This document shows, piece after piece, positions 1-64,000 of a DNA stretch of 64,000 bases (the stretch's first letter is position 1; each line of letters begins with the position of its first letter). The stretch covers positions 224,001-288,000 of the forward strand of contig JBGARZ010000005.1 in assembly GCA_044229975.1 (NCBI GenBank), given 5' to 3'. The translations under genes were made by a program, and so were the position numbers. This DNA is from Polyangiales bacterium. Its GTDB lineage: Bacteria > Myxococcota_A > Polyangia > Polyangiales > Ga0077539. The notes beneath the pieces are model-generated. The model was not told where the DNA came from, did not search any database, and was given only the letters and a program-made list of their open reading frames with translations.

Positions 1-523
1 TGACGCGGAACGAGTAGTCCTGGTCGAGGGTCATCCCGAGCTCGTCAAGAATCGAGGCCACCACCTCCGGCACGCTCATCCCCTGGAAGAGCCGCGTGCG
101 CACCGACTGCGTCGTGAACCACAGCCGCGGAACCAGCTTCAACCGATACCGCACCGCCACGTCCCCGGAGTCGCCGTGCGCGCGGTCGATGGACAGCATC
201 TCCAGCTCACGGATCACCCCGTAGAAGCTGTGCATCATCGCGCCGTGCACGGTGCCGTGATGGTCCTCGTCGGCGTCCTCGGACACCTCCTGGAGCAGCG
301 TCACCATGTAGTGACCCGCGAGCAGCGCCTCGACCTTGTCGGCCGGGTACGGCGCGCCCACCAGCGACGACGCCTGCACCACCACGTCGAGCTCGTACAG
401 CCGCGAGATCCGCTCGTGCCCCTTCACCTGGAGCACGTACCACTCGTCCATCACCCCGCCGCTCACGGGGTCTTCCCGCAACACCTGCGAGCGAATCCGA
501 ACCACCGGCGAACCGAACTTCAT
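1..523 (-). CDS. vgrG: Type VI secretion spike protein VgrG, N-terminal part (runs off the window edge)
   Basis: Manual minus-strand translation from ATG at 523: MKFGSPVVRIRSQ...GHERISRLYELDVVV...YRLKLVPRLWFTTQSVRTRLFQGMSVPEVVASILDELG, which is the typical VgrG gp27-like N-terminus. It lies directly downstream of a PAAR-like gene and is absent from the ORF track because there is no stop in the window. Confidence 0.88.
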   Translation of the reverse strand, partial: MKFGSPVVRIRSQVLREDPVSGGVMDEWYVLQVKGHERISRLYELDVVVQASSLVGAPYPADKVEALLAGHYMVTLLQEVSEDADEDHHGTVHGAMMHSFYGVIRELEMLSIDRAHGDSGDVAVRYRLKLVPRLWFTTQSVRTRLFQGMSVPEVVASILDELGMTLDQDYSFRV

Positions 524-542
524 GGAGGTCGTCCTTCCCCTC

Positions 543-956
543 TCAGCCGTTGATGAAGACCGTCGTCTGGCTCGGCGCCACCTGCGTCCCCGCCGGGACG
601 TTGGCGTTGTTGCCGTTTTGCGGCGTCGTCTTCAGGTGCGTCACCACGTACTGACCTTCGACCAGCACCTTCTTCGACGCCATTTTGTACTTCGCCTTGT
701 TCATGTTGACGTTGGAGATCACGCCCCCGAGCGTGCCCGGCTCGTCGCCGCTGCTCGTCGGAATCTCCGTGCCCTTGTGCAACACGGGTTGGTTCTTGAT
801 CTTGACGTTCTTGGTGACCGTCGACCCGCTCGCGTTGGGACACATCGCGATGTTGGGAAACGGCACCGGGATGGGCGGCGCGGGCGGCGCCGGCACCTTG
901 CACACGTCCGGAAACCCCATGCACTGCCCACCGCCCTTGGTCGACGCAGGAAACAT
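543..956 (-). CDS. PAAR-like DUF4150 spike-tip protein (TagD-like)
   Basis: MFPAST...CMGFPDVCKVPAPPAPPIPVPFPNIA...SSGDEPGTLGGVIS...KVLVEG, matching the DUF4150 signature. 137 aa with no toxin extension. Confidence 0.9.
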   Translation of the reverse strand: MFPASTKGGGQCMGFPDVCKVPAPPAPPIPVPFPNIAMCPNASGSTVTKNVKIKNQPVLHKGTEIPTSSGDEPGTLGGVISNVNMNKAKYKMASKKVLVEGQYVVTHLKTTPQNGNNANVPAGTQVAPSQTTVFING

Positions 957-960
957 CGCG

Positions 961-2781
961 CTATCCCTCCGCGCTCGGTCGTTGTGCCTTGAAGTCTTCA
1001 GCCCCCGCCAGCGCCTCGTCGGTGCCCATCGCCCCCGACCGATCGGCGTCGGCGTACTCCGCCGTCGCATCGACGGTGCGATGAAAGCGCGCCCCGCGGA
1101 GATCACCCCCACCCCAACGCGTGCCCGACAGGTCGCTCTTCGACAGGTCGAGGTAGCGGCCCTTCACGTGCTCGAACGAGCTCCCACGCACGTCGGCCTC
1201 CACCATCTGCGCGCGCTCCAGGCGCGCCACCTCGAAGTGAGCGCTGTGCGCCTTCGTGCCCTCCCAGCGGGTGTCGCGCAGGTCGCTGCCGCGCAGGTCC
1301 CCCTGGTCGACGATCGCGCCCGAGAAGTCTGCGTGGCGGGCCTTCACCGCGCGCATCTTCACCTGCGTCATCGCCGCGCCGCGCAGGTCGGCGCGCACGA
1401 GTGACGCCTCGTCGAGCCGCGTCTCGGTGAGGTTGGCGCCGCGGAAGTCCGCGTCGGTGAAGTCCGCCTCCTTGAGGTTCATCCCGGCGAGCTTGCACCT
1501 CTGCATCGAGCACCGGACGAACACCGCCGCCCTCAAGCGACAACCCGTCAGGTCGAGCCCGTCGAGGTCAGCGCCCGTGAGGTCAGCGCCCGTGAGGTTG
1601 GCCCCCGCCACCGTCGCCCCCGTCCACGTCGTCTCCCCCGCATGAACATGTATCAGCCACGCCTCGGTGAGCTTCGCCTCGACGAGCTGCGCCCGCTCCA
1701 GCGTGGCGCCCTCCATGCGGCAGCGGCTCACGTCGGCCTTGGTGAAGTCCGCTTCGGTGAAGTCGACGCCCGCGAGGTCGCTCCCTGCCAGCGACGCCTC
1801 GCTGAAGTCGGTCATGGGCATCGACGCGCCCTGCCAACCCGTGCCTTCGAGCACGGCCTTCGCGAAGCTCGCCCCCTCGCCCTGCGCCCTGAAGAAGCGC
1901 GCCTCGGTGAAGTTCGCCCGGTCGAGCACCGCGCCCTTGAGCACCGCTCCCTCCAGCGAACACCGCTGCCCCTGCACCCGCGAGAGCGTCGCCTCGGTGA
2001 GCGTCGCGTCGACGAGCGCGGCAGCCTCCAGCACCGCGTCGGAGAGGTCGGCCCGCGTGAGCGTCGCACCCCGCAGCACCGCGTCGCGGAGGATGGCGCC
2101 CTGCAACCGCGCGCCCTCCATCGATGCGCCGGTGAAGTCGAGGCTGGTGAGGTCGAGGCCCGTGAGCTCGGCGTCGCGTAGTTGAGAGCCCGCGAGCGAG
2201 GCGCCCGTGAGCACGACGTCGCGCAGCGAAGCACCCGTGAGCACGGCGTACTTGAAGGTCGCGCGAGCCGCCGACACGCGGGTGAGCCGAGCGTCGGAGA
2301 GGTTGGCGTTGAAGAGGGCGGCGTCGTCGAGGAGGGTGTCCGTGAGCGTGGCGCGGGCGAGGCGCGCGTGCCGAAGCTGGGCGCGGGAGAGGTCGCACCC
2401 CGTGAGCGTGGCGCCCGAGAGGCGGGCGCCCTCGAAGAGAACACCCACGGCGTGACACTCGCGGAGGGACGCACCGCCGAGGTCGATGGCCCCCGCGTCG
2501 CAGGGCTCGTCGGGTCGCCCGAGGATGGCGCAGCGGGAGAGCGTGGCCTCGGTGAGCCGGCAGCCCTGGAGGTCGCACCCGCGGAAGACGACACCCGTGA
2601 GCGTCGCGCCGCCGAGGTCACATTGATAGAAGCGGCACGCCTCGAAGCGGACGTCGATGAGCGTCGCGTCGACGAAGGACTGTCCCTGGAGGTCGACCTC
2701 GCGGACGGAGACGTCGCGCAGCTCGCCGTGGTCGCGGAGGTGTTCGAGCACCGCGTCGAGCGATCGGAGGGTGACGGTCAC
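961..2781 (-). CDS. Pentapeptide repeat protein (T6SS-associated, TagB-like)
   Basis: Almost entirely A(D/N)LxGA-type pentapeptide repeats. The GTG start overlaps the upstream TGA (GTGA). Confidence 0.88.
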   Translation of the reverse strand: MTVTLRSLDAVLEHLRDHGELRDVSVREVDLQGQSFVDATLIDVRFEACRFYQCDLGGATLTGVVFRGCDLQGCRLTEATLSRCAILGRPDEPCDAGAIDLGGASLRECHAVGVLFEGARLSGATLTGCDLSRAQLRHARLARATLTDTLLDDAALFNANLSDARLTRVSAARATFKYAVLTGASLRDVVLTGASLAGSQLRDAELTGLDLTSLDFTGASMEGARLQGAILRDAVLRGATLTRADLSDAVLEAAALVDATLTEATLSRVQGQRCSLEGAVLKGAVLDRANFTEARFFRAQGEGASFAKAVLEGTGWQGASMPMTDFSEASLAGSDLAGVDFTEADFTKADVSRCRMEGATLERAQLVEAKLTEAWLIHVHAGETTWTGATVAGANLTGADLTGADLDGLDLTGCRLRAAVFVRCSMQRCKLAGMNLKEADFTDADFRGANLTETRLDEASLVRADLRGAAMTQVKMRAVKARHADFSGAIVDQGDLRGSDLRDTRWEGTKAHSAHFEVARLERAQMVEADVRGSSFEHVKGRYLDLSKSDLSGTRWGGGDLRGARFHRTVDATAEYADADRSGAMGTDEALAGAEDFKAQRPSAEG

Positions 2782-4865
2782 GTTCGTTCCAGCTTGGTTC
2801 GTTGCACGATGGCGAGGTCGAGGCGGGCGTTGTCGGTCTTCGCTCGATGAAACTCCGCCTCGAAGAGGTTGGCGCCGCGCAGGTCGCACCACGTCAGGTC
2901 GGCGCCCTCGAAGCGCCCTCGCATCAGGTCAGCCCGCTTCGCGCTCGCGCCCACGAGCCTCGCCTCGTCGAAGCAGCAGTCCCGTCCTACGCAGCCGTCG
3001 AGCGAGCACTTCACCATGTCGCAGCCGGTGAAGTCGGCGCGCTCCATCGTCGCGAAGGCCAGCGTCGCCTCGTCGAGCACGCTGCCCGCGAAGTTGGCCC
3101 GCCCGAGCTCCGCGTTGGCAAACGACGCGCGCGCGAAGCGACCGCCGTCGATGGCCCGCAGCCCCGTGGCCACGCAGCCCTCGAAGACGGCGGCCTCGGC
3201 GTTGGCGCCCGCGAGGGTCGCGTCCCGCAGCGTCGCCTTCTGGAAGCGCGCTCGCTCCATACGGGCCCCCGTAAAGTCGGCGCCGCTGAAGTCCCCTTCG
3301 CTGGCGTCGACGTCGCGCAGGTCGGCCTCGCGGTAGTCGGCCCCGGCGGACTTCGCCTGCGTGAGGTGCGCCGTGCGAAGAACGGCGTGCGCGAAGACCG
3401 TGTCGGCGAGGAAGGCCTCGTCGAGGGTGGCGCCCGTGAGGTCGGCGCGGGTGAGGTCGGCGCGCGAGAGCTTCGCGCGTTGGAGCGTGACCCCAGTGAG
3501 GTTGGCGCCCGTGAGGTCGGCCTCTTCGAGCACGGTGCGGTACAGCGTCGCGCCGGAGAGGTTGGCGCCCGCGAGGATCGACCCGCTGAAGTCGGCGCGG
3601 GAGAGGTCGAGGCCCGAGAGGTCGGCGCCCGTGAGGTCGAGGCCCGCGAGCGGCTCGCCGTGCGAGCGAAGGCGCAACACCTCGGCGCGATGAACGGCAC
3701 CAGGGCTCGGCGCCTCCGCGGGCGCATCAGCAGCGACCGGGAGAGCGGCCAGCGCCTCGGCGAGCACGATGTGCTGGGCCGGGAGCGGAGGGACTTCGTC
3801 GACGCCGTCTTCGGCGGCGCGCTCGGCTTCGAGGGCCGCGATGCGCGCGAGGCAGTCGGCGGTGGACTGCGGCGCGTCGAGAGGCTCCTGCAAGAGGGCG
3901 ACGCGGAGGATGTCGTCGAGGGAGTCGTCGGTGATGGGGGTGAGTCCGCGCCAGAGGCACATCACCTGTCGCGCGTCGGCGTCGAGGGTGATGGTGTCGA
4001 GGTTCATCCGGGCCTCGGTGACGACGTCGGCGTCGCCCACGCGGCGGGTGACGAAGCAGCGGACGCGCGTCGCGGGGAGACGCGAACGCAGCGTGGGAAG
4101 CGCGGGGTCCATCCCGGTGAGCTCGACGGGTTCGTCGCCGCGCCAGTAGCCGTCGATGCGCTGCGACGGAGGGGCGGCCTGGAAGTAGGTCGGATCGAAG
4201 TCCGTCGGGTACCAGGGCCAGCGGGTGCGCTTCCAGGTCTCGTCGTAGGTTCCGGTCAGGGCGGTGCGGGCGCGCCAGGTGCGTGGAATGGGGAAGGCTC
4301 CAGCGGGTGCGGGGCGGTCACCCGTCGAGCGGACGAGCGCGTCGGGGTCTTCGATGAGCGGCAGCGGGACGAGCGATCGGCCGTCGACGTCGACCGGGTC
4401 GAGGCCGCGGCCGACGGGGTTGTGGGGGGAGGATGATCCGCCGAAGGAGTGCTCCCATTGGAGGGTGAGCGTACGGAAGGGAGCGGGGTCGGTGGGTGCG
4501 CCCGCGCGATCGAAGTAGCGCGCGCCAAACACCATGAAGCGACGGTGGATCGCGCCCACACGGAAGGCGACGGCGGCGACGGTGGCCTCGCCGCCGGGCG
4601 CGTGACAGGTGCCTGCGAGGAGACACTCGCCGCGGGGTTTGAGCGACGCGAGGTCGGACTCGAAGCGGAGCGAGGGGTGGTCGCGCGTGGGGTCTTCGAA
4701 GGGCTCGTCGCCGGTGACGAGACGGGGCTCATCGGCGGGCGTGGCGACGCCGTCGGCGACGAGGTCGAAGGTGGACTTGACGACCAGGGTGAGCGCCCAT
4801 TGCGGTGGCTGGAGCTGCCACGCGAGGTGACCAAACGCGAAGGGAGTGTCGTTGAGGAGGTCCAC
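2778..4865 (-). CDS. DUF2169 T6SS adaptor fused to pentapeptide repeats (TagAB-like)
   Basis: N-terminal NDTPF...LTLVVKSTFDL...ESDLASLKPRGE...SFGG...NPVGRG...YFQAAP...LDTITLD (DUF2169), then C-terminal pentapeptide repeats. Confidence 0.9.
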   Translation of the reverse strand: MDLLNDTPFAFGHLAWQLQPPQWALTLVVKSTFDLVADGVATPADEPRLVTGDEPFEDPTRDHPSLRFESDLASLKPRGECLLAGTCHAPGGEATVAAVAFRVGAIHRRFMVFGARYFDRAGAPTDPAPFRTLTLQWEHSFGGSSSPHNPVGRGLDPVDVDGRSLVPLPLIEDPDALVRSTGDRPAPAGAFPIPRTWRARTALTGTYDETWKRTRWPWYPTDFDPTYFQAAPPSQRIDGYWRGDEPVELTGMDPALPTLRSRLPATRVRCFVTRRVGDADVVTEARMNLDTITLDADARQVMCLWRGLTPITDDSLDDILRVALLQEPLDAPQSTADCLARIAALEAERAAEDGVDEVPPLPAQHIVLAEALAALPVAADAPAEAPSPGAVHRAEVLRLRSHGEPLAGLDLTGADLSGLDLSRADFSGSILAGANLSGATLYRTVLEEADLTGANLTGVTLQRAKLSRADLTRADLTGATLDEAFLADTVFAHAVLRTAHLTQAKSAGADYREADLRDVDASEGDFSGADFTGARMERARFQKATLRDATLAGANAEAAVFEGCVATGLRAIDGGRFARASFANAELGRANFAGSVLDEATLAFATMERADFTGCDMVKCSLDGCVGRDCCFDEARLVGASAKRADLMRGRFEGADLTWCDLRGANLFEAEFHRAKTDNARLDLAIVQRTKLERT

Positions 4866-5027
4866 GCGATGGTCGCGGATGGGACACGCGGGAGAGGGCG
4901 GGTGTCAACGACGAGGCGCTCCCACACTTTCCCACTGGCGTGGGCTGTGAGAGCGCCCAACACAGCCGCGACGATGCCGTGGACATCCGACACGCCGTTG
5001 CCCGCCGTACCGACTCCGCACGGCCCG

Positions 5028-6869
5028 ATGATGTCCACCGATCCCCGCGTCACACCCAGCTCACTCCCGCCGCCGGTCGATCGTTGCCTCGGGCGCGTCC
5101 TCGGCGGCAAGTACCGCGTCGACGCCTTCCTCGGCGCGGGCTCCATGGGCCGCGTCTACCGGGCCACGCAAGAGCCGCTGCGCCGCATCGTCGCGGTGAA
5201 GGTGCTCAACACCAACCTGGGCGCCGACCCGGCGGCGCCGCAGCGCTTCCTCCGCGAGGCGCAGGCCGCGAGCCGCATCGACCACCCCAACTCCGTCGCC
5301 GTCTACGACTTCGGACACGAGGACGACGGCACGGCGTTCATCGTGATGGAGTACCTGCGCGGCGAGACGCTCGAAGACATGCTCGCCCGCGACGGGTCGC
5401 TCCCCATCGCGCGCTGCGTCTCCATCATGGCGCAGGTGCTCGCGGCCCTCGACGAGGCCCACGAGCGCGGCGTCGTGCACCGCGACATCAAGCCCGAAAA
5501 CATCATGCTCGTCCGCTCCGCCGAGGGTGAGCGCGACGCGCCGCGGGTGAAGGTCACCGACTTCGGCATCGCCAAGGTGCTCGACGACCCCGCGTGGCAC
5601 TCCACCCGGCTCACCGCGACGGGCATCACGCCGGGCTCGCCCGCGTACATGTCCCCCGAACAGGCCAGCGCGCGGGAGGTCGACGGTCGCAGCGACCTCT
5701 ACCAGTGCGGCGTGATCCTCTTCGAGATGGTCACCGGCGACCTCCCGTTTCACGGCGACAGCGCCATCGCGATGCTCATGCACCAGATCAATGACGCGCC
5801 GCCGAGGCCGCGCACGCTCGCCGCGCGCTGCCCCGAGTCGTTGGAGGCCGTGATCCTCAAGGCGATGGCGAAGAAGCCCGACCGGCGCTTCGCCACCGCG
5901 CGCGACATGCGCCACGCGCTGCGCTCCGTGGCGCCCGGTGAGGTCGCCGCGACCGCGGAGCTCAACCGCCACAACCGCCCGACGCCGCTCCTGCCGCCGC
6001 CGATGGACACCGAGCGTACGCCCGTGCCCGTCGACTCGACGCCCGCGGCCTCGCTCTCCGTGCGCCCCGCTCCGCCCGCGCGACACCTCACGTCGGCGCG
6101 GGGGTTCATCGTCGCGTGCGCGTTCGCCGCCGCGGCCTTCGGGCTGGTGGTGTCTCGACGACCTTCGTCGGAGGACCGGACACCCGTGCACGCCACCTCG
6201 GCGCCTGTGCGGCGGGTGCCCGTGACGCCCGTCGTGATCCCCGCGATGGTGACGGTCGAAGCGCCACGCACCATCGTCTTTGAGCGGCCTGCTGAGGTGC
6301 CGACGCCGACGGCTCCGCCGCGACCGACCGTCGTCGCGAGGCCCCTCATCGCGCCTCGACCCGCGATCACTCGACCCGCGGCTCCGACCGTCGGTGCACC
6401 CTACGCGACGGTCGTCGCGCCTCCGGTCGAAGCGCCCGTTGCGCCACCGACCGAGGTGACCAGCGACGTGCCTCCGGTCGTGAGCGCGGCACCCACCGAG
6501 GTCGCGGAGAGCGCTCCTCCCGTGCGCGGGCTGACGGCCGTCGACGGCTCGCTCGCGGGCATGCAGCTCACCGGCGGCATCACCCGCGCGTCGGTGCTCT
6601 CGCGCGCCACGGAGGCCGCCGAGTCGCTCGGGCGGTGCTCGTTTCTCGCGGCGGGGATGCTGGGCGACGAATCAGCGTTTACGTCGGCGACGACGGTGCA
6701 TGTGACGGTGGTCGTGCGCGACCGCCGCGCCGACGAGGTGCGCCTCGTGGGCAGCCACGTCGCGGCGTGTCGGGAGGCGGTGTTGGGTGCGTTCCGCGGA
6801 GAGCTCCCGCAGGGAGAGGACCTCGAATACGAGGTGCGGATGGCGATCAGGCTGGAGCCGCGGCGCTGA
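5028..6869 (+). CDS. Hanks-type Ser/Thr protein kinase, single TM, Pro-rich extracytoplasmic tail
   Basis: GAGSMGRVY, VAVKVL, HRDIKPEN, DFGIAK and YMSPEQ motifs, followed by a hydrophobic segment. Start uncertain (4974/5028/5031). Confidence 0.92.
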   Translation: MMSTDPRVTPSSLPPPVDRCLGRVLGGKYRVDAFLGAGSMGRVYRATQEPLRRIVAVKVLNTNLGADPAAPQRFLREAQAASRIDHPNSVAVYDFGHEDDGTAFIVMEYLRGETLEDMLARDGSLPIARCVSIMAQVLAALDEAHERGVVHRDIKPENIMLVRSAEGERDAPRVKVTDFGIAKVLDDPAWHSTRLTATGITPGSPAYMSPEQASAREVDGRSDLYQCGVILFEMVTGDLPFHGDSAIAMLMHQINDAPPRPRTLAARCPESLEAVILKAMAKKPDRRFATARDMRHALRSVAPGEVAATAELNRHNRPTPLLPPPMDTERTPVPVDSTPAASLSVRPAPPARHLTSARGFIVACAFAAAAFGLVVSRRPSSEDRTPVHATSAPVRRVPVTPVVIPAMVTVEAPRTIVFERPAEVPTPTAPPRPTVVARPLIAPRPAITRPAAPTVGAPYATVVAPPVEAPVAPPTEVTSDVPPVVSAAPTEVAESAPPVRGLTAVDGSLAGMQLTGGITRASVLSRATEAAESLGRCSFLAAGMLGDESAFTSATTVHVTVVVRDRRADEVRLVGSHVAACREAVLGAFRGELPQGEDLEYEVRMAIRLEPRR

Positions 6870-6872
6870 CGA

Positions 6873-7814
<942 letters not shown>

Positions 7815-8053
7815 GGTGCCTCTCGCGCGCCGGTTGTGGACGGGGAACTCCGACACGCGGGCGCCGTCTACACCCGCGCCTCTTCCGAAGTCAACGAAGG
7901 CACAAGTGTCTGGGATTCGGAGCAGGCGTCGTGCTGCGCCACGCGTCTCCCCGCTGCGGATGCCGTAGCCAGCGTCCCAATCCGCCTCCGTATCCCCTTT
8001 CGCCCCGGTGCCCTCATCGCTCGCGAGACCCTGCCTATGCTGCGCGCGATCCC

Positions 8054-8944
8054 GTGCCCTTGTGGTCGTACCGTCGTACCGAAGTCGCCTCGCTCGGGGC
8101 CTGGCTCTCCACCGCCGCCCGCGTGTGGACCCGCGGTCGACTGCACGCCGTCGACAACGCCGCGGTCGTCTCCGAAGACGCCCTCTCGGTGCGCGCATTC
8201 GCCCGCGCGGGTCACCTCCGACGCCCCGTGGTGACGGTGCTCCTCGACGGCGCGGCGCGCATCTCGCTGGGCGGCGATCACCACTGGCTCGACCCCGGAT
8301 CGATGCTCGTCGCGCCCGAGAAGTCCGAGCTGCTCATGCGCCAGGAGGGCGCCCGCTACCGCAGCCTCGTACTGGAGTGGGAGCCCGCGTGGCTGGGCCC
8401 CTCGCCCGACCGCGCGCACCCTGCCCGCGTCCCCGACGGGCACCTCGACGCGCTGCGCTCACTCGCCGATGAGCTGCACGCCGGACGCGCCGCTCCGCTC
8501 GACGCGCTCTTCGACACGTTGCGCGTCGCAGGGCTCGACGTCGCGCCGGATGTCGACCTGTACGAGCCCGTTCCCGAGCAGCACCAGCGTCTCGGCGCGA
8601 CGCTCGACGCGCTGCTGTCGGACCTCTCACGCGTCACGCTCAAGTCCGCCCTCGACGAGCGTATGGGGCTGTCGGCGCGGCAGTTTCAACGCATCGTGAC
8701 GGAGTTTCACCAGCGCTACGGCTTCAACGCCACGAGCTGGGTCGACGCCCGCAACCGACGACGCCTGCTGCTCGGCGCGGCCTTCCTCACGGCACCCGGC
8801 GCGACCGCCACCGTCGTCGCACCCGCGATGGGGTTCACCTCGGCCGCGGCCTTCAGCAAGGCCCTCGTCAACGCGGGACTGCCGCGTCCCGGCGACGTCG
8901 CTGCCATGGTCTCCGCGCTTCGCGAGGGCGACGTCCGAAAATGA
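8054..8944 (+). CDS. AraC-family transcriptional regulator (divergent)
   Basis: Cupin-like N-terminus. C-terminal GLSARQFQR and [16 protein letters not shown] resemble the two AraC HTHs. Start uncertain. Confidence 0.65.
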
Positions 8945-9018
8945 CAAGCATCGGCCGACCGTACGGTCTGCGTACGATCGGGGGTTCGCCTCGACACCCA
9001 AAGGAAGGTCCACCGATC

Positions 9019-9438
9019 ATGACCCGCACCCTCGCCTCGCTCGTCGCGCTGTTCGCTCTCGCTGGTTGCAGCGTCGACGGCACCACCTCCGTCGCGCTGC
9101 GCCCCTACGGCGCCAACATCCCGGCCTCGTCGGTCACCGCGACAGGCATCACCTGGAGCACCGACGCGCGCGACTGGCGCGGGATGAACGCCGTGCGCAT
9201 CCGCTTCGACTGCCCCGCCGGCGGCACCGGCGCGGGCTCGGTCTACGGCTCCGACCTCTACACCGACGACAGCCCCGTGTGCGGCGCCGGTGTGCACGCC
9301 GGCCGCATCAGCTTCGCGGGGGGCGGGCCCGTCGTCATCGAGATCCGCCCCGGCGCCGCGAGCTACGCCTCCACCACCCGCTACGGCGTCACGACCAACG
9401 CCTACGCCGCCTACGACGGCTCCTTCGTCGTCCTGTGA
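9019..9438 (+). CDS. LCCL-domain lipoprotein
   Basis: Lipobox LAGC. CPAG..GSVYGSDLYTDDSPVCGAGVHAG...SYASTTRYGVTT...SFVV is the LCCL signature. Confidence 0.85.
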   Translation: MTRTLASLVALFALAGCSVDGTTSVALRPYGANIPASSVTATGITWSTDARDWRGMNAVRIRFDCPAGGTGAGSVYGSDLYTDDSPVCGAGVHAGRISFAGGGPVVIEIRPGAASYASTTRYGVTTNAYAAYDGSFVVL

Positions 9439-9680
9439 GCGCGACCATTCGCCTCGCCGGGTGGGCGAGACCTACAACGGTCGCACGCGTCGCGCGACGC
9501 CCCACCCGCTCGTCTCGCGGCCACTGATGATCGGCGCGGACGACGGCTCCAACCGCTCCTTCGGCTCGCTCACCAGCCCCCCCCACGCGGGCGGCGTCAC
9601 CGCCTTCGCGCTGCTCGCTCGCGGACCTCGGTCGCAACCGTCCTATCATCGTTGCCTCCCTTCGCCCGCAGGAGGCTCCC

Positions 9681-10193
9681 GTGAAGCACCGCTCTCTCCT
9701 CGCCGCCGCCGTCGTCGCCTTCGCGCTCGCGGCACACGCCGACCCTCAGCCCGGACGCGCGTTTCCTTCCTTCACCGTCGATGACCTCGCGGGCGTCCAC
9801 CACACCGCGCGCGACCTCCAGGGGCACTGGACCGTCGCGCTCGCCATGACCGACAAGGACATCGGGCCCAACGTCACGGCGTGGAGGCGACAGATCGAAG
9901 GCCGCGTCCCTGCGCAGACACGGGTGCTCAACTTCGTCGCGCTCGACATCTTCGGGCTCGTGGCGACCTCGACGATTCTCTCGCAGGCCCGCGAGCGCGC
10001 GCCGCGGGCGATGTGGGAGACCATCTGGTTCTCGCGGGACGGGGCCTTCGCCGAGCAGCTCGGGCTCGCCGACAGCGAGACCCCGTGGGTGTTCGTCATC
10101 GACCCCACCGGGCGGGTCGCGCTGAGCATCCACGCGGAGGTCAGCGCGGCTGGCGTCGCGCGGGTGCTCGCGGCCGTCGGCGCTGCGCCGTAG
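9681..10193 (+). CDS. Secreted thioredoxin-fold (redoxin-like) protein lacking CxxC
   Basis: Signal peptide (AAHA|D). FPSFTVDDLAG and PWVFVIDPTGRV are redoxin-like, and there are no cysteines. Confidence 0.6.
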   Translation: MKHRSLLAAAVVAFALAAHADPQPGRAFPSFTVDDLAGVHHTARDLQGHWTVALAMTDKDIGPNVTAWRRQIEGRVPAQTRVLNFVALDIFGLVATSTILSQARERAPRAMWETIWFSRDGAFAEQLGLADSETPWVFVIDPTGRVALSIHAEVSAAGVARVLAAVGAAP

Positions 10194-10220
10194 ACGCTCG
10201 CAGACCGCGTTGGCGTCGAG

Positions 10221-11135
10221 TCAGCGCGGGCGCCGCTCCGATGCGTTCACGCGGACGGCCGGGGCGCAGAGCGGCGCGGCTTCGACGGTACGGGCCTCGA
10301 CGTCGGCGAGCGTCGAGCCGATCAGGGCGCCCCCGGCGAAGTAGGTCCCGGTGTCGCTGGCCGGCAGGATGTCGTAGGTGGCGTCGTACGCGTAGGCCTC
10401 CGACGACACCCCCTCGACGCGCTGCCCGCCCAACCAGTCGCCCACCCGGAGCGCTCCGAACGTGCGCCCGTCGGCCGTCGGATGCCCGGCGCTCACGTGC
10501 AACTCGAGGCCGCTGCCGAGCGCTACCCGCACGACGACGTGGTGGCTTACGGGGGTGCGGTTCACGCGGAGAATCGGAACGAACACGCGGCTGCCATGGT
10601 CGATGCTCTCGACGAGGTCGCCCACGCGCAGCGACGCGATCGGGCGGTCGCCATCGGGGGTTGCGATGGGCGTCCACGGCGACGCGCACCTGCACTGGCA
10701 GTTGATGCAGTGGATGCCGTCGGCCTCGACCGAGCCGCAGTGGGTGCAACCGCCGCACGGGTCCGCCGCGAAGCAGCCGCACGCCAGGGCCCCTGAGCAT
10801 CCCGGCGGGATCGGCACACACTGCGGCGGCACCTCGCAACAGCCTGCGCACCGGCCGCGGATGCAGATCTCTCCAGACGCGCACGCCGCGTCGCCGCACG
10901 GGGCCGCGTCCGACGGAACGACGTCGATGGCGTCGATGGCATCGACCGCGTCGATGGCGTCGACGGCGTCGATGACATCGATGACGTCACTGGCGCGAGC
11001 GGCATCGAGGGGACCCGCGTCGACGGCACTCGCAGTGGACGCGCACGCTGCGCCCGACAACGTGATGATGACGATGGCCATCGAGCCATGGGTCGTGGGC
11101 GATCGAGTGGGAAGCCTGACGCGCGAGTCGCTCAT
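10221..11135 (-). CDS. Cys-rich exported protein with C-terminal Hint (Hedgehog/intein-like) domain
   Basis: Hydrophobic leader ending GAAC, then a Cys-rich region, then CASPWTPIATPDGDRPIASLRVGDLV (block A), VSAGHP (block B), TYDILP..GTYFAGGALIGST (block F/G-like). Start may be the internal Met (MAIVII). Confidence 0.8.
   Translation of the reverse strand: MSDSRVRLPTRSPTTHGSMAIVIITLSGAACASTASAVDAGPLDAARASDVIDVIDAVDAIDAVDAIDAIDVVPSDAAPCGDAACASGEICIRGRCAGCCEVPPQCVPIPPGCSGALACGCFAADPCGGCTHCGSVEADGIHCINCQCRCASPWTPIATPDGDRPIASLRVGDLVESIDHGSRVFVPILRVNRTPVSHHVVVRVALGSGLELHVSAGHPTADGRTFGALRVGDWLGGQRVEGVSSEAYAYDATYDILPASDTGTYFAGGALIGSTLADVEARTVEAAPLCAPAVRVNASERRPR
10921..10988. repeat. 9-bp coding tandem repeat (D-[VA]-[IV] linker)
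   Basis: Imperfect (cgtcgatgg)n-type array encoding DVIDVIDAVDAIDAVDAIDAIDV. Confidence 0.75.
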
Positions 11136-11252
11136 GGGACAGTGTGGGAGCCTCGCACGATGTGCAGGTGAGAGGGTCGCCCGGCGCGTCTTCTGGTCGA
11201 CGACCCGAACCGGGGAGTGCGTGACGCTCGACCCGCGCGCCTGGCGGACCGA

Positions 11253-11423
11253 TCACGCCGTCGCGAACTGCTCGTGCCGCGCGTGCGCCTCGCCCCAGCG
11301 CGCGTCGAGCAGGGCGCGCACCGCAGGGTCTTCCCGGTAGGACGCCGGGCGAAACTCCGACACCGTGTCGAGGTACGCCGCGAAGCGCTCACGGGCCGCG
11401 CCGAAGCTGAGAACCCACCGCGC
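11253..11423 (-). pseudogene. Possible 3' remnant of a gene abutting the inverted-repeat element
   Basis: GC3-rich open frame WVLSFGAARERFAAYLDTVSEFRPASYREDPAVRALLDARWGEAHARHEQFATA* with no start codon at its 5' end. The frame hits an in-frame TGA inside the repeat arm. Confidence 0.4.
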
Positions 11424-11658
11424 TCACGCCGGAGTTCACCGTGCCGCCCCGGCGACCGCCACGCTCGGTTCACTCCACGGCTATTTCACGCGGATGGCCC
11501 CGCCGAAGCGGGGCTCAGGAGGCCCCCATGAAGGCATTCGATGGTCCCTGGGCGGAGGCACGGAGCCCCGCTTCGGCGGGGCCATCCGCGTGAAATAGCC
11601 CGGGAGTGAACCGAGCGCGGCGGGCGCAGGGGCGGCACGGTGAACTCCGGCGTGAGCG
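11421..11658. repeat. Long inverted repeat (96-bp arms, 46-bp spacer), REPIN/MITE-like
   Basis: 11421-11516 is the reverse complement of 11563-11658 with 5 mismatches by my count. Each arm contains a GCCCCGC-CGAA-GCGGGGC hairpin. Confidence 0.9.
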
Positions 11659-11782
11659 AGGCGAGTTGTCCTACTTTGGAGACACCGAGAAATCAGTGTC
11701 CCAAGTCGGACACCACCGCCGCGCCCGTCGCGTTGACACCCTCGGCGGGCGGATGGTCTACCGTCCCAAGCCGCGACAGACC

Positions 11783-12853
11783 ATGACCAGACATCGCCGC
11801 CCCGAACGATTCGCGCTCGCGCTCGCACTGACCCTCGCGGGCGCCACGGCAGGCGCGCAGCCACGACGCGACGACTCCGAGGAGTCCCGCGAGGCGCGGC
11901 AGCACTCGCGGCGCGGAGCCGAGTTGCAGGCAGCGGGTCGGCACGAGGAGGCGATCGAGGAGTTTCGACTCGCGGGTCTCGGGTTGATGCAGCCGCGCTA
12001 CCTGGCGCTCATCGGGCTCAACGAGGCCGCGCTCAACCGCTGGGTCGACGCCTACCGCCACCTGGAGGGCGCCCTCCGCTTCGGCACCGACCCCTGGATC
12101 GCGCGCAACCATTCGACGCTCAACACCGAGCTGGAGCGCGTGCGCGGCCACGTCGGGTGGGTCCGCCTCGAAGGCTCACCGGACGGCGCGCGGCTGAGCA
12201 TCAACGGCACCGACGCAGGAACGCTCCCGCTCACCGACAACCTCCTGCTGCCGTCCGACGAGCCCGCGCAGTTCGAGCTCAGCGCGGGCGGCTACGTCAC
12301 CGACCGCCGCAGCGTCACGGTCGTCGCGCGGCAGACCACGCCGCTCCAGATCACCCTCCAGGCGCTGGCGACCGAGCCTGCGCCCGTTTCGCAGCCGCAG
12401 GCGGAGCCCGCGACGGTGGCGTTCGAGGCGCCTGCGCCGGTCGTGGCGACGCCCGCGCCCGTGACCGCAGTCGTGACCGCGCCGACGACCGGAGACAAGA
12501 CGGACTACGGCCGCATCGTCTTCTGGATGGGCGTCGGGGTCGGGGTCGCGGGCAGCGTCGCCACGGGGGTCTTCCTCGGGCTCGGAGGCTCCGCGGCGGC
12601 CGAGTACAACGACCTCTGCCGCGGTCCGAGCATGGCGCCCGCGTCGTGCGTGACCTTTCGCACCGAGCGGCAGGAGCAGCTCGACTCGTACCACACGTAC
12701 GCGCTCGTCGGCCTCAGCGCCGCGCTCACGGGCGTAGCGATGGCGCTCGGCGGATACATCGTTCCCAACCGCGAGCCGCGGACGCCGCGCAACTCGCTGC
12801 GGCCACACCTGCTGTTGGGCGCCTCCAGCGTCGGGCTGCGGGTGACGTGGTGA
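11783..12853 (+). CDS. TPR + PEGA domain exported protein
   Basis: Signal peptide, TPR-like helices, PEGA (SPDGARLSING..GTLPL), then a hydrophobic C-terminal region. Confidence 0.8.
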   Translation: MTRHRRPERFALALALTLAGATAGAQPRRDDSEESREARQHSRRGAELQAAGRHEEAIEEFRLAGLGLMQPRYLALIGLNEAALNRWVDAYRHLEGALRFGTDPWIARNHSTLNTELERVRGHVGWVRLEGSPDGARLSINGTDAGTLPLTDNLLLPSDEPAQFELSAGGYVTDRRSVTVVARQTTPLQITLQALATEPAPVSQPQAEPATVAFEAPAPVVATPAPVTAVVTAPTTGDKTDYGRIVFWMGVGVGVAGSVATGVFLGLGGSAAAEYNDLCRGPSMAPASCVTFRTERQEQLDSYHTYALVGLSAALTGVAMALGGYIVPNREPRTPRNSLRPHLLLGASSVGLRVTW

Positions 12854-13350
12854 GGGCCTTCTTCGTCCGGGTCGTCTCGCTCACCGTCGCCATCGCGGGC
12901 TGCGGGTGGGATCTGCTCCCGCCCACCGGCTACGACGACGCGGGGCGGTCGAGCGTCTCGCCCTTCGCCGACGTGGCCAACCCGTCGACGTGCGGGCGCG
13001 CGCAGCAGCGGTGCTGCTCCACCGGCGAGCTCTGCCAGAGCGGCTCGATCTGCACCGGGGTGACCTGCATCGCGACGCGCGGGCTCGGCGTCACCGCGGC
13101 CTGCCAGTCAGCGTCGGAGTGCTCCGTTCTTCTCAGTTGCGGGGGTGGGTTGGGCGTTCCGGCGACCTGCTGCCTCGGGGTCGACCAGGCCTGCGACCCA
13201 GCCATCGCAAACTCGTGCTGCGCCAACCGAACCTGTGCCGACCAGGGCGACGGTCGACCGGTGTGCCTCTGCTCGGTGACGGGTCAGGCGTGTCGCGCCG
13301 AGTCCGACTGCTGCGGCGGCCTCTCCTGCGTGGGCTCGGTCTGCGAGTAG
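12850..13350 (+). CDS. Cys-rich lipoprotein (Dickkopf-like CC repeats)
   Basis: The GTG start overlaps the upstream TGA. Lipobox IAGC, with repeated C-x-C-x-CC motifs. Confidence 0.7.
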   Translation: MRAFFVRVVSLTVAIAGCGWDLLPPTGYDDAGRSSVSPFADVANPSTCGRAQQRCCSTGELCQSGSICTGVTCIATRGLGVTAACQSASECSVLLSCGGGLGVPATCCLGVDQACDPAIANSCCANRTCADQGDGRPVCLCSVTGQACRAESDCCGGLSCVGSVCE

Positions 13351-13407
13351 TCTCCGTGACGGCGCGCTGGTTGGAGCGCTCGCTGGACGCCCTTCGCCCG
13401 CAACGGG

Positions 13408-13923
13408 TCAGCGGATCTGGAGGGTGAGCGTCGCCACGCCTGCGCCGACCGGAGCCGAGAGCACGATGTCTCCCGGGCGGATCTGATCGGCGGTGAGCGC
13501 GACCTGGAAGCGCGCGATGTGATCGTTCTCGTTGAAGACGAGGAGGACCGGGATGTCGGGGTCGTGGTCGTAGACGTCGATCGTGATCGGGTGCGTGAGG
13601 GTCTCGACGTCCTGGTCTTCCGAGACGACGAAGTCCCAGCGGGGCTCCAACGTGTCGGCGAGCCTGTCGGATTGGAAGGGCCTGAACTCGCCCGACGAGG
13701 ACGTCACGACGACGTACGGGTCGGGGTCGGTGTGGGCGGGGTCCACGCAGTCCCAGGTCGAGCAGCCGTGCCCGGAGGGGTCCACCGAGGGGAGCGACGC
13801 GCCGACGACCACGAGGGTGTAGCTGGACCCCGAAGAGCAGCTCGCGAGCAGGCCGAGCAGCGCGACGGCGCGACAGGCCGCGAGGGTCCGGCCGAAGGGC
13901 GACGTCGGGAGGGTGGTTCGCAT
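13408..13923 (-). CDS. C2-domain-like lipoprotein
   Basis: Lipobox LASC. DPDPYVVV...DTLEPRWDF...ITIDVYDHD...NDHIARF parallels the C2 consensus (DPYV, TLNPxWNE, VYDxD..D.IG). Confidence 0.65.
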   Translation of the reverse strand: MRTTLPTSPFGRTLAACRAVALLGLLASCSSGSSYTLVVVGASLPSVDPSGHGCSTWDCVDPAHTDPDPYVVVTSSSGEFRPFQSDRLADTLEPRWDFVVSEDQDVETLTHPITIDVYDHDPDIPVLLVFNENDHIARFQVALTADQIRPGDIVLSAPVGAGVATLTLQIR

Positions 13924-13939
13924 GGGCGACCGAGAGACT

Positions 13940-16783
<2,844 letters not shown>

Positions 16784-16892
16784 GGCGGGTTCTCGCCGCA
16801 TGCGATGCGGGACGGAGGGGTGCAGTGTCAAGCGCGGCACCGGACCCTGAGCTTCGGAGTAGGGGTCGTGACCACGCGAGGCGCTCGTCATC

Positions 16893-17027
16893 GGTCCTCA
16901 CAAGGGACCGGCGTTCATGAGAACGACGGAATCCAGAGCGACAGAACGCTCTTCGACGGGTGACCGAGACGTGGTGGGTTGCCCCGGATTCCGGCGTTCT
17001 CACGAACGCCGGTCCCTTGTGGGGACC
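16893..17027. repeat. Inverted repeat doublet (42-bp arms), REP/REPIN-like
   Basis: 16893-16934 is the reverse complement of 16986-17027 with 3 mismatches. Each arm has two small hairpins (GGTCCC-N5-GGGACC and GGCGTTC-N4-GAACGCC). Confidence 0.85.
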
Positions 17028-17167
17028 AGCGACATGGCGGTCCTCATGTACGCCGCCAACACCTACTCCGAATCCAAGCCGGGCCGACGGACGAACCGGC
17101 GATCGACGGCGGCCCCGATGGACGGCGCGTTGACACCGCGAACGCCAACGCGGTGAGATCGCCGCCG

Positions 17168-19303
17168 ATGCGCCCGTGGGGATGGACACTTGCGCTGCTG
17201 ATGGGCTGCATGCGGGCGCACCCGATGGCGTCCGCGACCGCACCGACGCCACCGACGCCACCGACAACCGCATCGCCTGCCTTCAGTTGTCGCGGACCAG
17301 CGCCTCCGCCCATCCCTGCGCGGCCGCGCCACTCACCCTCGCCGCCGGGTCGGCTCGTGATCCAGCGGCTCGCACTCCCTTCCGCGACACCTCGCGCGCG
17401 CACGGAGGGAGAGCCGACCCTGCCCTTCGCGGGTCTGCGTCTGCGCGTCGTCGCCGAGAACACCCCCCTCCCGCGCTTCGCCGCGGCCCTCGCGGAGGCG
17501 ATCGGCTTCGGGGTGATGGTTCCGCTCGACGCGTACGACCTCCAGGTGACGGTCGCCTCGCCCGATGTGAGCGTCGACGATCTGCTCAGGACGCTGCGGT
17601 TCGTCGGCGTGCGACACCGCCTCGACGCCCACGACCCGCACCGACCGCCGCGGCCCGACGAGGGACAGCACGGTATCGACGCCGAAGGAGTGCTCCGCCT
17701 GGACGCCGCGGAGACGCTCGCCGCCGCGGCCGTCCGCGCCGTCCACGCGGACCGGTACAACACCACGCGGCGAGTGTTCGCGCCGCGCGCGGGCCTACGC
17801 TTCGCGGAGGTCGCCCGGTACTACTGCGACCGGCTGGCGTCGCCCTTCGGGGCCGCCGACGTCGTGGAGGGGCGCCTCATCGTGACCGACCTCGCGCCCC
17901 GCATCGAACAGGCCGAAGGGCTGTTGCACTCGCTCGAAACCCACGACGCGCCCGCGACGCCAACGCCGCCGTTCAGTTGTGGCAACCCCCCGCGGGTGTC
18001 CCCGCTCTCGTCCGAGCTCGACGCCGTCCCGCTCTTCGCGCGACCGCCCGATCCGCCCGCTGGGAGCCTCGTCGTCCAGCGGTTGCCGGGTCCGCTCGGC
18101 GCCCTCCTTCCGCGAGAGCAGAGCGAACCTCCGCCGGCATCGTACGCGGGCGTACGACTGCGGGTCGCGGCGGAGGCCGTCCCCCTCTGGCGCTTCGCGC
18201 AGGCGCTGTCGGAGACGCTGCGGATCACGGTCGCGGTCGCGCCCGGGAGCCTCGACGAGACGGTGACGCTCGCCTGGCCCGACGTGACCGCCGAGCGATT
18301 GCTCCGCGTGCTGCCGGACGTCGAAGGCATCGGAGACGCGCTCGTCCTGGGCGACGGCTCCGACTACCACGCCCGGCGCAACCTGGTGGAAGGCCCCCCG
18401 CCCGCCGAGGAGACGCGGGCGTACTCGGTGCCCGCGGCGGTCCCGCCGGAGCTTGCGGCGCGGCTCTACTGCGAGCTGGACGGACCCGGGGGTGGCACCG
18501 CCGACGTCGTCGCCGGGCGGCTCGTGGTACGCAACTACGGGTGGTCAGCCGACCGCATCGAGGACGACCTTCGACGGCTCGCGGAGTTCGTCACCCAGCG
18601 TCACCGCGAGGAGAGACCGCTCTTCACCTGCCACGGGCCGCCCGAGCCCCCGCGGCCCACGCCGCCTCCATCGACCCTCCCCCTCCCCGCGCCGGGAAGA
18701 CTCATCGTCCAGCGGCTCCCGCTGCCGCCGGCGGTCGCGCAGCCGAGCGAGCACACCGATCGATCCCGGTACGAAGACCCGACGCCGTTGCCCTTCGGGG
18801 GCGTGCGACTGCGGATCGTCGCGGAGGGCGCCCCGCTCCGTCGCGTGGCGGTGGCGCTGTCGGAAGCGCTGCGAATGGGCGTCGTGTCGGGGGGAGACTG
18901 GCCCGAGCTGCCCGTGACCATCACCTCGTCGGACATCACCGTCGACCAGCTCTTCCCCGCCCTGGAGCACATCGGCGTGTTCGTCACCTTCCGAGAAAGC
19001 CTCGGCCTCCTGACCCTGGTGTCGCGCGAGCCGATCGGCTCACCGGTGGTCCGGATTCGCGGGTTCCACGACCCCATCATCGCCGAGACTCGCCTGATTC
19101 CCGTGGACCCCGGCGTGTCCGAAGAGGCGGTGGCGCGACACTACTGCGAGCGCCTGGCGTCCCCCATCGGCGCGGCCGCGTCGATCGGCGGCCTGCTGAT
19201 CGTGCACGACTACGGTGATGTGCTGAGCCGCGCCGAGCTCCTCGTCCGCGAGCTGGCGTCGCCGACCGCTCCCTCCGGCGATGCGGGTGCCGCCGCGCGT
19301 TGA
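17168..19303 (+). CDS. Putative lipoprotein with three secretin N0/N1-like (STN + NolW-like) modules
   Basis: Leader ending LMGC, then three copies of F(S/T)C..G(R/S)L(V/I)xQRL..(F/Y)xG(V/L)RLR(V/I)xAE...TR...YC...GxL(I/V)V. The domain identity is inferred by eye. Confidence 0.6.
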   Translation: MRPWGWTLALLMGCMRAHPMASATAPTPPTPPTTASPAFSCRGPAPPPIPARPRHSPSPPGRLVIQRLALPSATPRARTEGEPTLPFAGLRLRVVAENTPLPRFAAALAEAIGFGVMVPLDAYDLQVTVASPDVSVDDLLRTLRFVGVRHRLDAHDPHRPPRPDEGQHGIDAEGVLRLDAAETLAAAAVRAVHADRYNTTRRVFAPRAGLRFAEVARYYCDRLASPFGAADVVEGRLIVTDLAPRIEQAEGLLHSLETHDAPATPTPPFSCGNPPRVSPLSSELDAVPLFARPPDPPAGSLVVQRLPGPLGALLPREQSEPPPASYAGVRLRVAAEAVPLWRFAQALSETLRITVAVAPGSLDETVTLAWPDVTAERLLRVLPDVEGIGDALVLGDGSDYHARRNLVEGPPPAEETRAYSVPAAVPPELAARLYCELDGPGGGTADVVAGRLVVRNYGWSADRIEDDLRRLAEFVTQRHREERPLFTCHGPPEPPRPTPPPSTLPLPAPGRLIVQRLPLPPAVAQPSEHTDRSRYEDPTPLPFGGVRLRIVAEGAPLRRVAVALSEALRMGVVSGGDWPELPVTITSSDITVDQLFPALEHIGVFVTFRESLGLLTLVSREPIGSPVVRIRGFHDPIIAETRLIPVDPGVSEEAVARHYCERLASPIGAAASIGGLLIVHDYGDVLSRAELLVRELASPTAPSGDAGAAAR

Positions 19304-19337
19304 CAGCGCGAACGTCGGCGCGGTGTGATCGGCGTCG

Positions 19338-20081
19338 ATGCATCCCCGGGGATGGACCCTCGCGTTGCTCGTGGGCTGCACCCGTACGCTGCCGGTCGCG
19401 CCGACCCCCGCGCCCGCCGCCTCACCGCCGTACTTCAGTTGCCGCGGCCCCGCGTCGCCACCCGTCGTCACGCGCGCGCATCATCCGCCCGCGCCGCCGG
19501 GTCGGCTCGTGGTCCAGCGGCTCGCCCCCCCGCCCGGAACACCCCGCGCCCGTGAAGAGCACGACGACCCGCCGCTGCCCTTCGCGGGCGTGCGCCTGCG
19601 GGTGGTCGCCGAAAACGCCCCGATCGCACGCTTCGCGGCCGCCCTCGCGGAGGCGCTCGGCGTCGCGGTGATCGTGCCTCTCGACGCGCACGACCTCCAG
19701 GTGACGGTCTCGTCGCCCGACGTGACCGTCGACGATCTGCTCCGTCTGCTGCCGCTCGTCGGCGTCCAGCACGAGCTCTCCCCCAGGGGGTTGCTCCGCC
19801 TCGCAGCGACGGAGACGCTCAGCGAGGTGATCGCCCGCAACGAGTGGAGGAACGATCTCCGCACCGCGCGGCGGGTGTTCGCCCCGCGCGCGGGGGTGCC
19901 CTTCGCGGAAATCGCCCGGCACTACTGCGACCATCTCGCATCGACCCACGGGACCGCCGACGTCGTCGACGGGCGCCTCGTCGTGCACGACTTCGAGACG
20001 TACATCGAGAGCGTCGAGCGGCTGCTGCGGGCGTTCGAGTCGCGTGGCGCGTCGCAGGTGCGGCTGGGCGGCCGACCGTGA
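19338..20081 (+). CDS. Putative lipoprotein with one secretin N0/N1-like module
   Basis: Lipobox LVGC. Close paralogue of module 1 of the upstream gene. Confidence 0.6.
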   Translation: MHPRGWTLALLVGCTRTLPVAPTPAPAASPPYFSCRGPASPPVVTRAHHPPAPPGRLVVQRLAPPPGTPRAREEHDDPPLPFAGVRLRVVAENAPIARFAAALAEALGVAVIVPLDAHDLQVTVSSPDVTVDDLLRLLPLVGVQHELSPRGLLRLAATETLSEVIARNEWRNDLRTARRVFAPRAGVPFAEIARHYCDHLASTHGTADVVDGRLVVHDFETYIESVERLLRAFESRGASQVRLGGRP

Positions 20082-21565
20082 CGCCCCGACGACCGCGCGT
20101 CGGCGGATGGCTCCTCGCGTTGCTCGTAGGCTGCGCGCGACCCACGCCCGTCACCGTGACGCCCGCGCCCGCGACGCCGCCGTCCTTCAGTTGTCGGGGC
20201 AGCGGCAGGGCATCCATCTTCCGCCCCGCGCCTGTCCCACCGCCTCGTTTCGAGCGCCCGCCCGTCCCCGCGCCGGGGCGGCTCGTCGTCGAGCAGCTGC
20301 CGGGCCCGCCCGGTGCTCTCCTGCCGCGCGGCGAGGGCGAGCCACCGGCTCCGGTGTATGCGCGCGTGCGGCTGCGAATCGTGGCCGACGCGGTTCCGCT
20401 CCCGCGCGTCGCGGCGGCGCTCTCCGAAGCGCTCCGGGTCACCATCGCGGTCGCGCCCGAGGGCCTCGACGACGTCGTGTCCATCGTGTGGCCCGACGTG
20501 ACCGCCGAGCGCCTCTTCGAAGAGCTGCGCGGACGACGCAGCCGCGACGACGGGATCGTCCTGGGCGCCGACGAGTCTCACCTCGTCGAGCGCCCGCGGC
20601 GCAGCGAGCCCGACCTCTTCGAGACGCGGACCATGCAGACGGAACTCCCGTTGCCGCCTGAGCAGGCCGCGCGAATCTTCTGCGAGCAGGTCTCGTCCGA
20701 ACGGGGCGGCGCCGACGTGATCGCGGGCCGCCTCGTCGTGCACGACTACGAGCTGTCGGTCCGCCACTTCGAGGCCCTGCTCCAAGGCATCGCCGCGCTC
20801 CCGACGTCGCCCGACCGAGGTCCGACGACGCCGTTTGGCTGCCACGCCCCGGCGCCGCCGACCGCGCCGCCTGCCGCGCTCCGGCCGCTCCCTGTGCCCG
20901 GCGGAGTCGTGATCCAGCGCCTCCCGCTGCCACCAGCGGAGGCGGAGCGTCGCGAACCGCGCGCCCTGTCCCGGGAACCCGAACCGCCACTGCCCTTCGG
21001 CGGCGTGCGCCTGCGGGTGGTCGCCGAGAACGCTCCGCTGCGGCGCCTCGCGGTGGCGCTGTCGGACGCGCTGCACGTGGGCGTCGCGGCGGACGGAGAG
21101 TGGCCCGACCTGCCGGTGGCGATCGCTTCGCGTGACGTGACCGCCGACCGGCTCTTCTTCGCGCTGGAGCAGGTCGGCGTCGCCGTCGATTTCGACGAGC
21201 GCCTCGGGTTGCTTCAACTGCGCGCGTGGGAGCCGGTCGGCGAACCAGTGGTCCGGGTGCACGGACACCCACGATTCCGTGACTACGGCACCCGCGTGAT
21301 CGCCCTGCGTCGCGAGGCGTCAGGAGAGGCGGTCGCGCGCTACTACTGCGAGCGCATCGCCTCCGAGATCGGGTTGGTCGAGGTGCTCCGCGGCGGGCTC
21401 CTCGTGCGCGACTACGGAACGCAGTTGAGGAACATCGAGGCCTTCGTCGGATCGCTCGCGCCGCCCCCCACGACCCCGACGGCTCTTCCTGCCGACGCCG
21501 GGGTCACCGCGCCGCCCGAGCCCATCCGACCGCGCGATACGGTCACCCTCTCGGGACGTCGATGA
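20078..21565 (+). CDS. Putative lipoprotein with two secretin N0/N1-like modules
   Basis: GTGA overlap with the upstream gene, lipobox LVGC. Paralogous to modules 2 and 3 of 17168-19303. Confidence 0.6.
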   Translation: MTPRRPRVGGWLLALLVGCARPTPVTVTPAPATPPSFSCRGSGRASIFRPAPVPPPRFERPPVPAPGRLVVEQLPGPPGALLPRGEGEPPAPVYARVRLRIVADAVPLPRVAAALSEALRVTIAVAPEGLDDVVSIVWPDVTAERLFEELRGRRSRDDGIVLGADESHLVERPRRSEPDLFETRTMQTELPLPPEQAARIFCEQVSSERGGADVIAGRLVVHDYELSVRHFEALLQGIAALPTSPDRGPTTPFGCHAPAPPTAPPAALRPLPVPGGVVIQRLPLPPAEAERREPRALSREPEPPLPFGGVRLRVVAENAPLRRLAVALSDALHVGVAADGEWPDLPVAIASRDVTADRLFFALEQVGVAVDFDERLGLLQLRAWEPVGEPVVRVHGHPRFRDYGTRVIALRREASGEAVARYYCERIASEIGLVEVLRGGLLVRDYGTQLRNIEAFVGSLAPPPTTPTALPADAGVTAPPEPIRPRDTVTLSGRR

Positions 21566-21576
21566 CGCCCGTCTGA

Positions 21577-22818
21577 CTACCCTCTACGAACGGCCCGCCC
21601 GCGACGCCGCGTCCACGCCAACGCGATCGCCGCCAGCACCGAACCCCACCCGGCGCCACCACCACTCGCACCGATCGTGCGGCACCCGCAGTCGCCACGG
21701 AGATCACCACCGAGGCCGCCGTCGATGCCGATCGTCGAGCTGTCGTCCGCCGCCACATCAACGACGCGCGCATCCCGAACGCCTAGGTCGTTGACCACGC
21801 CCGCGTCGTCTTCGATGGGTGCGCCCGCGTCGACGATCACCCCCGCATCCACCGTCGGCATCGGCGCCACGCAGCCCGTCGGAGTGCACGTCCTCCCCCC
21901 CGTCGCGCAGTCCTCCGACACCGGGCGCGTGCCGTCGCAGCGCACGAAGCGCGATCCCTCGCAGCGTGGCCCCGGCAGCAACGCCCGGCCCGACGCCGGA
22001 TCACACCGCAGGCAGTTGAAGCCCTCGGTGTCGTTCTGCCAGGCGCACACTCCTCCGCGGCCGAGGCACTCGGCCTCCATGGGCGCGCCGTCCATGCACC
22101 AGCGCAGCGTCTCGCCCTCGCAGCGCCCGCGGTAGTCGAGCGCGCCGCAGCTCGGGCCCGCCACGCGGGCGTACGCCTCGTTGCCGTAGGCGGCGGGTTG
22201 AATCCACTGGATGGTCACGCCACGGCACACCGACTGGCACCCCGGCGCATCGACGAAGGTCGACGACACCACCGACGCCCGAACATACGCCGGCGTCGGG
22301 CACCCCGGGTCGACCGGTCCGCCGCAGTAGTTGCGCGTCGTCGCGAGGTGCAGATGCAGATGTGCCCCGACGCCGCCCGTGTTGCCCGACAACCCGATGC
22401 GCGTTGTCGTGGTGACCGACGCGCCCACCGCCACGTCGATGCGCGACAGGTGCATGTACGTCACGAAGTACGTCGCGCCGAGGCCCGGCACGGTGCTGCC
22501 GTCGTGACGCACGCGCACCCACAGACCCGCGTTGCCGTAGTCCGCGGTGCGCGCGTCGTTGGGGTTGACCGCGTCCACCACGCCCGGCGCCACGGCGTAG
22601 AGGGCGGTGCCCACGCCCATCGCGACGTCGTAGCCGTTGTGCGTTCCGCAGCCCTCGCGGCCGCCGCAATAGGTGATGTAGTCGCCGTAGTAGCCCTGCG
22701 TGAGCCGCGCCCGCGCCGCGGTGCCGCGGTCGACCGGCCAGTGCATCCACCCTTGGGCCTGGGCCTCGGCGCCCGCGAGCAGAACGGCGACGGCGAGAGC
22801 AACGGTCGAACGAGGCAT
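21577..22818 (-). CDS. M23 family metallopeptidase with Cys-rich region and MYXO-CTERM sorting signal
   Basis: HNGYD, YMHLS and SGNTG..HLHL motifs. The C-terminus is GDCGCRT..hydrophobic..RRR. Confidence 0.88.
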   Translation of the reverse strand: MPRSTVALAVAVLLAGAEAQAQGWMHWPVDRGTAARARLTQGYYGDYITYCGGREGCGTHNGYDVAMGVGTALYAVAPGVVDAVNPNDARTADYGNAGLWVRVRHDGSTVPGLGATYFVTYMHLSRIDVAVGASVTTTTRIGLSGNTGGVGAHLHLHLATTRNYCGGPVDPGCPTPAYVRASVVSSTFVDAPGCQSVCRGVTIQWIQPAAYGNEAYARVAGPSCGALDYRGRCEGETLRWCMDGAPMEAECLGRGGVCAWQNDTEGFNCLRCDPASGRALLPGPRCEGSRFVRCDGTRPVSEDCATGGRTCTPTGCVAPMPTVDAGVIVDAGAPIEDDAGVVNDLGVRDARVVDVAADDSSTIGIDGGLGGDLRGDCGCRTIGASGGGAGWGSVLAAIALAWTRRRGRAVRRG

Positions 22819-22918
22819 CGACGGACCATACCGCGGAGTGGTTGCGAGAGCGGCAACCTGGGGTTGAGCGAACCGCCGGTGCCCGAAGCCCCGGAGGCGA
22901 CGTACGATGCCCTCCATC

Positions 22919-24043
22919 ATGGATCGACGATCACTCCTCGGCGCGATCGCGACCGCGCCCGTCGCAGCAGCCTGCAACCGCGCGGTGACCACCCTCACCC
23001 CGCCCAACGAAACGGTGTCCCCCGTGAACGAAGATGTCGTCCGCACCATCGAGCCGCTCGCGTTTCCCTGGCAGACGCCGGACCCCTTCCTGTTCTGCGT
23101 GCATCACGATGACGCGTACCCAGCGGGCAACGAGCAGATGGGCCCCGCGGCCTCGCTCGCGGGCCGCAACATCGGCAGCGACTTCGCCGGCATCGACGGC
23201 TGGCGCATGTATCACGGCGACGTGGTGCCGGGCTTCCCGCAGCACCCGCACCGCGGCTTCGAGACGGTGACCGTGGTGCGCCGCGGGCTCATCGATCACA
23301 GCGACTCGCTCGGGGCCGCCGCGCGCTACGGACACGGCGACGTGCAGTGGCTCACCGCGGGGCGCGGCATCGTGCACGCCGAGATGTTTCCGCTGCTCGA
23401 CCGCAACGCCGCCAACCCGACCGAGCTCTTCCAGATCTGGTTGAACCTCCCCGCCGTCGACAAGATGGCCGAGCCCCACTTCACCATGCTCTGGAACAAC
23501 TCCATCCCCCGCCACACCGCCCACGACGCCGCCGGTCGCGCGACCGAAGTCACCCTCGTCGCGGGTCACCTCGGCGAGACGCGTCCCCCGTCGCCGCCGC
23601 CGAAGTCGTGGGCCTCGCGCCCCGACAGCGACGTCGCCATCTGGACCCTCAAGATGGCCCCGGGCGCGCGCTTCACGCTCCCGACCGTCGCCGCGGGCAC
23701 CAACCGAACGCTCTACTTCTTCCGCGGTCAGCGGGCGCGCGTGGGCAACCGGGAGGTTCCGGCGCAGCACGCGGTGAAGCTCCGCGACACGGTCGCTGCC
23801 GTGGTGGAGAACGGCCCCGACGAGGGAGAGTTTCTGTTGCTCCAGGGCAAGCCCATCGGCGAGCCCGTCGCGCAGCACGGGCCCTTCGTGATGAACACCC
23901 GCGCGGAGATCCAGCAGGCCTTCGCGGACTACCAGCGCACGCGCTTCGGCGGCTGGCCCTGGCCCAGCGACGGGCCCGTCCACGGTCGCGACGGGAGCCG
24001 CTTCGCGCGCCGCCCCGACGGCACCATCGAGCGCTCGGGATAG
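22919..24043 (+). CDS. Pirin family protein (possible Tat/lipoprotein leader)
   Basis: DPFL, GFPQHPHRGFETVT, GRGIVHAE, QIWLNLP and GPFVMN motifs. Confidence 0.92.
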   Translation: MDRRSLLGAIATAPVAAACNRAVTTLTPPNETVSPVNEDVVRTIEPLAFPWQTPDPFLFCVHHDDAYPAGNEQMGPAASLAGRNIGSDFAGIDGWRMYHGDVVPGFPQHPHRGFETVTVVRRGLIDHSDSLGAAARYGHGDVQWLTAGRGIVHAEMFPLLDRNAANPTELFQIWLNLPAVDKMAEPHFTMLWNNSIPRHTAHDAAGRATEVTLVAGHLGETRPPSPPPKSWASRPDSDVAIWTLKMAPGARFTLPTVAAGTNRTLYFFRGQRARVGNREVPAQHAVKLRDTVAAVVENGPDEGEFLLLQGKPIGEPVAQHGPFVMNTRAEIQQAFADYQRTRFGGWPWPSDGPVHGRDGSRFARRPDGTIERSG

Positions 24044-24131
24044 GCGTCGAAGAAAAATCTTCGACCCCTCCGTAGGGACTCCAGAGGGCCGCGCGTCCGT
24101 AGAGATGTTCGCAACGCCCACGGAGGCCAAC

Positions 24132-24569
24132 ATGAACTCATCCACGCTCTTCGGCTCTGCCCTCATCGCCCTCTTCGGAACCGTCGCCCTCGGGTCGACC
24201 GACGCCCACGCGCAGCAGTTCAACCGCTTCGACCGCGGTCGCCCGGTCGTCGTCGCGCAGCCCGCGCGCCCCGTGATCGTCACGCAGCCCGCGCGCCCGG
24301 TCTTCGTCGCCCGCCCGGTGGCGCAGCCCGTGTACGTGCAGCCGGTAGCGCAGCCCGTGTACGTGCAGCCCGTCGCCGCCCAGCCGGTGTACCAGCAGCC
24401 GGTGTACGCCCCCCGGTATGTCCGTGGCCGCGATCTCCGCGCCCAGGCCGCCCGCGCCGAGGCGATGCGCATCCAGGCCATTCGCGAGGCCCAGCTCAGG
24501 GCGCAGCGCGAGGCGATGGAGCGGGCGCGCATGCAGGGCCGCGGCGCGTGGGGCCACAACCACCGCTGA
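24132..24569 (+). CDS. Secreted low-complexity protein with QPVYV repeats
   Basis: GGAGG RBS, signal peptide (AHA|Q), and tandem AQP(A/V)xxV repeats. Confidence 0.65.
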   Translation: MNSSTLFGSALIALFGTVALGSTDAHAQQFNRFDRGRPVVVAQPARPVIVTQPARPVFVARPVAQPVYVQPVAQPVYVQPVAAQPVYQQPVYAPRYVRGRDLRAQAARAEAMRIQAIREAQLRAQREAMERARMQGRGAWGHNHR

Positions 24570-24615
24570 GCGCACCACCGCGTGGCCCCGGATCGGCGCT
24601 ATAGCCTCCGGGGCC

Positions 24616-25365
24616 ATGAGCCCCTCGCTCCTCTCTCCTCGCTTCACTCCTCCCGACCAGCTCATCGACGCCCTCCGCCGCGACGGCTACGCGGTGCTCG
24701 CTCCCTCCGCTCTCGCGGCGTGGGGCCACGTCACCCCCGCCGCCCTCGACGCGCTCCGCCCCGACTGGAACGCCCTCCCCCTCGACGCCCACCTCCGCGA
24801 CGGCGGTCGCTACCGACGGCGTCGTCACTCGTGCTTCGTCGTCGACGCCGATGGGGTCGAGCCCGTCGCGCACCGCGCCCACTGGCAGCCCGTCGAGTAC
24901 AACGCGCTGCACGGCGGACTCCAGCGGTGGTTCGAGCCGATGCTCCCCGCGACCGTCACATCGCGCGACTGGAAGCTCCTCCTCCGCGCCCTCGCCGCCT
25001 CCGCGTCCGCGCTGCGCCCGGAGGTGTCGCGCTGGTACGTCGAGGCGCACCAGTTTCGCATCGACACCACCGACGGCATCGGCCGCCCGACACCCGAAGG
25101 CGCGCACCGCGACGGCGTCGACCTCGTGGCCGTCATGCTCGTCGACCGCGCGGGCGTGAAGGGCGGCGAGACGCGGGTGTTCGAGGCCGACGGTCCGCGC
25201 GGCGAGCGCTTCACCCTGACCGAGCCGTGGACGCTGCTGCTCCTCGACGACGCGCGGGTCATCCACGAGAGCACGCCGGTGCAGCCCACGAGCGACGACG
25301 GTCACCGCGACACGCTGGTCATCACGCTGCGCGCGGGAGCCTTCCAGGGCGCTGAGGTGCCGTGA
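24616..25365 (+). CDS. 2OG-Fe(II) dioxygenase family protein (BsmA-like)
   Basis: DGGRYRRRR, HQFRI, PTPEGAHRDG, HESTP and RDTLVIT motifs. Confidence 0.85.
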   Translation: MSPSLLSPRFTPPDQLIDALRRDGYAVLAPSALAAWGHVTPAALDALRPDWNALPLDAHLRDGGRYRRRRHSCFVVDADGVEPVAHRAHWQPVEYNALHGGLQRWFEPMLPATVTSRDWKLLLRALAASASALRPEVSRWYVEAHQFRIDTTDGIGRPTPEGAHRDGVDLVAVMLVDRAGVKGGETRVFEADGPRGERFTLTEPWTLLLLDDARVIHESTPVQPTSDDGHRDTLVITLRAGAFQGAEVP

Positions 25366-25487
25366 AGGCAGGGCGCGCGGAGTGTGCGCGGCTCTCCGCG
25401 CAGCGCGGCGGATTCATACATTGAAGAGCCCTTGGCGGTGCCGCTACGGTGGAGTTGTCGCTCCACCTGCGAGGAGGTTGACCGCCC

Positions 25488-26990
25488 ATGACCATCGACC
25501 CCGTCCAGCGTCGTCCCATCGAGGCGCATCTGCCGACCATGCACGTCGGCCGCTACCAGCTCATCACGCCGCTCGGTCGCGGCGCGATGGCCACCGTGCA
25601 CCTCGCCCGCAGCGTCGGGAGCGCCGGCTTCGAGCGCCTCGCCGCCGTGAAGGCGCTGCACCGCGACCTCTGCTCCGATCGCGACCTGGTCGAGCGCTTC
25701 CTCGACGAGGCACGGCTCGCGGCACGGCTGCACCACCCCAACGCCGCGGCCATCCTCGACGTCGGCGTCGACGGCTGGCAGCCGTACATGGTCATGGACT
25801 ACGTCGAGGGCGACACGCTCCACGCCGTCCAGTGCACCGCCGTCTCCCGCCGAGAAGCGCTGCCGCTGGGTGTCGTGCTGCGCGTGGTGCTCGACGCGCT
25901 CGCGGGCCTCGACGCCGCCCACGAGCTGCGCTCCGCCGAGGGCGAACCGCTCGGTCTCATCCACCGCGACGTCTCGCCGCACAACGTCCTCGTCGGGGTC
26001 GACGGCGTCGCGCGGCTCATGGACTTCGGCATCGCCCGCGCGGCCACCCGACGACGCGCGACGGCCAACGGCATCGTGCAGGGCAACGTGCAGTTCATGG
26101 CCCCCGAGCAGCTCCGCGGGCGAGCGCTCGACCGCCGCGCGGACGTCTTCTCCATGGGCGTCACGCTGTGGGAGACGCTCGCGCTGCGACGGTGCTTCCC
26201 GCTGCGGGAGGGCGCTTCGATGGCGCGCTTCGCGCTCGAAGAGTACCGCTCGCTCGGGGAGCACGCGCCCGAGGCTCCGGCCGCGCTCGACGCCATCTGC
26301 CGACGCGCGCTGGCCGTCGAGCCCGACGACCGCTACGCCACCGCGGCGGCCTTCGCCTCCGCCATCGAAGAAGCCTTCGGACGCGACGTCGCGACGCAGC
26401 GCGAGCTCGGGCAGTTCATGTCCGCGGTGGCGGCCGAGAAGGTGGCGCGCGAGCGCAACGCCGCCCGCGCATCGGCGCAACCGCTGCCGGGACGAACAGA
26501 GGCCGCGCTCTCGCTGCGAACCACGGCGGCCGACCAGGGAGGGCGCTTTCCGGCCATCGCCACCGCGCTCCAGAACAAGCTCAGCACCCGTCGCTTTGGC
26601 GCGCTCCCGTCGCCCGCGGGCGCGGGGTCGCTCTACGACGCCGTCACGCAGGCGCTCTTCCGCCGCAGCCATGCGACCCGCCACGTCATCGCTCCGTGTC
26701 CCGAGCCGGCGACGGTCAAGGTGCGCGCGATGCCTTCGCGGCCGCCGTCGTTTGCCGCGCGGCCCACGTTGCGCCCGGCGCGTTCGTCCGCTCGTCCACC
26801 GCCCACGGGGCTCGACGGGCCCACGCGTCCGATGTCGGCGCTACGTCGCTCGCGTGCGCCCGCGGCGCTGTTGCTGGCGGCACCGGCGCCACAACGGACG
26901 CGCTGGTTTGGCGGGCTGCGGGCGCTGGCCGCGAGGCTCTGGTCGCGGTGGGGCGGAGTTGTTCGGGGTGAGAGAATTGAACTCCCATAG
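25488..26990 (+). CDS. Hanks-type Ser/Thr protein kinase
   Basis: GRGAMATV, HRDVSPHNV, DFGIA and MAPEQ motifs. The stop codon lies inside the antisense tRNA-Gln. Confidence 0.9.
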   Translation: MTIDPVQRRPIEAHLPTMHVGRYQLITPLGRGAMATVHLARSVGSAGFERLAAVKALHRDLCSDRDLVERFLDEARLAARLHHPNAAAILDVGVDGWQPYMVMDYVEGDTLHAVQCTAVSRREALPLGVVLRVVLDALAGLDAAHELRSAEGEPLGLIHRDVSPHNVLVGVDGVARLMDFGIARAATRRRATANGIVQGNVQFMAPEQLRGRALDRRADVFSMGVTLWETLALRRCFPLREGASMARFALEEYRSLGEHAPEAPAALDAICRRALAVEPDDRYATAAAFASAIEEAFGRDVATQRELGQFMSAVAAEKVARERNAARASAQPLPGRTEAALSLRTTAADQGGRFPAIATALQNKLSTRRFGALPSPAGAGSLYDAVTQALFRRSHATRHVIAPCPEPATVKVRAMPSRPPSFAARPTLRPARSSARPPPTGLDGPTRPMSALRRSRAPAALLLAAPAPQRTRWFGGLRALAARLWSRWGGVVRGERIELP

Positions 26991-27033
26991 CGGGCACCAA
27001 AAACCCGCGTCCTAACCGTTGGACGAACCCCGA
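26962..27033 (-). tRNA. tRNA-Gln (anticodon UUG)
   Basis: Cloverleaf TCGGGGT/ACCCCGA acceptor, GTCC/GGAC D-stem, CGGGT-TTTTGGT-GCCCG anticodon arm, GGGAG-TTCAATT-CTCTC T-arm. Has the U1-A72 pair, and CCA is not encoded. Confidence 0.93.
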
Positions 27034-27117
27034 TCGGGTTCCCCGTCTAGCGTGACGAGGAGCGCACCCTAGCGCAGCCGCTCCGCCTCCGACAACCCCG
27101 TGTGTGACACGCCGGTA

Positions 27118-27444
27118 CTACCGACACGTCTCCGTGTACGCATCCGCCGTCAGCCCCGGTCGGCACCCTTCCCCCTCGCACGAGTTCGACCCCGGCCGAC
27201 GACAACAGTGCTGCCCGGCCGCTCCGCACGGTCGACACATCCACTGCCCGCGTCGCCACCCTGGCTCCCCAGGGAAGTGGATGATCTCGCACCGCAACAC
27301 ACTGCTGTCACAGCACTCCAGCACGCCCGGTCGACACGTCTGCCCATCGCGCGAGCACGTCGCCCGCTCCGGCTGCCCCACTGCCACCGGCGCCTCCGTC
27401 ACCAGCACCGCCGCCACCCACCACGCCCACGCGTTGACCTTCAT
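27118..27444 (-). CDS. Small secreted 12-Cys protein
   Basis: Hydrophobic N-terminus, then C-x6-C-x6-CC-x6-C and C-x6-CC-x7-C patterns. It fills the gap between the tRNA and pdp. Confidence 0.55.
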   Translation of the reverse strand: MKVNAWAWWVAAVLVTEAPVAVGQPERATCSRDGQTCRPGVLECCDSSVLRCEIIHFPGEPGWRRGQWMCRPCGAAGQHCCRRPGSNSCEGEGCRPGLTADAYTETCR

Positions 27445-27490
27445 CGACGCCTCCCGGTCACGTCGCTGGTGATACCCTCCGCGCCCTCCC

Positions 27491-28801
27491 ATGGCACGCA
27501 CCACCCCCGAACTCCTCGCCGCCAAGCGCGACGGCCACGCCCTGTCCGCCGACGAGATCCGCTCGCTCATCGCGGGCTTCACCCGCGGCGACGTCGCCGA
27601 CTACCAGATGAGCGCCTTCGCCATGGCGGTGCTCCTGCGCGGCATGACGCCCGACGAGACCGTCGCCCTCACGCTCGCCATGCGCGACTCCGGGACCGTC
27701 GTCGACCTCTCCGCCATCCCCGCCCGCAAGGTCGACAAGCACTCCACCGGCGGCGTCGGCGACAAGGTCTCCCTCGCCCTCGCGCCCCTCGTCGCCGCGT
27801 GTGGTGTCGCCGTCCCGATGATCTCGGGCCGCGGCCTCGGCCACACCGGCGGCACGCTCGACAAGCTCGAAGCCATCCCCGGCTTCTCCGTCGACCTCTC
27901 CATCGAGCGCTTCCGTGAGCTCGTCCGCGACGTCGGAACCTGCATGATCGGCCAGACCGCCGAGCTCGCCCCCGCCGACAAGAAGCTCTACGCGCTGCGC
28001 GACGTCACCGCGACCGTCGAGTCCATCCCCCTCATCGTCGCGAGCATCCTCTCCAAGAAGCTCGCCGAGGGCATCGACGGCCTCGTGCTCGACGTGAAGT
28101 TCGGCAGCGGCGCCTTCATGAAGACGCCCGACCTCGCCCGCGACCTCGCGCGCAACCTCGTCGACGTCGCGCGCGGCGGCGGAAAAGACTGCGTCGCCTG
28201 GCTCACGCGCATGGACCGCCCGCTCGGCCGCACCGTCGGCAACTCCCTGGAGACCATCGAAGCCTTCGAGCTCCTCCACGGGCGCGGACCCGATGATCTC
28301 CGCGAGGTCACCCTCACCCTCGGCGCCTCCATGCTCGTCATGGGCCGCGTCGCCGCCGATGACACCGCCGCCCGCGCGCTGCTCCTCGCCGCCATCGCCG
28401 ATGGCCGCGCCGCCAGGGTCGCCCGCGCCATGGTCGCCGCGCAGGGCGGTGACCCGCGCGCCGTCGATGACCCCACCACTTTCGCCGTCGCTCCCGTGGT
28501 CGTGCCCTTCCGCGCGCCCTCCGCTGGGACGCTGCTCGCCATCGACACCCACGCGGTCGGCATCGCCGGCGTCGAGATGGGCGCCGGCCGCGCGCGCACC
28601 ACCGACGTGATCGACCCCGCCGTCGGGTTCGTCTTCGCGCACAACGTCGGCGACCGCGTCTCCGCCGGGGACGCCATCGCCATGGTCCACGCCCGCGACG
28701 CTGCGAGCGCCGAGCGCGCCGTCGAGCGACTCACCCGCGCCGTCACCGTCGGCGACGGTGAGGTCGAGAACGTTCCGCTCATCCTCGAACGCGTCGGTTG
28801 A
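27491..28801 (+). CDS. pdp: Pyrimidine-nucleoside/thymidine phosphorylase
   Basis: DKHSTGGVGDK, MISGRGLGHTGGTLDKLEAIPG and SILSKK motifs. Confidence 0.95.
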   Translation: MARTTPELLAAKRDGHALSADEIRSLIAGFTRGDVADYQMSAFAMAVLLRGMTPDETVALTLAMRDSGTVVDLSAIPARKVDKHSTGGVGDKVSLALAPLVAACGVAVPMISGRGLGHTGGTLDKLEAIPGFSVDLSIERFRELVRDVGTCMIGQTAELAPADKKLYALRDVTATVESIPLIVASILSKKLAEGIDGLVLDVKFGSGAFMKTPDLARDLARNLVDVARGGGKDCVAWLTRMDRPLGRTVGNSLETIEAFELLHGRGPDDLREVTLTLGASMLVMGRVAADDTAARALLLAAIADGRAARVARAMVAAQGGDPRAVDDPTTFAVAPVVVPFRAPSAGTLLAIDTHAVGIAGVEMGAGRARTTDVIDPAVGFVFAHNVGDRVSAGDAIAMVHARDAASAERAVERLTRAVTVGDGEVENVPLILERVG

Positions 28802-28805
28802 ACCT

Positions 28806-29837
28806 CTACCGCGGAGCGTCGACGGCAGGGCCGCCGTCGCGGTCCATCGGAGAGACCACCGACTCGCAGAACGCACCGGGTCGCACGGCGCCAAGCCGCA
28901 TCACGGTGCTGCTCAGCGCGCATCGTGTGCCCTGGTCACGGCAGTCGACGTCCGACGCGCATCGTCGACGACACTGCGCCGCGTAGCACTCGAACAGCTC
29001 GGGCAGATCGCCCGGCAGCACGCAGTCCGTCGACACCGCGCACGCCCGCGGCCGCGACGGCACCGCGCCGACATAGAACGCCTCCGCCACGCTGGTCGCC
29101 ACGACCCGCCCCCCGCGGATCGCATACACGAACCACCAGTACTGCCCGGTCGGCAGCGTGTCGCCACCCCACGGCGGACCGAAGGCACCGTCGCGCGAGA
29201 CGCCCCGATGACCGAAGCGAACGGGCACCGTCCCGTCGACCGCACGACCATCACCCAGGGTGTTGCCCGGCTCCGCCGTCGACCACGCCCAGGTCACCGC
29301 CGACCAGTTGCTGATGCGACCGCGCGCAGGATCGAACGATGGCGGCTGTCGCGACACCATCGCCACCGTGATGGCGTCCGCGGCGCCCCGCAGCGGCTGC
29401 CAGCGGAAGGAGAATCCCGTCGTCGGGAAGAGCTCGGTGTCCTGCGTCGGACCTTCGAGCTCGATGCGCCCCTCCACTGGAAACACCGCCCGCGACGGCG
29501 GTTGAAACGAACACCGCCCGCGACCATCGGGCGCCACCGTCGACAGGTCACAGCGCGCATCGGGGTAGCACTGACCTTCGATGGGGGCCTCGGGGTCGCA
29601 GGTTCCGAGCGGGGGCGTGCAGTAGCCGACGGGGTTGCCGCCCACGCGAACGCAGACCTCGTTGCGCGAGCGGCAGTCCGTCGTGCGCTGACATTCTTCC
29701 CTCGCCCCGGCGTCGATGCTCGCGTCGAGCTCGGGGAGGTTGCTCACGCCCCTGTTAGCGTCGGCGCAGGCCGCGAGGCACCACGCACCAAGCGCCACCA
29801 CGAGGCCGGAGAGCAGCACGCTGTAGCTACGGTTCAT
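28806..29837 (-). CDS. Cys-rich lipoprotein, tandem paralogue 2
   Basis: Lipobox LAAC. Nearly identical to the upstream gene over most of its length. Confidence 0.8.
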   Translation of the reverse strand: MNRSYSVLLSGLVVALGAWCLAACADANRGVSNLPELDASIDAGAREECQRTTDCRSRNEVCVRVGGNPVGYCTPPLGTCDPEAPIEGQCYPDARCDLSTVAPDGRGRCSFQPPSRAVFPVEGRIELEGPTQDTELFPTTGFSFRWQPLRGAADAITVAMVSRQPPSFDPARGRISNWSAVTWAWSTAEPGNTLGDGRAVDGTVPVRFGHRGVSRDGAFGPPWGGDTLPTGQYWWFVYAIRGGRVVATSVAEAFYVGAVPSRPRACAVSTDCVLPGDLPELFECYAAQCRRRCASDVDCRDQGTRCALSSTVMRLGAVRPGAFCESVVSPMDRDGGPAVDAPR

Positions 29838-30853
29838 CGCGGCGCATCGACGGCAGGTCCGCCGTCACGGTCAATCGGGGTGACCACCGTCTCGCAGAAC
29901 GCACCGGGTCGCACGGCGCCAAGCCGCATCACGGTGCCGCTCAGCGCGCATCGTGTGCCCTGGTCGCGGCAGTCGACGTCCGACGCGCATCGCCGACGGC
30001 ACTGCGCCGCGTAGCACTCGAACAGCTCGGGCAGGTCGCCCGGCAGCACACAGTCCGTCGACGCCGCGCACGCCAGCGGCCGCGACGGCGTCGCCCCCAC
30101 GACGAACGCCTGCGCCACGCTCGTGGCGATCACCCGCCCCCCGCGGATCGCATACACGAACCACCAGTACGACCCCGCTGGCAGCGTGTCGCTCTCCCAC
30201 GCCGGACCGAAGGCACCGTCTCGCGAGACGCCCCGATGACCGAAGCGCACCGGCACGGTCCCATCGACCGCGCGACCGTCGCCGAGGGTGTTGCCCGGCT
30301 CCGCCGTCGACCACGCCCAGGTCACCGCCGACCAGTTGCTGATGCGCCCACGCGCCGGATCGAACGACGGCGGTTGTCGCGACACCATCGCCACCATCAC
30401 CACGTCGCCACCGTCCCGCAGCGGCTGCCAGCGGAAGGAGAAGCCCGTCGTCGGGAAGAGCTCGGTGTCCTGCGTCGGACCTTCGAGCTCGATGCGCCCC
30501 TCCACCGGAAACACCGCCCGCGACGGCGGCTGAAACGAACATCGCCCGCGACCATCGGGCGCCACCGTCGACAGGTCGCAGCGCGCGTCGGGGTAGCACT
30601 GCCCCTCGATCGGAGCCTCCGGGTCGCAGGTCCCCGATGGCACCTCGCAGAAGGCGTTGATGCCATCGCGGCGCATGCACACCTCGTTGCGCGAGTCGCA
30701 GTCCGCCGTGCGGTTGCAGCGCTCCCCGACCGTCGCCCCCGCGTCCACCGCAGGACTGGGAAGGCTGGTCGCAGCGTCGCTCCCACACGCCAGGAGCAGC
30801 CACGACCCAAGCACCAGCGCGAGGGTGGACAGCAGCGGGCGGACGGCGTTCAT
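29834..30853 (-). CDS. Cys-rich lipoprotein, tandem paralogue 1
   Basis: Lipobox LLAC, with ATGA overlaps to both neighbouring genes. Confidence 0.8.
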   Translation of the reverse strand: MNAVRPLLSTLALVLGSWLLLACGSDAATSLPSPAVDAGATVGERCNRTADCDSRNEVCMRRDGINAFCEVPSGTCDPEAPIEGQCYPDARCDLSTVAPDGRGRCSFQPPSRAVFPVEGRIELEGPTQDTELFPTTGFSFRWQPLRDGGDVVMVAMVSRQPPSFDPARGRISNWSAVTWAWSTAEPGNTLGDGRAVDGTVPVRFGHRGVSRDGAFGPAWESDTLPAGSYWWFVYAIRGGRVIATSVAQAFVVGATPSRPLACAASTDCVLPGDLPELFECYAAQCRRRCASDVDCRDQGTRCALSGTVMRLGAVRPGAFCETVVTPIDRDGGPAVDAPR

Positions 30854-32160
30854 GGCTCGACTCCAACTCCGATCAGGGCGCCGAGTTGCACGAGCGATGC
30901 CATCTCCGTCGAGATGGTCGCCGCGCCCAGGTTGCTGAACTGCCGCCCCCGCGGCCCCACCCCCGGAACCCACAGCGTCCGCAGCCCCGCGAACACCGTC
31001 CACGGCCCCGCGAAGCGCAGCCCCACCAGCAGATCGCCCACCAGCCCGACGCGCGCGACCGCTTCGGAGAGCAGCGTTCCGTCGGTGCGCCGCTCTTCAC
31101 CGCGCGCGGCCACGGCGCCCGAGACCAGCGCGGTCAGTCGGAGGCGGTCGCCTGTGCCGCCAGGGGCCACCGTGACACCGCCGCCCAGCTCCAGGAGGCC
31201 GAAGCTCGCCGACGTCGCTCCGTCGGCCGCCACCTGGGTCGTCGGGCCCACCAGCTCGGTGTCGCGCGAGTACCCACCAAAGGCCGCTCCGAGGTGCGCC
31301 ACCGCGCGAACGCAGGTGTCCGCGAGGGGACACGTCTCGCCCGTGCGGCTGCTGCGGGTCGGGACGTCCACCGCGAGCAGGGCGCCCGCACCGTCTGCCT
31401 GGAGGAAGCCCAAGGTCGCACCGAGGCGCAGCGAGAGGCCGCCCAGCACGTGACCCGCGTAGTGCGCCGTCACGGCGACGCTGCGCGACGGATCGGTCGC
31501 AGAGAAGCCCGCGCTGGCCAGACCGAAGGAGGGCGTGCGTACCGCGAGACCGACGTCGCCGGGCGTGGCGGCGAGGGAGACCACGCACCAGTGCGATCCG
31601 GTGGGCGGGGACTCGCCCGCGCAGGTTCCGCGGAAGACCTCGGCCTCGCGCTCGCTGCGGGCGTCGGGGCGTAGATCGACCTCGCGCAGACCCGCGGCGG
31701 TGAGCTCGCGGTGGGTGCCGGAGCGCTCGATCTGCACGGCGAGGGAGACGTCGCGAGCGCGCGGGACGAGGGTGATGCGAATCTGGCGGGCGGAGGTTCC
31801 GGCGGCGGGGAGCTGGGCTTCGCAGCCGAAGTAGCGGCGTGAGGCGAGGCCGTCGACGCGCAGGGTGTACGAGCCGTCGGTGGGCAGCGTGATGAAGCGA
31901 CGAAGGGGCGCGCCGGCCTCATCGTCCTCGCGAACGCGGGTGGGCAGCGGGTCGCTCGCGCCGTACGCGACGGGGATGAGCGCGCCGACGTCACCGGGCG
32001 TGAGGCGCTCGCCGGAGAGGGCGTCGATGAAGTCGAAGACGTGCTCGGTGCCGAGGCTGGCGCGGAGGGTCTCCTCGACGGGCGCGACGGGTCGCGGCTG
32101 CGGATCGCTCGCGGGGACGAGCTCGATGGCACAACGAAGCTGGGCGGCGAGGAGAAGCAT
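30850..32160 (-). CDS. Hypothetical protein with probable C-terminal outer-membrane beta-barrel
   Basis: Alternating Gly/hydrophobic strands in the C-terminal half. First gene of a translationally coupled 3-gene operon. Start uncertain. Confidence 0.55.
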   Translation of the reverse strand: MLLLAAQLRCAIELVPASDPQPRPVAPVEETLRASLGTEHVFDFIDALSGERLTPGDVGALIPVAYGASDPLPTRVREDDEAGAPLRRFITLPTDGSYTLRVDGLASRRYFGCEAQLPAAGTSARQIRITLVPRARDVSLAVQIERSGTHRELTAAGLREVDLRPDARSEREAEVFRGTCAGESPPTGSHWCVVSLAATPGDVGLAVRTPSFGLASAGFSATDPSRSVAVTAHYAGHVLGGLSLRLGATLGFLQADGAGALLAVDVPTRSSRTGETCPLADTCVRAVAHLGAAFGGYSRDTELVGPTTQVAADGATSASFGLLELGGGVTVAPGGTGDRLRLTALVSGAVAARGEERRTDGTLLSEAVARVGLVGDLLVGLRFAGPWTVFAGLRTLWVPGVGPRGRQFSNLGAATISTEMASLVQLGALIGVGVEP

Positions 32161-32251
32161 CGGGAAGGAGAGTCCGACGGTATCACCGTGCAGCCCTCGC
32201 ATTGAACCCGTCGCCCCAACGGGTGTACTCGCGCGCTCACCAAACCCCACC

Positions 32252-33928
32252 ATGCTCAACGACCTCTTCGCCCCATGGCGCGACGCCTGGACGCTGCACC
32301 TCGACGCCGACCTCGTCGTCGTCGACAAGCCCGTCGGCGTCTCCACCCACGCTCCCGACCCCGTGCGCCGCGACGACGCCGTCAGCCGCCTCAAGTCCTG
32401 GCTCTCCGCCCGCGACGGCACCCCGGAGTCCGCCGTCTATCTCGGCGTCCATCAGCGGCTCGATCGCGACACGTCGGGCGTGCTGCTCTTCGCGCGCCGC
32501 AAGGAGGCCAACAAGGCCGTCGCCGACGCCTTCGAATGGCGCTCGGCGAAGAAGCGCTACCTGGCCGTCGTCAGCCCCGCCCCGCGCATCGACAGCGGAA
32601 CCCTCGATGACCTCCTCGCCCCCGCCGACGACGGGATGATGCAGGTGGTCACCGCCTCGCCCCGACGCCCCGCGCCCAAAAACGCCCAGCGCGCCATCAC
32701 CCGCTGGTCCGTCGTCTCACGCCACGGGACGCGCGCCCTCGTCGCCCTCGAACCCGAGACCGGGCGCACCCATCAGCTCCGCGTTCAGCTCGCGGCGATG
32801 GGAACGCCCATCGACGGCGACCCCCTCTACGGGAAGGTCGCCGCGCCTCGCCTCATGCTCCACGCGAGCTCACTCACGCTGCCGCATCCTTCCACCGGGC
32901 GCCCTGTCACGTTCACGGCCGAGACCCCGAAGGAGCTGCTCGCCTGGGCGAAGGGCGAGCCCGACCCGCGCACGCTCGACGAGCGCCTGTGCGCCGCGGC
33001 CGACCAGCGCTGGGAGCTCGCGCGCGACCCCGACACCACCGCGTTTCGTCTCGCGCACGACGGCGACGGCTTCGCGGCGACGCCCGTCGACGTGTACGGC
33101 GACTGGGCGCTGGTCCACTGCTACGACGCGACGCTCGATGATGCGCTCGCGGGCGCGCTGCTCGTGGGCGGGCTGCGCGGCGTCTACGTGAAGCACCGCC
33201 CCAAGCAGGCCAACACCGCCGTCGACACGCGCAAGGAGTCGCTTGCGCCGAAGCACGCGGTGAGCGGCGAGGACGCGCCCGAGACGATGGAGGCGCGCGA
33301 GCACGGGCTGCGCTTCGAGGTGAAGCTCGGCGACGGTCTCTCGACCGGCATCTTCCTCGACCAGCGGGAGAACCGGCGACGCGTTCGTGAGCTCTCGGCG
33401 GGCAAGCGGGTGCTCAACCTGTTTGCGTACACGGGGGCGTTCAGCGTGGCGGCGGCGGCGGGCGGAGCGACGCACACGACGACGGTGGACGTGTCGGCCC
33501 CGGCCATCGCGTGGGCGCGCAAGAACCTCGCGCTCAACGGCGCGAGCGACGAGGCGCGGCACGTGTGCGTGGTGGCGGATGTCTTCCCGTGGATGGAGGC
33601 AGCGAAGGCGCGGAAGCAGGTGTTCGACCTGGTGCTGCTGGACCCGCCGAGCTACGCGACGACGCGCGACAGCCGGTTCTCGGCGGCGTCGGACTATCCC
33701 AAGCTCGCGGCGCTCGCGATGAAGCTCGTGGCGCCGGGCGGCAAGCTGCTGGCGTGCACCAACCACCATGACATCGCGCGGATGAAGTTCCGCCGGTGGA
33801 TGTACGAGGCGGCGCGGGCGGCGGGGCGCGAGGTGACGCAGGCGAAGGACCTCCCCGCCCCGAGCGACTTCCCCCCGGCACCGGGCGGGCACGTGCACCT
33901 GAAGTCGGTGCTGCTCACGCTGAAGTAG
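32252..33928 (+). CDS. RluA-family pseudouridine synthase fused to RlmI/RlmK-type SAM methyltransferase
   Basis: VDKPVG, HQRLDRDTSG, TGRTHQLR and GDPLYG, then TGIFLDQRENR, VLNLFAYTGAFS and LDPPSY. Confidence 0.9.
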   Translation: MLNDLFAPWRDAWTLHLDADLVVVDKPVGVSTHAPDPVRRDDAVSRLKSWLSARDGTPESAVYLGVHQRLDRDTSGVLLFARRKEANKAVADAFEWRSAKKRYLAVVSPAPRIDSGTLDDLLAPADDGMMQVVTASPRRPAPKNAQRAITRWSVVSRHGTRALVALEPETGRTHQLRVQLAAMGTPIDGDPLYGKVAAPRLMLHASSLTLPHPSTGRPVTFTAETPKELLAWAKGEPDPRTLDERLCAAADQRWELARDPDTTAFRLAHDGDGFAATPVDVYGDWALVHCYDATLDDALAGALLVGGLRGVYVKHRPKQANTAVDTRKESLAPKHAVSGEDAPETMEAREHGLRFEVKLGDGLSTGIFLDQRENRRRVRELSAGKRVLNLFAYTGAFSVAAAAGGATHTTTVDVSAPAIAWARKNLALNGASDEARHVCVVADVFPWMEAAKARKQVFDLVLLDPPSYATTRDSRFSAASDYPKLAALAMKLVAPGGKLLACTNHHDIARMKFRRWMYEAARAAGREVTQAKDLPAPSDFPPAPGGHVHLKSVLLTLK

Positions 33929-34214
33929 CGGGGGTGTCGGCCCCGTGACGGAGCCTCCGGGTGCCGCTGGAGAGCTCCGACAATCGTCCTCCGTGGCCGT
34001 CGCCGCGTCTCGCGGCCCCCACGGGTCGACCGCGACGGCGATCCCTCGCGTCTCCCGCGATCGCCACGGCGATTCGACCACCCACCCGACACCACGCCGC
34101 CGTCAACGCGGCCGACCCGCCGCGGTGACACATCCTCGCGAAACCACGCGTCAAAAACATGACTCCTGTCGCTCGGTAGCCTCCCGTTCCAAGCTTCAGA
34201 CGAGGAACCCTCCC

Positions 34215-34568
34215 ATGCGCCCCACCGACCATCACGCCGACCCGATGGCCCACTACTCCGAGCTCGCCGTGCGCGACCCGGCTCACCTCGCAGCCTGCGT
34301 CCGAGATCGCACGCTCCCGCAGGCCCACCTTGCCGTCGCCGCCGCCTGCCTCGGCCGCGCGACCGACCATGCGCTGGTGCGCGGCGCGCTCCTCCCGCTG
34401 CTCAGCCACTCGGACGTCCACGTCCGCCTCGGGGCGCTCGACGGCCTCGCGCTCCACCTCGACGCCCGCGTACGCGCCTCGCTCCAGTGGCTGCTGCTGG
34501 AGGAGCCCGACGCCCTGGTCTCTTATCGCGCGAGGACGCTCCTCAGCGTCTCGCCGCTCGCCGCCTGA
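34215..34568 (+). CDS. Small HEAT-repeat-like protein
   Basis: LLPLLSHSDVHVRLGALDGL and EPDALVSYRA resemble HEAT units. GAGGA RBS upstream. Confidence 0.5.
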   Translation: MRPTDHHADPMAHYSELAVRDPAHLAACVRDRTLPQAHLAVAAACLGRATDHALVRGALLPLLSHSDVHVRLGALDGLALHLDARVRASLQWLLLEEPDALVSYRARTLLSVSPLAA

Positions 34569-34579
34569 CGCTCCGCCGC

Positions 34580-34765
34580 CACTCCGTTAGTCGATCGAAC
34601 GCGCTCCCACCGCTCGCCTGGTCACTCCCGAAGTCGATCTTCCCGACCTCGGCCCCTCATCCGGTCACTTCCGAAGTCGATTTCCCCGACCTCGACCCCT
34701 CCAACACACACTTCCGAAGTCGGTTTCCCCGGCCCCGAACGTCTCGAAACCACTCCCGGAGTGAT
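34580..34765. repeat. Degenerate intergenic tandem array, about 43-bp period, 5 units
   Basis: CACTYCC-type unit starts at 34580, 34623, 34666, 34709 and 34751. The core CACTYCCGAAGTCG is present in the middle three units. Confidence 0.75.
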
Positions 34766-34837
34766 TCGGAACGAATTCGACCGTCGACCCGAAACCCCCG
34801 CGATCGGCGTCCCGATACGCGACCGGAGGTTGCAAAC

Positions 34838-35656
34838 ATGTCCAACTCAATCGTTTCCAAGTCGTCCGTCACCAACAACCTGTCCGTGTCCGCCACGGAC
34901 CAGCTCCCCGACGCCGAGGTCGGAGACCACAACGACGTCGCACGGCACAAGACCGCCGCGGGCTTCGTCCCGCTCGCGGAGGTGCGCCGGTGCAACGCCG
35001 ACATGCGGCTCGCGGTGTTCAACGCAACCGCGGCCCGCGCCGCGCTCCTCGCCAATCGCCCTGCCATCGAGGCGAGCGGCGTCCACTTCGACTGGACCAT
35101 CCTCGACACCCTGAACTCCCTCGGCCGCGCCGTTACGTTCATGGTGCGCCAGGTGGTCCCGGGCGAGACCAGCGACGTCAACGCGCTGCTCAAGGCCGGC
35201 CGCCCGTTGCGCCGCCTGCTCCTCGCCAACGCCCGCTTCCAGGTCATCGCCGAGCGCTGCCCCGCCGCCGCGCTGACCAACATCGCCCGCAAGCGCGGTC
35301 CCCTCGGCATCGCCGACGACCTCGTCAACCTCGCGTTCGTCCACACCCAGCACGGACTCGTCGAGGGACCCTCCATCACCCCCGAGAAGATCGCCCTCGC
35401 CAAGTCCATCGGCACCGAGCTGCGCGACAAGGTCCGCCCCACGGGAGAGACGCGTGCCGCGCCGCCCACGAGCGCCCAGCGCTACGCCACCAACCTGCGC
35501 GACCGCCTCTGGACGGTCTTCCTCCAGCGCTACCAGGCCATGGAGCGCGCGGGCGGAGCCATCTGGGGCGCCGAGCTGCGGAAGCGTGTGCCCTCCGTCC
35601 ACGCGCGCTTCGTCACGAAGAAGCCGACGAAGAAGCCAGGAGCCCCAACCGGCTGA
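34838..35656 (+). CDS. Hypothetical helical protein with basic C-terminal tail
   Basis: GGAGG RBS and strong GC3 bias. No recognisable domain. Confidence 0.7.
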   Translation: MSNSIVSKSSVTNNLSVSATDQLPDAEVGDHNDVARHKTAAGFVPLAEVRRCNADMRLAVFNATAARAALLANRPAIEASGVHFDWTILDTLNSLGRAVTFMVRQVVPGETSDVNALLKAGRPLRRLLLANARFQVIAERCPAAALTNIARKRGPLGIADDLVNLAFVHTQHGLVEGPSITPEKIALAKSIGTELRDKVRPTGETRAAPPTSAQRYATNLRDRLWTVFLQRYQAMERAGGAIWGAELRKRVPSVHARFVTKKPTKKPGAPTG

Positions 35657-35663
35657 CCGTCGC

Positions 35664-36266
35664 CTACGCCTCGCGCTCTTCCCTTGCGCTGAGGCACCCC
35701 TCGCTCCCCGCCGGAAACACCCGGCAGTTGTCCGGCCTCAGCTCGTAGATCCCGCAGTCGTTGCCGCGCAGGTGCACGCAGTCCCCGCCGCGCAGCACCC
35801 GCAGCACCCGCCGACCGCGCGACACCCGGACGAACCCCTCCCCCGACAGCTCCGCCCGCCCCTCCTCCGCCCAGCGCGCCTCGTCCTCCTCCTCCAGCTC
35901 CACGCGGTTCTTCCGGCAGCACATCGCGCACGCGCGGCAGTCGAGCGCCTCGGCCACCATCGCGCCAGGGTGCTCACCGTCGCGCTCGCACCACTCAGCC
36001 ACCTGCTCGCACAGCCGCTTGGGGAGCTTCACCGCCGCGAGCCCCGCCGCCTCGCCCGCCTCCACCTCGTCGAAGCCGCCCACTCCCAGGTCGAGCAGCG
36101 CCCACGCCGTCAGCTCGGGGATCATCCCCTCGTCACACGGCAGCAGCAGCCGCCACCGCGGCTCGCTGCGAATCACCGCGTGACCGCCGTCGCGCACGTG
36201 CGCCACCGCGTTGGCCTCGTACTTCGGGTCGTAGGTTCGCCACACGGGCCGCCACACGTCGCTCAT
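35664..36266 (-). CDS. YkgJ-family (CxxCxxCC) cysteine-cluster protein
   Basis: DCRACAMCC...CVHL...CGIYELRPDNCRVFP. Confidence 0.85.
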   Translation of the reverse strand: MSDVWRPVWRTYDPKYEANAVAHVRDGGHAVIRSEPRWRLLLPCDEGMIPELTAWALLDLGVGGFDEVEAGEAAGLAAVKLPKRLCEQVAEWCERDGEHPGAMVAEALDCRACAMCCRKNRVELEEEDEARWAEEGRAELSGEGFVRVSRGRRVLRVLRGGDCVHLRGNDCGIYELRPDNCRVFPAGSEGCLSAREEREA

Positions 36267-36337
36267 CGCGCCCACCCCTTACACCGACGAGCGCGCCCTT
36301 GACGACCCGCACGCGCGCACCCGATGGTCCCGCGCCT

Positions 36338-37366
36338 ATGCACGACCGCTTCCTCCGCGCCTGCCGCCGCGAGCCCGTCGACCGAACGCCCGTGTGGTTC
36401 ATGCGCCAGGCCGGCCGCTACATGGCCGAGTACCGCGCGCTTCGCACGAAGCACACGCTGCTCGACATCTGCCGCACCCCCGAGCTCGCGCTGGAGGTCA
36501 CCCTCCAACCGCTGCGCCGCTTCTCCTTCGACGCCGCCATCCTCTTCGCGGACATCCTCCTGCCGCTCGCCCCGATGGGCGCGTCGTTCGAGTTCGCGAA
36601 GGGCGAAGGCCCCGTCATCCACGAGCCCATCCGAACGCGCGCCCAGATCGACGCGCTGCGCGTCATCGACCCCGCCGAAGACCTCGGCTACGTGCTCGAA
36701 GCGGTGCGCCTCATCCGCCGCGAGCTCGACGGCAAGACGCCGCTCATCGGCTTCGCGGGCGCGCCCTTCACGCTCGCGAGCTACCTCATCGAGGGCGGCC
36801 GCTCGTCGCACTTCGCCCTCACCAAGACCCTCATGTACCAGGACCCCGACTCCTGGAACGCCCTCATGACCACCCTCTCCGCCGTCGTCCTGCGCCTCTT
36901 GAACGCGCAGATCGACGCGGGCGCCCAGGCCGTCCAGCTCTTCGACTCCTGGGTCGGCCAGCTCTCCCCCGACGACTACGCCACCTACGTCGCGCCGCAC
37001 GTCCACGGCATCCTCCAACCGCTCATGACCCGCGGCGTCCCGGTGCTCCACTTCGGCACCGGCACCGCCACGCTCCTCGAAGCCCAGCGCGACGCCGGCG
37101 GAACCGTCATCGGCGTCGACTGGCGCACCCCCCTGGACGACGCGTGGCGCCGCCTGGGCGATGGCGTCGCGGTGCAGGGCAACCTCGACCCGACGCTGCT
37201 CCTCGCGCCGAAGGACGTGCTCCTCGCCGCCGCGGGCCGTGTGCTCGACCGCGCCGCCAACCGCAACGGCCACGTCTTCAACCTCGGCCACGGCATCCTC
37301 CCGGAGACGCCCCCCGACCACGTCGCGGCGGTGGTCGACTTCGTGCACTCGCGCTCGGAGCGATGA
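36338..37366 (+). CDS. hemE: Uroporphyrinogen decarboxylase
   Basis: PVWFMRQAGRYMAEY, LIGFAGAPFTLASY and FNLGHGILP motifs. Confidence 0.97.
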   Translation: MHDRFLRACRREPVDRTPVWFMRQAGRYMAEYRALRTKHTLLDICRTPELALEVTLQPLRRFSFDAAILFADILLPLAPMGASFEFAKGEGPVIHEPIRTRAQIDALRVIDPAEDLGYVLEAVRLIRRELDGKTPLIGFAGAPFTLASYLIEGGRSSHFALTKTLMYQDPDSWNALMTTLSAVVLRLLNAQIDAGAQAVQLFDSWVGQLSPDDYATYVAPHVHGILQPLMTRGVPVLHFGTGTATLLEAQRDAGGTVIGVDWRTPLDDAWRRLGDGVAVQGNLDPTLLLAPKDVLLAAAGRVLDRAANRNGHVFNLGHGILPETPPDHVAAVVDFVHSRSER

Positions 37367-38778
37367 CCCACCACACACTCGTCGTCGGCGGCGGCGTCTC
37401 TGGCCTCGTCACGGCATGGTCGCTCCTCCGACGCGCCCGCGAGCTCGGCCTCGACGCCGCCGTCACGGTGCTCGAAGCCTCCCACCGCACCGGCGGCAAC
37501 CTCGTCACCGACCGCGTCGACGGCTTCGTCATCGACGGCGGCCCCGACTCCTGGATCGCCTCCAAGCCCGCCGCCTCCGCCCTCTGCCGCGACCTCGGCC
37601 TCGGCGACGAGCTCATCGAGACCGTCGCCGCCAACCGGCGCATCTATGTCGCCCACGGCGCAGCGCTTGCGCCGATGCCCGAGGGCGTGGTGCTCGGCGT
37701 CCCCACGCGGCTGCGCCCGATGCTGGGGAGCCCGCTGCTGCCGTGGCGCGCCAAGGCCCGCCTCGTGCTCGACCGCGCGCTGCCGTTCAGCGCCCGCCAT
37801 GGCGACGACGACGAGGCCCTCGGCGCCATGGTCGCCCGCCACCTCGGGCGCGACGTGGTCTCGGCCTTCACCGAGCCGCTCCTCGCGGGCATCTATGCGG
37901 GCGACGCGTGGAGCCTGTCCGCGCGCTCGACCTTCCCCGCCCTCGTCGACGCCGCCCGCCGCGGCGGATCGCTCATGGTCAACGCCCGCGCCGCCGTCCC
38001 GAAGCGCTTCCCGGGCGCGGCACCGGCGTCGATGTTCACCTCGCTGCGCGGCGGCGTCGGAACCCTCATCGACGCCCTCGCCAACGCGCTACCGCCCGCG
38101 ACGGTTCGCACCGGCACGGCCGCGCGCTCGGTCGCTCGCGAGGGCGCGCGCTACGTGGTGACCACCGCCACGGGCGAGTCCATCGCGGCGGATGCGGTGG
38201 TGCTCGCGATGCCCATGCAGCGCTCGGCGGCGCTGGTGCGCGGGCTCGACGAGACGCTCGCGGCCCGGCTCGACGCGCTGGGGTGGTCGTCGGTGGCGAC
38301 GGTGTTCTTTGCCTTCCCGAAGGCGGCGATCGGGCGAGCGCTCGATGCGACGGGCTTCGTGGTTCCGAAGCGCGAGGGCCGGCGCATCCTCGCGTCGACC
38401 TGGGTCTCCAGCAAGTGGCCGGGGCGAGCGCCCGACGACACCGTGCTGCTGCGGGTGTTTCTCGGAGGACTCGGTCACGAAGACCGCGCGTCGCTGCCCG
38501 AGGACGAGCTCGTCGCGATGGCGCGCGAAGAGCTGTCGGCGTTGGTGGCGGTGCGCGGCGAGGCGCTGTGGACGCGGGTGTATCGCTTCCTCGGAACATC
38601 CCCGCAGCCCACGGTGGGACACGCCGCGCGGGTGGGTGTCATCCGCGAAGCGCTGAAGAATCATCCGGGGCTGATGACGATTGGGGCGGGGTTCGAGGGC
38701 GTCGGCATCCCGGATGTGGTAGCCCTCGCGCGCCGCACCGGTGAGCGCATCGCCGAGGAGGCCCCGCTGAGGGCCTAA
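37363..38778 (+). CDS. hemY: Proto-/coproporphyrinogen oxidase (HemY type)
   Basis: VVGGGVSGL FAD motif, DGGPDSW, EPLLAGIYAGD, SSKWPGRAP and GVGIPD. ATGA overlap with hemE. Confidence 0.92.
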   Translation: MTHHTLVVGGGVSGLVTAWSLLRRARELGLDAAVTVLEASHRTGGNLVTDRVDGFVIDGGPDSWIASKPAASALCRDLGLGDELIETVAANRRIYVAHGAALAPMPEGVVLGVPTRLRPMLGSPLLPWRAKARLVLDRALPFSARHGDDDEALGAMVARHLGRDVVSAFTEPLLAGIYAGDAWSLSARSTFPALVDAARRGGSLMVNARAAVPKRFPGAAPASMFTSLRGGVGTLIDALANALPPATVRTGTAARSVAREGARYVVTTATGESIAADAVVLAMPMQRSAALVRGLDETLAARLDALGWSSVATVFFAFPKAAIGRALDATGFVVPKREGRRILASTWVSSKWPGRAPDDTVLLRVFLGGLGHEDRASLPEDELVAMAREELSALVAVRGEALWTRVYRFLGTSPQPTVGHAARVGVIREALKNHPGLMTIGAGFEGVGIPDVVALARRTGERIAEEAPLRA

Positions 38779-38876
38779 ACCCCGCTGCATCACAGCAGTC
38801 CTCGTCGCCACCGCTCCTCTCAAAAGCACAGCTCTCACGGTTTCGCGCGGCGTTCCCCGTACGCTCGGAGTTCTTC

Positions 38877-40199
<1,323 letters not shown>

Positions 40200-40211
40200 G
40201 CAGCACACCAG

Positions 40212-40250
40212 GCCCGGCTGCCGTGGGTTTTCAACCCGCGGTAGCCGGGC
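40212..40250. terminator. Strong hairpin between convergent genes (terminator or REP-like)
   Basis: GCCCGGCTGCCGTGGGTT-TTC-AACCCGCGGTAGCCGGGC, an 18-bp stem with two G-U pairs, overlapping the MFS stop codon. There is no long U tract. Confidence 0.55.
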
Positions 40251-41427
40251 GCGATGCCGCCGGATCATCCTTCGCGAACACCGTCGCGAACACCGCGAAC
40301 GCCACCCACATCACCGCGAGGTGCGCGAGCATCCCGGCCCCGCCGGAGCGCACGAAGAGCTCGCCCGACAACGGCGGTCCCAGCAGCATGCCCGCGGCGT
40401 AGAAGGTGTTGTAGATCGCGTTGGAGCGGGAGTAGTTCCACGGCTCGGTGACGACCCCCTGGAGGGCGAGGCTCACCGGCGAGATGGACGCCAACGTCGC
40501 GCCCGCGACAAAGACCGCCCCGGCCATGAACGCGAAGCGATCGAGCAGCACGAACGACGCCGTCATGGCGGCGCCGATGATGGCCAGCACGCGCATCACC
40601 TTGAGGTGCCCGTACCGATCACCGAGCCGCCCCGACACGTTGGAGAACAACAACATCCCCGCCGCGAAGAACGCCGTCACCAGGATGGTCTGCTCCCTCG
40701 GGATACCCTTCGACTCCACGAGAAACAGCGGGAGAAACAGCACCACCGACGCTTGGAAGTACCCGTAGGCGAAGGTGCCGAAGCACGACGTCTTGATGCG
40801 CCAGAGCAACGTTCGCGCGGGCACCATCGGTCCGTCCGCGGCGGTGTCGTGGCCGTGGGTCTCGGGCACGTCGGCGTCGAGCCGCGCGGCCACCAGCGAC
40901 GCCGCCGCCACCGAGAGCGCGCCCGCCACCATGAACGCCGTCGACCGCGGCGCAAACATCACCACGGCGCGCGCGACGAGCGGACCCACCACGTACCCGA
41001 GAGCGACGGCGACGGCGTACAGGCTCGTCACGTAGGCCTTGTGTTCGGTGCGTGAGCGCGACAGCAGGATGGTCTCGCTGCTCACCCACACGCCCACGGA
41101 AAACGCCCCGTCGAAGACGCGCGCCGCCGCGATGGCGTCGTAGGAGTGGAGGTGCGGGAAGAGCGCGACGCACACGGCGTATCCGAGCAGCGATGCGACG
41201 AGCACGGCGCGCGCGGAGAAGCGCCGGATGAGCGCGCCCATCGGCAGCGACAGCATCACGATGCCGAGCGCGAACCACGACGCGAGGGTTCCGATGTCGT
41301 GCTTGGTGAAGTGCGCGGCGTCGAGGTGGAGCGAGGCCAGCGCGATGGACACGCCATAGCCCGAGGCCAGGAGCAGCGTCGCGCCGTAGATGACGAGGAT
41401 GTTGCGGTCGCCGATGCGTTCGATCAC
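40231..41427 (-). CDS. MFS transporter
   Basis: About 12 hydrophobic segments with motif A variants (GALIRRFSAR, GRLGDRYGH). Confidence 0.9.
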   Translation of the reverse strand: MIERIGDRNILVIYGATLLLASGYGVSIALASLHLDAAHFTKHDIGTLASWFALGIVMLSLPMGALIRRFSARAVLVASLLGYAVCVALFPHLHSYDAIAAARVFDGAFSVGVWVSSETILLSRSRTEHKAYVTSLYAVAVALGYVVGPLVARAVVMFAPRSTAFMVAGALSVAAASLVAARLDADVPETHGHDTAADGPMVPARTLLWRIKTSCFGTFAYGYFQASVVLFLPLFLVESKGIPREQTILVTAFFAAGMLLFSNVSGRLGDRYGHLKVMRVLAIIGAAMTASFVLLDRFAFMAGAVFVAGATLASISPVSLALQGVVTEPWNYSRSNAIYNTFYAAGMLLGPPLSGELFVRSGGAGMLAHLAVMWVAFAVFATVFAKDDPAASRPATAG

Positions 41428-41470
41428 GGCGCGCACCGTAGCGGGGTGGGGCGGCTGGGTGGGCGCGAAT

Positions 41471-42514
41471 CTACGGGCAGGCGGCGGGGCGCACCTCGTA
41501 GCGGACGTCGGCCCCGGTGAGGCCCGTCACGCGGACGGCGTAGCGCGACCCGGCGACGATCTCGGGCATGCTCCACGACACCGTGGGGTCGCCATAGTTG
41601 CCGGTTCGCATCACGGTCATGACCGACAGCGCGGCGCCATCGCGGGTGACCTCGACGCGGGTGCCGGCGCCCACGCCGAGCGACGCCGACGAGAACGACC
41701 AGATGCGGGTCATCGCGCCCATCGGGGTCGCGCCCGCGTTGGGCCACGCGACGAAGGAGCCCACGCGGGGGTTGGCGGTCGCGCCGAGGATGTGGAGGCA
41801 CGCGTAGCCCGCGCTCTGCCCGTAGCCAACGGCGCTGAGCGGCGGAAAGAGCATCCAGCGGCGGTGGCCGAGGGTGTTGCTGAGGTCGCGGCTGTCGTCG
41901 ATCCAGCCGTCGATGGCGGTGCGCACGGTCATCGGGAAGCCGCGCGCGCCGGTGATGTTGCTGCTCGATGTTCCCTGGTAGCCGAGCGACGACCAGCAGG
42001 TCCAGGTCATCGGGGGCGTGTGGTTGAGCTGCCCGTTGCGCTCGACGAGCACGGCGCACGCCTGGGCGGCGGCGGTCTGCGTGGCGTCGTCGCGCACCGG
42101 GGCGAGGCCCGCGAGCCAGCGGTAGGTGTTGGTCAACCGAACGGCCGCGGCACGCGTCGCGGCTGGGAGCGCACCGGGCTCGCACATGGACGCGCCGGGT
42201 GTCCACGCGGCGAGGGAGGCGAGGTCGGCGGTGTCGGCGTTCCATCGGGCGCAGACGGCGGCCTCGTCGCGCGCGGCGGGGTCGACGTCGACGGCGGGCC
42301 GAGCGTCGACGGCGACGACATCGAGCCGCCCGGCATCGACGAGGGTGACGTCATCGAGGAGGGTGACGTCGGGTGTGGAGTCAGCGCCCGCGTCGACGGT
42401 GACGGGCGCCGTCGGGGTGTCGTCTTGAAACCAGGCGAGGCACCCGGTGACTCCAAAGGCCGTGAGGGCGAGAACGCAACGAACAGAGTCCAGGTTGAGC
42501 AAGGTGGCGTCCAC
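41471..42514 (-). CDS. CAP (SCP/PR-1) domain lipoprotein
   Basis: Lipobox-like VTGC, then TNTYRWLAGL, LNHTP and LGHRRWML motifs. Only the 3' part of the long ORF in the track looks genuine. Start uncertain. Confidence 0.75.
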   Translation of the reverse strand: MDATLLNLDSVRCVLALTAFGVTGCLAWFQDDTPTAPVTVDAGADSTPDVTLLDDVTLVDAGRLDVVAVDARPAVDVDPAARDEAAVCARWNADTADLASLAAWTPGASMCEPGALPAATRAAAVRLTNTYRWLAGLAPVRDDATQTAAAQACAVLVERNGQLNHTPPMTWTCWSSLGYQGTSSSNITGARGFPMTVRTAIDGWIDDSRDLSNTLGHRRWMLFPPLSAVGYGQSAGYACLHILGATANPRVGSFVAWPNAGATPMGAMTRIWSFSSASLGVGAGTRVEVTRDGAALSVMTVMRTGNYGDPTVSWSMPEIVAGSRYAVRVTGLTGADVRYEVRPAACP

Positions 42515-42640
42515 GGGGGGTGCACGGCTCCTTCGGGTCGACGAACGGCCCGACGTCGGGTGCGGAGGTCTTACGCGTGAAGGGTGGTTGCCCTGGACGC
42601 GTCGGCCGTTCACCGCTAACCCCCTCCGACCAACGAAGCC

Positions 42641-43693
42641 ATGAGCACTGACATCAGCCAGCGGAAGCGTGACCACATCGACCTCTGCGCCACCGGAGAC
42701 GTGGGCTTTCGGGAGGCCACGACGCTCCTCTCGGGCGTCCGGCTCGTCCACGACGCGCTGCCCGACCTCGACGCCGACGCGCTCGACACGCGGGTGACGG
42801 TGCTCGGCAAGACGCTGCGCTTTCCGCTGGTCATCGCGGCCATGACGGGTGGCACCGCGGAGGCAGCGGCGATCAACCGCGACCTCGCGTCCATCGCCGA
42901 GGCGCGCGGCTACGGCTTCGGGCTCGGCAGCCAGCGCGCGATGCAGAAGAAGGGCGACGTCGCGTGGACCTACGCCGTGCGCGAGGTCGCACCGACCACC
43001 CTGGTGCTGGGCAACGTGGGCATGGTGCAGGGTCGGCAGATGACCCGCGAGGTGCTGCGCGGGCTCGTGCGCGACGTGGGCGCCGACGCGCTGTGCGTGC
43101 ACCTCAACCCGGCGATGGAGCTCGTGCAGCCGGGCGGCGACCGCGACTTCCGCGGCGGCGCAGACTTCTTCCGCGAGATGGCGGCGGACTTCGACGTGCC
43201 GGTGGTGGCCAAGGAGACGGGCAACGGCATCGGCGCGGCGGCGGCGAAGAAGCTGCGGGCCGCTGGGGTGAAGCACGTCGACGTGAGCGGCGCGGGCGGC
43301 ACGTCGTGGGTGGGCGTCGAGACGCTGCGCGCGACGGGCGGGGCGCGGGCGCTGGGCGAGGCGCTGTGGGACTGGGGGGTTCCGACGGCGGCGAGCGTGG
43401 CGTTCACGGTGGCGGCGGGCTTCGAGACGGTGATCGCGACGGGGGGAGTGTTCAGCGGATCGGACGTGGCGCGCGCGCTGGCGCTGGGCGCGACGGCGGC
43501 GGGCATCGCGCGGCCGGTGCTGAAGGCTCACCGGGAGGGCGGGCGCGAGGGGGCGGAGGCGTTCCTCGATGGGGTGGAGCGCGAGGTGCGAGCGATCATG
43601 CTGCTCACCGGGTCGGCGGACGTAGCGGCGCTGCGGCGGGCGCCGCGGGTGATCGTGGGCGAGCTCGCGCAGTGGATCGCGCAGGCGGGCTGA
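42641..43693 (+). CDS. fni: Type 2 (FMN-dependent) isopentenyl-diphosphate isomerase
   Basis: RKRDHI, AMTGG, GSQR, HLNPAME, KETGNG and GAGGTSW motifs. Confidence 0.95.
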   Translation: MSTDISQRKRDHIDLCATGDVGFREATTLLSGVRLVHDALPDLDADALDTRVTVLGKTLRFPLVIAAMTGGTAEAAAINRDLASIAEARGYGFGLGSQRAMQKKGDVAWTYAVREVAPTTLVLGNVGMVQGRQMTREVLRGLVRDVGADALCVHLNPAMELVQPGGDRDFRGGADFFREMAADFDVPVVAKETGNGIGAAAAKKLRAAGVKHVDVSGAGGTSWVGVETLRATGGARALGEALWDWGVPTAASVAFTVAAGFETVIATGGVFSGSDVARALALGATAAGIARPVLKAHREGGREGAEAFLDGVEREVRAIMLLTGSADVAALRRAPRVIVGELAQWIAQAG

Positions 43694-43697
43694 GCGG

Positions 43698-44912
43698 TCA
43701 GCGGCAGTAGCGGGCGCCCGCGGAGAGCGGGGCGACGAGCGCGCGGTAGTCGTTGTTGAGCTGACCGCCGCGGCGATCGCCCGTGAAGCGATAGTAGTAG
43801 GCGTTGGCGGGCGCGATGCCGGCGGCGTCGTAGGCCTGGGCGTCGGTGTCGGTGTTGCCGAAGGCGTAGTCCACGGGGTGCCCCAGGCGCGAGCGTAGGA
43901 TGAGCAGCTCGTCGCGCTTGAAGGTGAACGCGGGCGCGCCAGTGCCTCCGGTGAGGTTGAGCATGGTGTGGACGAGCCCCGGCGGGAGCCCTCGCTCGCG
44001 CACCCACTGGTGCGTCCGCGCGACGAGCCACTCGGGTCGCGCCGTGAGGTAGAAGACGATGTACCCGCGGCGCGCGAGGGCCCAGAGCGCCTCGGGGGCG
44101 CCCACGTTGACGGCAGGCGAGGCGCCGCCGAAGACGGCGAGCCACTCGGCGGTCTCGTTCTCGGTGAGGGTTCCGTCGACGTCGGACACGACGACGTGGG
44201 CGCCGGTGGGCAGCACCTCGATGTACTGATCGGCGAAGGTGTGGTCGCCCCGAACGACGAAGCGCAGGCGATGACGGCCAACACCGAGGCGCGCCGACGC
44301 GGGGATGGGGAAGTACACGTAGCCGCCGTTGTCGACGACGCCCTCGATGGTCGGGTGGGCGTTGTCCATGGTGGTGCGAGCCTCGCCGAGCCGCTCCCAG
44401 GTGCGGCAGTCTCGGAGGAGAAACACCTCGACGTCCTCGTCCGTGAGGTCGTCGTCGGCGGGCCCGTAGGCGAAGCGCGCGATGCCCCACTGCGCGTCGC
44501 CCTCACGCAGGAAGAGGTCACGGCCGCGGTGCCGCTGCGGGGTGAGGACCGTGAGCCGGGTGGTGAGGTGACGCCACGGCGCGATGGCGGAGGGCGTGGG
44601 CGCCGCGACGTCGCACCGCGGAGGCTCATCGCAGGAGGCGCTCACATCCTCGGCGACCGACGCGACGTCCACCGCAGGAGCAACATCCTCGGCGGCAGGG
44701 ACATCCTCGGAGGCAGGGACGTCCTCGGCAGCGGGCGCATCGACCACCGCCACAGGAACATCGATCGCTCCCGTGTCGAGGTCAGGCAGCTCCGGGAGGA
44801 GGAAGGCGTCGGAGCCGCTGTCGCGGGTGGTGGCGGGCGAGGCCTGATCGGCGCCGCCGCTGCACGCCGTCAGGGTGATGAGGAGGGTGAGACAGGCGGT
44901 AGGTAGGCGCAT
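43698..44912 (-). CDS. Lipoprotein with LNS2/PITP-type (lipin/Nir-like) HAD domain
   Basis: Lipobox LTAC, then Ig-like region, SDVDGTLT, YLTARP and YAFGNTDTDAQAY. Confidence 0.75.
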   Translation of the reverse strand: MRLPTACLTLLITLTACSGGADQASPATTRDSGSDAFLLPELPDLDTGAIDVPVAVVDAPAAEDVPASEDVPAAEDVAPAVDVASVAEDVSASCDEPPRCDVAAPTPSAIAPWRHLTTRLTVLTPQRHRGRDLFLREGDAQWGIARFAYGPADDDLTDEDVEVFLLRDCRTWERLGEARTTMDNAHPTIEGVVDNGGYVYFPIPASARLGVGRHRLRFVVRGDHTFADQYIEVLPTGAHVVVSDVDGTLTENETAEWLAVFGGASPAVNVGAPEALWALARRGYIVFYLTARPEWLVARTHQWVRERGLPPGLVHTMLNLTGGTGAPAFTFKRDELLILRSRLGHPVDYAFGNTDTDAQAYDAAGIAPANAYYYRFTGDRRGGQLNNDYRALVAPLSAGARYCR

Positions 44913-44960
44913 CGCGTCGGCGAATCTCGCACGGGCGATCGCGTGACGGAATGGTGCCGG

Positions 44961-45665
44961 TCAGGTGTAGGCGAGGTCGGCGACGGTCTGGAGCCCGTTG
45001 GTGGTGCTCTCGATGTTGGAGACGAACGCCTTGGGCACGATGAGGTCGATGCCCCCGACGAGGTTGGCCGCGTTGGGCGTCACCGACCCCTTGAGGAGGA
45101 GGTAGAGCACGATGAAGTGCTGCGTCTCGTCGCCCTCGATGGTCGTCGCCAGGAAGCGCCGAGCGGTGGTGCTGAGCGCGCGCACCGCGCCGTTGTAGGC
45201 GACGGCCGCGCCCTTCTCGGCATTGCACGCGAGCTTGAGCACGTTGAGGATCGTGGCGGTGAAGCCCGCGGGGGCCGTGAAGGTCACCGACGCTTCGGTC
45301 ACCGGCGTGGCGCCAGCGGCGCGAACGGCCGTGACGATCTGCGCGGCGTGGTCGCGGTGCTGCTGCTGGAAGCGCGCGGCGACGGCGAGGAGCACCGGCG
45401 CGCTGGCGGCCTGCGGGTCGCCCACCGGGGGCGCCATGAGGATGGCCGCGCCGGCGTCGTAGGCCTTGATGGCCTGGTACTCGGCGGTGAGCAGCGCGTT
45501 GAGGACGACGCCGTCCTCGGCGGTGGTGCCCGCGTCGGCGCCGCCATCGGTGCCCGGGGTCTGGGTGGTGGCATCGTCGGAGCAGGCTTCGACGGCTGCT
45601 GCGACGCCCACGATGGCGGCGCCGCGGAGCATGTTGCGACGGGAGACGTTCTCTTCGATGGACAT
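44961..45665 (-). CDS. Ferritin-like domain protein with Tat lipoprotein leader
   Basis: SRRNML..VEAC leader, LNALLTAEY, HRDH, NAEK and ETQH. Confidence 0.8.
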   Translation of the reverse strand: MSIEENVSRRNMLRGAAIVGVAAAVEACSDDATTQTPGTDGGADAGTTAEDGVVLNALLTAEYQAIKAYDAGAAILMAPPVGDPQAASAPVLLAVAARFQQQHRDHAAQIVTAVRAAGATPVTEASVTFTAPAGFTATILNVLKLACNAEKGAAVAYNGAVRALSTTARRFLATTIEGDETQHFIVLYLLLKGSVTPNAANLVGGIDLIVPKAFVSNIESTTNGLQTVADLAYT

Positions 45666-45687
45666 GACTGATTGCCTCCGCGCTGGG

Positions 45688-46344
45688 TCAGTAGGTGAAG
45701 TCGGGGACGTCCTGGAGCCCGGTGGTGCCCGACCCGAGTCGGGACACGAAGGCCTGCGGGACGACGTCGGCGGGCACCACCGTCGACGACGGCGCGACGA
45801 TGCCGTTGGCGAGCAGAAACAGCACGATGAAGTGCTGCGTCTCGACCCCACCGATGGCGGCGACGACCTCCGCGGAGGTCTGCACGCTCAGGGTCTTGAG
45901 CGTGTCGGCGTAGGCGATGGCCGCGGCCTTCTCGGCGTTGCAGGCGAGGCGGATGACGTTGAGCACGCCCGCGCGAAAGCTCGGCGGCGCGGTGAACATC
46001 ACGCTGCTCTCGGCGACGGGCGTCCCGCCGCTGGCGGTGATGATGCTCGCGAGCTTGGCGGCGTGCTCGCGGTGCTGCGACTGGAAGTGCACCGCGACGG
46101 CGAGCGCCGCGGGGGCGACCGCCGCCTGCGGATCACCCGCCGGCGGACTCATCAAGATGCCCGCGCCCGCGGTGTACGCCGCGATGGCCCCGTACTCGGC
46201 GGCGAGCAGCGCGTTGAGGAGCGGCAGGTCTTGCATCGGCTGCGCTTCGGCCGCCTGAGGCTTGAGCACCGTCGAGACAGCGACCGCCGCGGAGAGAGCG
46301 CCCGCGCCCTTGAGCACGGACCGACGTGACACGTCTTCCAACAT
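45688..46344 (-). CDS. Ferritin-like domain protein with Tat signal peptide
   Basis: SRRSVLK..AEA|Q leader. Paralogue of the downstream gene. Confidence 0.8.
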   Translation of the reverse strand: MLEDVSRRSVLKGAGALSAAVAVSTVLKPQAAEAQPMQDLPLLNALLAAEYGAIAAYTAGAGILMSPPAGDPQAAVAPAALAVAVHFQSQHREHAAKLASIITASGGTPVAESSVMFTAPPSFRAGVLNVIRLACNAEKAAAIAYADTLKTLSVQTSAEVVAAIGGVETQHFIVLFLLANGIVAPSSTVVPADVVPQAFVSRLGSGTTGLQDVPDFTY

Positions 46345-46547
46345 GGTTTCCCTGTTCCTTCCATCCCACCCACGGAATGTGGCTTTGGCACATCGTCAGA
46401 TGCGCGTTGGGGAAACGCCGTCGCATGTCGCGATGGATTTCCCAGAATCACCGGTGAGCGCGCGATGATGACATCGGCACTACCGACAACTCGTCCGTAG
46501 CGTTTAGGGGATTGACGTGGAGGCGGAAGGGAGAAGGGGCCGAGGCG

Positions 46548-47831
<1,284 letters not shown>

Positions 47832-48021
47832 CAGACCAGTGTCCTCTCAGAGCGATGCGTTTGCCGTTCGGGTGCGGAGAATACGCAAAGCGCCGCGGAG
47901 GTCCATGGGGTTCGGCGATTGCGTCTTCAAGCGCCTGCGCGCGTCGGCGGGGACCGACGAAACAGGGCTGAAGTGAGGCGTGGCGCCGCCCAGCGGACAG
48001 CGCACCGCGCGGGGGTTGAGC

Positions 48022-49824
48022 TCAGCCGGGGATGGAGTTGGCGTCGGTCGGGACGATGATGAAGACCTGGATGGTGTCGAGCACCGACGAGGCGCGGCCG
48101 AGCACCTCGATGGTCGCGCGGAAGAGCTGCGCCGACCCCGACGTGTTGCGGTGGAAGTCGTTGAAGAAGGTCACCTCGAAGGTGACCACCGTCGACGGCG
48201 ACACGTTGTAGAAGGTCGTGTCGTCCATGCGGTCGAAGCCCGTGGGCGCCGCGGGAGCGCCGCGCAACGGGACGATGCGCTGCATGAAGTCGGAGGTCTG
48301 GCGCCCGGCCATGAGGCGGGTCTCCATGGCGTCGGCGACCCCGCGGCGCGTGACGTCCTGGCGGGTGCCTTGCGCGAGCGTGGTGATGGCGGTGATGACG
48401 TTGGCGCTCACCGTCGACGGAGCGCCGCGGAACGCGATGGGCATCCCCGCCGCGTCGAAGGTGCGCGAGTCGCGCGCGAGGGAGATGGAGTTGGCGTACG
48501 TCGACCCGACGCCGACATCGATGCCGATGAAGTACGCCTCGCGCCGACGAAACTCCGCGACGAGCTGCGTGTAGACCGCCGCGGTGGGGACGCTGCCGTA
48601 GAAGTTGCCCGTCGGCATGGATGGGCCGTTGTGCCAGTCGGCGTCGGAGAAGAGCACGATGATGGGCACGCGGCCCGGGCTGAAGCAGCCCCAGCCGTAG
48701 GCGCCCGCCACGCCGCCGCAGTCGGAGGGGGTCGCTTCGCGCGTGGCGGTGCCGCGGTACGCCGGGAGCCCGAAGCCAGAGAGGAGCGAATGCATCGCCG
48801 CGACGGGCGCCTCGGGCCCATCGCCGCCGCCCGAAGCCGCCATGCGGGTCGTGGCGTTTTGCGAGAGCATCGCGTTGGCGTTGAGGGGCTGGAGCACCTG
48901 CAGCGCGTAGTCGCCGGCGCCGCCCTCGGCGAAGTCGCGGTGATCGGCCATGCCGTAGCGGACGTCGGAGCCGGGCCCGATGGCGCGCACGATGCCGGGC
49001 ACGATCACCGTGCTCAGCTCGCTGCGCACGGCGTTGATGGTGCCGGTCATCGACCCGGTGGTGTCGACCAGGAACATGATGTCCGCGCTGCGGATGCGCG
49101 TGGAGAAGTCGAACGACCGCGTCTGCGGGCCCGTCGGATCCATGTACGGGAGCGTCACGTAGAGCGAGCCCTCGGGCGGGCGGCTCGTCATGTCGAGGGG
49201 GTTGCTCCCCGCGGCGCTCTCCACGAGGTCGCCCACGCCGTCGCCGTCGGTGTCGGCAGCGCACGGGTCGGTGTGCGTGCGCATCGCCTCCTCGCGATCG
49301 ACGAGGCCGTCGTTGTCCGAGTCGCGGTCGCGGTGGTTGGCGAGCCCGTCCATGTCGCAGTCGTTGGGGAGCTCGCCGCAGGTGAGCTCGGGCCGGGCCG
49401 ACGAGGCGAAGCCCGCGTAGTTGCGCCGCCCCTCGTCGAGGTCGGTGATGCCGTCGTCGTCGCTGTCGGTGTTCTGGTAGTCGGGCGGCGCGCCGGCCGT
49501 CATCGCCGTGCGCAGGAAGGGCGACCCTTCGAGGTCGTCGGAGATGCCGTCGCCGTCCTCGTCGCGGCAGGGCGGCGGACCCGTGTCGACCCCGATGTCA
49601 CGTGGCACCACCGCCCCGTCGCTCCTCACGCCCGAGTCGGGCGTGACCCCGCCGTCGCGACCGTTGGGAACATCGGCCCCCCGTGGCACATCGACGCGCC
49701 CCGCATCGCGGCGCACCCCGCCGTCAGCGACCGAGCCGTCGGCGTTGATGATGAGCTGGTAGTTGTCTCGGGGAGCACAGGCGCTCGCGACGATCGCGGC
49801 GGCCAGGAGGGCGCGGACCTTCAT
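48022..49824 (-). CDS. Lipoprotein with Ca-binding DxDxDG (TSP3-like) repeats and VWA domain
   Basis: Leader ending SAC. DEDGDG/DSDDDG/DTDGDG repeats and MIDAS motif DTTGSM. Confidence 0.82.
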   Translation of the reverse strand: MKVRALLAAAIVASACAPRDNYQLIINADGSVADGGVRRDAGRVDVPRGADVPNGRDGGVTPDSGVRSDGAVVPRDIGVDTGPPPCRDEDGDGISDDLEGSPFLRTAMTAGAPPDYQNTDSDDDGITDLDEGRRNYAGFASSARPELTCGELPNDCDMDGLANHRDRDSDNDGLVDREEAMRTHTDPCAADTDGDGVGDLVESAAGSNPLDMTSRPPEGSLYVTLPYMDPTGPQTRSFDFSTRIRSADIMFLVDTTGSMTGTINAVRSELSTVIVPGIVRAIGPGSDVRYGMADHRDFAEGGAGDYALQVLQPLNANAMLSQNATTRMAASGGGDGPEAPVAAMHSLLSGFGLPAYRGTATREATPSDCGGVAGAYGWGCFSPGRVPIIVLFSDADWHNGPSMPTGNFYGSVPTAAVYTQLVAEFRRREAYFIGIDVGVGSTYANSISLARDSRTFDAAGMPIAFRGAPSTVSANVITAITTLAQGTRQDVTRRGVADAMETRLMAGRQTSDFMQRIVPLRGAPAAPTGFDRMDDTTFYNVSPSTVVTFEVTFFNDFHRNTSGSAQLFRATIEVLGRASSVLDTIQVFIIVPTDANSIPG

Positions 49825-49913
49825 CGGATACTCCAGCGTCGCAGGGGGCGGGCGACGCGGGGAGGGACTCTATCGTCGATCGCCGCGGCGCGACAATCGC
49901 CGATGGTCGCCGA

Positions 49914-50618
49914 TCAGGCGCGGCCCGCGTGCTGCGCGGCGGTGCGGCGCGCGAGACCCACCGCGTCGTGCACGGTGAGCCCGCAATCACCGGTCGAGAC
50001 CAGGCCCTCACGGCTCCAGCGCGACAGGGTGCGGATGGTTGTCTCCACCGTGGTGCCGACCAGCGCGGCGAGCTCGGCGCGCGTGAGCCGCAGCGGAATG
50101 AGCGTCGAGCCGTCTTCCATCTCGTCGCCGAAGCGCTCTCCGAGCTCCATCAGCGTCGTGGCGAGGCGCTCTTCGGCCGACGCCGTGAACAGCGCGAGCC
50201 GACGATTGGCCACCGCGCCCTGCCGGCCGAGCCCCGTCGCCATGGCCACGGCCGCCGAGCCCGAGCGCTCGAGCGCCGCGAGCATCACCTCGCGCGGGAC
50301 CCTCACCACCACGGCCGTCTCGGTCAGCGCGAAGGCGTCGGCGTCGTAACACCCGCCCTCCAGCGACTCGGCGTCACCGACGCTCTCCCCCGGGCCCGCG
50401 AGGCCCAGCACCAGATCGCGCGAGGGCCCACCCGGCATCAGGACCTTCACCAGACCGTGCCCCACCAGCACGAAGTGGCTCGCCGTCTCCCCCGATCTCC
50501 AGACCGCCTCGCCTCGCCGCAGGCGCTGCTGCGTCGCCGTCTTCGCGACCTCCTCGCTCGCATCTGCCGTCAACCGAGAGAGCGCTGCGTGTCGCCGAAT
50601 GACCGATCGAACGTCCAT
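49914..50618 (-). CDS. Crp/Fnr-family transcriptional regulator
   Basis: cNMP-binding-like domain plus LTRAELAALVGTTVETTIRTLS HTH. Confidence 0.9.
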   Translation of the reverse strand: MDVRSVIRRHAALSRLTADASEEVAKTATQQRLRRGEAVWRSGETASHFVLVGHGLVKVLMPGGPSRDLVLGLAGPGESVGDAESLEGGCYDADAFALTETAVVVRVPREVMLAALERSGSAAVAMATGLGRQGAVANRRLALFTASAEERLATTLMELGERFGDEMEDGSTLIPLRLTRAELAALVGTTVETTIRTLSRWSREGLVSTGDCGLTVHDAVGLARRTAAQHAGRA

Positions 50619-50904
50619 AGAGTTCCTCCAAAGTTCGGGAATGCTCCGATACGTGTGCAACGCACGGACCAGCGCCCCCGTACCCCATGATGTATTCCCG
50701 ACCCACCACGCTTTTTCATGGCGTTTTGGTGTTGAACCTGGGCGGCCGGGCGAGGCCCGCCACCAGGGGCGACGTGTGACAGCTCAAGCGTGGGGGTGCG
50801 CAGGAAGTATCGTCCCCGGACCGCAGCGCCCTGTCCGCGTGGCTCACCGTCGATCTTGTTGAAGGTCTTGCGCCTCTCGCGCATCTGTTGCTACCGAACT
50901 CCCC

Positions 50905-51972
50905 GTGAACTCTCGACGCGCTGGGTGGTCGTCCGCTTCCGTGGTGGCCTTGCTCCTCGCGGGCTGCGGCGACGACAACAACCGCCTGCTCGACGCGGGC
51001 CCCGAAGACCTTGGCGTCGTCGAGATGGACATCCCCTCCACCGACCTCGGCACACCCGACACAGGCTCCACGGACGTCGGCACCGACCGCGGAACCGTGG
51101 TCGACGCGGGCTCCATTGACGTGGGCTCCACCGACATCGGGTTGATGGACGTGAGCGATGTCGCGTCGGCCGATCGTCCCGACGTGGTGATCGTCGACGC
51201 AGGCCACCCCGACACGGGCACCGTCGATGCGACCTCCACGCTCGACGCGGGCAACCCGGATGCCGGTGTCTCCGACGTGGGCACCGCCGACGCGAGCTCG
51301 CCGCGCGGAACGCCCACGCTCGACGGCATCATCGGCAGCGACTGGCCCGCCGGCGCGCTGGTCTCGACCAACACCATCGCGTCGGCGTGGGATGGCAACT
51401 CGCTGCGCTCCATTCGCGTCGCGTGGGACAGCACGCGGCTCTACCTCGGCATCGACGGGACGGTGCAGACCAACAACGCGATGCTGGTGTTTATCGACCG
51501 CGACTACGTGGCGGGCATGACCCCGACGGGCGCGCCCATCGTCTCGGCGCTCTCCGACGGCATGGGGTCGCTCGACAACTCCATCTCCTGCAACGTCACC
51601 GAGGCCCCGTCGGGCTTCGGCGTCGACATGGTGTGGGGCACGCGCGGCATGCTCTCCAAGACCGCCGACCAGGTGCTCGACAACGTCGGCCTGCGCGAGG
51701 TCGGCTGCACCGCCTGCCGCAGCGACTTCCGCTGGACCATGGGCGACGCCGTCGTCTGCGTGGGCGGCGCGTCCCCGTCGTGCGAGGTCGCCATCGAGTG
51801 GACCGCCCTCTACGGCGGCGCCCCTCCCCCGGTGCCTTCGCTCGGGCTCTTCGTCCGCATCACCAACGCCGAGGGCAACGACCTCAGCAACAACCAGAGC
51901 CTCCCGGAGCAGGCCGCGGGCGTCGCACCCACCGTCGCGCGGCGGGTGCTCTCGTTCACACCCAACCTGTGA
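50905..51972 (+). CDS. Lipoprotein with Asp/Thr-rich linker and DOMON/CBM9-like domain
   Basis: Lipobox LAGC, then PTLDG...VAWDSTRLYLGI...VFID. Confidence 0.6.
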   Translation: MNSRRAGWSSASVVALLLAGCGDDNNRLLDAGPEDLGVVEMDIPSTDLGTPDTGSTDVGTDRGTVVDAGSIDVGSTDIGLMDVSDVASADRPDVVIVDAGHPDTGTVDATSTLDAGNPDAGVSDVGTADASSPRGTPTLDGIIGSDWPAGALVSTNTIASAWDGNSLRSIRVAWDSTRLYLGIDGTVQTNNAMLVFIDRDYVAGMTPTGAPIVSALSDGMGSLDNSISCNVTEAPSGFGVDMVWGTRGMLSKTADQVLDNVGLREVGCTACRSDFRWTMGDAVVCVGGASPSCEVAIEWTALYGGAPPPVPSLGLFVRITNAEGNDLSNNQSLPEQAAGVAPTVARRVLSFTPNL

Positions 51973-53775
51973 TTACCGGGCCTCCGCGGCGCTCGCGGGG
52001 ATGAGCAGCAGGTACTCGCCGCGCTCGTCGGTCGTCGCCCGCGCCACGCGCAACACGACGCCCCGAGCGTCGCCCTCGCGCAGCCGCACCAGCGCCTCGA
52101 CGGTCGCGCCGGGCGCGCGAGCACCGTTGGCGTCGAGCACCGTCCCGCGCACCTGCACCGGGGCTTCGAGCGTCGCGTCGAAGTCCATCACCCGGCGGGC
52201 GACGCACACCGGCGCGCCGAGCGTCACCGGGAAGCCAGAGCTCTCGGCCGGCTCGATGAGGAGACGATACAGACCCGGGTTGAGGTCGAGCTGATAGCCG
52301 CCATCGGCGCCCGTCACCGCGTAGCCCGGCGTGGCGCGGCTCGACAGCGCGCGCAGGTCGGGCTCATCGAGGCAGGGGTTGGTCGGCGCGGCGTCGTGGT
52401 AGGGCACCGCGGTCACGCGGGCGTTGCGAACCGCCAGCCCGTCGCGACCGAGCACCCGGCCCGCGAGCGAAGGCCGCGGCGCCAGCGCAAACACCTGCCC
52501 CGCCTGCTGCGTCGCGTCGGCCCGCACCCGGAAGCCGTGCTGCACCGAGCTGCGCAGCGTGTCGCCCGGCGGCGTGATGGTGACGTCGTAGTCGCCAGGG
52601 ACGAGCCACGCGCGAAACGTTCCGTCGGCCTCGGTCTGCACCCGCGACTCGTACCAGGCCGTGGCGCCCGCGATGCCCGTCGGGGGCGTGAGCGCGGTAC
52701 GCAACGTCACCGTCGCGCCCCGCACCGGACGACCCGCGCCCTCCACCACGGCGGCCTCGACCGAGGCGCGCACGTCGACGCAGCCCACGCACGGACCGTT
52801 GGGCATGGGGGCGCCCGGCACCACGGTGTGGGCCGCGGAGGCGTGGGTGAGACCCGTGACGTCGGAGAGCAGCACGCGCAGGTCGCGGCCGCTCGGGGCA
52901 GCGGCGGCGAGCGACGCGCGCGGGATGTCGATGACCACCCCGGCGCCCATGCCGTCGTCGGACGAGAGGCGCAGCGTCCACGCGTCGGGGCCGCCCGGCG
53001 CCATGTCGCAGGCGAAGCGCCCGGCGCTGCCTTCGGTTCCGTCGCCCGCGGTGGAGCTCACCGTCGAGAGCACGCGGTTGTTGGCGGAGGGGTCGACCGC
53101 GCGCACGGAGAAGCCCGGGATGCGCTGCCCGAGGTCGCCCTCGATGACGCCCTCCCAACGCGCGTAGCTGGTCGGGTAGGCGATGTCGAAGCGCTGCGTG
53201 AGCGACCCGGCGCGCACCTCGAACCCGCGCTCGAAGCGCGGCGGAACCGTCGCCGCCAGCGTCGAAGCGGGGCGCACCACCACGTCGAAGAGCCCTTCGG
53301 TGAGCGTGGCCGACCACGTCGCGAGGTCGCGGTTGGTAGCGAGGCCGTACTCGGGGACCGTTCCGGCGACGGCCTGCACGGGCGTGCTGACTCCGCCAAG
53401 GTCGGACGGGGTGAACTCCAGCGTGGCCGGGACGTAGCGGCCCATCGGGGTCGCATCGGGCACCGTCACCACGCCGTAGACCGTGCGCGGCGCGCGGAGG
53501 GTGAGGTTGACGCGCTCGTCGACGTTGATGCTCCGCGGGCGGGTGAGCGTGGGGTAGGCGTTGGCGCTCGCGGCCGACGGCGCCACCGTGAAGAACACCT
53601 CCGTGCGAGCGCGCGAGACGCACCGCCGGGTCGTGCGATCGCAGGTGGCGCCTGCCATGCAGTCGGTGTCGGCGTTGCACACCTCGACGCGGCCCCCGAC
53701 GACCGGGCTGCCGTCGTCGAGGCAGGCCGGACCGAAGGCCGCGAGGCACAGGAGGGCGATGAAGCGCGCCCTCAC
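51973..53775 (-). CDS. Lipoprotein with carboxypeptidase-regulatory-like (prealbumin-fold) repeats
   Basis: Leader ending GPAC, then repeated GRV...G..V..ARV and T.ADG.Y.L.L.PG.Y motifs. GTGA overlap. Confidence 0.7.
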   Translation of the reverse strand: MRARFIALLCLAAFGPACLDDGSPVVGGRVEVCNADTDCMAGATCDRTTRRCVSRARTEVFFTVAPSAASANAYPTLTRPRSINVDERVNLTLRAPRTVYGVVTVPDATPMGRYVPATLEFTPSDLGGVSTPVQAVAGTVPEYGLATNRDLATWSATLTEGLFDVVVRPASTLAATVPPRFERGFEVRAGSLTQRFDIAYPTSYARWEGVIEGDLGQRIPGFSVRAVDPSANNRVLSTVSSTAGDGTEGSAGRFACDMAPGGPDAWTLRLSSDDGMGAGVVIDIPRASLAAAAPSGRDLRVLLSDVTGLTHASAAHTVVPGAPMPNGPCVGCVDVRASVEAAVVEGAGRPVRGATVTLRTALTPPTGIAGATAWYESRVQTEADGTFRAWLVPGDYDVTITPPGDTLRSSVQHGFRVRADATQQAGQVFALAPRPSLAGRVLGRDGLAVRNARVTAVPYHDAAPTNPCLDEPDLRALSSRATPGYAVTGADGGYQLDLNPGLYRLLIEPAESSGFPVTLGAPVCVARRVMDFDATLEAPVQVRGTVLDANGARAPGATVEALVRLREGDARGVVLRVARATTDERGEYLLLIPASAAEAR

Positions 53776-54338
53776 GGCTGCACCATGAAGCCGCAGGACG
53801 AGACGGGGTTGACCACGCCGCCGTCGGCGGTCGAAGGCGTCCGCGGACGGACGAAGATCCACCAGGTCTGGAAGGCGATGTCACCCTCGCGCTCGGGCGT
53901 GCGGAAGTTGCCGCTCTGCGGGATGCGCGAGGAGACGTAGAGGTCGACGCGGTTGCAACCGACGTCGGGGAACGTGATGACCCGCGTGATCACCCGCCGT
54001 CGCATGCCGTCGGGCGGAACCTCACCCAGTCGACGCACCGGCTCGCAGGAGACGCCGCCGTCGCGCGCCACGCAGTCGCGGTCTTCGTTGACGAAGAACT
54101 GGTACTGCATCGAGTCGTTGACGCCGTCGTCGTCGACGGGAACACGAAACTCCAGCGTGGTGATGTCCTCCCCCTCGTCGATCTCGATCAGCCCTCCGAG
54201 GCGCGGCGAGGTGAAGCCCTGCACGTCCCTGATCTGCGGCACCGTGATCGGCGGAGGGACGCGCACCTCTTCGGTGCGGGTGATGAGGCACGACGGCAAG
54301 CAAGCTGCGACGGCAAGCATCAAGGTGGTGCGACCCAT
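53772..54338 (-). CDS. Hypothetical lipoprotein
   Basis: Leader ending LPSC, coupled to the downstream gene. Confidence 0.65.
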   Translation of the reverse strand: MGRTTLMLAVAACLPSCLITRTEEVRVPPPITVPQIRDVQGFTSPRLGGLIEIDEGEDITTLEFRVPVDDDGVNDSMQYQFFVNEDRDCVARDGGVSCEPVRRLGEVPPDGMRRRVITRVITFPDVGCNRVDLYVSSRIPQSGNFRTPEREGDIAFQTWWIFVRPRTPSTADGGVVNPVSSCGFMVQP

Positions 54339-54534
54339 GACAGCGAGAACCGTACCACAGGCCCTCAAAAGCCTGTCAAACAAGTGTTTTGGCGAACATC
54401 GAGGGGATGATGCGACCCCACACACTGACAATCGTGTCGCGGTGTCGGGGCCGCTACATGTCGGACATATCCTGTCTCCGACGGATGGAGAGAGCGGGTG
54501 CCTTCGGGCGGGCGAACCACTACGATGCGCGGCG

Positions 54535-55164
54535 ATGATTGGCCGACTGCATGGGCGGGTGGTGTCCGAGTCTCCCGACGGACTGGTGGTGGTCGACGTG
54601 GTGGGCGTCGGCTACGAGGTGTTGATCCCGCTGGGCACGCTCGGGCGGTGCGCACCCGATGCCGAGGGGCGGGTGACGTTGCAGGTGGTGACCCACGTGC
54701 GCGAAGACGCGATCACCCTCTTCGGCTTCGCCAACGACCGCGAGCGCTCGGCCTTCCGGCTGCTCACAGCGGTGGCGGGCGTGGGTCCGCGCACGGCCGT
54801 CTCGGTGCTGAGCGTGCTGCCCTCGGGCGAGCTCGCGCAGGCCGTGGCGGGTGGGGACGTGCGGCGGTTGCAGTCGGTTCCGGGCGTGGGCAAGCGCATC
54901 GCCGAGCGCCTGGTGCTGGAGCTGAAGGACAAGCTCACCGGGCTGTCGTCGGGCTCGTCCGAGGGGCCGTGGCCGACCGTGGGCGCGACGGTGTCGACGG
55001 GTGCGTCGGCGGCGGCCGGTCCGTCGGGCGCGCTGGTGGCGGCGCTGGTCAACATGGGCTTCAAGCCCGCCGAGGCCGAGCGCACGGCGGCCGAGCTCGG
55101 GCCGCGACTCAACGAGCCGCTCGACGTCCTCGTGCGCGAATCACTCCGACGGCTTGTCCGCTGA
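54535..55164 (+). CDS. ruvA: Holliday junction branch migration protein RuvA
   Basis: MIGRLHG, GVGYEV, HVREDAITLFGF, GVGPRTA and PGVGKRIAERLVLELKDK. Confidence 0.96.
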   Translation: MIGRLHGRVVSESPDGLVVVDVVGVGYEVLIPLGTLGRCAPDAEGRVTLQVVTHVREDAITLFGFANDRERSAFRLLTAVAGVGPRTAVSVLSVLPSGELAQAVAGGDVRRLQSVPGVGKRIAERLVLELKDKLTGLSSGSSEGPWPTVGATVSTGASAAAGPSGALVAALVNMGFKPAEAERTAAELGPRLNEPLDVLVRESLRRLVR

Positions 55165-55920
55165 CGGAGGCTCGACCGTCGGCTCCGGGGCGGGTGGCGC
55201 GGCCTCTGTCGTCGCAGGTGCGGCCTCGGTGGCGGGCGCTTCATCGTCGCTCAACCCCGCTTGCGAGAGGCGCGCGGTGAGCGCCGCCTGACTCTCCTCG
55301 GAGAGCTCGGTGTACTCGCGCAGCATCGGCAGATCACGCAGCGAGCGCAGCCCGAAGAATTCCAGAAAGAACTTCGACGTCCCGTAGAGCAGCGGCCGCC
55401 CGGGCTCCTCGCGGCGGCCGATGGTGCGCACCAGGTCGCGCTCCAGCAGGATCTTCAGCGCCGACCCGGTGTCGACGCCGCGCACCTCGTCGATCTCGGG
55501 GCGGGTGATGGGCTGCCGGTACGCGACGATGGCGAGCGTCTCCACCTGCGCGCGGCTGAGGCGCACGGGCTTGGCCTGCAACAGCTCGCGGACGAAGGGC
55601 GCGTTGCCCGCGCTCGATCGGAAGAGCCACGCGCCGGCGACCTCGTCGAGGTGGATGCCGCGCGGGAGGTACTCGGTCTGCAACTCGTGGAGGAGTCGAC
55701 GCACCTCGCGCGCTTCGGCGCGGGTGATCTTGGCGAGCTCGGGCACCGTGATGGGGTGATCGCTGACGAAGACGAGGCTCTCCAGCACCGTGCGAAGGTG
55801 CTGCTCGGAGACCGATCGACCGACGGCGCGCGCGACGCCGGGCGACGTGGGGAGGTCACCCTCCTCGTCGGTCTCGGGCTCGGCGGGGGCTTCGCCTTCG
55901 GTCGGGTCGGGGCCGATCAT
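55141..55920 (-). CDS. scpB: SMC-Scp complex subunit ScpB
   Basis: ESLVF, LSRAQVETLAIVAYRQPITR and GRPLLYGT..FLEFFGL. Confidence 0.95.
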   Translation of the reverse strand: MIGPDPTEGEAPAEPETDEEGDLPTSPGVARAVGRSVSEQHLRTVLESLVFVSDHPITVPELAKITRAEAREVRRLLHELQTEYLPRGIHLDEVAGAWLFRSSAGNAPFVRELLQAKPVRLSRAQVETLAIVAYRQPITRPEIDEVRGVDTGSALKILLERDLVRTIGRREEPGRPLLYGTSKFFLEFFGLRSLRDLPMLREYTELSEESQAALTARLSQAGLSDDEAPATEAAPATTEAAPPAPEPTVEPPSADKPSE

Positions 55921-56729
55921 CGCCAGTCGTCCCGCACCACGGCCGCGGCGTCGCCGACGTCGGTGAGCACCAGCGTGACGTGGAGATGTTCGTAGCTCCC
56001 CGACTGGTAGAGGCGCGTCATGCGGAGGCGCGTCATCTCCAGCAGCGCGAGGAAGGTGACCACGAGCTCGGAGACGGTTCCGTCGCTCTCGAAGAGCTCG
56101 TCGAAGCGCATCGAGCGGCGATCTTTCAGGCGCTCGACGAGGCTCTGGATGCGGTCGGCGATGGAGATGCGCTCGGGCGTCACCTCGTGCGCGATGGAGA
56201 GCTTGCGGCGCGAGAGCAGCTTCTGAAACGCCTCGATCATGGCGATGGCCGGGAAGGTCGCGAGCGGCGCCTCGCCCGTCGCGTCGGCGGTGACCTCCAT
56301 CCCGCGGGGAAACACGTCGCGACCTGCGACTCCACGCGCGGCCAGCTCCTCGCCCGCGGCGCGAAACTTCTGGTACTCGAGCAGTCGGCGGACGAGCTCG
56401 GCGCGCGGGTCTTCACCCTGCTCGGCGTCGGGGTCGGCGCCCGCGGCCTCGTCGGGCGGCGGCGACGGCAGGAGCATGCGCGACTTGATGTGCGTGAGCG
56501 TCGCGGCCATGAGCAGGTACTCGGCCGCGAGGTCGAGGTTGAGCTTCTGCATCACGGTCACGTACGAGAGGTAACGCTCGGTGATGAACGAGATGGGGAT
56601 GTCGAAGATGTCGAGTTCGTGCTTCTGGATGAGGTGAAGCAGGAGGTCGAGCGGCCCCTCGAACACGTCGAGCTGCACCCGGACGAGCGGGTCATCGGAG
56701 AAGGGCTCGGCGAGGGCGTCGCTGGTCAC
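55917..56729 (-). CDS. scpA: Segregation/condensation protein ScpA
   Basis: FEGPLDLLLHLI, IKSRMLLP and VVTFLALLEM. Confidence 0.95.
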   Translation of the reverse strand: MTSDALAEPFSDDPLVRVQLDVFEGPLDLLLHLIQKHELDIFDIPISFITERYLSYVTVMQKLNLDLAAEYLLMAATLTHIKSRMLLPSPPPDEAAGADPDAEQGEDPRAELVRRLLEYQKFRAAGEELAARGVAGRDVFPRGMEVTADATGEAPLATFPAIAMIEAFQKLLSRRKLSIAHEVTPERISIADRIQSLVERLKDRRSMRFDELFESDGTVSELVVTFLALLEMTRLRMTRLYQSGSYEHLHVTLVLTDVGDAAAVVRDDWR

Positions 56730-56736
56730 GATGGAC

Positions 56737-57633
56737 TCAACCGCGCGGGTGGAAGCGCGCGTGCGCGGCCTGGAGGTGCTCGACCGTGACGTGCGTGTAG
56801 ATCTGCGTTGTCACGATGTCGGCGTGGCCGAGCATGGTCTGCACGGCGCGGAGGTCGGCGCCGCGCTCCAGCAGGTGCGTGGCGAAGGAGTGGCGGAGCT
56901 TGTGCGGCGAGATGGGGCGGTCGATGCCAGCGACGAGGGCGTACTTCTTGAGCAGCTTCCAGAAGCCCTGGCGGGTCATGGCCGTGCCGCGGTGCGTGAC
57001 GAAGAGGTCGTTGGTGGAGCGGCCCTTGGTGAAGGTCCCGCGCACCGTCTGGAGGTAGAGCATCATCGCTTCGCGGGCGACCTCCCCAAACGGAACGAGC
57101 CGACGCTTCTCCCCCTTGCCGAAGGCGACGAGCACCCCCTGGTCGAGGTCGACGTCGGTGACCTTGAGGTTGACCAGCTCGGACACGCGCAGGCCCGACG
57201 CGTAGAGCACCTGGATCATCGCGCGGTCGCGCACGCCGCGCGGGTTGTTGGCTTCGGGCGCGACGAGCAGCGACTCGACCTCGGGGAAGGTCAGCACGTG
57301 CGGCAGCTTGCGCGGCAGGCGCGGGCCGCTCACCAGCTTCGTCGGGTCGCTCTTCACGCGCCGCTCGGCCACGAGGAACTTGTAGAACCCCCGCAGCGCC
57401 GACAGCTTGCGGGCCTGCGCGCGGGCCGAGAGGCCCTCCTTCGAGAGGGCGATCATCCAGCTCGCGACGTCGCCTCCGTCGATCTCGCAGAAGGTGCGCT
57501 GGAGGTCCTGCCGCACGAAGACGGCGAAGCGCACGAGGTCCGTCGCGTAGGCCTCGACAGAGCGGGCCGCGAGGCCCTTCTCCACCCGGAGGTGCGCGAG
57601 CCACGCGTCGAGCAGCTGGTCATCGTCGGACAC
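56737..57633 (-). CDS. xerD: Tyrosine recombinase XerD
   Basis: LYASGLRVSEL, GKGEKRR, TRQGFW, HKLRHSFATHLL, LGHAD..TTQIYT and HPR end. Confidence 0.93.
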   Translation of the reverse strand: MSDDDQLLDAWLAHLRVEKGLAARSVEAYATDLVRFAVFVRQDLQRTFCEIDGGDVASWMIALSKEGLSARAQARKLSALRGFYKFLVAERRVKSDPTKLVSGPRLPRKLPHVLTFPEVESLLVAPEANNPRGVRDRAMIQVLYASGLRVSELVNLKVTDVDLDQGVLVAFGKGEKRRLVPFGEVAREAMMLYLQTVRGTFTKGRSTNDLFVTHRGTAMTRQGFWKLLKKYALVAGIDRPISPHKLRHSFATHLLERGADLRAVQTMLGHADIVTTQIYTHVTVEHLQAAHARFHPRG

Positions 57634-57685
57634 GGTCGAAAGCTACGGGCCCGGGAGGGGAGAGGGCCAGTTTCAGGCCAAAGCG

Positions 57686-57715
57686 TTGCGTGTTGGCGAA
57701 ACCTGGGGCTATGGT
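57686..57715 (+). promoter_or_regulatory. Putative sigma70-type promoter for the tRNA
   Basis: TTGCGT-N18-TATGGT followed by a GC-rich discriminator, about 25 nt upstream of the tRNA. Confidence 0.5.
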
Positions 57716-57740
57716 GCGCCGGCGTCGCGCGGAGCGCTTC

Positions 57741-57814
57741 GGGCCTATAGCTCAATTGGTTAGAGCCCCTGACTTATAATCGGGAGGTTTCGGGTTCAAG
57801 TCCCGATGGGCCTA
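57741..57814 (+). tRNA. tRNA-Ile with UAU anticodon (tRNA-Ile2-like body)
   Basis: GGGCCTA/TGGGCCT acceptor, GCTC-AATTGGTTA-GAGC D-arm, CCTGA-CTTATAA-TCGGG anticodon arm (TAT at 57775-57777), TCGGG-TTCAAGT-CCCGA T-arm, discriminator A. CCA is not encoded. Confidence 0.92.
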
Positions 57815-57865
57815 TCTCTCCGCACGGTGCAGCGTCCTTGCGGCCCGCTCAGTGGAGAAGACACG

Positions 57866-58576
57866 TTGCGCGAACAGCTCCTTGCCCTGGAAGAACTTGC
57901 CAAGAGCGACCTTGCCTGGCGGCAGATCGACGTCGAGCTGGGGGACGTCGACGCCCACCTCACAGCGACCCGATCAGACGTCGACCGCATCCGCGAACTG
58001 CTCGACCGCGAGCGCCAGCAGCTCACCGATGCTCAGCGCCTGAAGCAGACGCACATCGACGAGCTCGCCACCATCGACGACAAGTCGCAGCGCTCCAAGC
58101 GCCGCCAGGAGGTCGCGCGCAACAACCGCGAGATGGAGGCGATGACCCGCGAGATCGAGGTGCTCAAGAAGGAGCGCGAAGAGCGCACCGCCGAGGCCGC
58201 GCGGCTCGACGAGGTGGTGGCCGCGGTGAGCAAGCAGCTCGCCCAGCACGAGGAGGACTTCAAGGGCCTCACCGACATGCTCGCGACCGAAGAGGCGGAG
58301 GCGGTGAAGGCCCGCGAGGCGCTGCTCGCCCGCAAGGAGCTGCACAAGGGCGCGCGCACCGAGCTCACCGGGCGGGTGAAGCCCGAGATTCTTCGCATCT
58401 ACCAGATCGTGCTCAACCGCCGCGGGACGGCCGTGGCCGAGTGCAAGGACGGCATCTGCCGCGGCTGCTACATGGCGACCCCGCCGCAGCTCTACAACGT
58501 GATGTTGCGCGCCGAGAAGATCATCCAGTGCCCCAACTGCCAGCGCATCCTGCTGCCGCCGAACCTGTCCCGCTGA
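57866..58576 (+). CDS. Coiled-coil + C4 zinc ribbon protein (DUF164/CT398-like)
   Basis: Long coiled coil, then CRGC...CPNCQRIL. TTG start after a GGAG RBS. Confidence 0.88.
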   Translation: MREQLLALEELAKSDLAWRQIDVELGDVDAHLTATRSDVDRIRELLDRERQQLTDAQRLKQTHIDELATIDDKSQRSKRRQEVARNNREMEAMTREIEVLKKEREERTAEAARLDEVVAAVSKQLAQHEEDFKGLTDMLATEEAEAVKAREALLARKELHKGARTELTGRVKPEILRIYQIVLNRRGTAVAECKDGICRGCYMATPPQLYNVMLRAEKIIQCPNCQRILLPPNLSR

Positions 58577-58589
58577 GAAGGCAGTAGGG

Positions 58590-59963
58590 ATGCTCGTCGC
58601 CTGCCCGAAGTGCCAGCGCACCTTTCCGTCCGAGGGCAGCACCTTCTGCCCGCACGACGGGGAGAGGCTGCTGGACATCGCCTCCGTCACGCCCGTGCGC
58701 GACCCGAAGGACCCGCTGGTGACGGCCACGGTCGCGGGCCGCTACGAGCTGCGGCGGGTCATCGCCAACGGCGGCATGGGCCGGGTGTACGAGTCGCGCG
58801 AGATGCAGCAGCAGGAGCGCGTGGCGGTGAAGATCCTGCACGCCGACGTGGCGGAGGACGAGGTGAACATCGAGCGCTTCCGGCGCGAGGCCACCACGTC
58901 GCAGCAGCTCGATCACCCGCACGTGGTGAAGGTGATGGACTTCGCCGCGACGGCGATGCTCCCCGGGCGGCCCGGCAAGAGCTGGTACCTCGTGATGGAG
59001 TACCTCGACGGGGAAGAACTCCGGCACGTCCTCACGCGCGACAAGACGCTGCCGCCGCACCGGGTGATCCGCGTGGTGTCGCAGCTCGCCCTCGCGCTCG
59101 ACTCGGCGCACGCGCGGGGCTTCGTGCACCGCGACATGAAGCCCGACAACGTGTTTCTCGTGCGCGGCGCGGACGGGGACACGGTGAAGCTGCTCGACTT
59201 CGGGTCGGTGAAGTTCACCAAGGGGCAAGACCGCGGGCAGAAGCTCACGGTGATGGGCACCACCATCGGCTCGCCCTTCTACATGTCCCCCGAGCAGGCG
59301 CAGGGCGCGCCCGACCTCGACCAGCGCACGGACGTCTGGGCCGTCGCGGTGATGGTCTACGAGATGTTCGTCGGGAAGGTGCCGTTCTTCGCGCCCAACG
59401 GCGCGCAGATCCTGTTCAAGATTCTCGGCGACGAGCCGATGCCGCCGACCTTCGCCAACCCCGAGGCGCCCGCCGTCCTCGACGACCTGTTGATGAAGGC
59501 GCTGCGCAAGCCGCCGGCCGAGCGCTTCCAGCACGCGGGGGAGTTCGCCAACGCCCTCGGCCACGCCTTCGGCCTCCAGGGGTCCGCCGCCGATTGGGCG
59601 CAGCAGCCCGAGCACGCCATCCACGACGCCATCGAAGCGGCGAGGGCGTCGCGGCCCGCGTCGGTTCCGGCCGCGCCCACGCACGAGTCACTCGCGCCCG
59701 CAGCGCCGGCGCCGGTCTACGACGCGCCGCGGATGTCCGTCCCGATGAACGGCCCGATGTCGCAGGTTCCAGCGGGGCCGATGACGTACCCACACATCAC
59801 CGAAGGACCAGCCTCGTGGGCGGGGCCGATGTCCGTCACGCCGCCGCTCAACCCGTCGATGCCGCCGGCGCTGCCGGTGAAGCGAACGCCCGCGTGGGTG
59901 TTCGTGCTCGCAGGCCTCGGAACGTTGGCGCTGGTGCTGGTCGCGCTCTTCGCGCTGAAGTGA
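58590..59963 (+). CDS. Ser/Thr protein kinase with N-terminal zinc ribbon and C-terminal TM
   Basis: CPKC..FCPHDG, GGMGRVY, HRDMKPDN, DFG and YMSPEQ. Confidence 0.92.
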   Translation: MLVACPKCQRTFPSEGSTFCPHDGERLLDIASVTPVRDPKDPLVTATVAGRYELRRVIANGGMGRVYESREMQQQERVAVKILHADVAEDEVNIERFRREATTSQQLDHPHVVKVMDFAATAMLPGRPGKSWYLVMEYLDGEELRHVLTRDKTLPPHRVIRVVSQLALALDSAHARGFVHRDMKPDNVFLVRGADGDTVKLLDFGSVKFTKGQDRGQKLTVMGTTIGSPFYMSPEQAQGAPDLDQRTDVWAVAVMVYEMFVGKVPFFAPNGAQILFKILGDEPMPPTFANPEAPAVLDDLLMKALRKPPAERFQHAGEFANALGHAFGLQGSAADWAQQPEHAIHDAIEAARASRPASVPAAPTHESLAPAAPAPVYDAPRMSVPMNGPMSQVPAGPMTYPHITEGPASWAGPMSVTPPLNPSMPPALPVKRTPAWVFVLAGLGTLALVLVALFALK

Positions 59964-59967
59964 TCGC

Positions 59968-61278
59968 GTGACGGCAGACGACGCTTCGCCCGAGGTGATC
60001 GTGCTGGGTGGCGGTCCCGCGGGGCTCTCGGCCGCGTTGTGGTGCGCGGGGTTGGGTCTATCCACGTTGCTCGTCGAGGCGCAGCGAGAGGTCGGCGGTC
60101 AGCTCCGGGTCATTCCGTATGCGCTGGAGAACGTCCCAGGGCACACGTCCATCGAGGGCGCGGCGCTCGCCGAGGTGCTGCGCGCGCAGGCCGTCTCACA
60201 GGGCGTGACGGTGCGCTCGGGTGTGCGGGCGCGGCTCGATGAACGGGCGCTGCGGGTCACGCTCGACGGCGCGACGGGCGCTCTCTCGCCGCGCGCGGTG
60301 GTGATCGCGACGGGCGTTCGGAGGAGGCGTCTCGGCGTGCCCGGCGAAGACGCGCTGCTGGGTCACGGGGTGGCGTTCAACATCGGGCGCGACCCGGCGC
60401 GGCTGAAGGGCGCGCGCGTGGTGGTCGTGGGCGGAGGCGACGACGCCGTGGAGCACGCGCACCTCGCGGCGTCACACGCGAGCACGGTGGTGCTGCTGCA
60501 CCGGGGCGAGACGCTGAGCGCGCGCACCGCGTTGCAGACGGCGGTGGAGGCGCACGCCAACGTGACGCGGCGGCCGCACACGCGGGTCGAGTCCATCGAA
60601 GGAGATGGCGCGGTGACGGGCGTGCGGGTGCATGGCCCGCACGGGGTCGAGCTGCTGGCGGCGGACGCGGTGTTCGTGTGCGTGGGGCCCGAGCCGGTGA
60701 GCGCGGGCTTCGGGGTGGCGACCGACGCGAAGGGCTACGTGCGGGTCGACCGCGCGGGCCGGACATCGCGCGCGGGGGTGTTCGCGGTGGGCGACGTGTG
60801 CAGCGCGGAGGCGCCGACGGTGGCGCACGCGATGGGCATGGGATCAGCCGTGGCGAAGGCCATCGCGGCGGGTGAGCTGACGGCGTTGGTGGCACCGGCG
60901 CCGACGGCGGAAGCGAGGCGCGCGAGCGATCGGGTGGGGTTGCAGGGCATCACGCTGCCCGCGCGCATCGGGGCGTACCCGCGAGAGAAGCACCGGCCGC
61001 AGACACTGACCTTCGACCTCGACTTCGACGTCGACGCGGCCCGGGCGGCGCCGACCGACGCGTTGCGCGAGACGGTGGACTACGCCGCGGTGACCGACGT
61101 CATCGCGGAGGTCATCGGGCGGCAGCACTACAACCTCATCGAGACCGTGGCCGACGTGGTGGCGACGACCATCCTGGCGCGCTTCGCGACGCGGCGGGTG
61201 CGGGTGCGGGTCACCAAGCCGGGCGTTCCGCTGCGGCGGGCGTCAGCGGTGGTCGAGGTCGAGCGCTGGGCTCGCTGA
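59968..61278 (+). CDS. folB: TrxB-like FAD/NAD(P) oxidoreductase fused to dihydroneopterin aldolase (FolB)
   Basis: GGGPAGL, IATG, VVGGGD and GVFAVGD, then IGAY..E...Q...D...TVDYA..NLIETVA..VTKP (FolB). Confidence 0.85.
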   Translation: MTADDASPEVIVLGGGPAGLSAALWCAGLGLSTLLVEAQREVGGQLRVIPYALENVPGHTSIEGAALAEVLRAQAVSQGVTVRSGVRARLDERALRVTLDGATGALSPRAVVIATGVRRRRLGVPGEDALLGHGVAFNIGRDPARLKGARVVVVGGGDDAVEHAHLAASHASTVVLLHRGETLSARTALQTAVEAHANVTRRPHTRVESIEGDGAVTGVRVHGPHGVELLAADAVFVCVGPEPVSAGFGVATDAKGYVRVDRAGRTSRAGVFAVGDVCSAEAPTVAHAMGMGSAVAKAIAAGELTALVAPAPTAEARRASDRVGLQGITLPARIGAYPREKHRPQTLTFDLDFDVDAARAAPTDALRETVDYAAVTDVIAEVIGRQHYNLIETVADVVATTILARFATRRVRVRVTKPGVPLRRASAVVEVERWAR

Positions 61279-61283
61279 GAAGG

Positions 61284-62501
61284 TTAGAACGTCCCGCTGA
61301 CGACGAGGCCGTTGCCGAGGAGGTTGGGCGTCACCTGGATGGAAGCGCGACGCGGCGTCGAGCGCGACAGCGCCGACACGACACCGGCGCTGATGGTGAA
61401 CGCCGCCGCCGCGCCCGCGAGGCCGCCCGCGATGTACGAGACGAGCCGGTTCTGGTCGACGGCGTCGGCGTAGCTGTACCCGAGGGCCTGGTAGTAGCTG
61501 CGTCGCATCGGGTCGCTCTCGGCGTTGAAGGCCGCGACGATGCGGTAGTAGTCGTCTTCGAGGGTGTTGGCGTAGAAGAAGAACCCGATGGCCGTGCCGG
61601 TCGCCGCGACGGTGACCGTGAGGCCCGTCCAGAAGGCAGCGCCGACGCCGCGGCTGTGGGAGCTCCCGTCGTCGATGGGAGGCGGCACGACGGGACGTGT
61701 GACGGGCGACGACGGCGGGACCACCGCGAGGCGCACCGGCGGCGGCACCACCACCGGACGAGGCGGCGGCACGACGACCGGCGGAGGCGGAACCACCACG
61801 GGCGGCGGAGGAGGAACGACGACGGGTGGCGGAGGCGGAACCACCACGGGCGGAGGCGGCGCGACCACGACGACGGGTGGAGGCGGCGCGACGATGGGCG
61901 CGGGCGGCTGCATCTCCGGGGCGACGCTCCCGATGTATGCGCGGTTGCGAGCGATATCGAGGGTGAGCGTGACGGTGCCGCCGCCCTCGACGCGGGCCTG
62001 GTATTGGACCGTTCCGCCGCCGGGTTGGCGGGCCTCGATGACGTGCGGGCCGGGGCCCGTCTGGAGCGGCCGACGCAACGGCGCGGTGCCCACCAGGTCA
62101 CCGTCGAGGAACACCTCCGCCCCCGCCGGGAACACCAGCACGCTGATGGTCGCGAGGTGGTTGCGCGCCTCGGCGAGCGCGGCCTGGATCTCCGCGCGCT
62201 GCTGCGCCGACGGGGCGACCGTCGGGTCGTTGAGGAAGCGCTCGAAGGTGCTGATCGCATCCTGCGGGCGGTTGAGCCGCGCGTAGCAGTTGGCGATGTT
62301 GACCAGGATGCTCGGGTGCGGCCGCAGGCGGTACGCGGTGCGGAAGGACTCCAGCGCCTCGGCGTAGTGCTGCTCGGCGAAGGCTTGCACCCCCGTCTGA
62401 AACGCCGCCCTGGCCTCATTGGTCTGAGCGCCCGCGGCGGCGGAGTGGCTCAGCGCAGCGACGAGCGCACCCGCCGCAAGGATCGATCGCGAAGACTTCA
62501 T
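61284..62501 (-). CDS. TPR + PEGA domain exported protein with Pro/Val linker
   Basis: Signal peptide, TPR, PAGAEVFLDG..GTAPL..GPHVIE, and (VVVPPPPP)n. Confidence 0.85.
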   Translation of the reverse strand: MKSSRSILAAGALVAALSHSAAAGAQTNEARAAFQTGVQAFAEQHYAEALESFRTAYRLRPHPSILVNIANCYARLNRPQDAISTFERFLNDPTVAPSAQQRAEIQAALAEARNHLATISVLVFPAGAEVFLDGDLVGTAPLRRPLQTGPGPHVIEARQPGGGTVQYQARVEGGGTVTLTLDIARNRAYIGSVAPEMQPPAPIVAPPPPVVVVAPPPPVVVPPPPPVVVPPPPPVVVPPPPVVVPPPRPVVVPPPVRLAVVPPSSPVTRPVVPPPIDDGSSHSRGVGAAFWTGLTVTVAATGTAIGFFFYANTLEDDYYRIVAAFNAESDPMRRSYYQALGYSYADAVDQNRLVSYIAGGLAGAAAAFTISAGVVSALSRSTPRRASIQVTPNLLGNGLVVSGTF

Positions 62502-62526
62502 GCGTGTTGGTCGGGGAGCGTAACGC

Positions 62527-63477
62527 TCAGTACGGGCTCTCTGTCACGAATCCGGCGCCCTGCGCGCGAGGCGGCGCCGCGGGCCGCGCGGGGGCGGGCT
62601 CGGCGGCAGCGGCCGCCGGGCGACGCGGGGCACGGACGACAGGTTGCGGTCGGGCAGGCTCGTGTTCACGCGGGGTGCGGTGTCGATCGACGACGGGCTC
62701 GGGGGCCGCGACGACGGCGGGAGCGGGCGGAGGTTCCGGGGCCGCGACCACGGCGGGAGCGGGCGGAGGCTCCGGGGCCGCGACCGGAGCAGGCTCCGGC
62801 GCGGGTGCAGGCGCCGCCACGACCGGGGGCGCGACGGGCTCTGCGGGAGCGGGTGCGACCGCAGGAGCGGCGGGCGTCGGCTCGGTCGGAGGGGCAACGA
62901 GCGTCGGCTCGGCGACGGGCGCGGGGACGGCGGACACCGGCGGGGCGGTCTCCGGGGTCGGGGAGGAGCTGCGACCGAAGCCGAAGAAGAGGCCACCCGC
63001 GAGCAGCAGCGCGCCGCCGACCGCGGCCCAGACCAGGTTGCTCTTGCGGGGCTTCTCGACGAGGTCGTCGTTGGCCCGCATCGAGGGAGGCGGGCGCACG
63101 GACGGTGGACGACGGGCGGGGCGCTCGCTCGCCTTCACGATGGTCGGCGTCATCACCGACTCGGAGGCGATGACCCCGGGGGCCTTGGAGGGCGTGGTGA
63201 CGGTCGGCGCGGGCGGCGGGAGGTCGCCGGCCGGGACGTCGTCGTGGATCGATGCGAGCAGCGAGCTGACCTCGGCGCTGGGCGCCGCGAAGGCTCCGGG
63301 CGTGATGGAGGCAGGGGGCGGGGCCGCGAGGGTGGCGCTGGCGGCGTCGAGGCCGAGCTCCCAGCTCGGGGTGATGGCGAGCGCTGCGCTCTCGAACTCG
63401 TCGTCGCTGAGGGTGCCCTGCCGCCAGAGCGGCCGGTCGGAGGAGCGTTGCGTCGATTCGTCCAGCGCAGTCATCAA
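62527..63477 (-). CDS. Pro/Ala-rich single-pass membrane protein
   Basis: Central TM and terminal GFVTESPY, a short motif type seen in proteins encoded next to PEGA/TPR genes in myxobacteria. Confidence 0.65.
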   Translation of the reverse strand: MMTALDESTQRSSDRPLWRQGTLSDDEFESAALAITPSWELGLDAASATLAAPPPASITPGAFAAPSAEVSSLLASIHDDVPAGDLPPPAPTVTTPSKAPGVIASESVMTPTIVKASERPARRPPSVRPPPSMRANDDLVEKPRKSNLVWAAVGGALLLAGGLFFGFGRSSSPTPETAPPVSAVPAPVAEPTLVAPPTEPTPAAPAVAPAPAEPVAPPVVAAPAPAPEPAPVAAPEPPPAPAVVAAPEPPPAPAVVAAPEPVVDRHRTPREHEPARPQPVVRAPRRPAAAAAEPAPARPAAPPRAQGAGFVTESPY

Positions 63478-63770
63478 TGGGGCCTCACCCGGGTTTTTGA
63501 GGTGCCCACGCTAGCGTCACGGCCACGGCGGCGCAACGGAACGTCAGGCAGCTTGATGCGAGTCATGCGTGACACCGGTCCCGCAGGCGGAGCGCTGATA
63601 GCACGCGAGTCCGACGTGCGCTCCGACGGGTCGGGGCGCGCCGGCCTTGGGACGCATCGGCGCGTCGTCTGGTTTTCATCAGCGAGCAGAACTATGGTCC
63701 GCGCGCTTTCGCGGGCCGCTGATCGGTTCGCGGGCTCTTTCCCTGCCCACCACAAAGTCTCTACGCCACC

Positions 63771-64000
63771 GTGAGCGACGTCACCTCCAGGATCTTCTCG
63801 CCCGCCGATCGCTGGGCCATGACGCGCGCGCTGTCCGAGGCCGTCCAGGGGGCGCCCTCCCCCAATCCTCCGGTGGGCGCCGTGGTCGTGCGGGACGGCA
63901 CCATCTATGGCCTGGGGCACCACCACCGCGCGGGCGAAGAGCACGCCGAGGCCATGGCCCTGCGCCATGCGGGAGACGACGCGCGCGGCGCCACGGTCTT
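63771..64000 (+). CDS. ribD: Riboflavin biosynthesis protein RibD, N-terminal part (runs off the window)
   Basis: Manual translation: ...MTRALSEAVQGAPSPNPPVGAVVVRDG..GHHHRAGEEHAEAMALRHAG..ARGAT. Confidence 0.92.
   Translation, partial: MSDVTSRIFSPADRWAMTRALSEAVQGAPSPNPPVGAVVVRDGTIYGLGHHHRAGEEHAEAMALRHAGDDARGATV

Follow-up and report, generated by a model that had tools for sequence, protein, structure and literature searches.

What do secretin modules do in a protein that has no secretin barrel? The question is raised by three genes in a 64,000-nucleotide stretch of a Polyangiales genome (hereafter the window). A first-pass annotation described them as co-oriented genes with Cys-ended leaders and 3, 1 and 2 copies of a module resembling secretin domains N0 and N1, and it offered ring scaffolds, secretin modulators, decoys and phage-receptor mimics as possible roles.

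The three-gene block

Open reading frames, module alignment and leaders agree with that description (Table 1). Each leader is hydrophobic and terminates in Cys (Cys 14, 14 and 19), and the module measures ~215 aa. The three frames are stop-free and gene-like in GC by codon position (GC3 0.86–0.90), and the gene 2 stop and gene 3 start overlap (GTGA). No sigma-70 promoter or terminator match was found in 16700–21800. The block is missing between these flanking genes in three of five congeners searched; in three congeners the M23 peptidase gene directly adjoins the radical SAM gene. As had been claimed, no pilus or type II secretion (T2SS) genes lie nearby: the 44 other window ORFs scanned match no Pfam family of either kind, and the window ORFs scanned include no T3SS or T4SS genes.

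Table 1. Features of the block in window coordinates; a module starts at F-x-C, the first residue listed for it.
Feature	Positions	Strand	Description
Radical SAM-DUF2344 gene	13940..16783	-	Left flank of block, outside system
Gene 1 (P0001)	17168..19303	+	711-aa predicted lipoprotein, modules A-B-C
Gene 1 leader	17168..17209	+	Ends in lipobox-like L-M-G-C14, predicted lipidation site (sequence, heuristic rule)
Module A	17282..17971	+	Residues 39-268; Cys41/Cys220; predicted layout FxC strand, GRLV strand, N0, helix, N1
Module B	17972..18622	+	Residues 269-485; Cys271/Cys435
Module C	18623..19300	+	Residues 486-711; Cys488/Cys660
Gene 2 (P0002)	19338..20081	+	247-aa predicted lipoprotein, one module A' (F-x-C at 33); lipid Cys14 (predicted), Cys35, Cys197
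Gene 3 (P0003)	20078..21565	+	495-aa predicted lipoprotein, modules B'-C'; lipid Cys19 (predicted)
Module B'	20186..20833	+	Residues 37-252; Cys39/Cys202
Module C'	20834..21562	+	Residues 253-495; Cys255/Cys424
M23 peptidase gene (secreted)	21577..22818	-	Right flank of block

The six modules are 33–63% identical to each other (tblastn E 1e-6 to 1e-45) and pair off by identity as A/A' (63%), B/B' (49%) and C/C' (54%). Invariant columns include F1, C3, the RLR motif, D96, A-R-x-x-C165, G173, G180 and L-x-V.

Homology to PilQ

Direct searches with the window proteins found little. At E<=1, none of eight window queries matches a Pfam family, including STN and the secretin core PF00263, and no match was obtained in NCBIfam, PHROGs or PADLOC (0/3 proteins in the last). 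The six-module profile alone gave nothing meaningful against PDB sequences (best E 0.088), a single-protein homologue search returned only the query itself and a word-indexed profile search returned three proteins only. A family profile was built from 92 single-module proteins; gene 1 modules match it at E 1e-41, 3e-31 and 8e-45. This profile matches HofQ (2.6e-6), Vibrio cholerae PilQ (4.8e-6) and XcpQ (1.6e-5), and no T3SS secretin at E<=1. Host PilQ is its sole non-self match in the host genome (96% probability, E 2e-9, 153 columns) and scored 52 bits against 10.6 for the host GspD-sized secretin.

An AlphaFold model (pLDDT 86) has a helix joining N0 and N1. The gene 2 (A') model comprises strands at 33-36 and 56-62, N0 at 86-157, a helix at 161-173 and N1 at 176-243; the linker helix appears in both models, at 161-173 and 129-138, with low local pLDDT (44-62). 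The model aligns with PDB 4av2 at Z 9.6 over 152 residues, with an rmsd of 15.7 because domain orientation differs. Domain by domain, model N0 matches that of Myxococcus xanthus PilQ (Z 8.1, rmsd 1.9 over 74), EscC (Z 9.1, rmsd 2.2 over 81) and GspD (Z 8.5, rmsd 2.2 over 75), and model N1 matches PilQ N3 (Z 7.0, rmsd 2.2 over 57). The best Foldseek match of the first model was to T2SS secretin N-domains of XcpQ/GspD type. A helical N0-N1 linker is present in PilQ and absent from T2SS and T3SS secretin structures (PMC7545093), and this points to a PilQ-type source of the modules.

Profiles, language-model features and predicted fold thus bear out the proposed likeness to secretin N0/N1, and the modules are homologues of the PilQ N0-helix-N1 segment without its barrel. 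The fold itself, like the additional FxC and GRLV strands, is a model prediction. The check proposed earlier, STN plus Secretin_N, divides: the window proteins miss Pfam STN, whereas the fold match stands and PF03958 weakly matches 10 of 92 family members (best E 8.8e-5). Absence of the secretin core holds throughout, with PF00263 found in 0/8 window queries and in 0/92 and 0/25 family proteins. Nearly all family chains stop within ~20 residues of N1; a search among proteins of 598–2000 aa returned the window's own protein only, which is weak evidence for barrel absence.

The two domains have diverged unequally. Identity to PilQ is 28% for N1 and 15% for N0; family members compared with one another reach 30% and 27%, respectively. 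PilQ-invariant motifs have been lost (P-W in N0, S-Y-A and the D-E-R-T hairpin of N1), and PilQ D71, D73, D76 and D78 of N0 beta1 are replaced, position 73 being 59% hydrophobic. N1 retains S/G/D and the R160-E208 pair, and its sheet is hydrophobic on both faces (90–98% at profile positions 161, 162 and 195-197). Three members, P0115, P0116 and the L066 protein, are reduced to FxC plus N1, with N0 gone. The related N3 domains are described in PMC6155069 as forming rings through a consistently hydrophobic interface.

Lipid anchor and cysteine pair

By a home-made rule, a lipobox-like Cys occurs in 3/3 window genes and in 70 of 85 family proteins with an intact N-terminus. At position +2, Lys never occurs and Asp occurs once among 71 family proteins, consistent with no inner-membrane retention as outlined in PMC3222651. 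Median length of the predicted lipid tether is 18 residues.

The claim of two conserved Cys per module is upheld: beyond the leader, each of the six intact window modules has exactly two. Family-wide, the N1 Cys is present in 92/92 rows; of the 69 rows that span the FxC site, 97% have its Cys, and 43 of 58 predicted single-module lipoproteins have exactly two mature Cys. These counts and this conservation make an FxC Cys–N1 Cys disulfide plausible. In 12 of 14 tandem spacings the N1 Cys lies 48–58 residues from the next FxC Cys, which leaves about 3–12 residues beyond the last helix.

Coevolution was analysed in 130 aligned modules with six shuffles as control. The C35-C197 coupling is weak (4.7 versus 1.3–3.2 in shuffles). 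Thirteen pairs reached z>=5, compared with 6–9 in shuffles, and only R179-E227 (10.6) and V216-V226 (8.3) top every shuffle maximum (6.4–7.9); couplings bearing on strand 56-62 as a lid on N0 beta1 (i+j about 148; R61-L87, z 6.7) do not leave that shuffled range. A four-copy complex prediction of P0002 residues 29-242 (score 0.08, mark 0.42) is uninformative either way.

A patchy family

From 120 matches, P0096 (repeat), P0102 (Cys repeat) and P0124 (STN-TPR protein) were dropped as chance and P0004 and P0006 as the window's own proteins. The 115 family representatives beyond the window are mostly predicted lipoproteins of one module, and none contains a barrel. Pfam scans found no variable recognition or toxin domain attached to members. 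The family is patchily distributed (0/8 congeners, 7/401 genomes of the order) and its range is likely myxobacterial. Of 25 pattern matches in a viral contig scan, none was confirmed as a relative, and viral structure matches were filamentous phage pIV-type secretins only. A literature search, mostly outside subscription journals, found no description of the family, which is apparently previously undescribed.

Of 15 pattern loci, L055, L056, L068 and L069 have no profile match and were left out of the counts. The gene-neighbourhood survey suggested in the first-pass annotation covered 79 neighbours at 15 loci. No pilus or T2SS NCBIfam family was found at E<=1e-25, a threshold that small pilins could escape, and no T3SS or T4SS genes occur among these neighbours. 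No neighbour gene recurs across lineages. The six-module cluster is a local expansion of a mostly single-module family, not a conserved system. Orthologues of one clade are syntenic and conserved; those of the Hyalangium-type clade have a median dN/dS of 0.20 (36 pairs) and are therefore under purifying selection. Window paralogue pairs reach 0.71–0.91 (uncorrected for GC bias), suggesting relaxed or diversifying selection. In a quick tree with no SctC included, a long branch parts all PilQs from the family.

The host genome has three secretin-domain genes, all on contigs other than the window's, and its pilMNOPQ operon lies on contig C32. A second, PilQ-level match occurs in four of five carrier genomes searched in depth; the carrier G741 has none at E<=1e-5.

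Possible roles

The control points known for type IV pilus assembly are chiefly cytoplasmic motors or pilotins. Our preferred reading, to which we give a probability of about 0.3, is that lipid-anchored, disulfide-stapled, PilQ-derived modules dock through N1 onto host PilQ and tune pore assembly. Predicted to be lipid-anchored at the outer membrane and disulfide-stapled, they would set the ring-building face of N1 against the PilQ secretin or its assembly intermediates and, as caps or spacers, would have an accessory, modulating part in assembly of the pilus pore. The FxC Cys may pair with the one on N1 helix 1; the lipid tether would then place N1 close to the membrane, with N0 reaching further into the periplasm, the arrangement of PilQ. 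At the N0 beta1 edge, where PilP or GspC normally binds, the GRLV strand may act as a cover, and the uncovered hydrophobic N1 sheet could bind a neighbouring ring-building domain. Tandem modules would then be pre-linked side-by-side arcs. In favour of docking stand the profile and model likeness to PilQ, N1 as the better-kept domain and in some members the sole one, the hydrophobic N1 sheet, the conserved Cys and lipobox-like leaders, the narrow spacing of tandem modules, purifying selection in the Hyalangium-type clade and the PilQ-level match in four of five carriers.

Several observations count against PilQ docking: there is no genomic tie to pilus genes among the neighbours scanned, PilQ-invariant motifs are lost, paralogue dN/dS is high, G741 lacks a PilQ-level match at E<=1e-5 and one family copy (L048) is frameshifted. 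PilQ is near-universal here, with 66–77% identity among 31 PilQs, whereas the family is rare and only 27–30% self-identical, a contrast one would not expect if it binds a conserved surface. Its own copies or an unrelated partner are equally conceivable ligands of the exposed N1 sheet. A bolder form of PilQ docking seems rather unlikely: in polymorphic chromosomal lipoproteins, lipid anchor and disulfide staple would replace the barrel, outer-membrane-hung segments, as many as three pre-linked in one chain, would enter or cap PilQ rings, and myxobacterial outer-membrane exchange could pass them on, so that a cell turns its neighbours' pilus pores up or down.

It is possible, if tentative, that a PilQ fragment was co-opted as the stable, disulfide-locked scaffold of a polymorphic outer-membrane or surface lipoprotein with a secretin-independent job, such as adhesion, kin or prey contact, or outer-membrane exchange cargo. 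Such an origin suits genes that are patchy, orphan, fast-diverging and locally amplified, with PilQ surface motifs gone and paralogue dN/dS at 0.7–0.9, and myxobacteria do swap outer-membrane lipoproteins, for example the PilQ pilotin Tgl (PMC3325183). However, the missing recognition or toxin domains, the exposed hydrophobic N1 sheet kept family-wide and the syntenic, conserved orthologues of one clade do not suit it.

Slightly more doubtful is the idea that the modules build lipid-anchored periplasmic rings or arcs of their own, a scaffold with no barrel in the manner of DotD or RhcC1, for another envelope machine or for a barrel without N-domains, such as a Tad-type secretin. The retained hydrophobic N1 sheet and the short, constant inter-module linkers agree with it; fused and split forms coexist, A-B-C recurring as A' plus B'-C', and single-module genes stand in tandem at L067. 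The host Tad-type secretin has no N0/N1 matches. As reported in PMC5646246, XcpQ N-domains self-assemble without the barrel, but XcpQ N01 alone is monomeric. No partner machine lies beside any member examined, and a staple from FxC to N1 helix 1 may obstruct one ring face. A T3SS partner was considered and rejected: a scan of 17 neighbours of the host FlhA/SctV-like gene turned up no further T3SS gene, and FlhA/SctV-like genes, present in 28/31 relatives and 19/20 carriers, fail to track the family.

Decoys whose N0 sequesters PilP (or GspC), uncoupling the secretin from its inner-membrane platform and so lowering, for example, piliation and phage adsorption, are improbable, and this part of the earlier proposal is disfavoured because N0 has lost PilQ surface residues, including the beta1 charges (15% identity), and is absent from some members. 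N0 beta1/alpha1 is indeed described as the binding site of PilP and GspC (PMC3441751, PMC3169554), an N0 binder placed in the periplasm has a dominant-negative effect on T2SS (PMC5646246) and the patchy distribution resembles that of conflict genes; yet the extra strand 56-62 in the model may occupy the site, and PADLOC matched none of the three proteins. Phage-receptor mimicry has no support. That the genes are non-functional pilQ-duplication remnants drifting to loss, as the frameshift at L048, the high paralogue dN/dS and the patchiness might suggest, is very improbable given the family-specific gains (lipobox, FxC, universal N1 Cys, GRLV strand), purifying selection among orthologues, six intact modules with both Cys and the long branch from all PilQs.

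If PilQ docking is true, the host would have a new means of control at the outer-membrane pore, a protein built of the ring segment of the secretin itself, with relevance to motility, predation and phage sensitivity. Forms with one, two or three modules, or with N1 alone, occur naturally and could serve as tools on the N3 interfaces that seed or stop secretin assembly. A cultured carrier, Hyalangium versicolor, makes the family testable. With its window proteins unmatched in Pfam, NCBIfam, PHROGs and PADLOC, and one member labelled 'GspD secretin' at source, the family also gives rise to annotation error.

Comparison with known systems

PilQ/HofQ (PF07660 + PF03958; PDB 6w6m, 4av2, 2y3m, 3jc8; TIGR02515, NF007851) likewise has N0 followed by the N1-type domain, with a helix between them. 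Unlike PilQ, the modules have no secretin barrel or AMIN domains, lie outside pilMNOPQ and have lost P-W, S-Y-A and D-E-R-T; they come as one to three in tandem and have gained a predicted lipoprotein leader, two predicted strands and a conserved Cys pair. T2SS secretins (XcpQ/GspD N0-N1; PF21305) share the profile match (E 1.6e-5), but their N-domains are joined by loops and those of the modules by a helix (PMC7545093). RhcC1 (NolW) of rhizobial T3SS is likewise a stand-alone, barrel-less secretin N-terminal fragment (PMC3459982, PMC4500985); it descends from a T3SS secretin, has a fixed place in the T3SS cluster and complements the Tad-like barrel RhcC2, whereas the modules appear PilQ-type, are orphan and, by prediction, lipid-anchored and Cys-stapled. 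Legionella DotD (PDB 3ady, 6x62; Z 8.1, rmsd 2.7 over 83 residues) and Xanthomonas VirB7-N0 (6gyb; Z 5.9, rmsd 3.6 over 75) consist of N0 alone, lacking helix-N1, and belong to the core of T4SS clusters; the modules also have N1. DotD is an outer-membrane lipoprotein with a secretin N0 fold, as is predicted for the modules, and its N-terminal 'lid' strand added on beta1, described in PMC2951367, resembles the predicted GRLV strand.

Gene block and module organization

Translations and module alignment bear out the first-pass annotation of three co-oriented genes with three, one and two copies of a module. F-x-C marks the start of each of the six modules, which are about 215–240 residues long. 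Every gene opens with a Cys-terminated hydrophobic leader, and every module contains exactly two further Cys. The modules are 33–63% identical, with A/A' at 63%, B/B' at 49% and C/C' at 54%, and their layout is, as read from these identities, a duplicated triplet, one copy fused and the other split. DNA repeats with 61–83% identity, about 2.1–2.2 kb apart and including the leader region, agree with this reading. A quick tree without bootstrap, built from 68 rows (19 of the 33 PilQ-like ones plus 49 of the 118 modules of the family), has a long branch (SH-aLRT 100) separating every PilQ-like row from the family, and groups the six window modules with family proteins P0007–P0009 (97), paired A/A', B/B' and C/C', so that the window cluster is a local expansion from a single ancestor. 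The coordinates of the block, and of other features observed in the window and related loci, are tabulated.

Coordinates of the gene block, the predicted module structure and other observed features (L, genomic loci; G000, host genome; C, host contig)
Feature	Location	Strand	Description
Gene 1 (P0001)	window 17168-19303	+	711 residues, modules A-B-C
Gene 2 (P0002)	window 19338-20081	+	247 residues, module A'
Gene 3 (P0003)	window 20078-21565	+	495 residues, modules B'-C'
P0002 model (AlphaFold)	residues 33-243		strand 33-36; strand 56-62; N0 86-157; helix 161-173; N1 176-243
Phage_GPD (VgrG-like) gene end	window 2-4865	-	adjacent genes: DUF2169-pentapeptide, pentapeptide-repeat; reminiscent of a type VI secretion vgrG island
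Secreted-looking Cys-rich protein	window 10221-11135	-	D-A-I-D repeat; C-terminal Hint-like domain (PF13403, E 1e-4)
tRNA-Gln	window 26961-27033	-	ARAGORN
Predicted lipoprotein pair	window 28806-31003	-	tandem, near-identical, Cys-rich; ORFs of 343 and 389 aa; Pfam-negative
tRNA-Ile	window 57741-57814	+	unusual TAT anticodon (ARAGORN); adjoins XerC/D-like recombinase gene
Short host PilQ	L001:8258-9850 (G000:C32)	-	530-aa ORF; STN, Secretin_N and Secretin matched, AMIN unmatched
Lone FlhA/SctV-like (FHIPEP) gene	L092:17212-19278 (G000:C38)	+	
Split family member	L048:7510-9036	-	two reading frames, split within N1; broken gene or assembly error
Barrel-less PilQ fragment	L081:1483-2040 (also L078)	-	185 aa; two Myxococcaceae genomes

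Homology and predicted structure

Pfam gave no match at E<=1 for eight queries from the window proteins. Among 85,007 six-frame host ORFs, a six-module profile found one non-self ORF above noise (E 8e-4; E 0.47 when limited to core columns). This is the host PilQ, matched across its STN and Secretin_N region and encoded in a pilM-N-O-P-Q-aroC operon on a different contig from the block. A profile of 92 single-module family proteins matches host PilQ with 96% probability (E 2e-9) as well as HofQ, V. cholerae PilQ and XcpQ (E 2.6e-6 to 1.6e-5), and over the host genome it matches the six window modules and PilQ only. ESM Atlas features of the module lead to NolW/STN clusters (0.92; families on 11–33% of members). 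The AlphaFold model of P0002 has pLDDT 86 and pTM 0.61, and structure searches with module models rank secretin N-domains first (EscC N0: Z 9.1, rmsd 2.2 over 81 residues; PilQ N3, equivalent to N1: Z 7.0, rmsd 2.2 over 57 residues), with N0-like folds from TonB-dependent systems and phage hubs scoring just below. Two-domain matches have high rmsd because domain orientation differs. Profiles, features and predicted fold thus uphold the proposed secretin N0/N1-like character, and both the module observation and its secretin homology are solid.

One alignment of the model to HofQ N1 covers residues 32–235, which places the FxC strand with N1. According to PMC7545093, a helix between N0 and N3 is present in PilQ and absent from T2SS or T3SS structures, which makes the source of the module PilQ-type; the linker helix itself is modelled with low confidence. 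Most PilQ ORFs in the host's family have 520–610 aa, compared to 730–980 aa in other families.

Family composition, lipidation and cysteine pair

A search of 1.84 billion representatives returned 120 matches, which yield 115 family proteins after removal of three chance and two self matches. With the three window proteins and P0138 added (119 proteins), 98 have one N1-containing module, 17 have two, one has three and three are fragments. The barrel (PF00263) is absent from all 92 plus 25 family proteins scanned. P0049 combines a pirin domain with part of a module; across the module it matches P0072 at 100%, and it could be an assembly chimera.

A lipobox-like Cys occurs in 70 of 85 proteins with intact N-termini (home-made rule), followed at +2 by Ala in 34 of 71, Asp in one and Lys in none. 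Because +2 Lys, an inner-membrane mark present in 8 of 12 inner-membrane lipoproteins of M. xanthus (PMC3222651), is never seen in the family, these predicted lipoproteins are likely located in the outer membrane, with the extracellular matrix as a possible alternative.

All 92 alignment rows have the N1 Cys, and that of FxC is present in 97% of 69 rows; exactly two mature Cys are present in 43 of 58 single-module lipoproteins. P0115, P0116 and the L066 protein have FxC and N1 only, so the FxC Cys is tied to N1, and N0 has been lost from some members. From this pattern we infer a disulfide between the FxC and N1 Cys.

Distribution and neighbourhood

Family-level matches occur in 0/8 congeners, 1/18 genomes of the host's family, 7/401 genomes of the order and 5/401 of the phylum (both including the host), and 10/151 genomes of the family of Hyalangium; the large scans scored 7–19 candidates per genome, with missed members possible. 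A motif scan of GTDB genomes gave 15 loci, 11 confirmed as family, nine labelled as Myxococcota groups and two with other or unspecific labels. Together with the host's genome size and GC, these labels suggest a Myxococcota lineage for the host. In three of five congeners searched, the two genes bordering the block, M23 and radical SAM, lie side by side, and the remaining two congeners gave no M23 match. The GC of the block resembles the host and no integrase adjoins it. Neighbour genes vary across lineages (218 ORFs compared), except in a syntenic clade next to dapD. Of 108 neighbours listed at family loci, 79 remained once family genes, shadow frames and duplicates were set aside, and 0/79 matched a pilus or secretion family. 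Elsewhere in the host genome, none of the 17 neighbours scanned around the FlhA/SctV-like gene is itself flagellar or T3SS-related; all 8 congeners have comparable partial matches to the FlhA/SctV-like gene.

Divergence from PilQ and possible function

In a comparison of 31 PilQ-like rows with 118 rows of the family, PilQ rows share 77% identity in N0 and 66% in N1, family rows share 27% and 30%, and the two groups share 15% and 28% with each other. The acidic beta1 pattern and the P-W, S-Y-A and D-E-R-T motifs of PilQ are gone from the family; the N1 sheet retains hydrophobic residues on both faces, and the S-x-R-G, D199 and R160/E208 positions are retained too. PilP and GspC bind N0 through beta1/alpha1 (PMC3441751, PMC3169554), and N3 domains, which secretin oligomerisation requires, form rings via a hydrophobic interface (PMC6155069). 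Judged from sequence, the PilP/GspC-binding surface is remodelled and ring-forming N1/N3 is the conserved part.

We tentatively propose, at a probability of about 0.3, that the modules dock on PilQ rings as a modulator. Lipid and Cys staple would substitute for the barrel as membrane attachment and keep N1 domains side by side, oriented as in PilQ. The predicted lipid Cys lies a median of 18 residues ahead of the FxC Cys (67 proteins), and tandem proteins have about 3–12 residues between the last N1 helix and the next module start. The GRLV strand may shield the module's own N0 beta1/alpha1 surface; coevolution couplings for this pairing (R61-L87, z 6.7) fell inside the range given by shuffled alignments (maxima 6.4–7.9).

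A secretin-independent polymorphic lipoprotein arising by co-option is an almost equally probable alternative, favoured by window paralogue dN/dS of 0.71–0.91 and disfavoured by the retained hydrophobic N1 sheet. A ring scaffold formed by the modules themselves, which N1 conservation favours, is somewhat less probable again. A PilP decoy, disfavoured by the remodelled N0 surface, is unlikely, and a remnant is highly improbable, with a median dN/dS of 0.20 in the dapD-side clade (36 pairs, 9 distinct sequences; 0.44–0.69 for the eight pairs with the most distant sequence).

Comparison with known systems

Literature searches found no description of the module family, which appears to be undescribed. 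Secretins have a barrel, whereas the window proteins and their family do not, and are therefore not secretins. A separate barrel-less PilQ fragment (L081, L078) has a non-lipoprotein leader and strong STN and Secretin_N matches, is far nearer to PilQ, stops ahead of the last N1 helix and has no Cys pair. In Myxococcaceae it could be a dominant-negative of PilQ or a partner to it, and this second case suggests that barrel-less PilQ truncations arise repeatedly. RhcC1, as described in PMC4500985 and PMC3459982, is likewise a barrel-less secretin fragment, but is kept within a T3SS cluster, whereas the cluster test was negative for the family. DotD cluster and domain tests were also negative; nevertheless, DotD is an N0 lipoprotein with its N0 covered by its own lid (PMC2951367), which the possible GRLV cover of N0 would resemble.

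Follow-up and report, generated by a model that had tools for sequence, protein, structure and literature searches.

The window, i.e., the whole 64-kb stretch of DNA analyzed in this study, contained an isoleucine tRNA gene with the genomic anticodon TAT (Table 1). ARAGORN called the gene as tRNA-Ile(tat), and Rfam model RF00005 was covered in full with a score of 67 bits. The sequence showed the anticodon loop CT-TAT-AA, the pairs C4-G69 and C5-G68, A73, and a G1.U72 pair, and CCA is not encoded. These results bear out the complete cloverleaf described in an earlier note on this DNA, as well as its Ile2-type body: C4-G69, C5-G68, and A73 were common to 28/28 genes of the source family and 30/30 Ile2 genes of the outgroup. 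Source family here denotes the family of this genome, a group of uncultured myxobacteria represented by 31 genomes in 10 genera, and the other members of the order form the outgroup. The upstream promoter that the earlier note considered plausible did not hold up, as a scan returned 0 sites and only a weak candidate was picked by eye. One contig from an RNA library started at the first base of the tRNA and continued into the next gene; contigs cannot show starts. The in-frame ATA codon reported earlier exists, on the minus strand, and is the only one in the gene calls for the window. Additionally, a second tRNA-Gln(TTG) gene (26961-27033 (-)) had an atypical body, like those of the accessory tRNA clusters of the genome on contigs C16, C19, and C24.

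Table 1. Features of the window around and relevant to the tRNA-Ile(TAT) gene
Feature	Positions	Strand	Basis
In-frame ATA codon in ORF 961-2781(-)	1651..1653	-	gene calls
xerD, divergent upstream neighbour, housekeeping	56737..57633	-	TIGR02225, 361 bits (equivalog cut-off 329.6)
Weak promoter-like hexamers, 7/12 consensus matches, 18-nt spacer	57686..57715	+	by eye; below scan threshold
tRNA-Ile2 gene, genomic anticodon TAT, native Ile2 locus	57741..57814	+	sequence, ARAGORN, Rfam, orthologues in 29/31 family genomes
Anticodon TAT; T57775 = U34	57775..57777	+	sequence; public contigs keep T
Coiled-coil / C4 zinc-ribbon gene (PF02591), directly downstream of the tRNA	57866..58576	+	marker shared with outgroup Ile2(CAT) loci

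The identity of the base at 57775 was checked in contigs assembled from public runs, and C was not seen at this locus. T was kept in contigs of four runs, namely X1 (a 260-nt contig with 0 differences, possibly from the source sample), X7 (a diverged contig across the whole stretch), and the RNA-library runs X12 and X13. Rows with a T-to-C change among the public contigs were short pieces of tRNAs of other organisms and were rejected as evidence on this gene.

The comparison of the locus in relatives supported the suggestion that this is the native Ile2 locus. The zinc-ribbon gene adjoined Ile2(CAT) in 19 of 30 outgroup loci (downstream and on the same strand in 12 of these), and xerD was next to Ile2(CAT) in 0/30. 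Within the family, the xerD-tRNA-zinc-ribbon arrangement was found in 27/28 loci, the 28th not being parsed. An imported or phage-borne copy was rejected because xerD is a housekeeping gene and not the integrase of a mobile element, and because the locus is conserved. Taken together, the comparisons show that C34 gave way to U34 within the resident gene, at the root of a single family; since the family genomes are kin, it counts as one evolutionary event and not as 29.

The C34-to-U change proposed in the earlier note therefore stands, but not as a single change, since 28 family genes and 30 outgroup Ile2(CAT) genes also differed at position 26, at pair 31-39, and in the variable loop. The variable loop AGGUU was present in 28/28 family genes, a purine at position 26 in 26/28, and an A31-U39 pair in 23/28, and each of these was found in 0/30 of the outgroup genes. 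These changes alongside the anticodon (positions 26, 31-39, and 44-45) may reflect tuning of decoding or charging. Among the orthologues, that of G021 had C38 in place of A38 (L308:1486-1559), and that of G020 had a U31-U39 mismatch (L033).

The genome studied here (10.0 Mb in 39 contigs, 93% complete) belongs to a family with high-GC genomes of 5-12 Mb, all of them incomplete assemblies. Full-length orthologues were obtained from 25 of the 31 family genomes, and all 25 read TAT; four further TAT orthologues, from genus g4, were found by pattern, giving a total of 29/31. Thus, C34, the substrate of lysidine formation, was replaced by T34 in 29/29 orthologues found. No TAT orthologue was found in G014 and G018, nor were xerD and the zinc-ribbon gene, and the locus looks unassembled in these two genomes rather than exceptional. 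In an order-wide sample of 251 genomes at least 85% complete (24 of the source family and 227 others, including G125, which enters only these tallies), the TAT pattern matched 23/24 family genomes vs 1/227 others, the Ile2(CAT) pattern 0/24 vs 206/227, and TilS above the cut-off was found in 0/24 vs 215/227. The profile search likewise found no TilS above the cut-off in any of the 31 family genomes. The sole TAT match outside the family (G086) was a divergent tRNA in a 24-gene array, and that genome keeps TilS and Ile2(CAT). This array (L065:1284-5180 (-)) comprises 24 tRNA genes, including the divergent Ile(TAT) and a Leu(AAG).

ARAGORN identified 85 tRNA genes in the genome studied here, only two of them with CAT, and both were assigned by eye to initiator- and elongator-Met bodies; Ile2(CAT) was thus not found, in agreement with the search of the family genomes. 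The best TilS-like match, on contig C23, was TtcA (362 bits, cut-off 272). Ile(GAT) was missing from this genome together with 16S rRNA, and its absence is attributed to an assembly gap because 16S is also lacking. The family-wide Ile(GAT) pattern, which is insensitive, gave 1/31 matches and missed the gene of G027; Ile(GAT) was present in G013 and G027, both with assembled rRNA operons. With Ile(GAT) in these two genomes and 16S not assembled here, the idea that the UAU tRNA is the sole isoleucine tRNA was rejected. In G014, a gene with an Arg-like body and the anticodon TAT (L310:1483-1559 (-)) occupied the slot that holds tRNA-Arg(TCT) in the genome studied here, before Pro and opposite His-Arg-Lys, and no pattern match to a normal Arg(TCT) was found in that genome. 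Either an error, a pseudogene, or another case of recruitment may account for this gene.

We analyzed the use of the AUA codon in the gene calls of this genome (7,510 genes, 86% of the genome). ATA accounted for 334 of 2,845,823 codons (0.12 per 1000), with 82,870 ATC and 47,394 ATG codons, so that AUG outnumbers AUA by a factor of about 140, and 7,196 of the 7,510 genes had no ATA at all. Residues aligned to ATA sites in paralogues (n=127) were Ile at 0.275 and Met at 0.037, which resembles the profile of ATC sites (Ile 0.255, Met 0.030) and differs from that of ATG sites (Ile 0.049, Met 0.236). This comparison of paralogues shows that AUA means isoleucine in this genome, and reassignment to methionine was rejected because ATA sites match the ATC profile, unlike ATG sites. 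ATA was also scarcer in the family than in the outgroup, with 6/78,958 vs 20/33,886 codons in loci with GC3 above 0.85 and 13/87,411 vs 72/55,496 over all fetched loci, figures that are indicative only, as the gene sets differ between the groups. Relative to high-GC outgroup loci, ATA was depleted about 7-fold, and GTA and CTA less than 2-fold.

The earlier note had suggested that this lineage may have lost tilS. A catalytically intact TilS was indeed not found in the 31 family genomes, but the gene is not lost: a motif-dead orthologue, hereafter the relic, was identified by profile matches in 28/31 family genomes, covering all 10 genera; it was not found in three of the 31 (64%, 77%, and 96% complete). 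In the genome studied here, the relic is a 331-aa ORF on contig C38 (143068-144063 (-)), scoring 25.7 bits against TilS model TIGR02432 (cut-off 93.6). The ftsH gene lay downstream of the relic in 28/28 loci; among the 21 outgroup loci fetched, 20 gave an identified TilS, and intact tilS lay upstream of ftsH in 18. In 27/28 loci, the start codon of the relic overlapped the stop codon of the gene before it. The PP-loop SGGxDS, responsible for the activation of C34 according to PMC12069591, was found in 0/28 relics vs 20/20 intact TilS, as were three further invariant TilS motifs, and the two Arg motifs had only loose matches in 3/28 and 4/28 relics vs 20/20. An acidic patch stands in place of the PP-loop and the Arg motifs, and the RPL motif was kept in 26/28 relics. 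These results suggest that the relic is catalytically dead. Nevertheless, its predicted model (pLDDT 84) shows a TilS fold, with Aquifex TilS as the best structural match (E 8e-15). Sequence profiles ranked TilS above TtuA in PDB, and an atlas search matched the relic to TilS clusters.

In a tree with 16 relics sampled, the relics formed one clade on a long stem with support of 100/100. Among the best 150 matches in 1.84 billion cluster representatives (50% clustering), 27 were motif-dead relics and the rest conventional TilS. A relic search of 301 phylum genomes gave more than 300 bits in three only, all members of the family; the other 13 phylum matches scored at most 124 bits, and those cross-checked coincided with intact tilS coordinates. 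Codon models gave relic omega values of 0.079 (g1, eight genomes), 0.124 (g2, seven), and 0.175 (g4, four). For comparison, intact tilS in five outgroup genomes gave 0.137, and rlmD, which neighbours the relic, 0.10-0.15. Fixing omega at 1 lowered the log-likelihood by 475, 246, and 76 units in the three genera, and second-position differences in g1 were 0.11 vs 0.47 at four-fold sites. These codon patterns show that the relic is under purifying selection in these genera. Its retention is uneven: in G018 the frame is broken at 159 aa; in genera g2, g4, g8, and g9 the protein has lost its C-terminal part and measures 208-240 aa; and in g4 the divergence of the relic outpaces that of rlmD.

In 28/28 loci, the gene immediately before the relic encodes a small Cys-rich protein (66 aa; C38:144060-144260 (-); L064:8061-8261) with four invariant Cys and one His. 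This gene also lay upstream of intact tilS in G191, and in the atlas the protein matched only unnamed Myxococcota clusters. A second, non-catalytic job is likely for the relic, and by analogy the most likely kind of role would be protein or DNA binding linked to ftsH. Such a link is a reasonable lead because the TilS-HprT complex of B. subtilis activates ftsH, as stated in the review PMC8152036; hpt is present in the genome studied here but unlinked to the relic.

The state of U34 was approached through the enzymes that might modify it. Neither mnmE nor mnmG was found in 61 genomes of the order (0/61 each; 26 of the family and 35 others, including closed genomes), with 9/14 among controls, which probably leaves these bacteria without the usual modification at C5, the one that assists U34 in reading G. 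A plain U34, unmodified at C5, is favoured by this gene content. In the genome studied here, C34 tRNAs were present for the split-box codons ending in G, with partners for Lys, Glu, Gln, Arg, Gly, and Leu all identified, and mnmA was found in the same gene run as the relic. The mnmA gene also lay near intact tilS in outgroup G044. According to PMC3919564, an unmodified UAU tRNA of B. subtilis binds AUA strongly and AUG weakly. Fidelity is not automatic, since Mycoplasma mobile tRNA-Ile(UAU) is reported to misread AUG on E. coli ribosomes (PMC3575796). The decoding-centre stretches of 16S rRNA showed no family-specific change between two family and three outgroup genes, and 31 family-specific columns lay elsewhere in the same comparison. 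The undescribed U34 modification or altered ribosome suggested in the earlier note is therefore unsupported so far, with no candidate enzyme and no change in the 16S decoding centre (2 vs 3 genes).

The genome studied here encodes a type-1 isoleucyl-tRNA synthetase (IleRS) with a C-terminal zinc finger, in which a Trp aligns to W890 of S. aureus. Type-1 IleRS was identified in 20/31 family genomes, 14 of which (including this one) keep the Trp and six have Arg; the Arg type had one origin nested inside the family (tree of 25 rows with at least 300 residues). Two residues after this site, Arg was found in 20/20 family type-1 IleRS and His in 7/7 of the outgroup, and this His-to-Arg replacement is apparently the only shared IleRS change at that spot. 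The remaining 11/31 family genomes gave no type-1 IleRS match, and 4/4 examined (g2, g5, and g10) had an IleRS without a zinc finger that we take to be type 2 by its type signature. Among outgroups keeping TilS, 28/35 lacked the type-1 C-terminus (one examined); type-2-like IleRS is apparently common there, and the swap is thus not specific to the family. The distribution of these types places the tRNA switch before the changes in the synthetase, which followed unevenly. The type-1 IleRS of the order (L066:307-3528 (-)) contained PYSKS, or PYAKN in this genome, presumably where KMSKS is expected, followed by an insert of about 60 residues.

The main difficulty for the decoding model lies in the charging of the UAU tRNA by a Trp-type IleRS. 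According to PMC3575796, E. coli IleRS with Trp prefers LAU over UAU 360-fold, so efficient charging is not explained here. In the same source, M. mobile IleRS has Arg at this Trp position, and W905R raises the activity of E. coli IleRS on UAU about 10-fold. PMC13752280 reports that one type-1 IleRS is less sensitive to the identity of the anticodon bases than type 2.

Taken together, we give a probability of roughly two in three to the explanation that a native tRNA-Ile2(TAT) reads the rare AUA codon with a plain, lysidine-free U34, and that tilS survives beside ftsH as a conserved non-catalytic protein with a second role. IleRS would charge the UAU tRNA, and U34 would remain unmodified at C5, as MnmE and MnmG were found nowhere in the order. 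Two effects measured in B. subtilis, the weak pairing of unmodified U34 with G and the competition exerted by tRNA-Met, would limit the misreading of AUG. Inefficient charging or decoding would be tolerated given the rarity of AUA relative to AUG, and charging would become more effective through the later synthetase changes, from Trp to Arg in one subclade and to type-2 IleRS in others. The relic would serve a non-catalytic role. That it is a functional pseudoenzyme whose role is unrelated to tRNA-Ile(UAU) appears rather probable to us.

Alternative explanations differ in which part of this scheme they dispute. One holds that the TAT gene results from faulty assembly or is an extra copy in a genome that also has the usual TilS/Ile2(CAU) system. 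The 93% completeness of the genome and its unassembled rRNA operon speak for this reading, but its probability is close to nil: it was refuted by TAT orthologues in 29/31 genomes, Ile2(CAT) in 0/24, intact TilS in 0/31, and the occupation of the tilS slot by the relic, and an error is ruled out by these orthologues together with the T in the four public runs. Another reading makes the UAU tRNA a marginal species with poor charging; tRNA-Ile(GAU) would then decode what few AUA codons there are, or the cell would put up with slow translation at them. The Trp-type IleRS of this genome would fit, as would the depletion of ATA relative to GTA and CTA and its absence from most genes. G34 pairs poorly with A, however, the stems and A73 were intact in 28/28 genes compared from nine genera, and one subclade gained the Arg that improves charging, making this reading very unlikely.

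The other alternatives concern U34 and the relic. If U34 carried a restricting modification (2-thiouridine from MnmA, or new chemistry), with the relic or the Cys-rich protein possibly acting as a tRNA-binding adaptor, both AUA specificity and recognition by Trp-type IleRS would follow. The retention of Trp in 14/20 type-1 IleRS, of the relic exactly in the lineage with the UAU tRNA, and of mnmA in its gene run would agree with this, as would the tRNA body changed family-wide (AGGUU, purine 26, and A31-U39). MnmA normally needs U35, however, its gene also neighbours tilS in G044, where TilS is intact, and the relic has an acidic patch instead of the ATP-binding PP-loop and Arg motifs. Both bacterial UAU isoleucine tRNAs measured in PMC3575796 and PMC3919564 were also unmodified, and we regard such a modification as unlikely. 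In a further reading, TilS was repurposed: the dead protein, translationally coupled to the Cys-rich one and encoded close to mnmA, would target tRNA-Ile(UAU) itself or the way it is modified, and so enable Trp-type charging and AUG rejection. This seems to us rather improbable; if true, it would be a new route to AUA decoding. Conversely, the decoding model may be right and the relic a functionless remnant in slow decay, its reading frame being preserved through constraints of the operon. Its breakage in G018 and truncation in four genera, the mere two invariant columns in 27 relic sequences, and branches of up to 2.3 (G019) point in that direction; RNA-library contigs gave almost no cover of the relic, which is uninformative on expression. 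Frame maintenance alone predicts an omega near 1, however, and values of 0.08-0.18 were observed, with omega=1 rejected in 3/3 genera. The second-position differences in g1 and the 27 motif-dead representatives at 50% clustering also speak against decay, which we judge to be improbable.

A lysidine-free, plain U34 with a conserved, non-catalytic TilS thus remains our preferred explanation, and it bears on TilS as usually described: near-universal, essential, and known to act on just one tRNA. In this family, the substrate and the catalysis are gone and the protein is still selected, a natural separation-of-function experiment that isolates any further activity of TilS for study. The decoding switch can also be followed through its stages within the family, as Trp, Arg, and type-2 synthetases occur with one tRNA and close outgroups keep the old system; the published model of the reorganisation of AUA decoding thereby becomes testable by in vitro charging. 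The switch occurred in large high-GC genomes, plausibly eased by the near-absence of AUA and the earlier loss of MnmEG.

UAU decoding without TilS is already known, and it is more widespread than the count of 2013, which gave nine species in three clades. PMC4013482 lists TAT genes in 19 species, and our collection scan for tRNA-Ile(TAT)-like matches gave at least 120 loci (L134-L253); among the matches listed, many were titled Patescibacteria, Saccharibacteria, Planctomycetota, and others. The statement in the earlier note that UAU tRNAs are known from only a few lineages was therefore overstated. What is new here is the retained dead TilS; together with the staged synthetase changes, it accounts for most of the interest of the family. 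No paper describing a myxobacterial UAU tRNA or the retention of a dead TilS came up in the literature search, with most subscription papers outside its coverage.

The relic resembles TilS type II (Aquifex 1WY5/2E89) in fold and length, and its position before ftsH is that of B. subtilis TilS. It differs from TilS in that all catalytic motifs are gone, and from B. subtilis TilS-HprT in that hpt is unlinked. As in M. mobile, described in PMC3575796, an Ile2-type tRNA with TAT occurs without Ile2(CAT) or a working TilS, and six family genomes share its Arg at the same zinc-finger position of IleRS. Unlike M. mobile, the family has large high-GC genomes, with AUA at 0.12 per 1000 codons, and keeps tilS as a motif-dead orthologue where it is absent in M. 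mobile, and the IleRS of the genome studied here keeps Trp, with no basic residue at the W905/R865 site. The Bifidobacterium and Neorickettsia type, which according to the same source combines tRNA-Ile(TAT) and a eukaryote-type IleRS with no tilS, is approached by genera g2, g5, and g10 (type-2-like IleRS without a zinc finger in the four of 11 genomes examined), but not by this genome with its type-1 IleRS. The suppressor of a B. subtilis tilS deletion, tRNA-Ile1 G34U (PMC3919564), is similar in that a UAU tRNA replaces lysidine. That case, however, arose in the laboratory by recruitment of the GAU tRNA, in a bacterium whose IleRS has Arg, whereas here Ile2 was changed in place and Ile1(GAU) remains.
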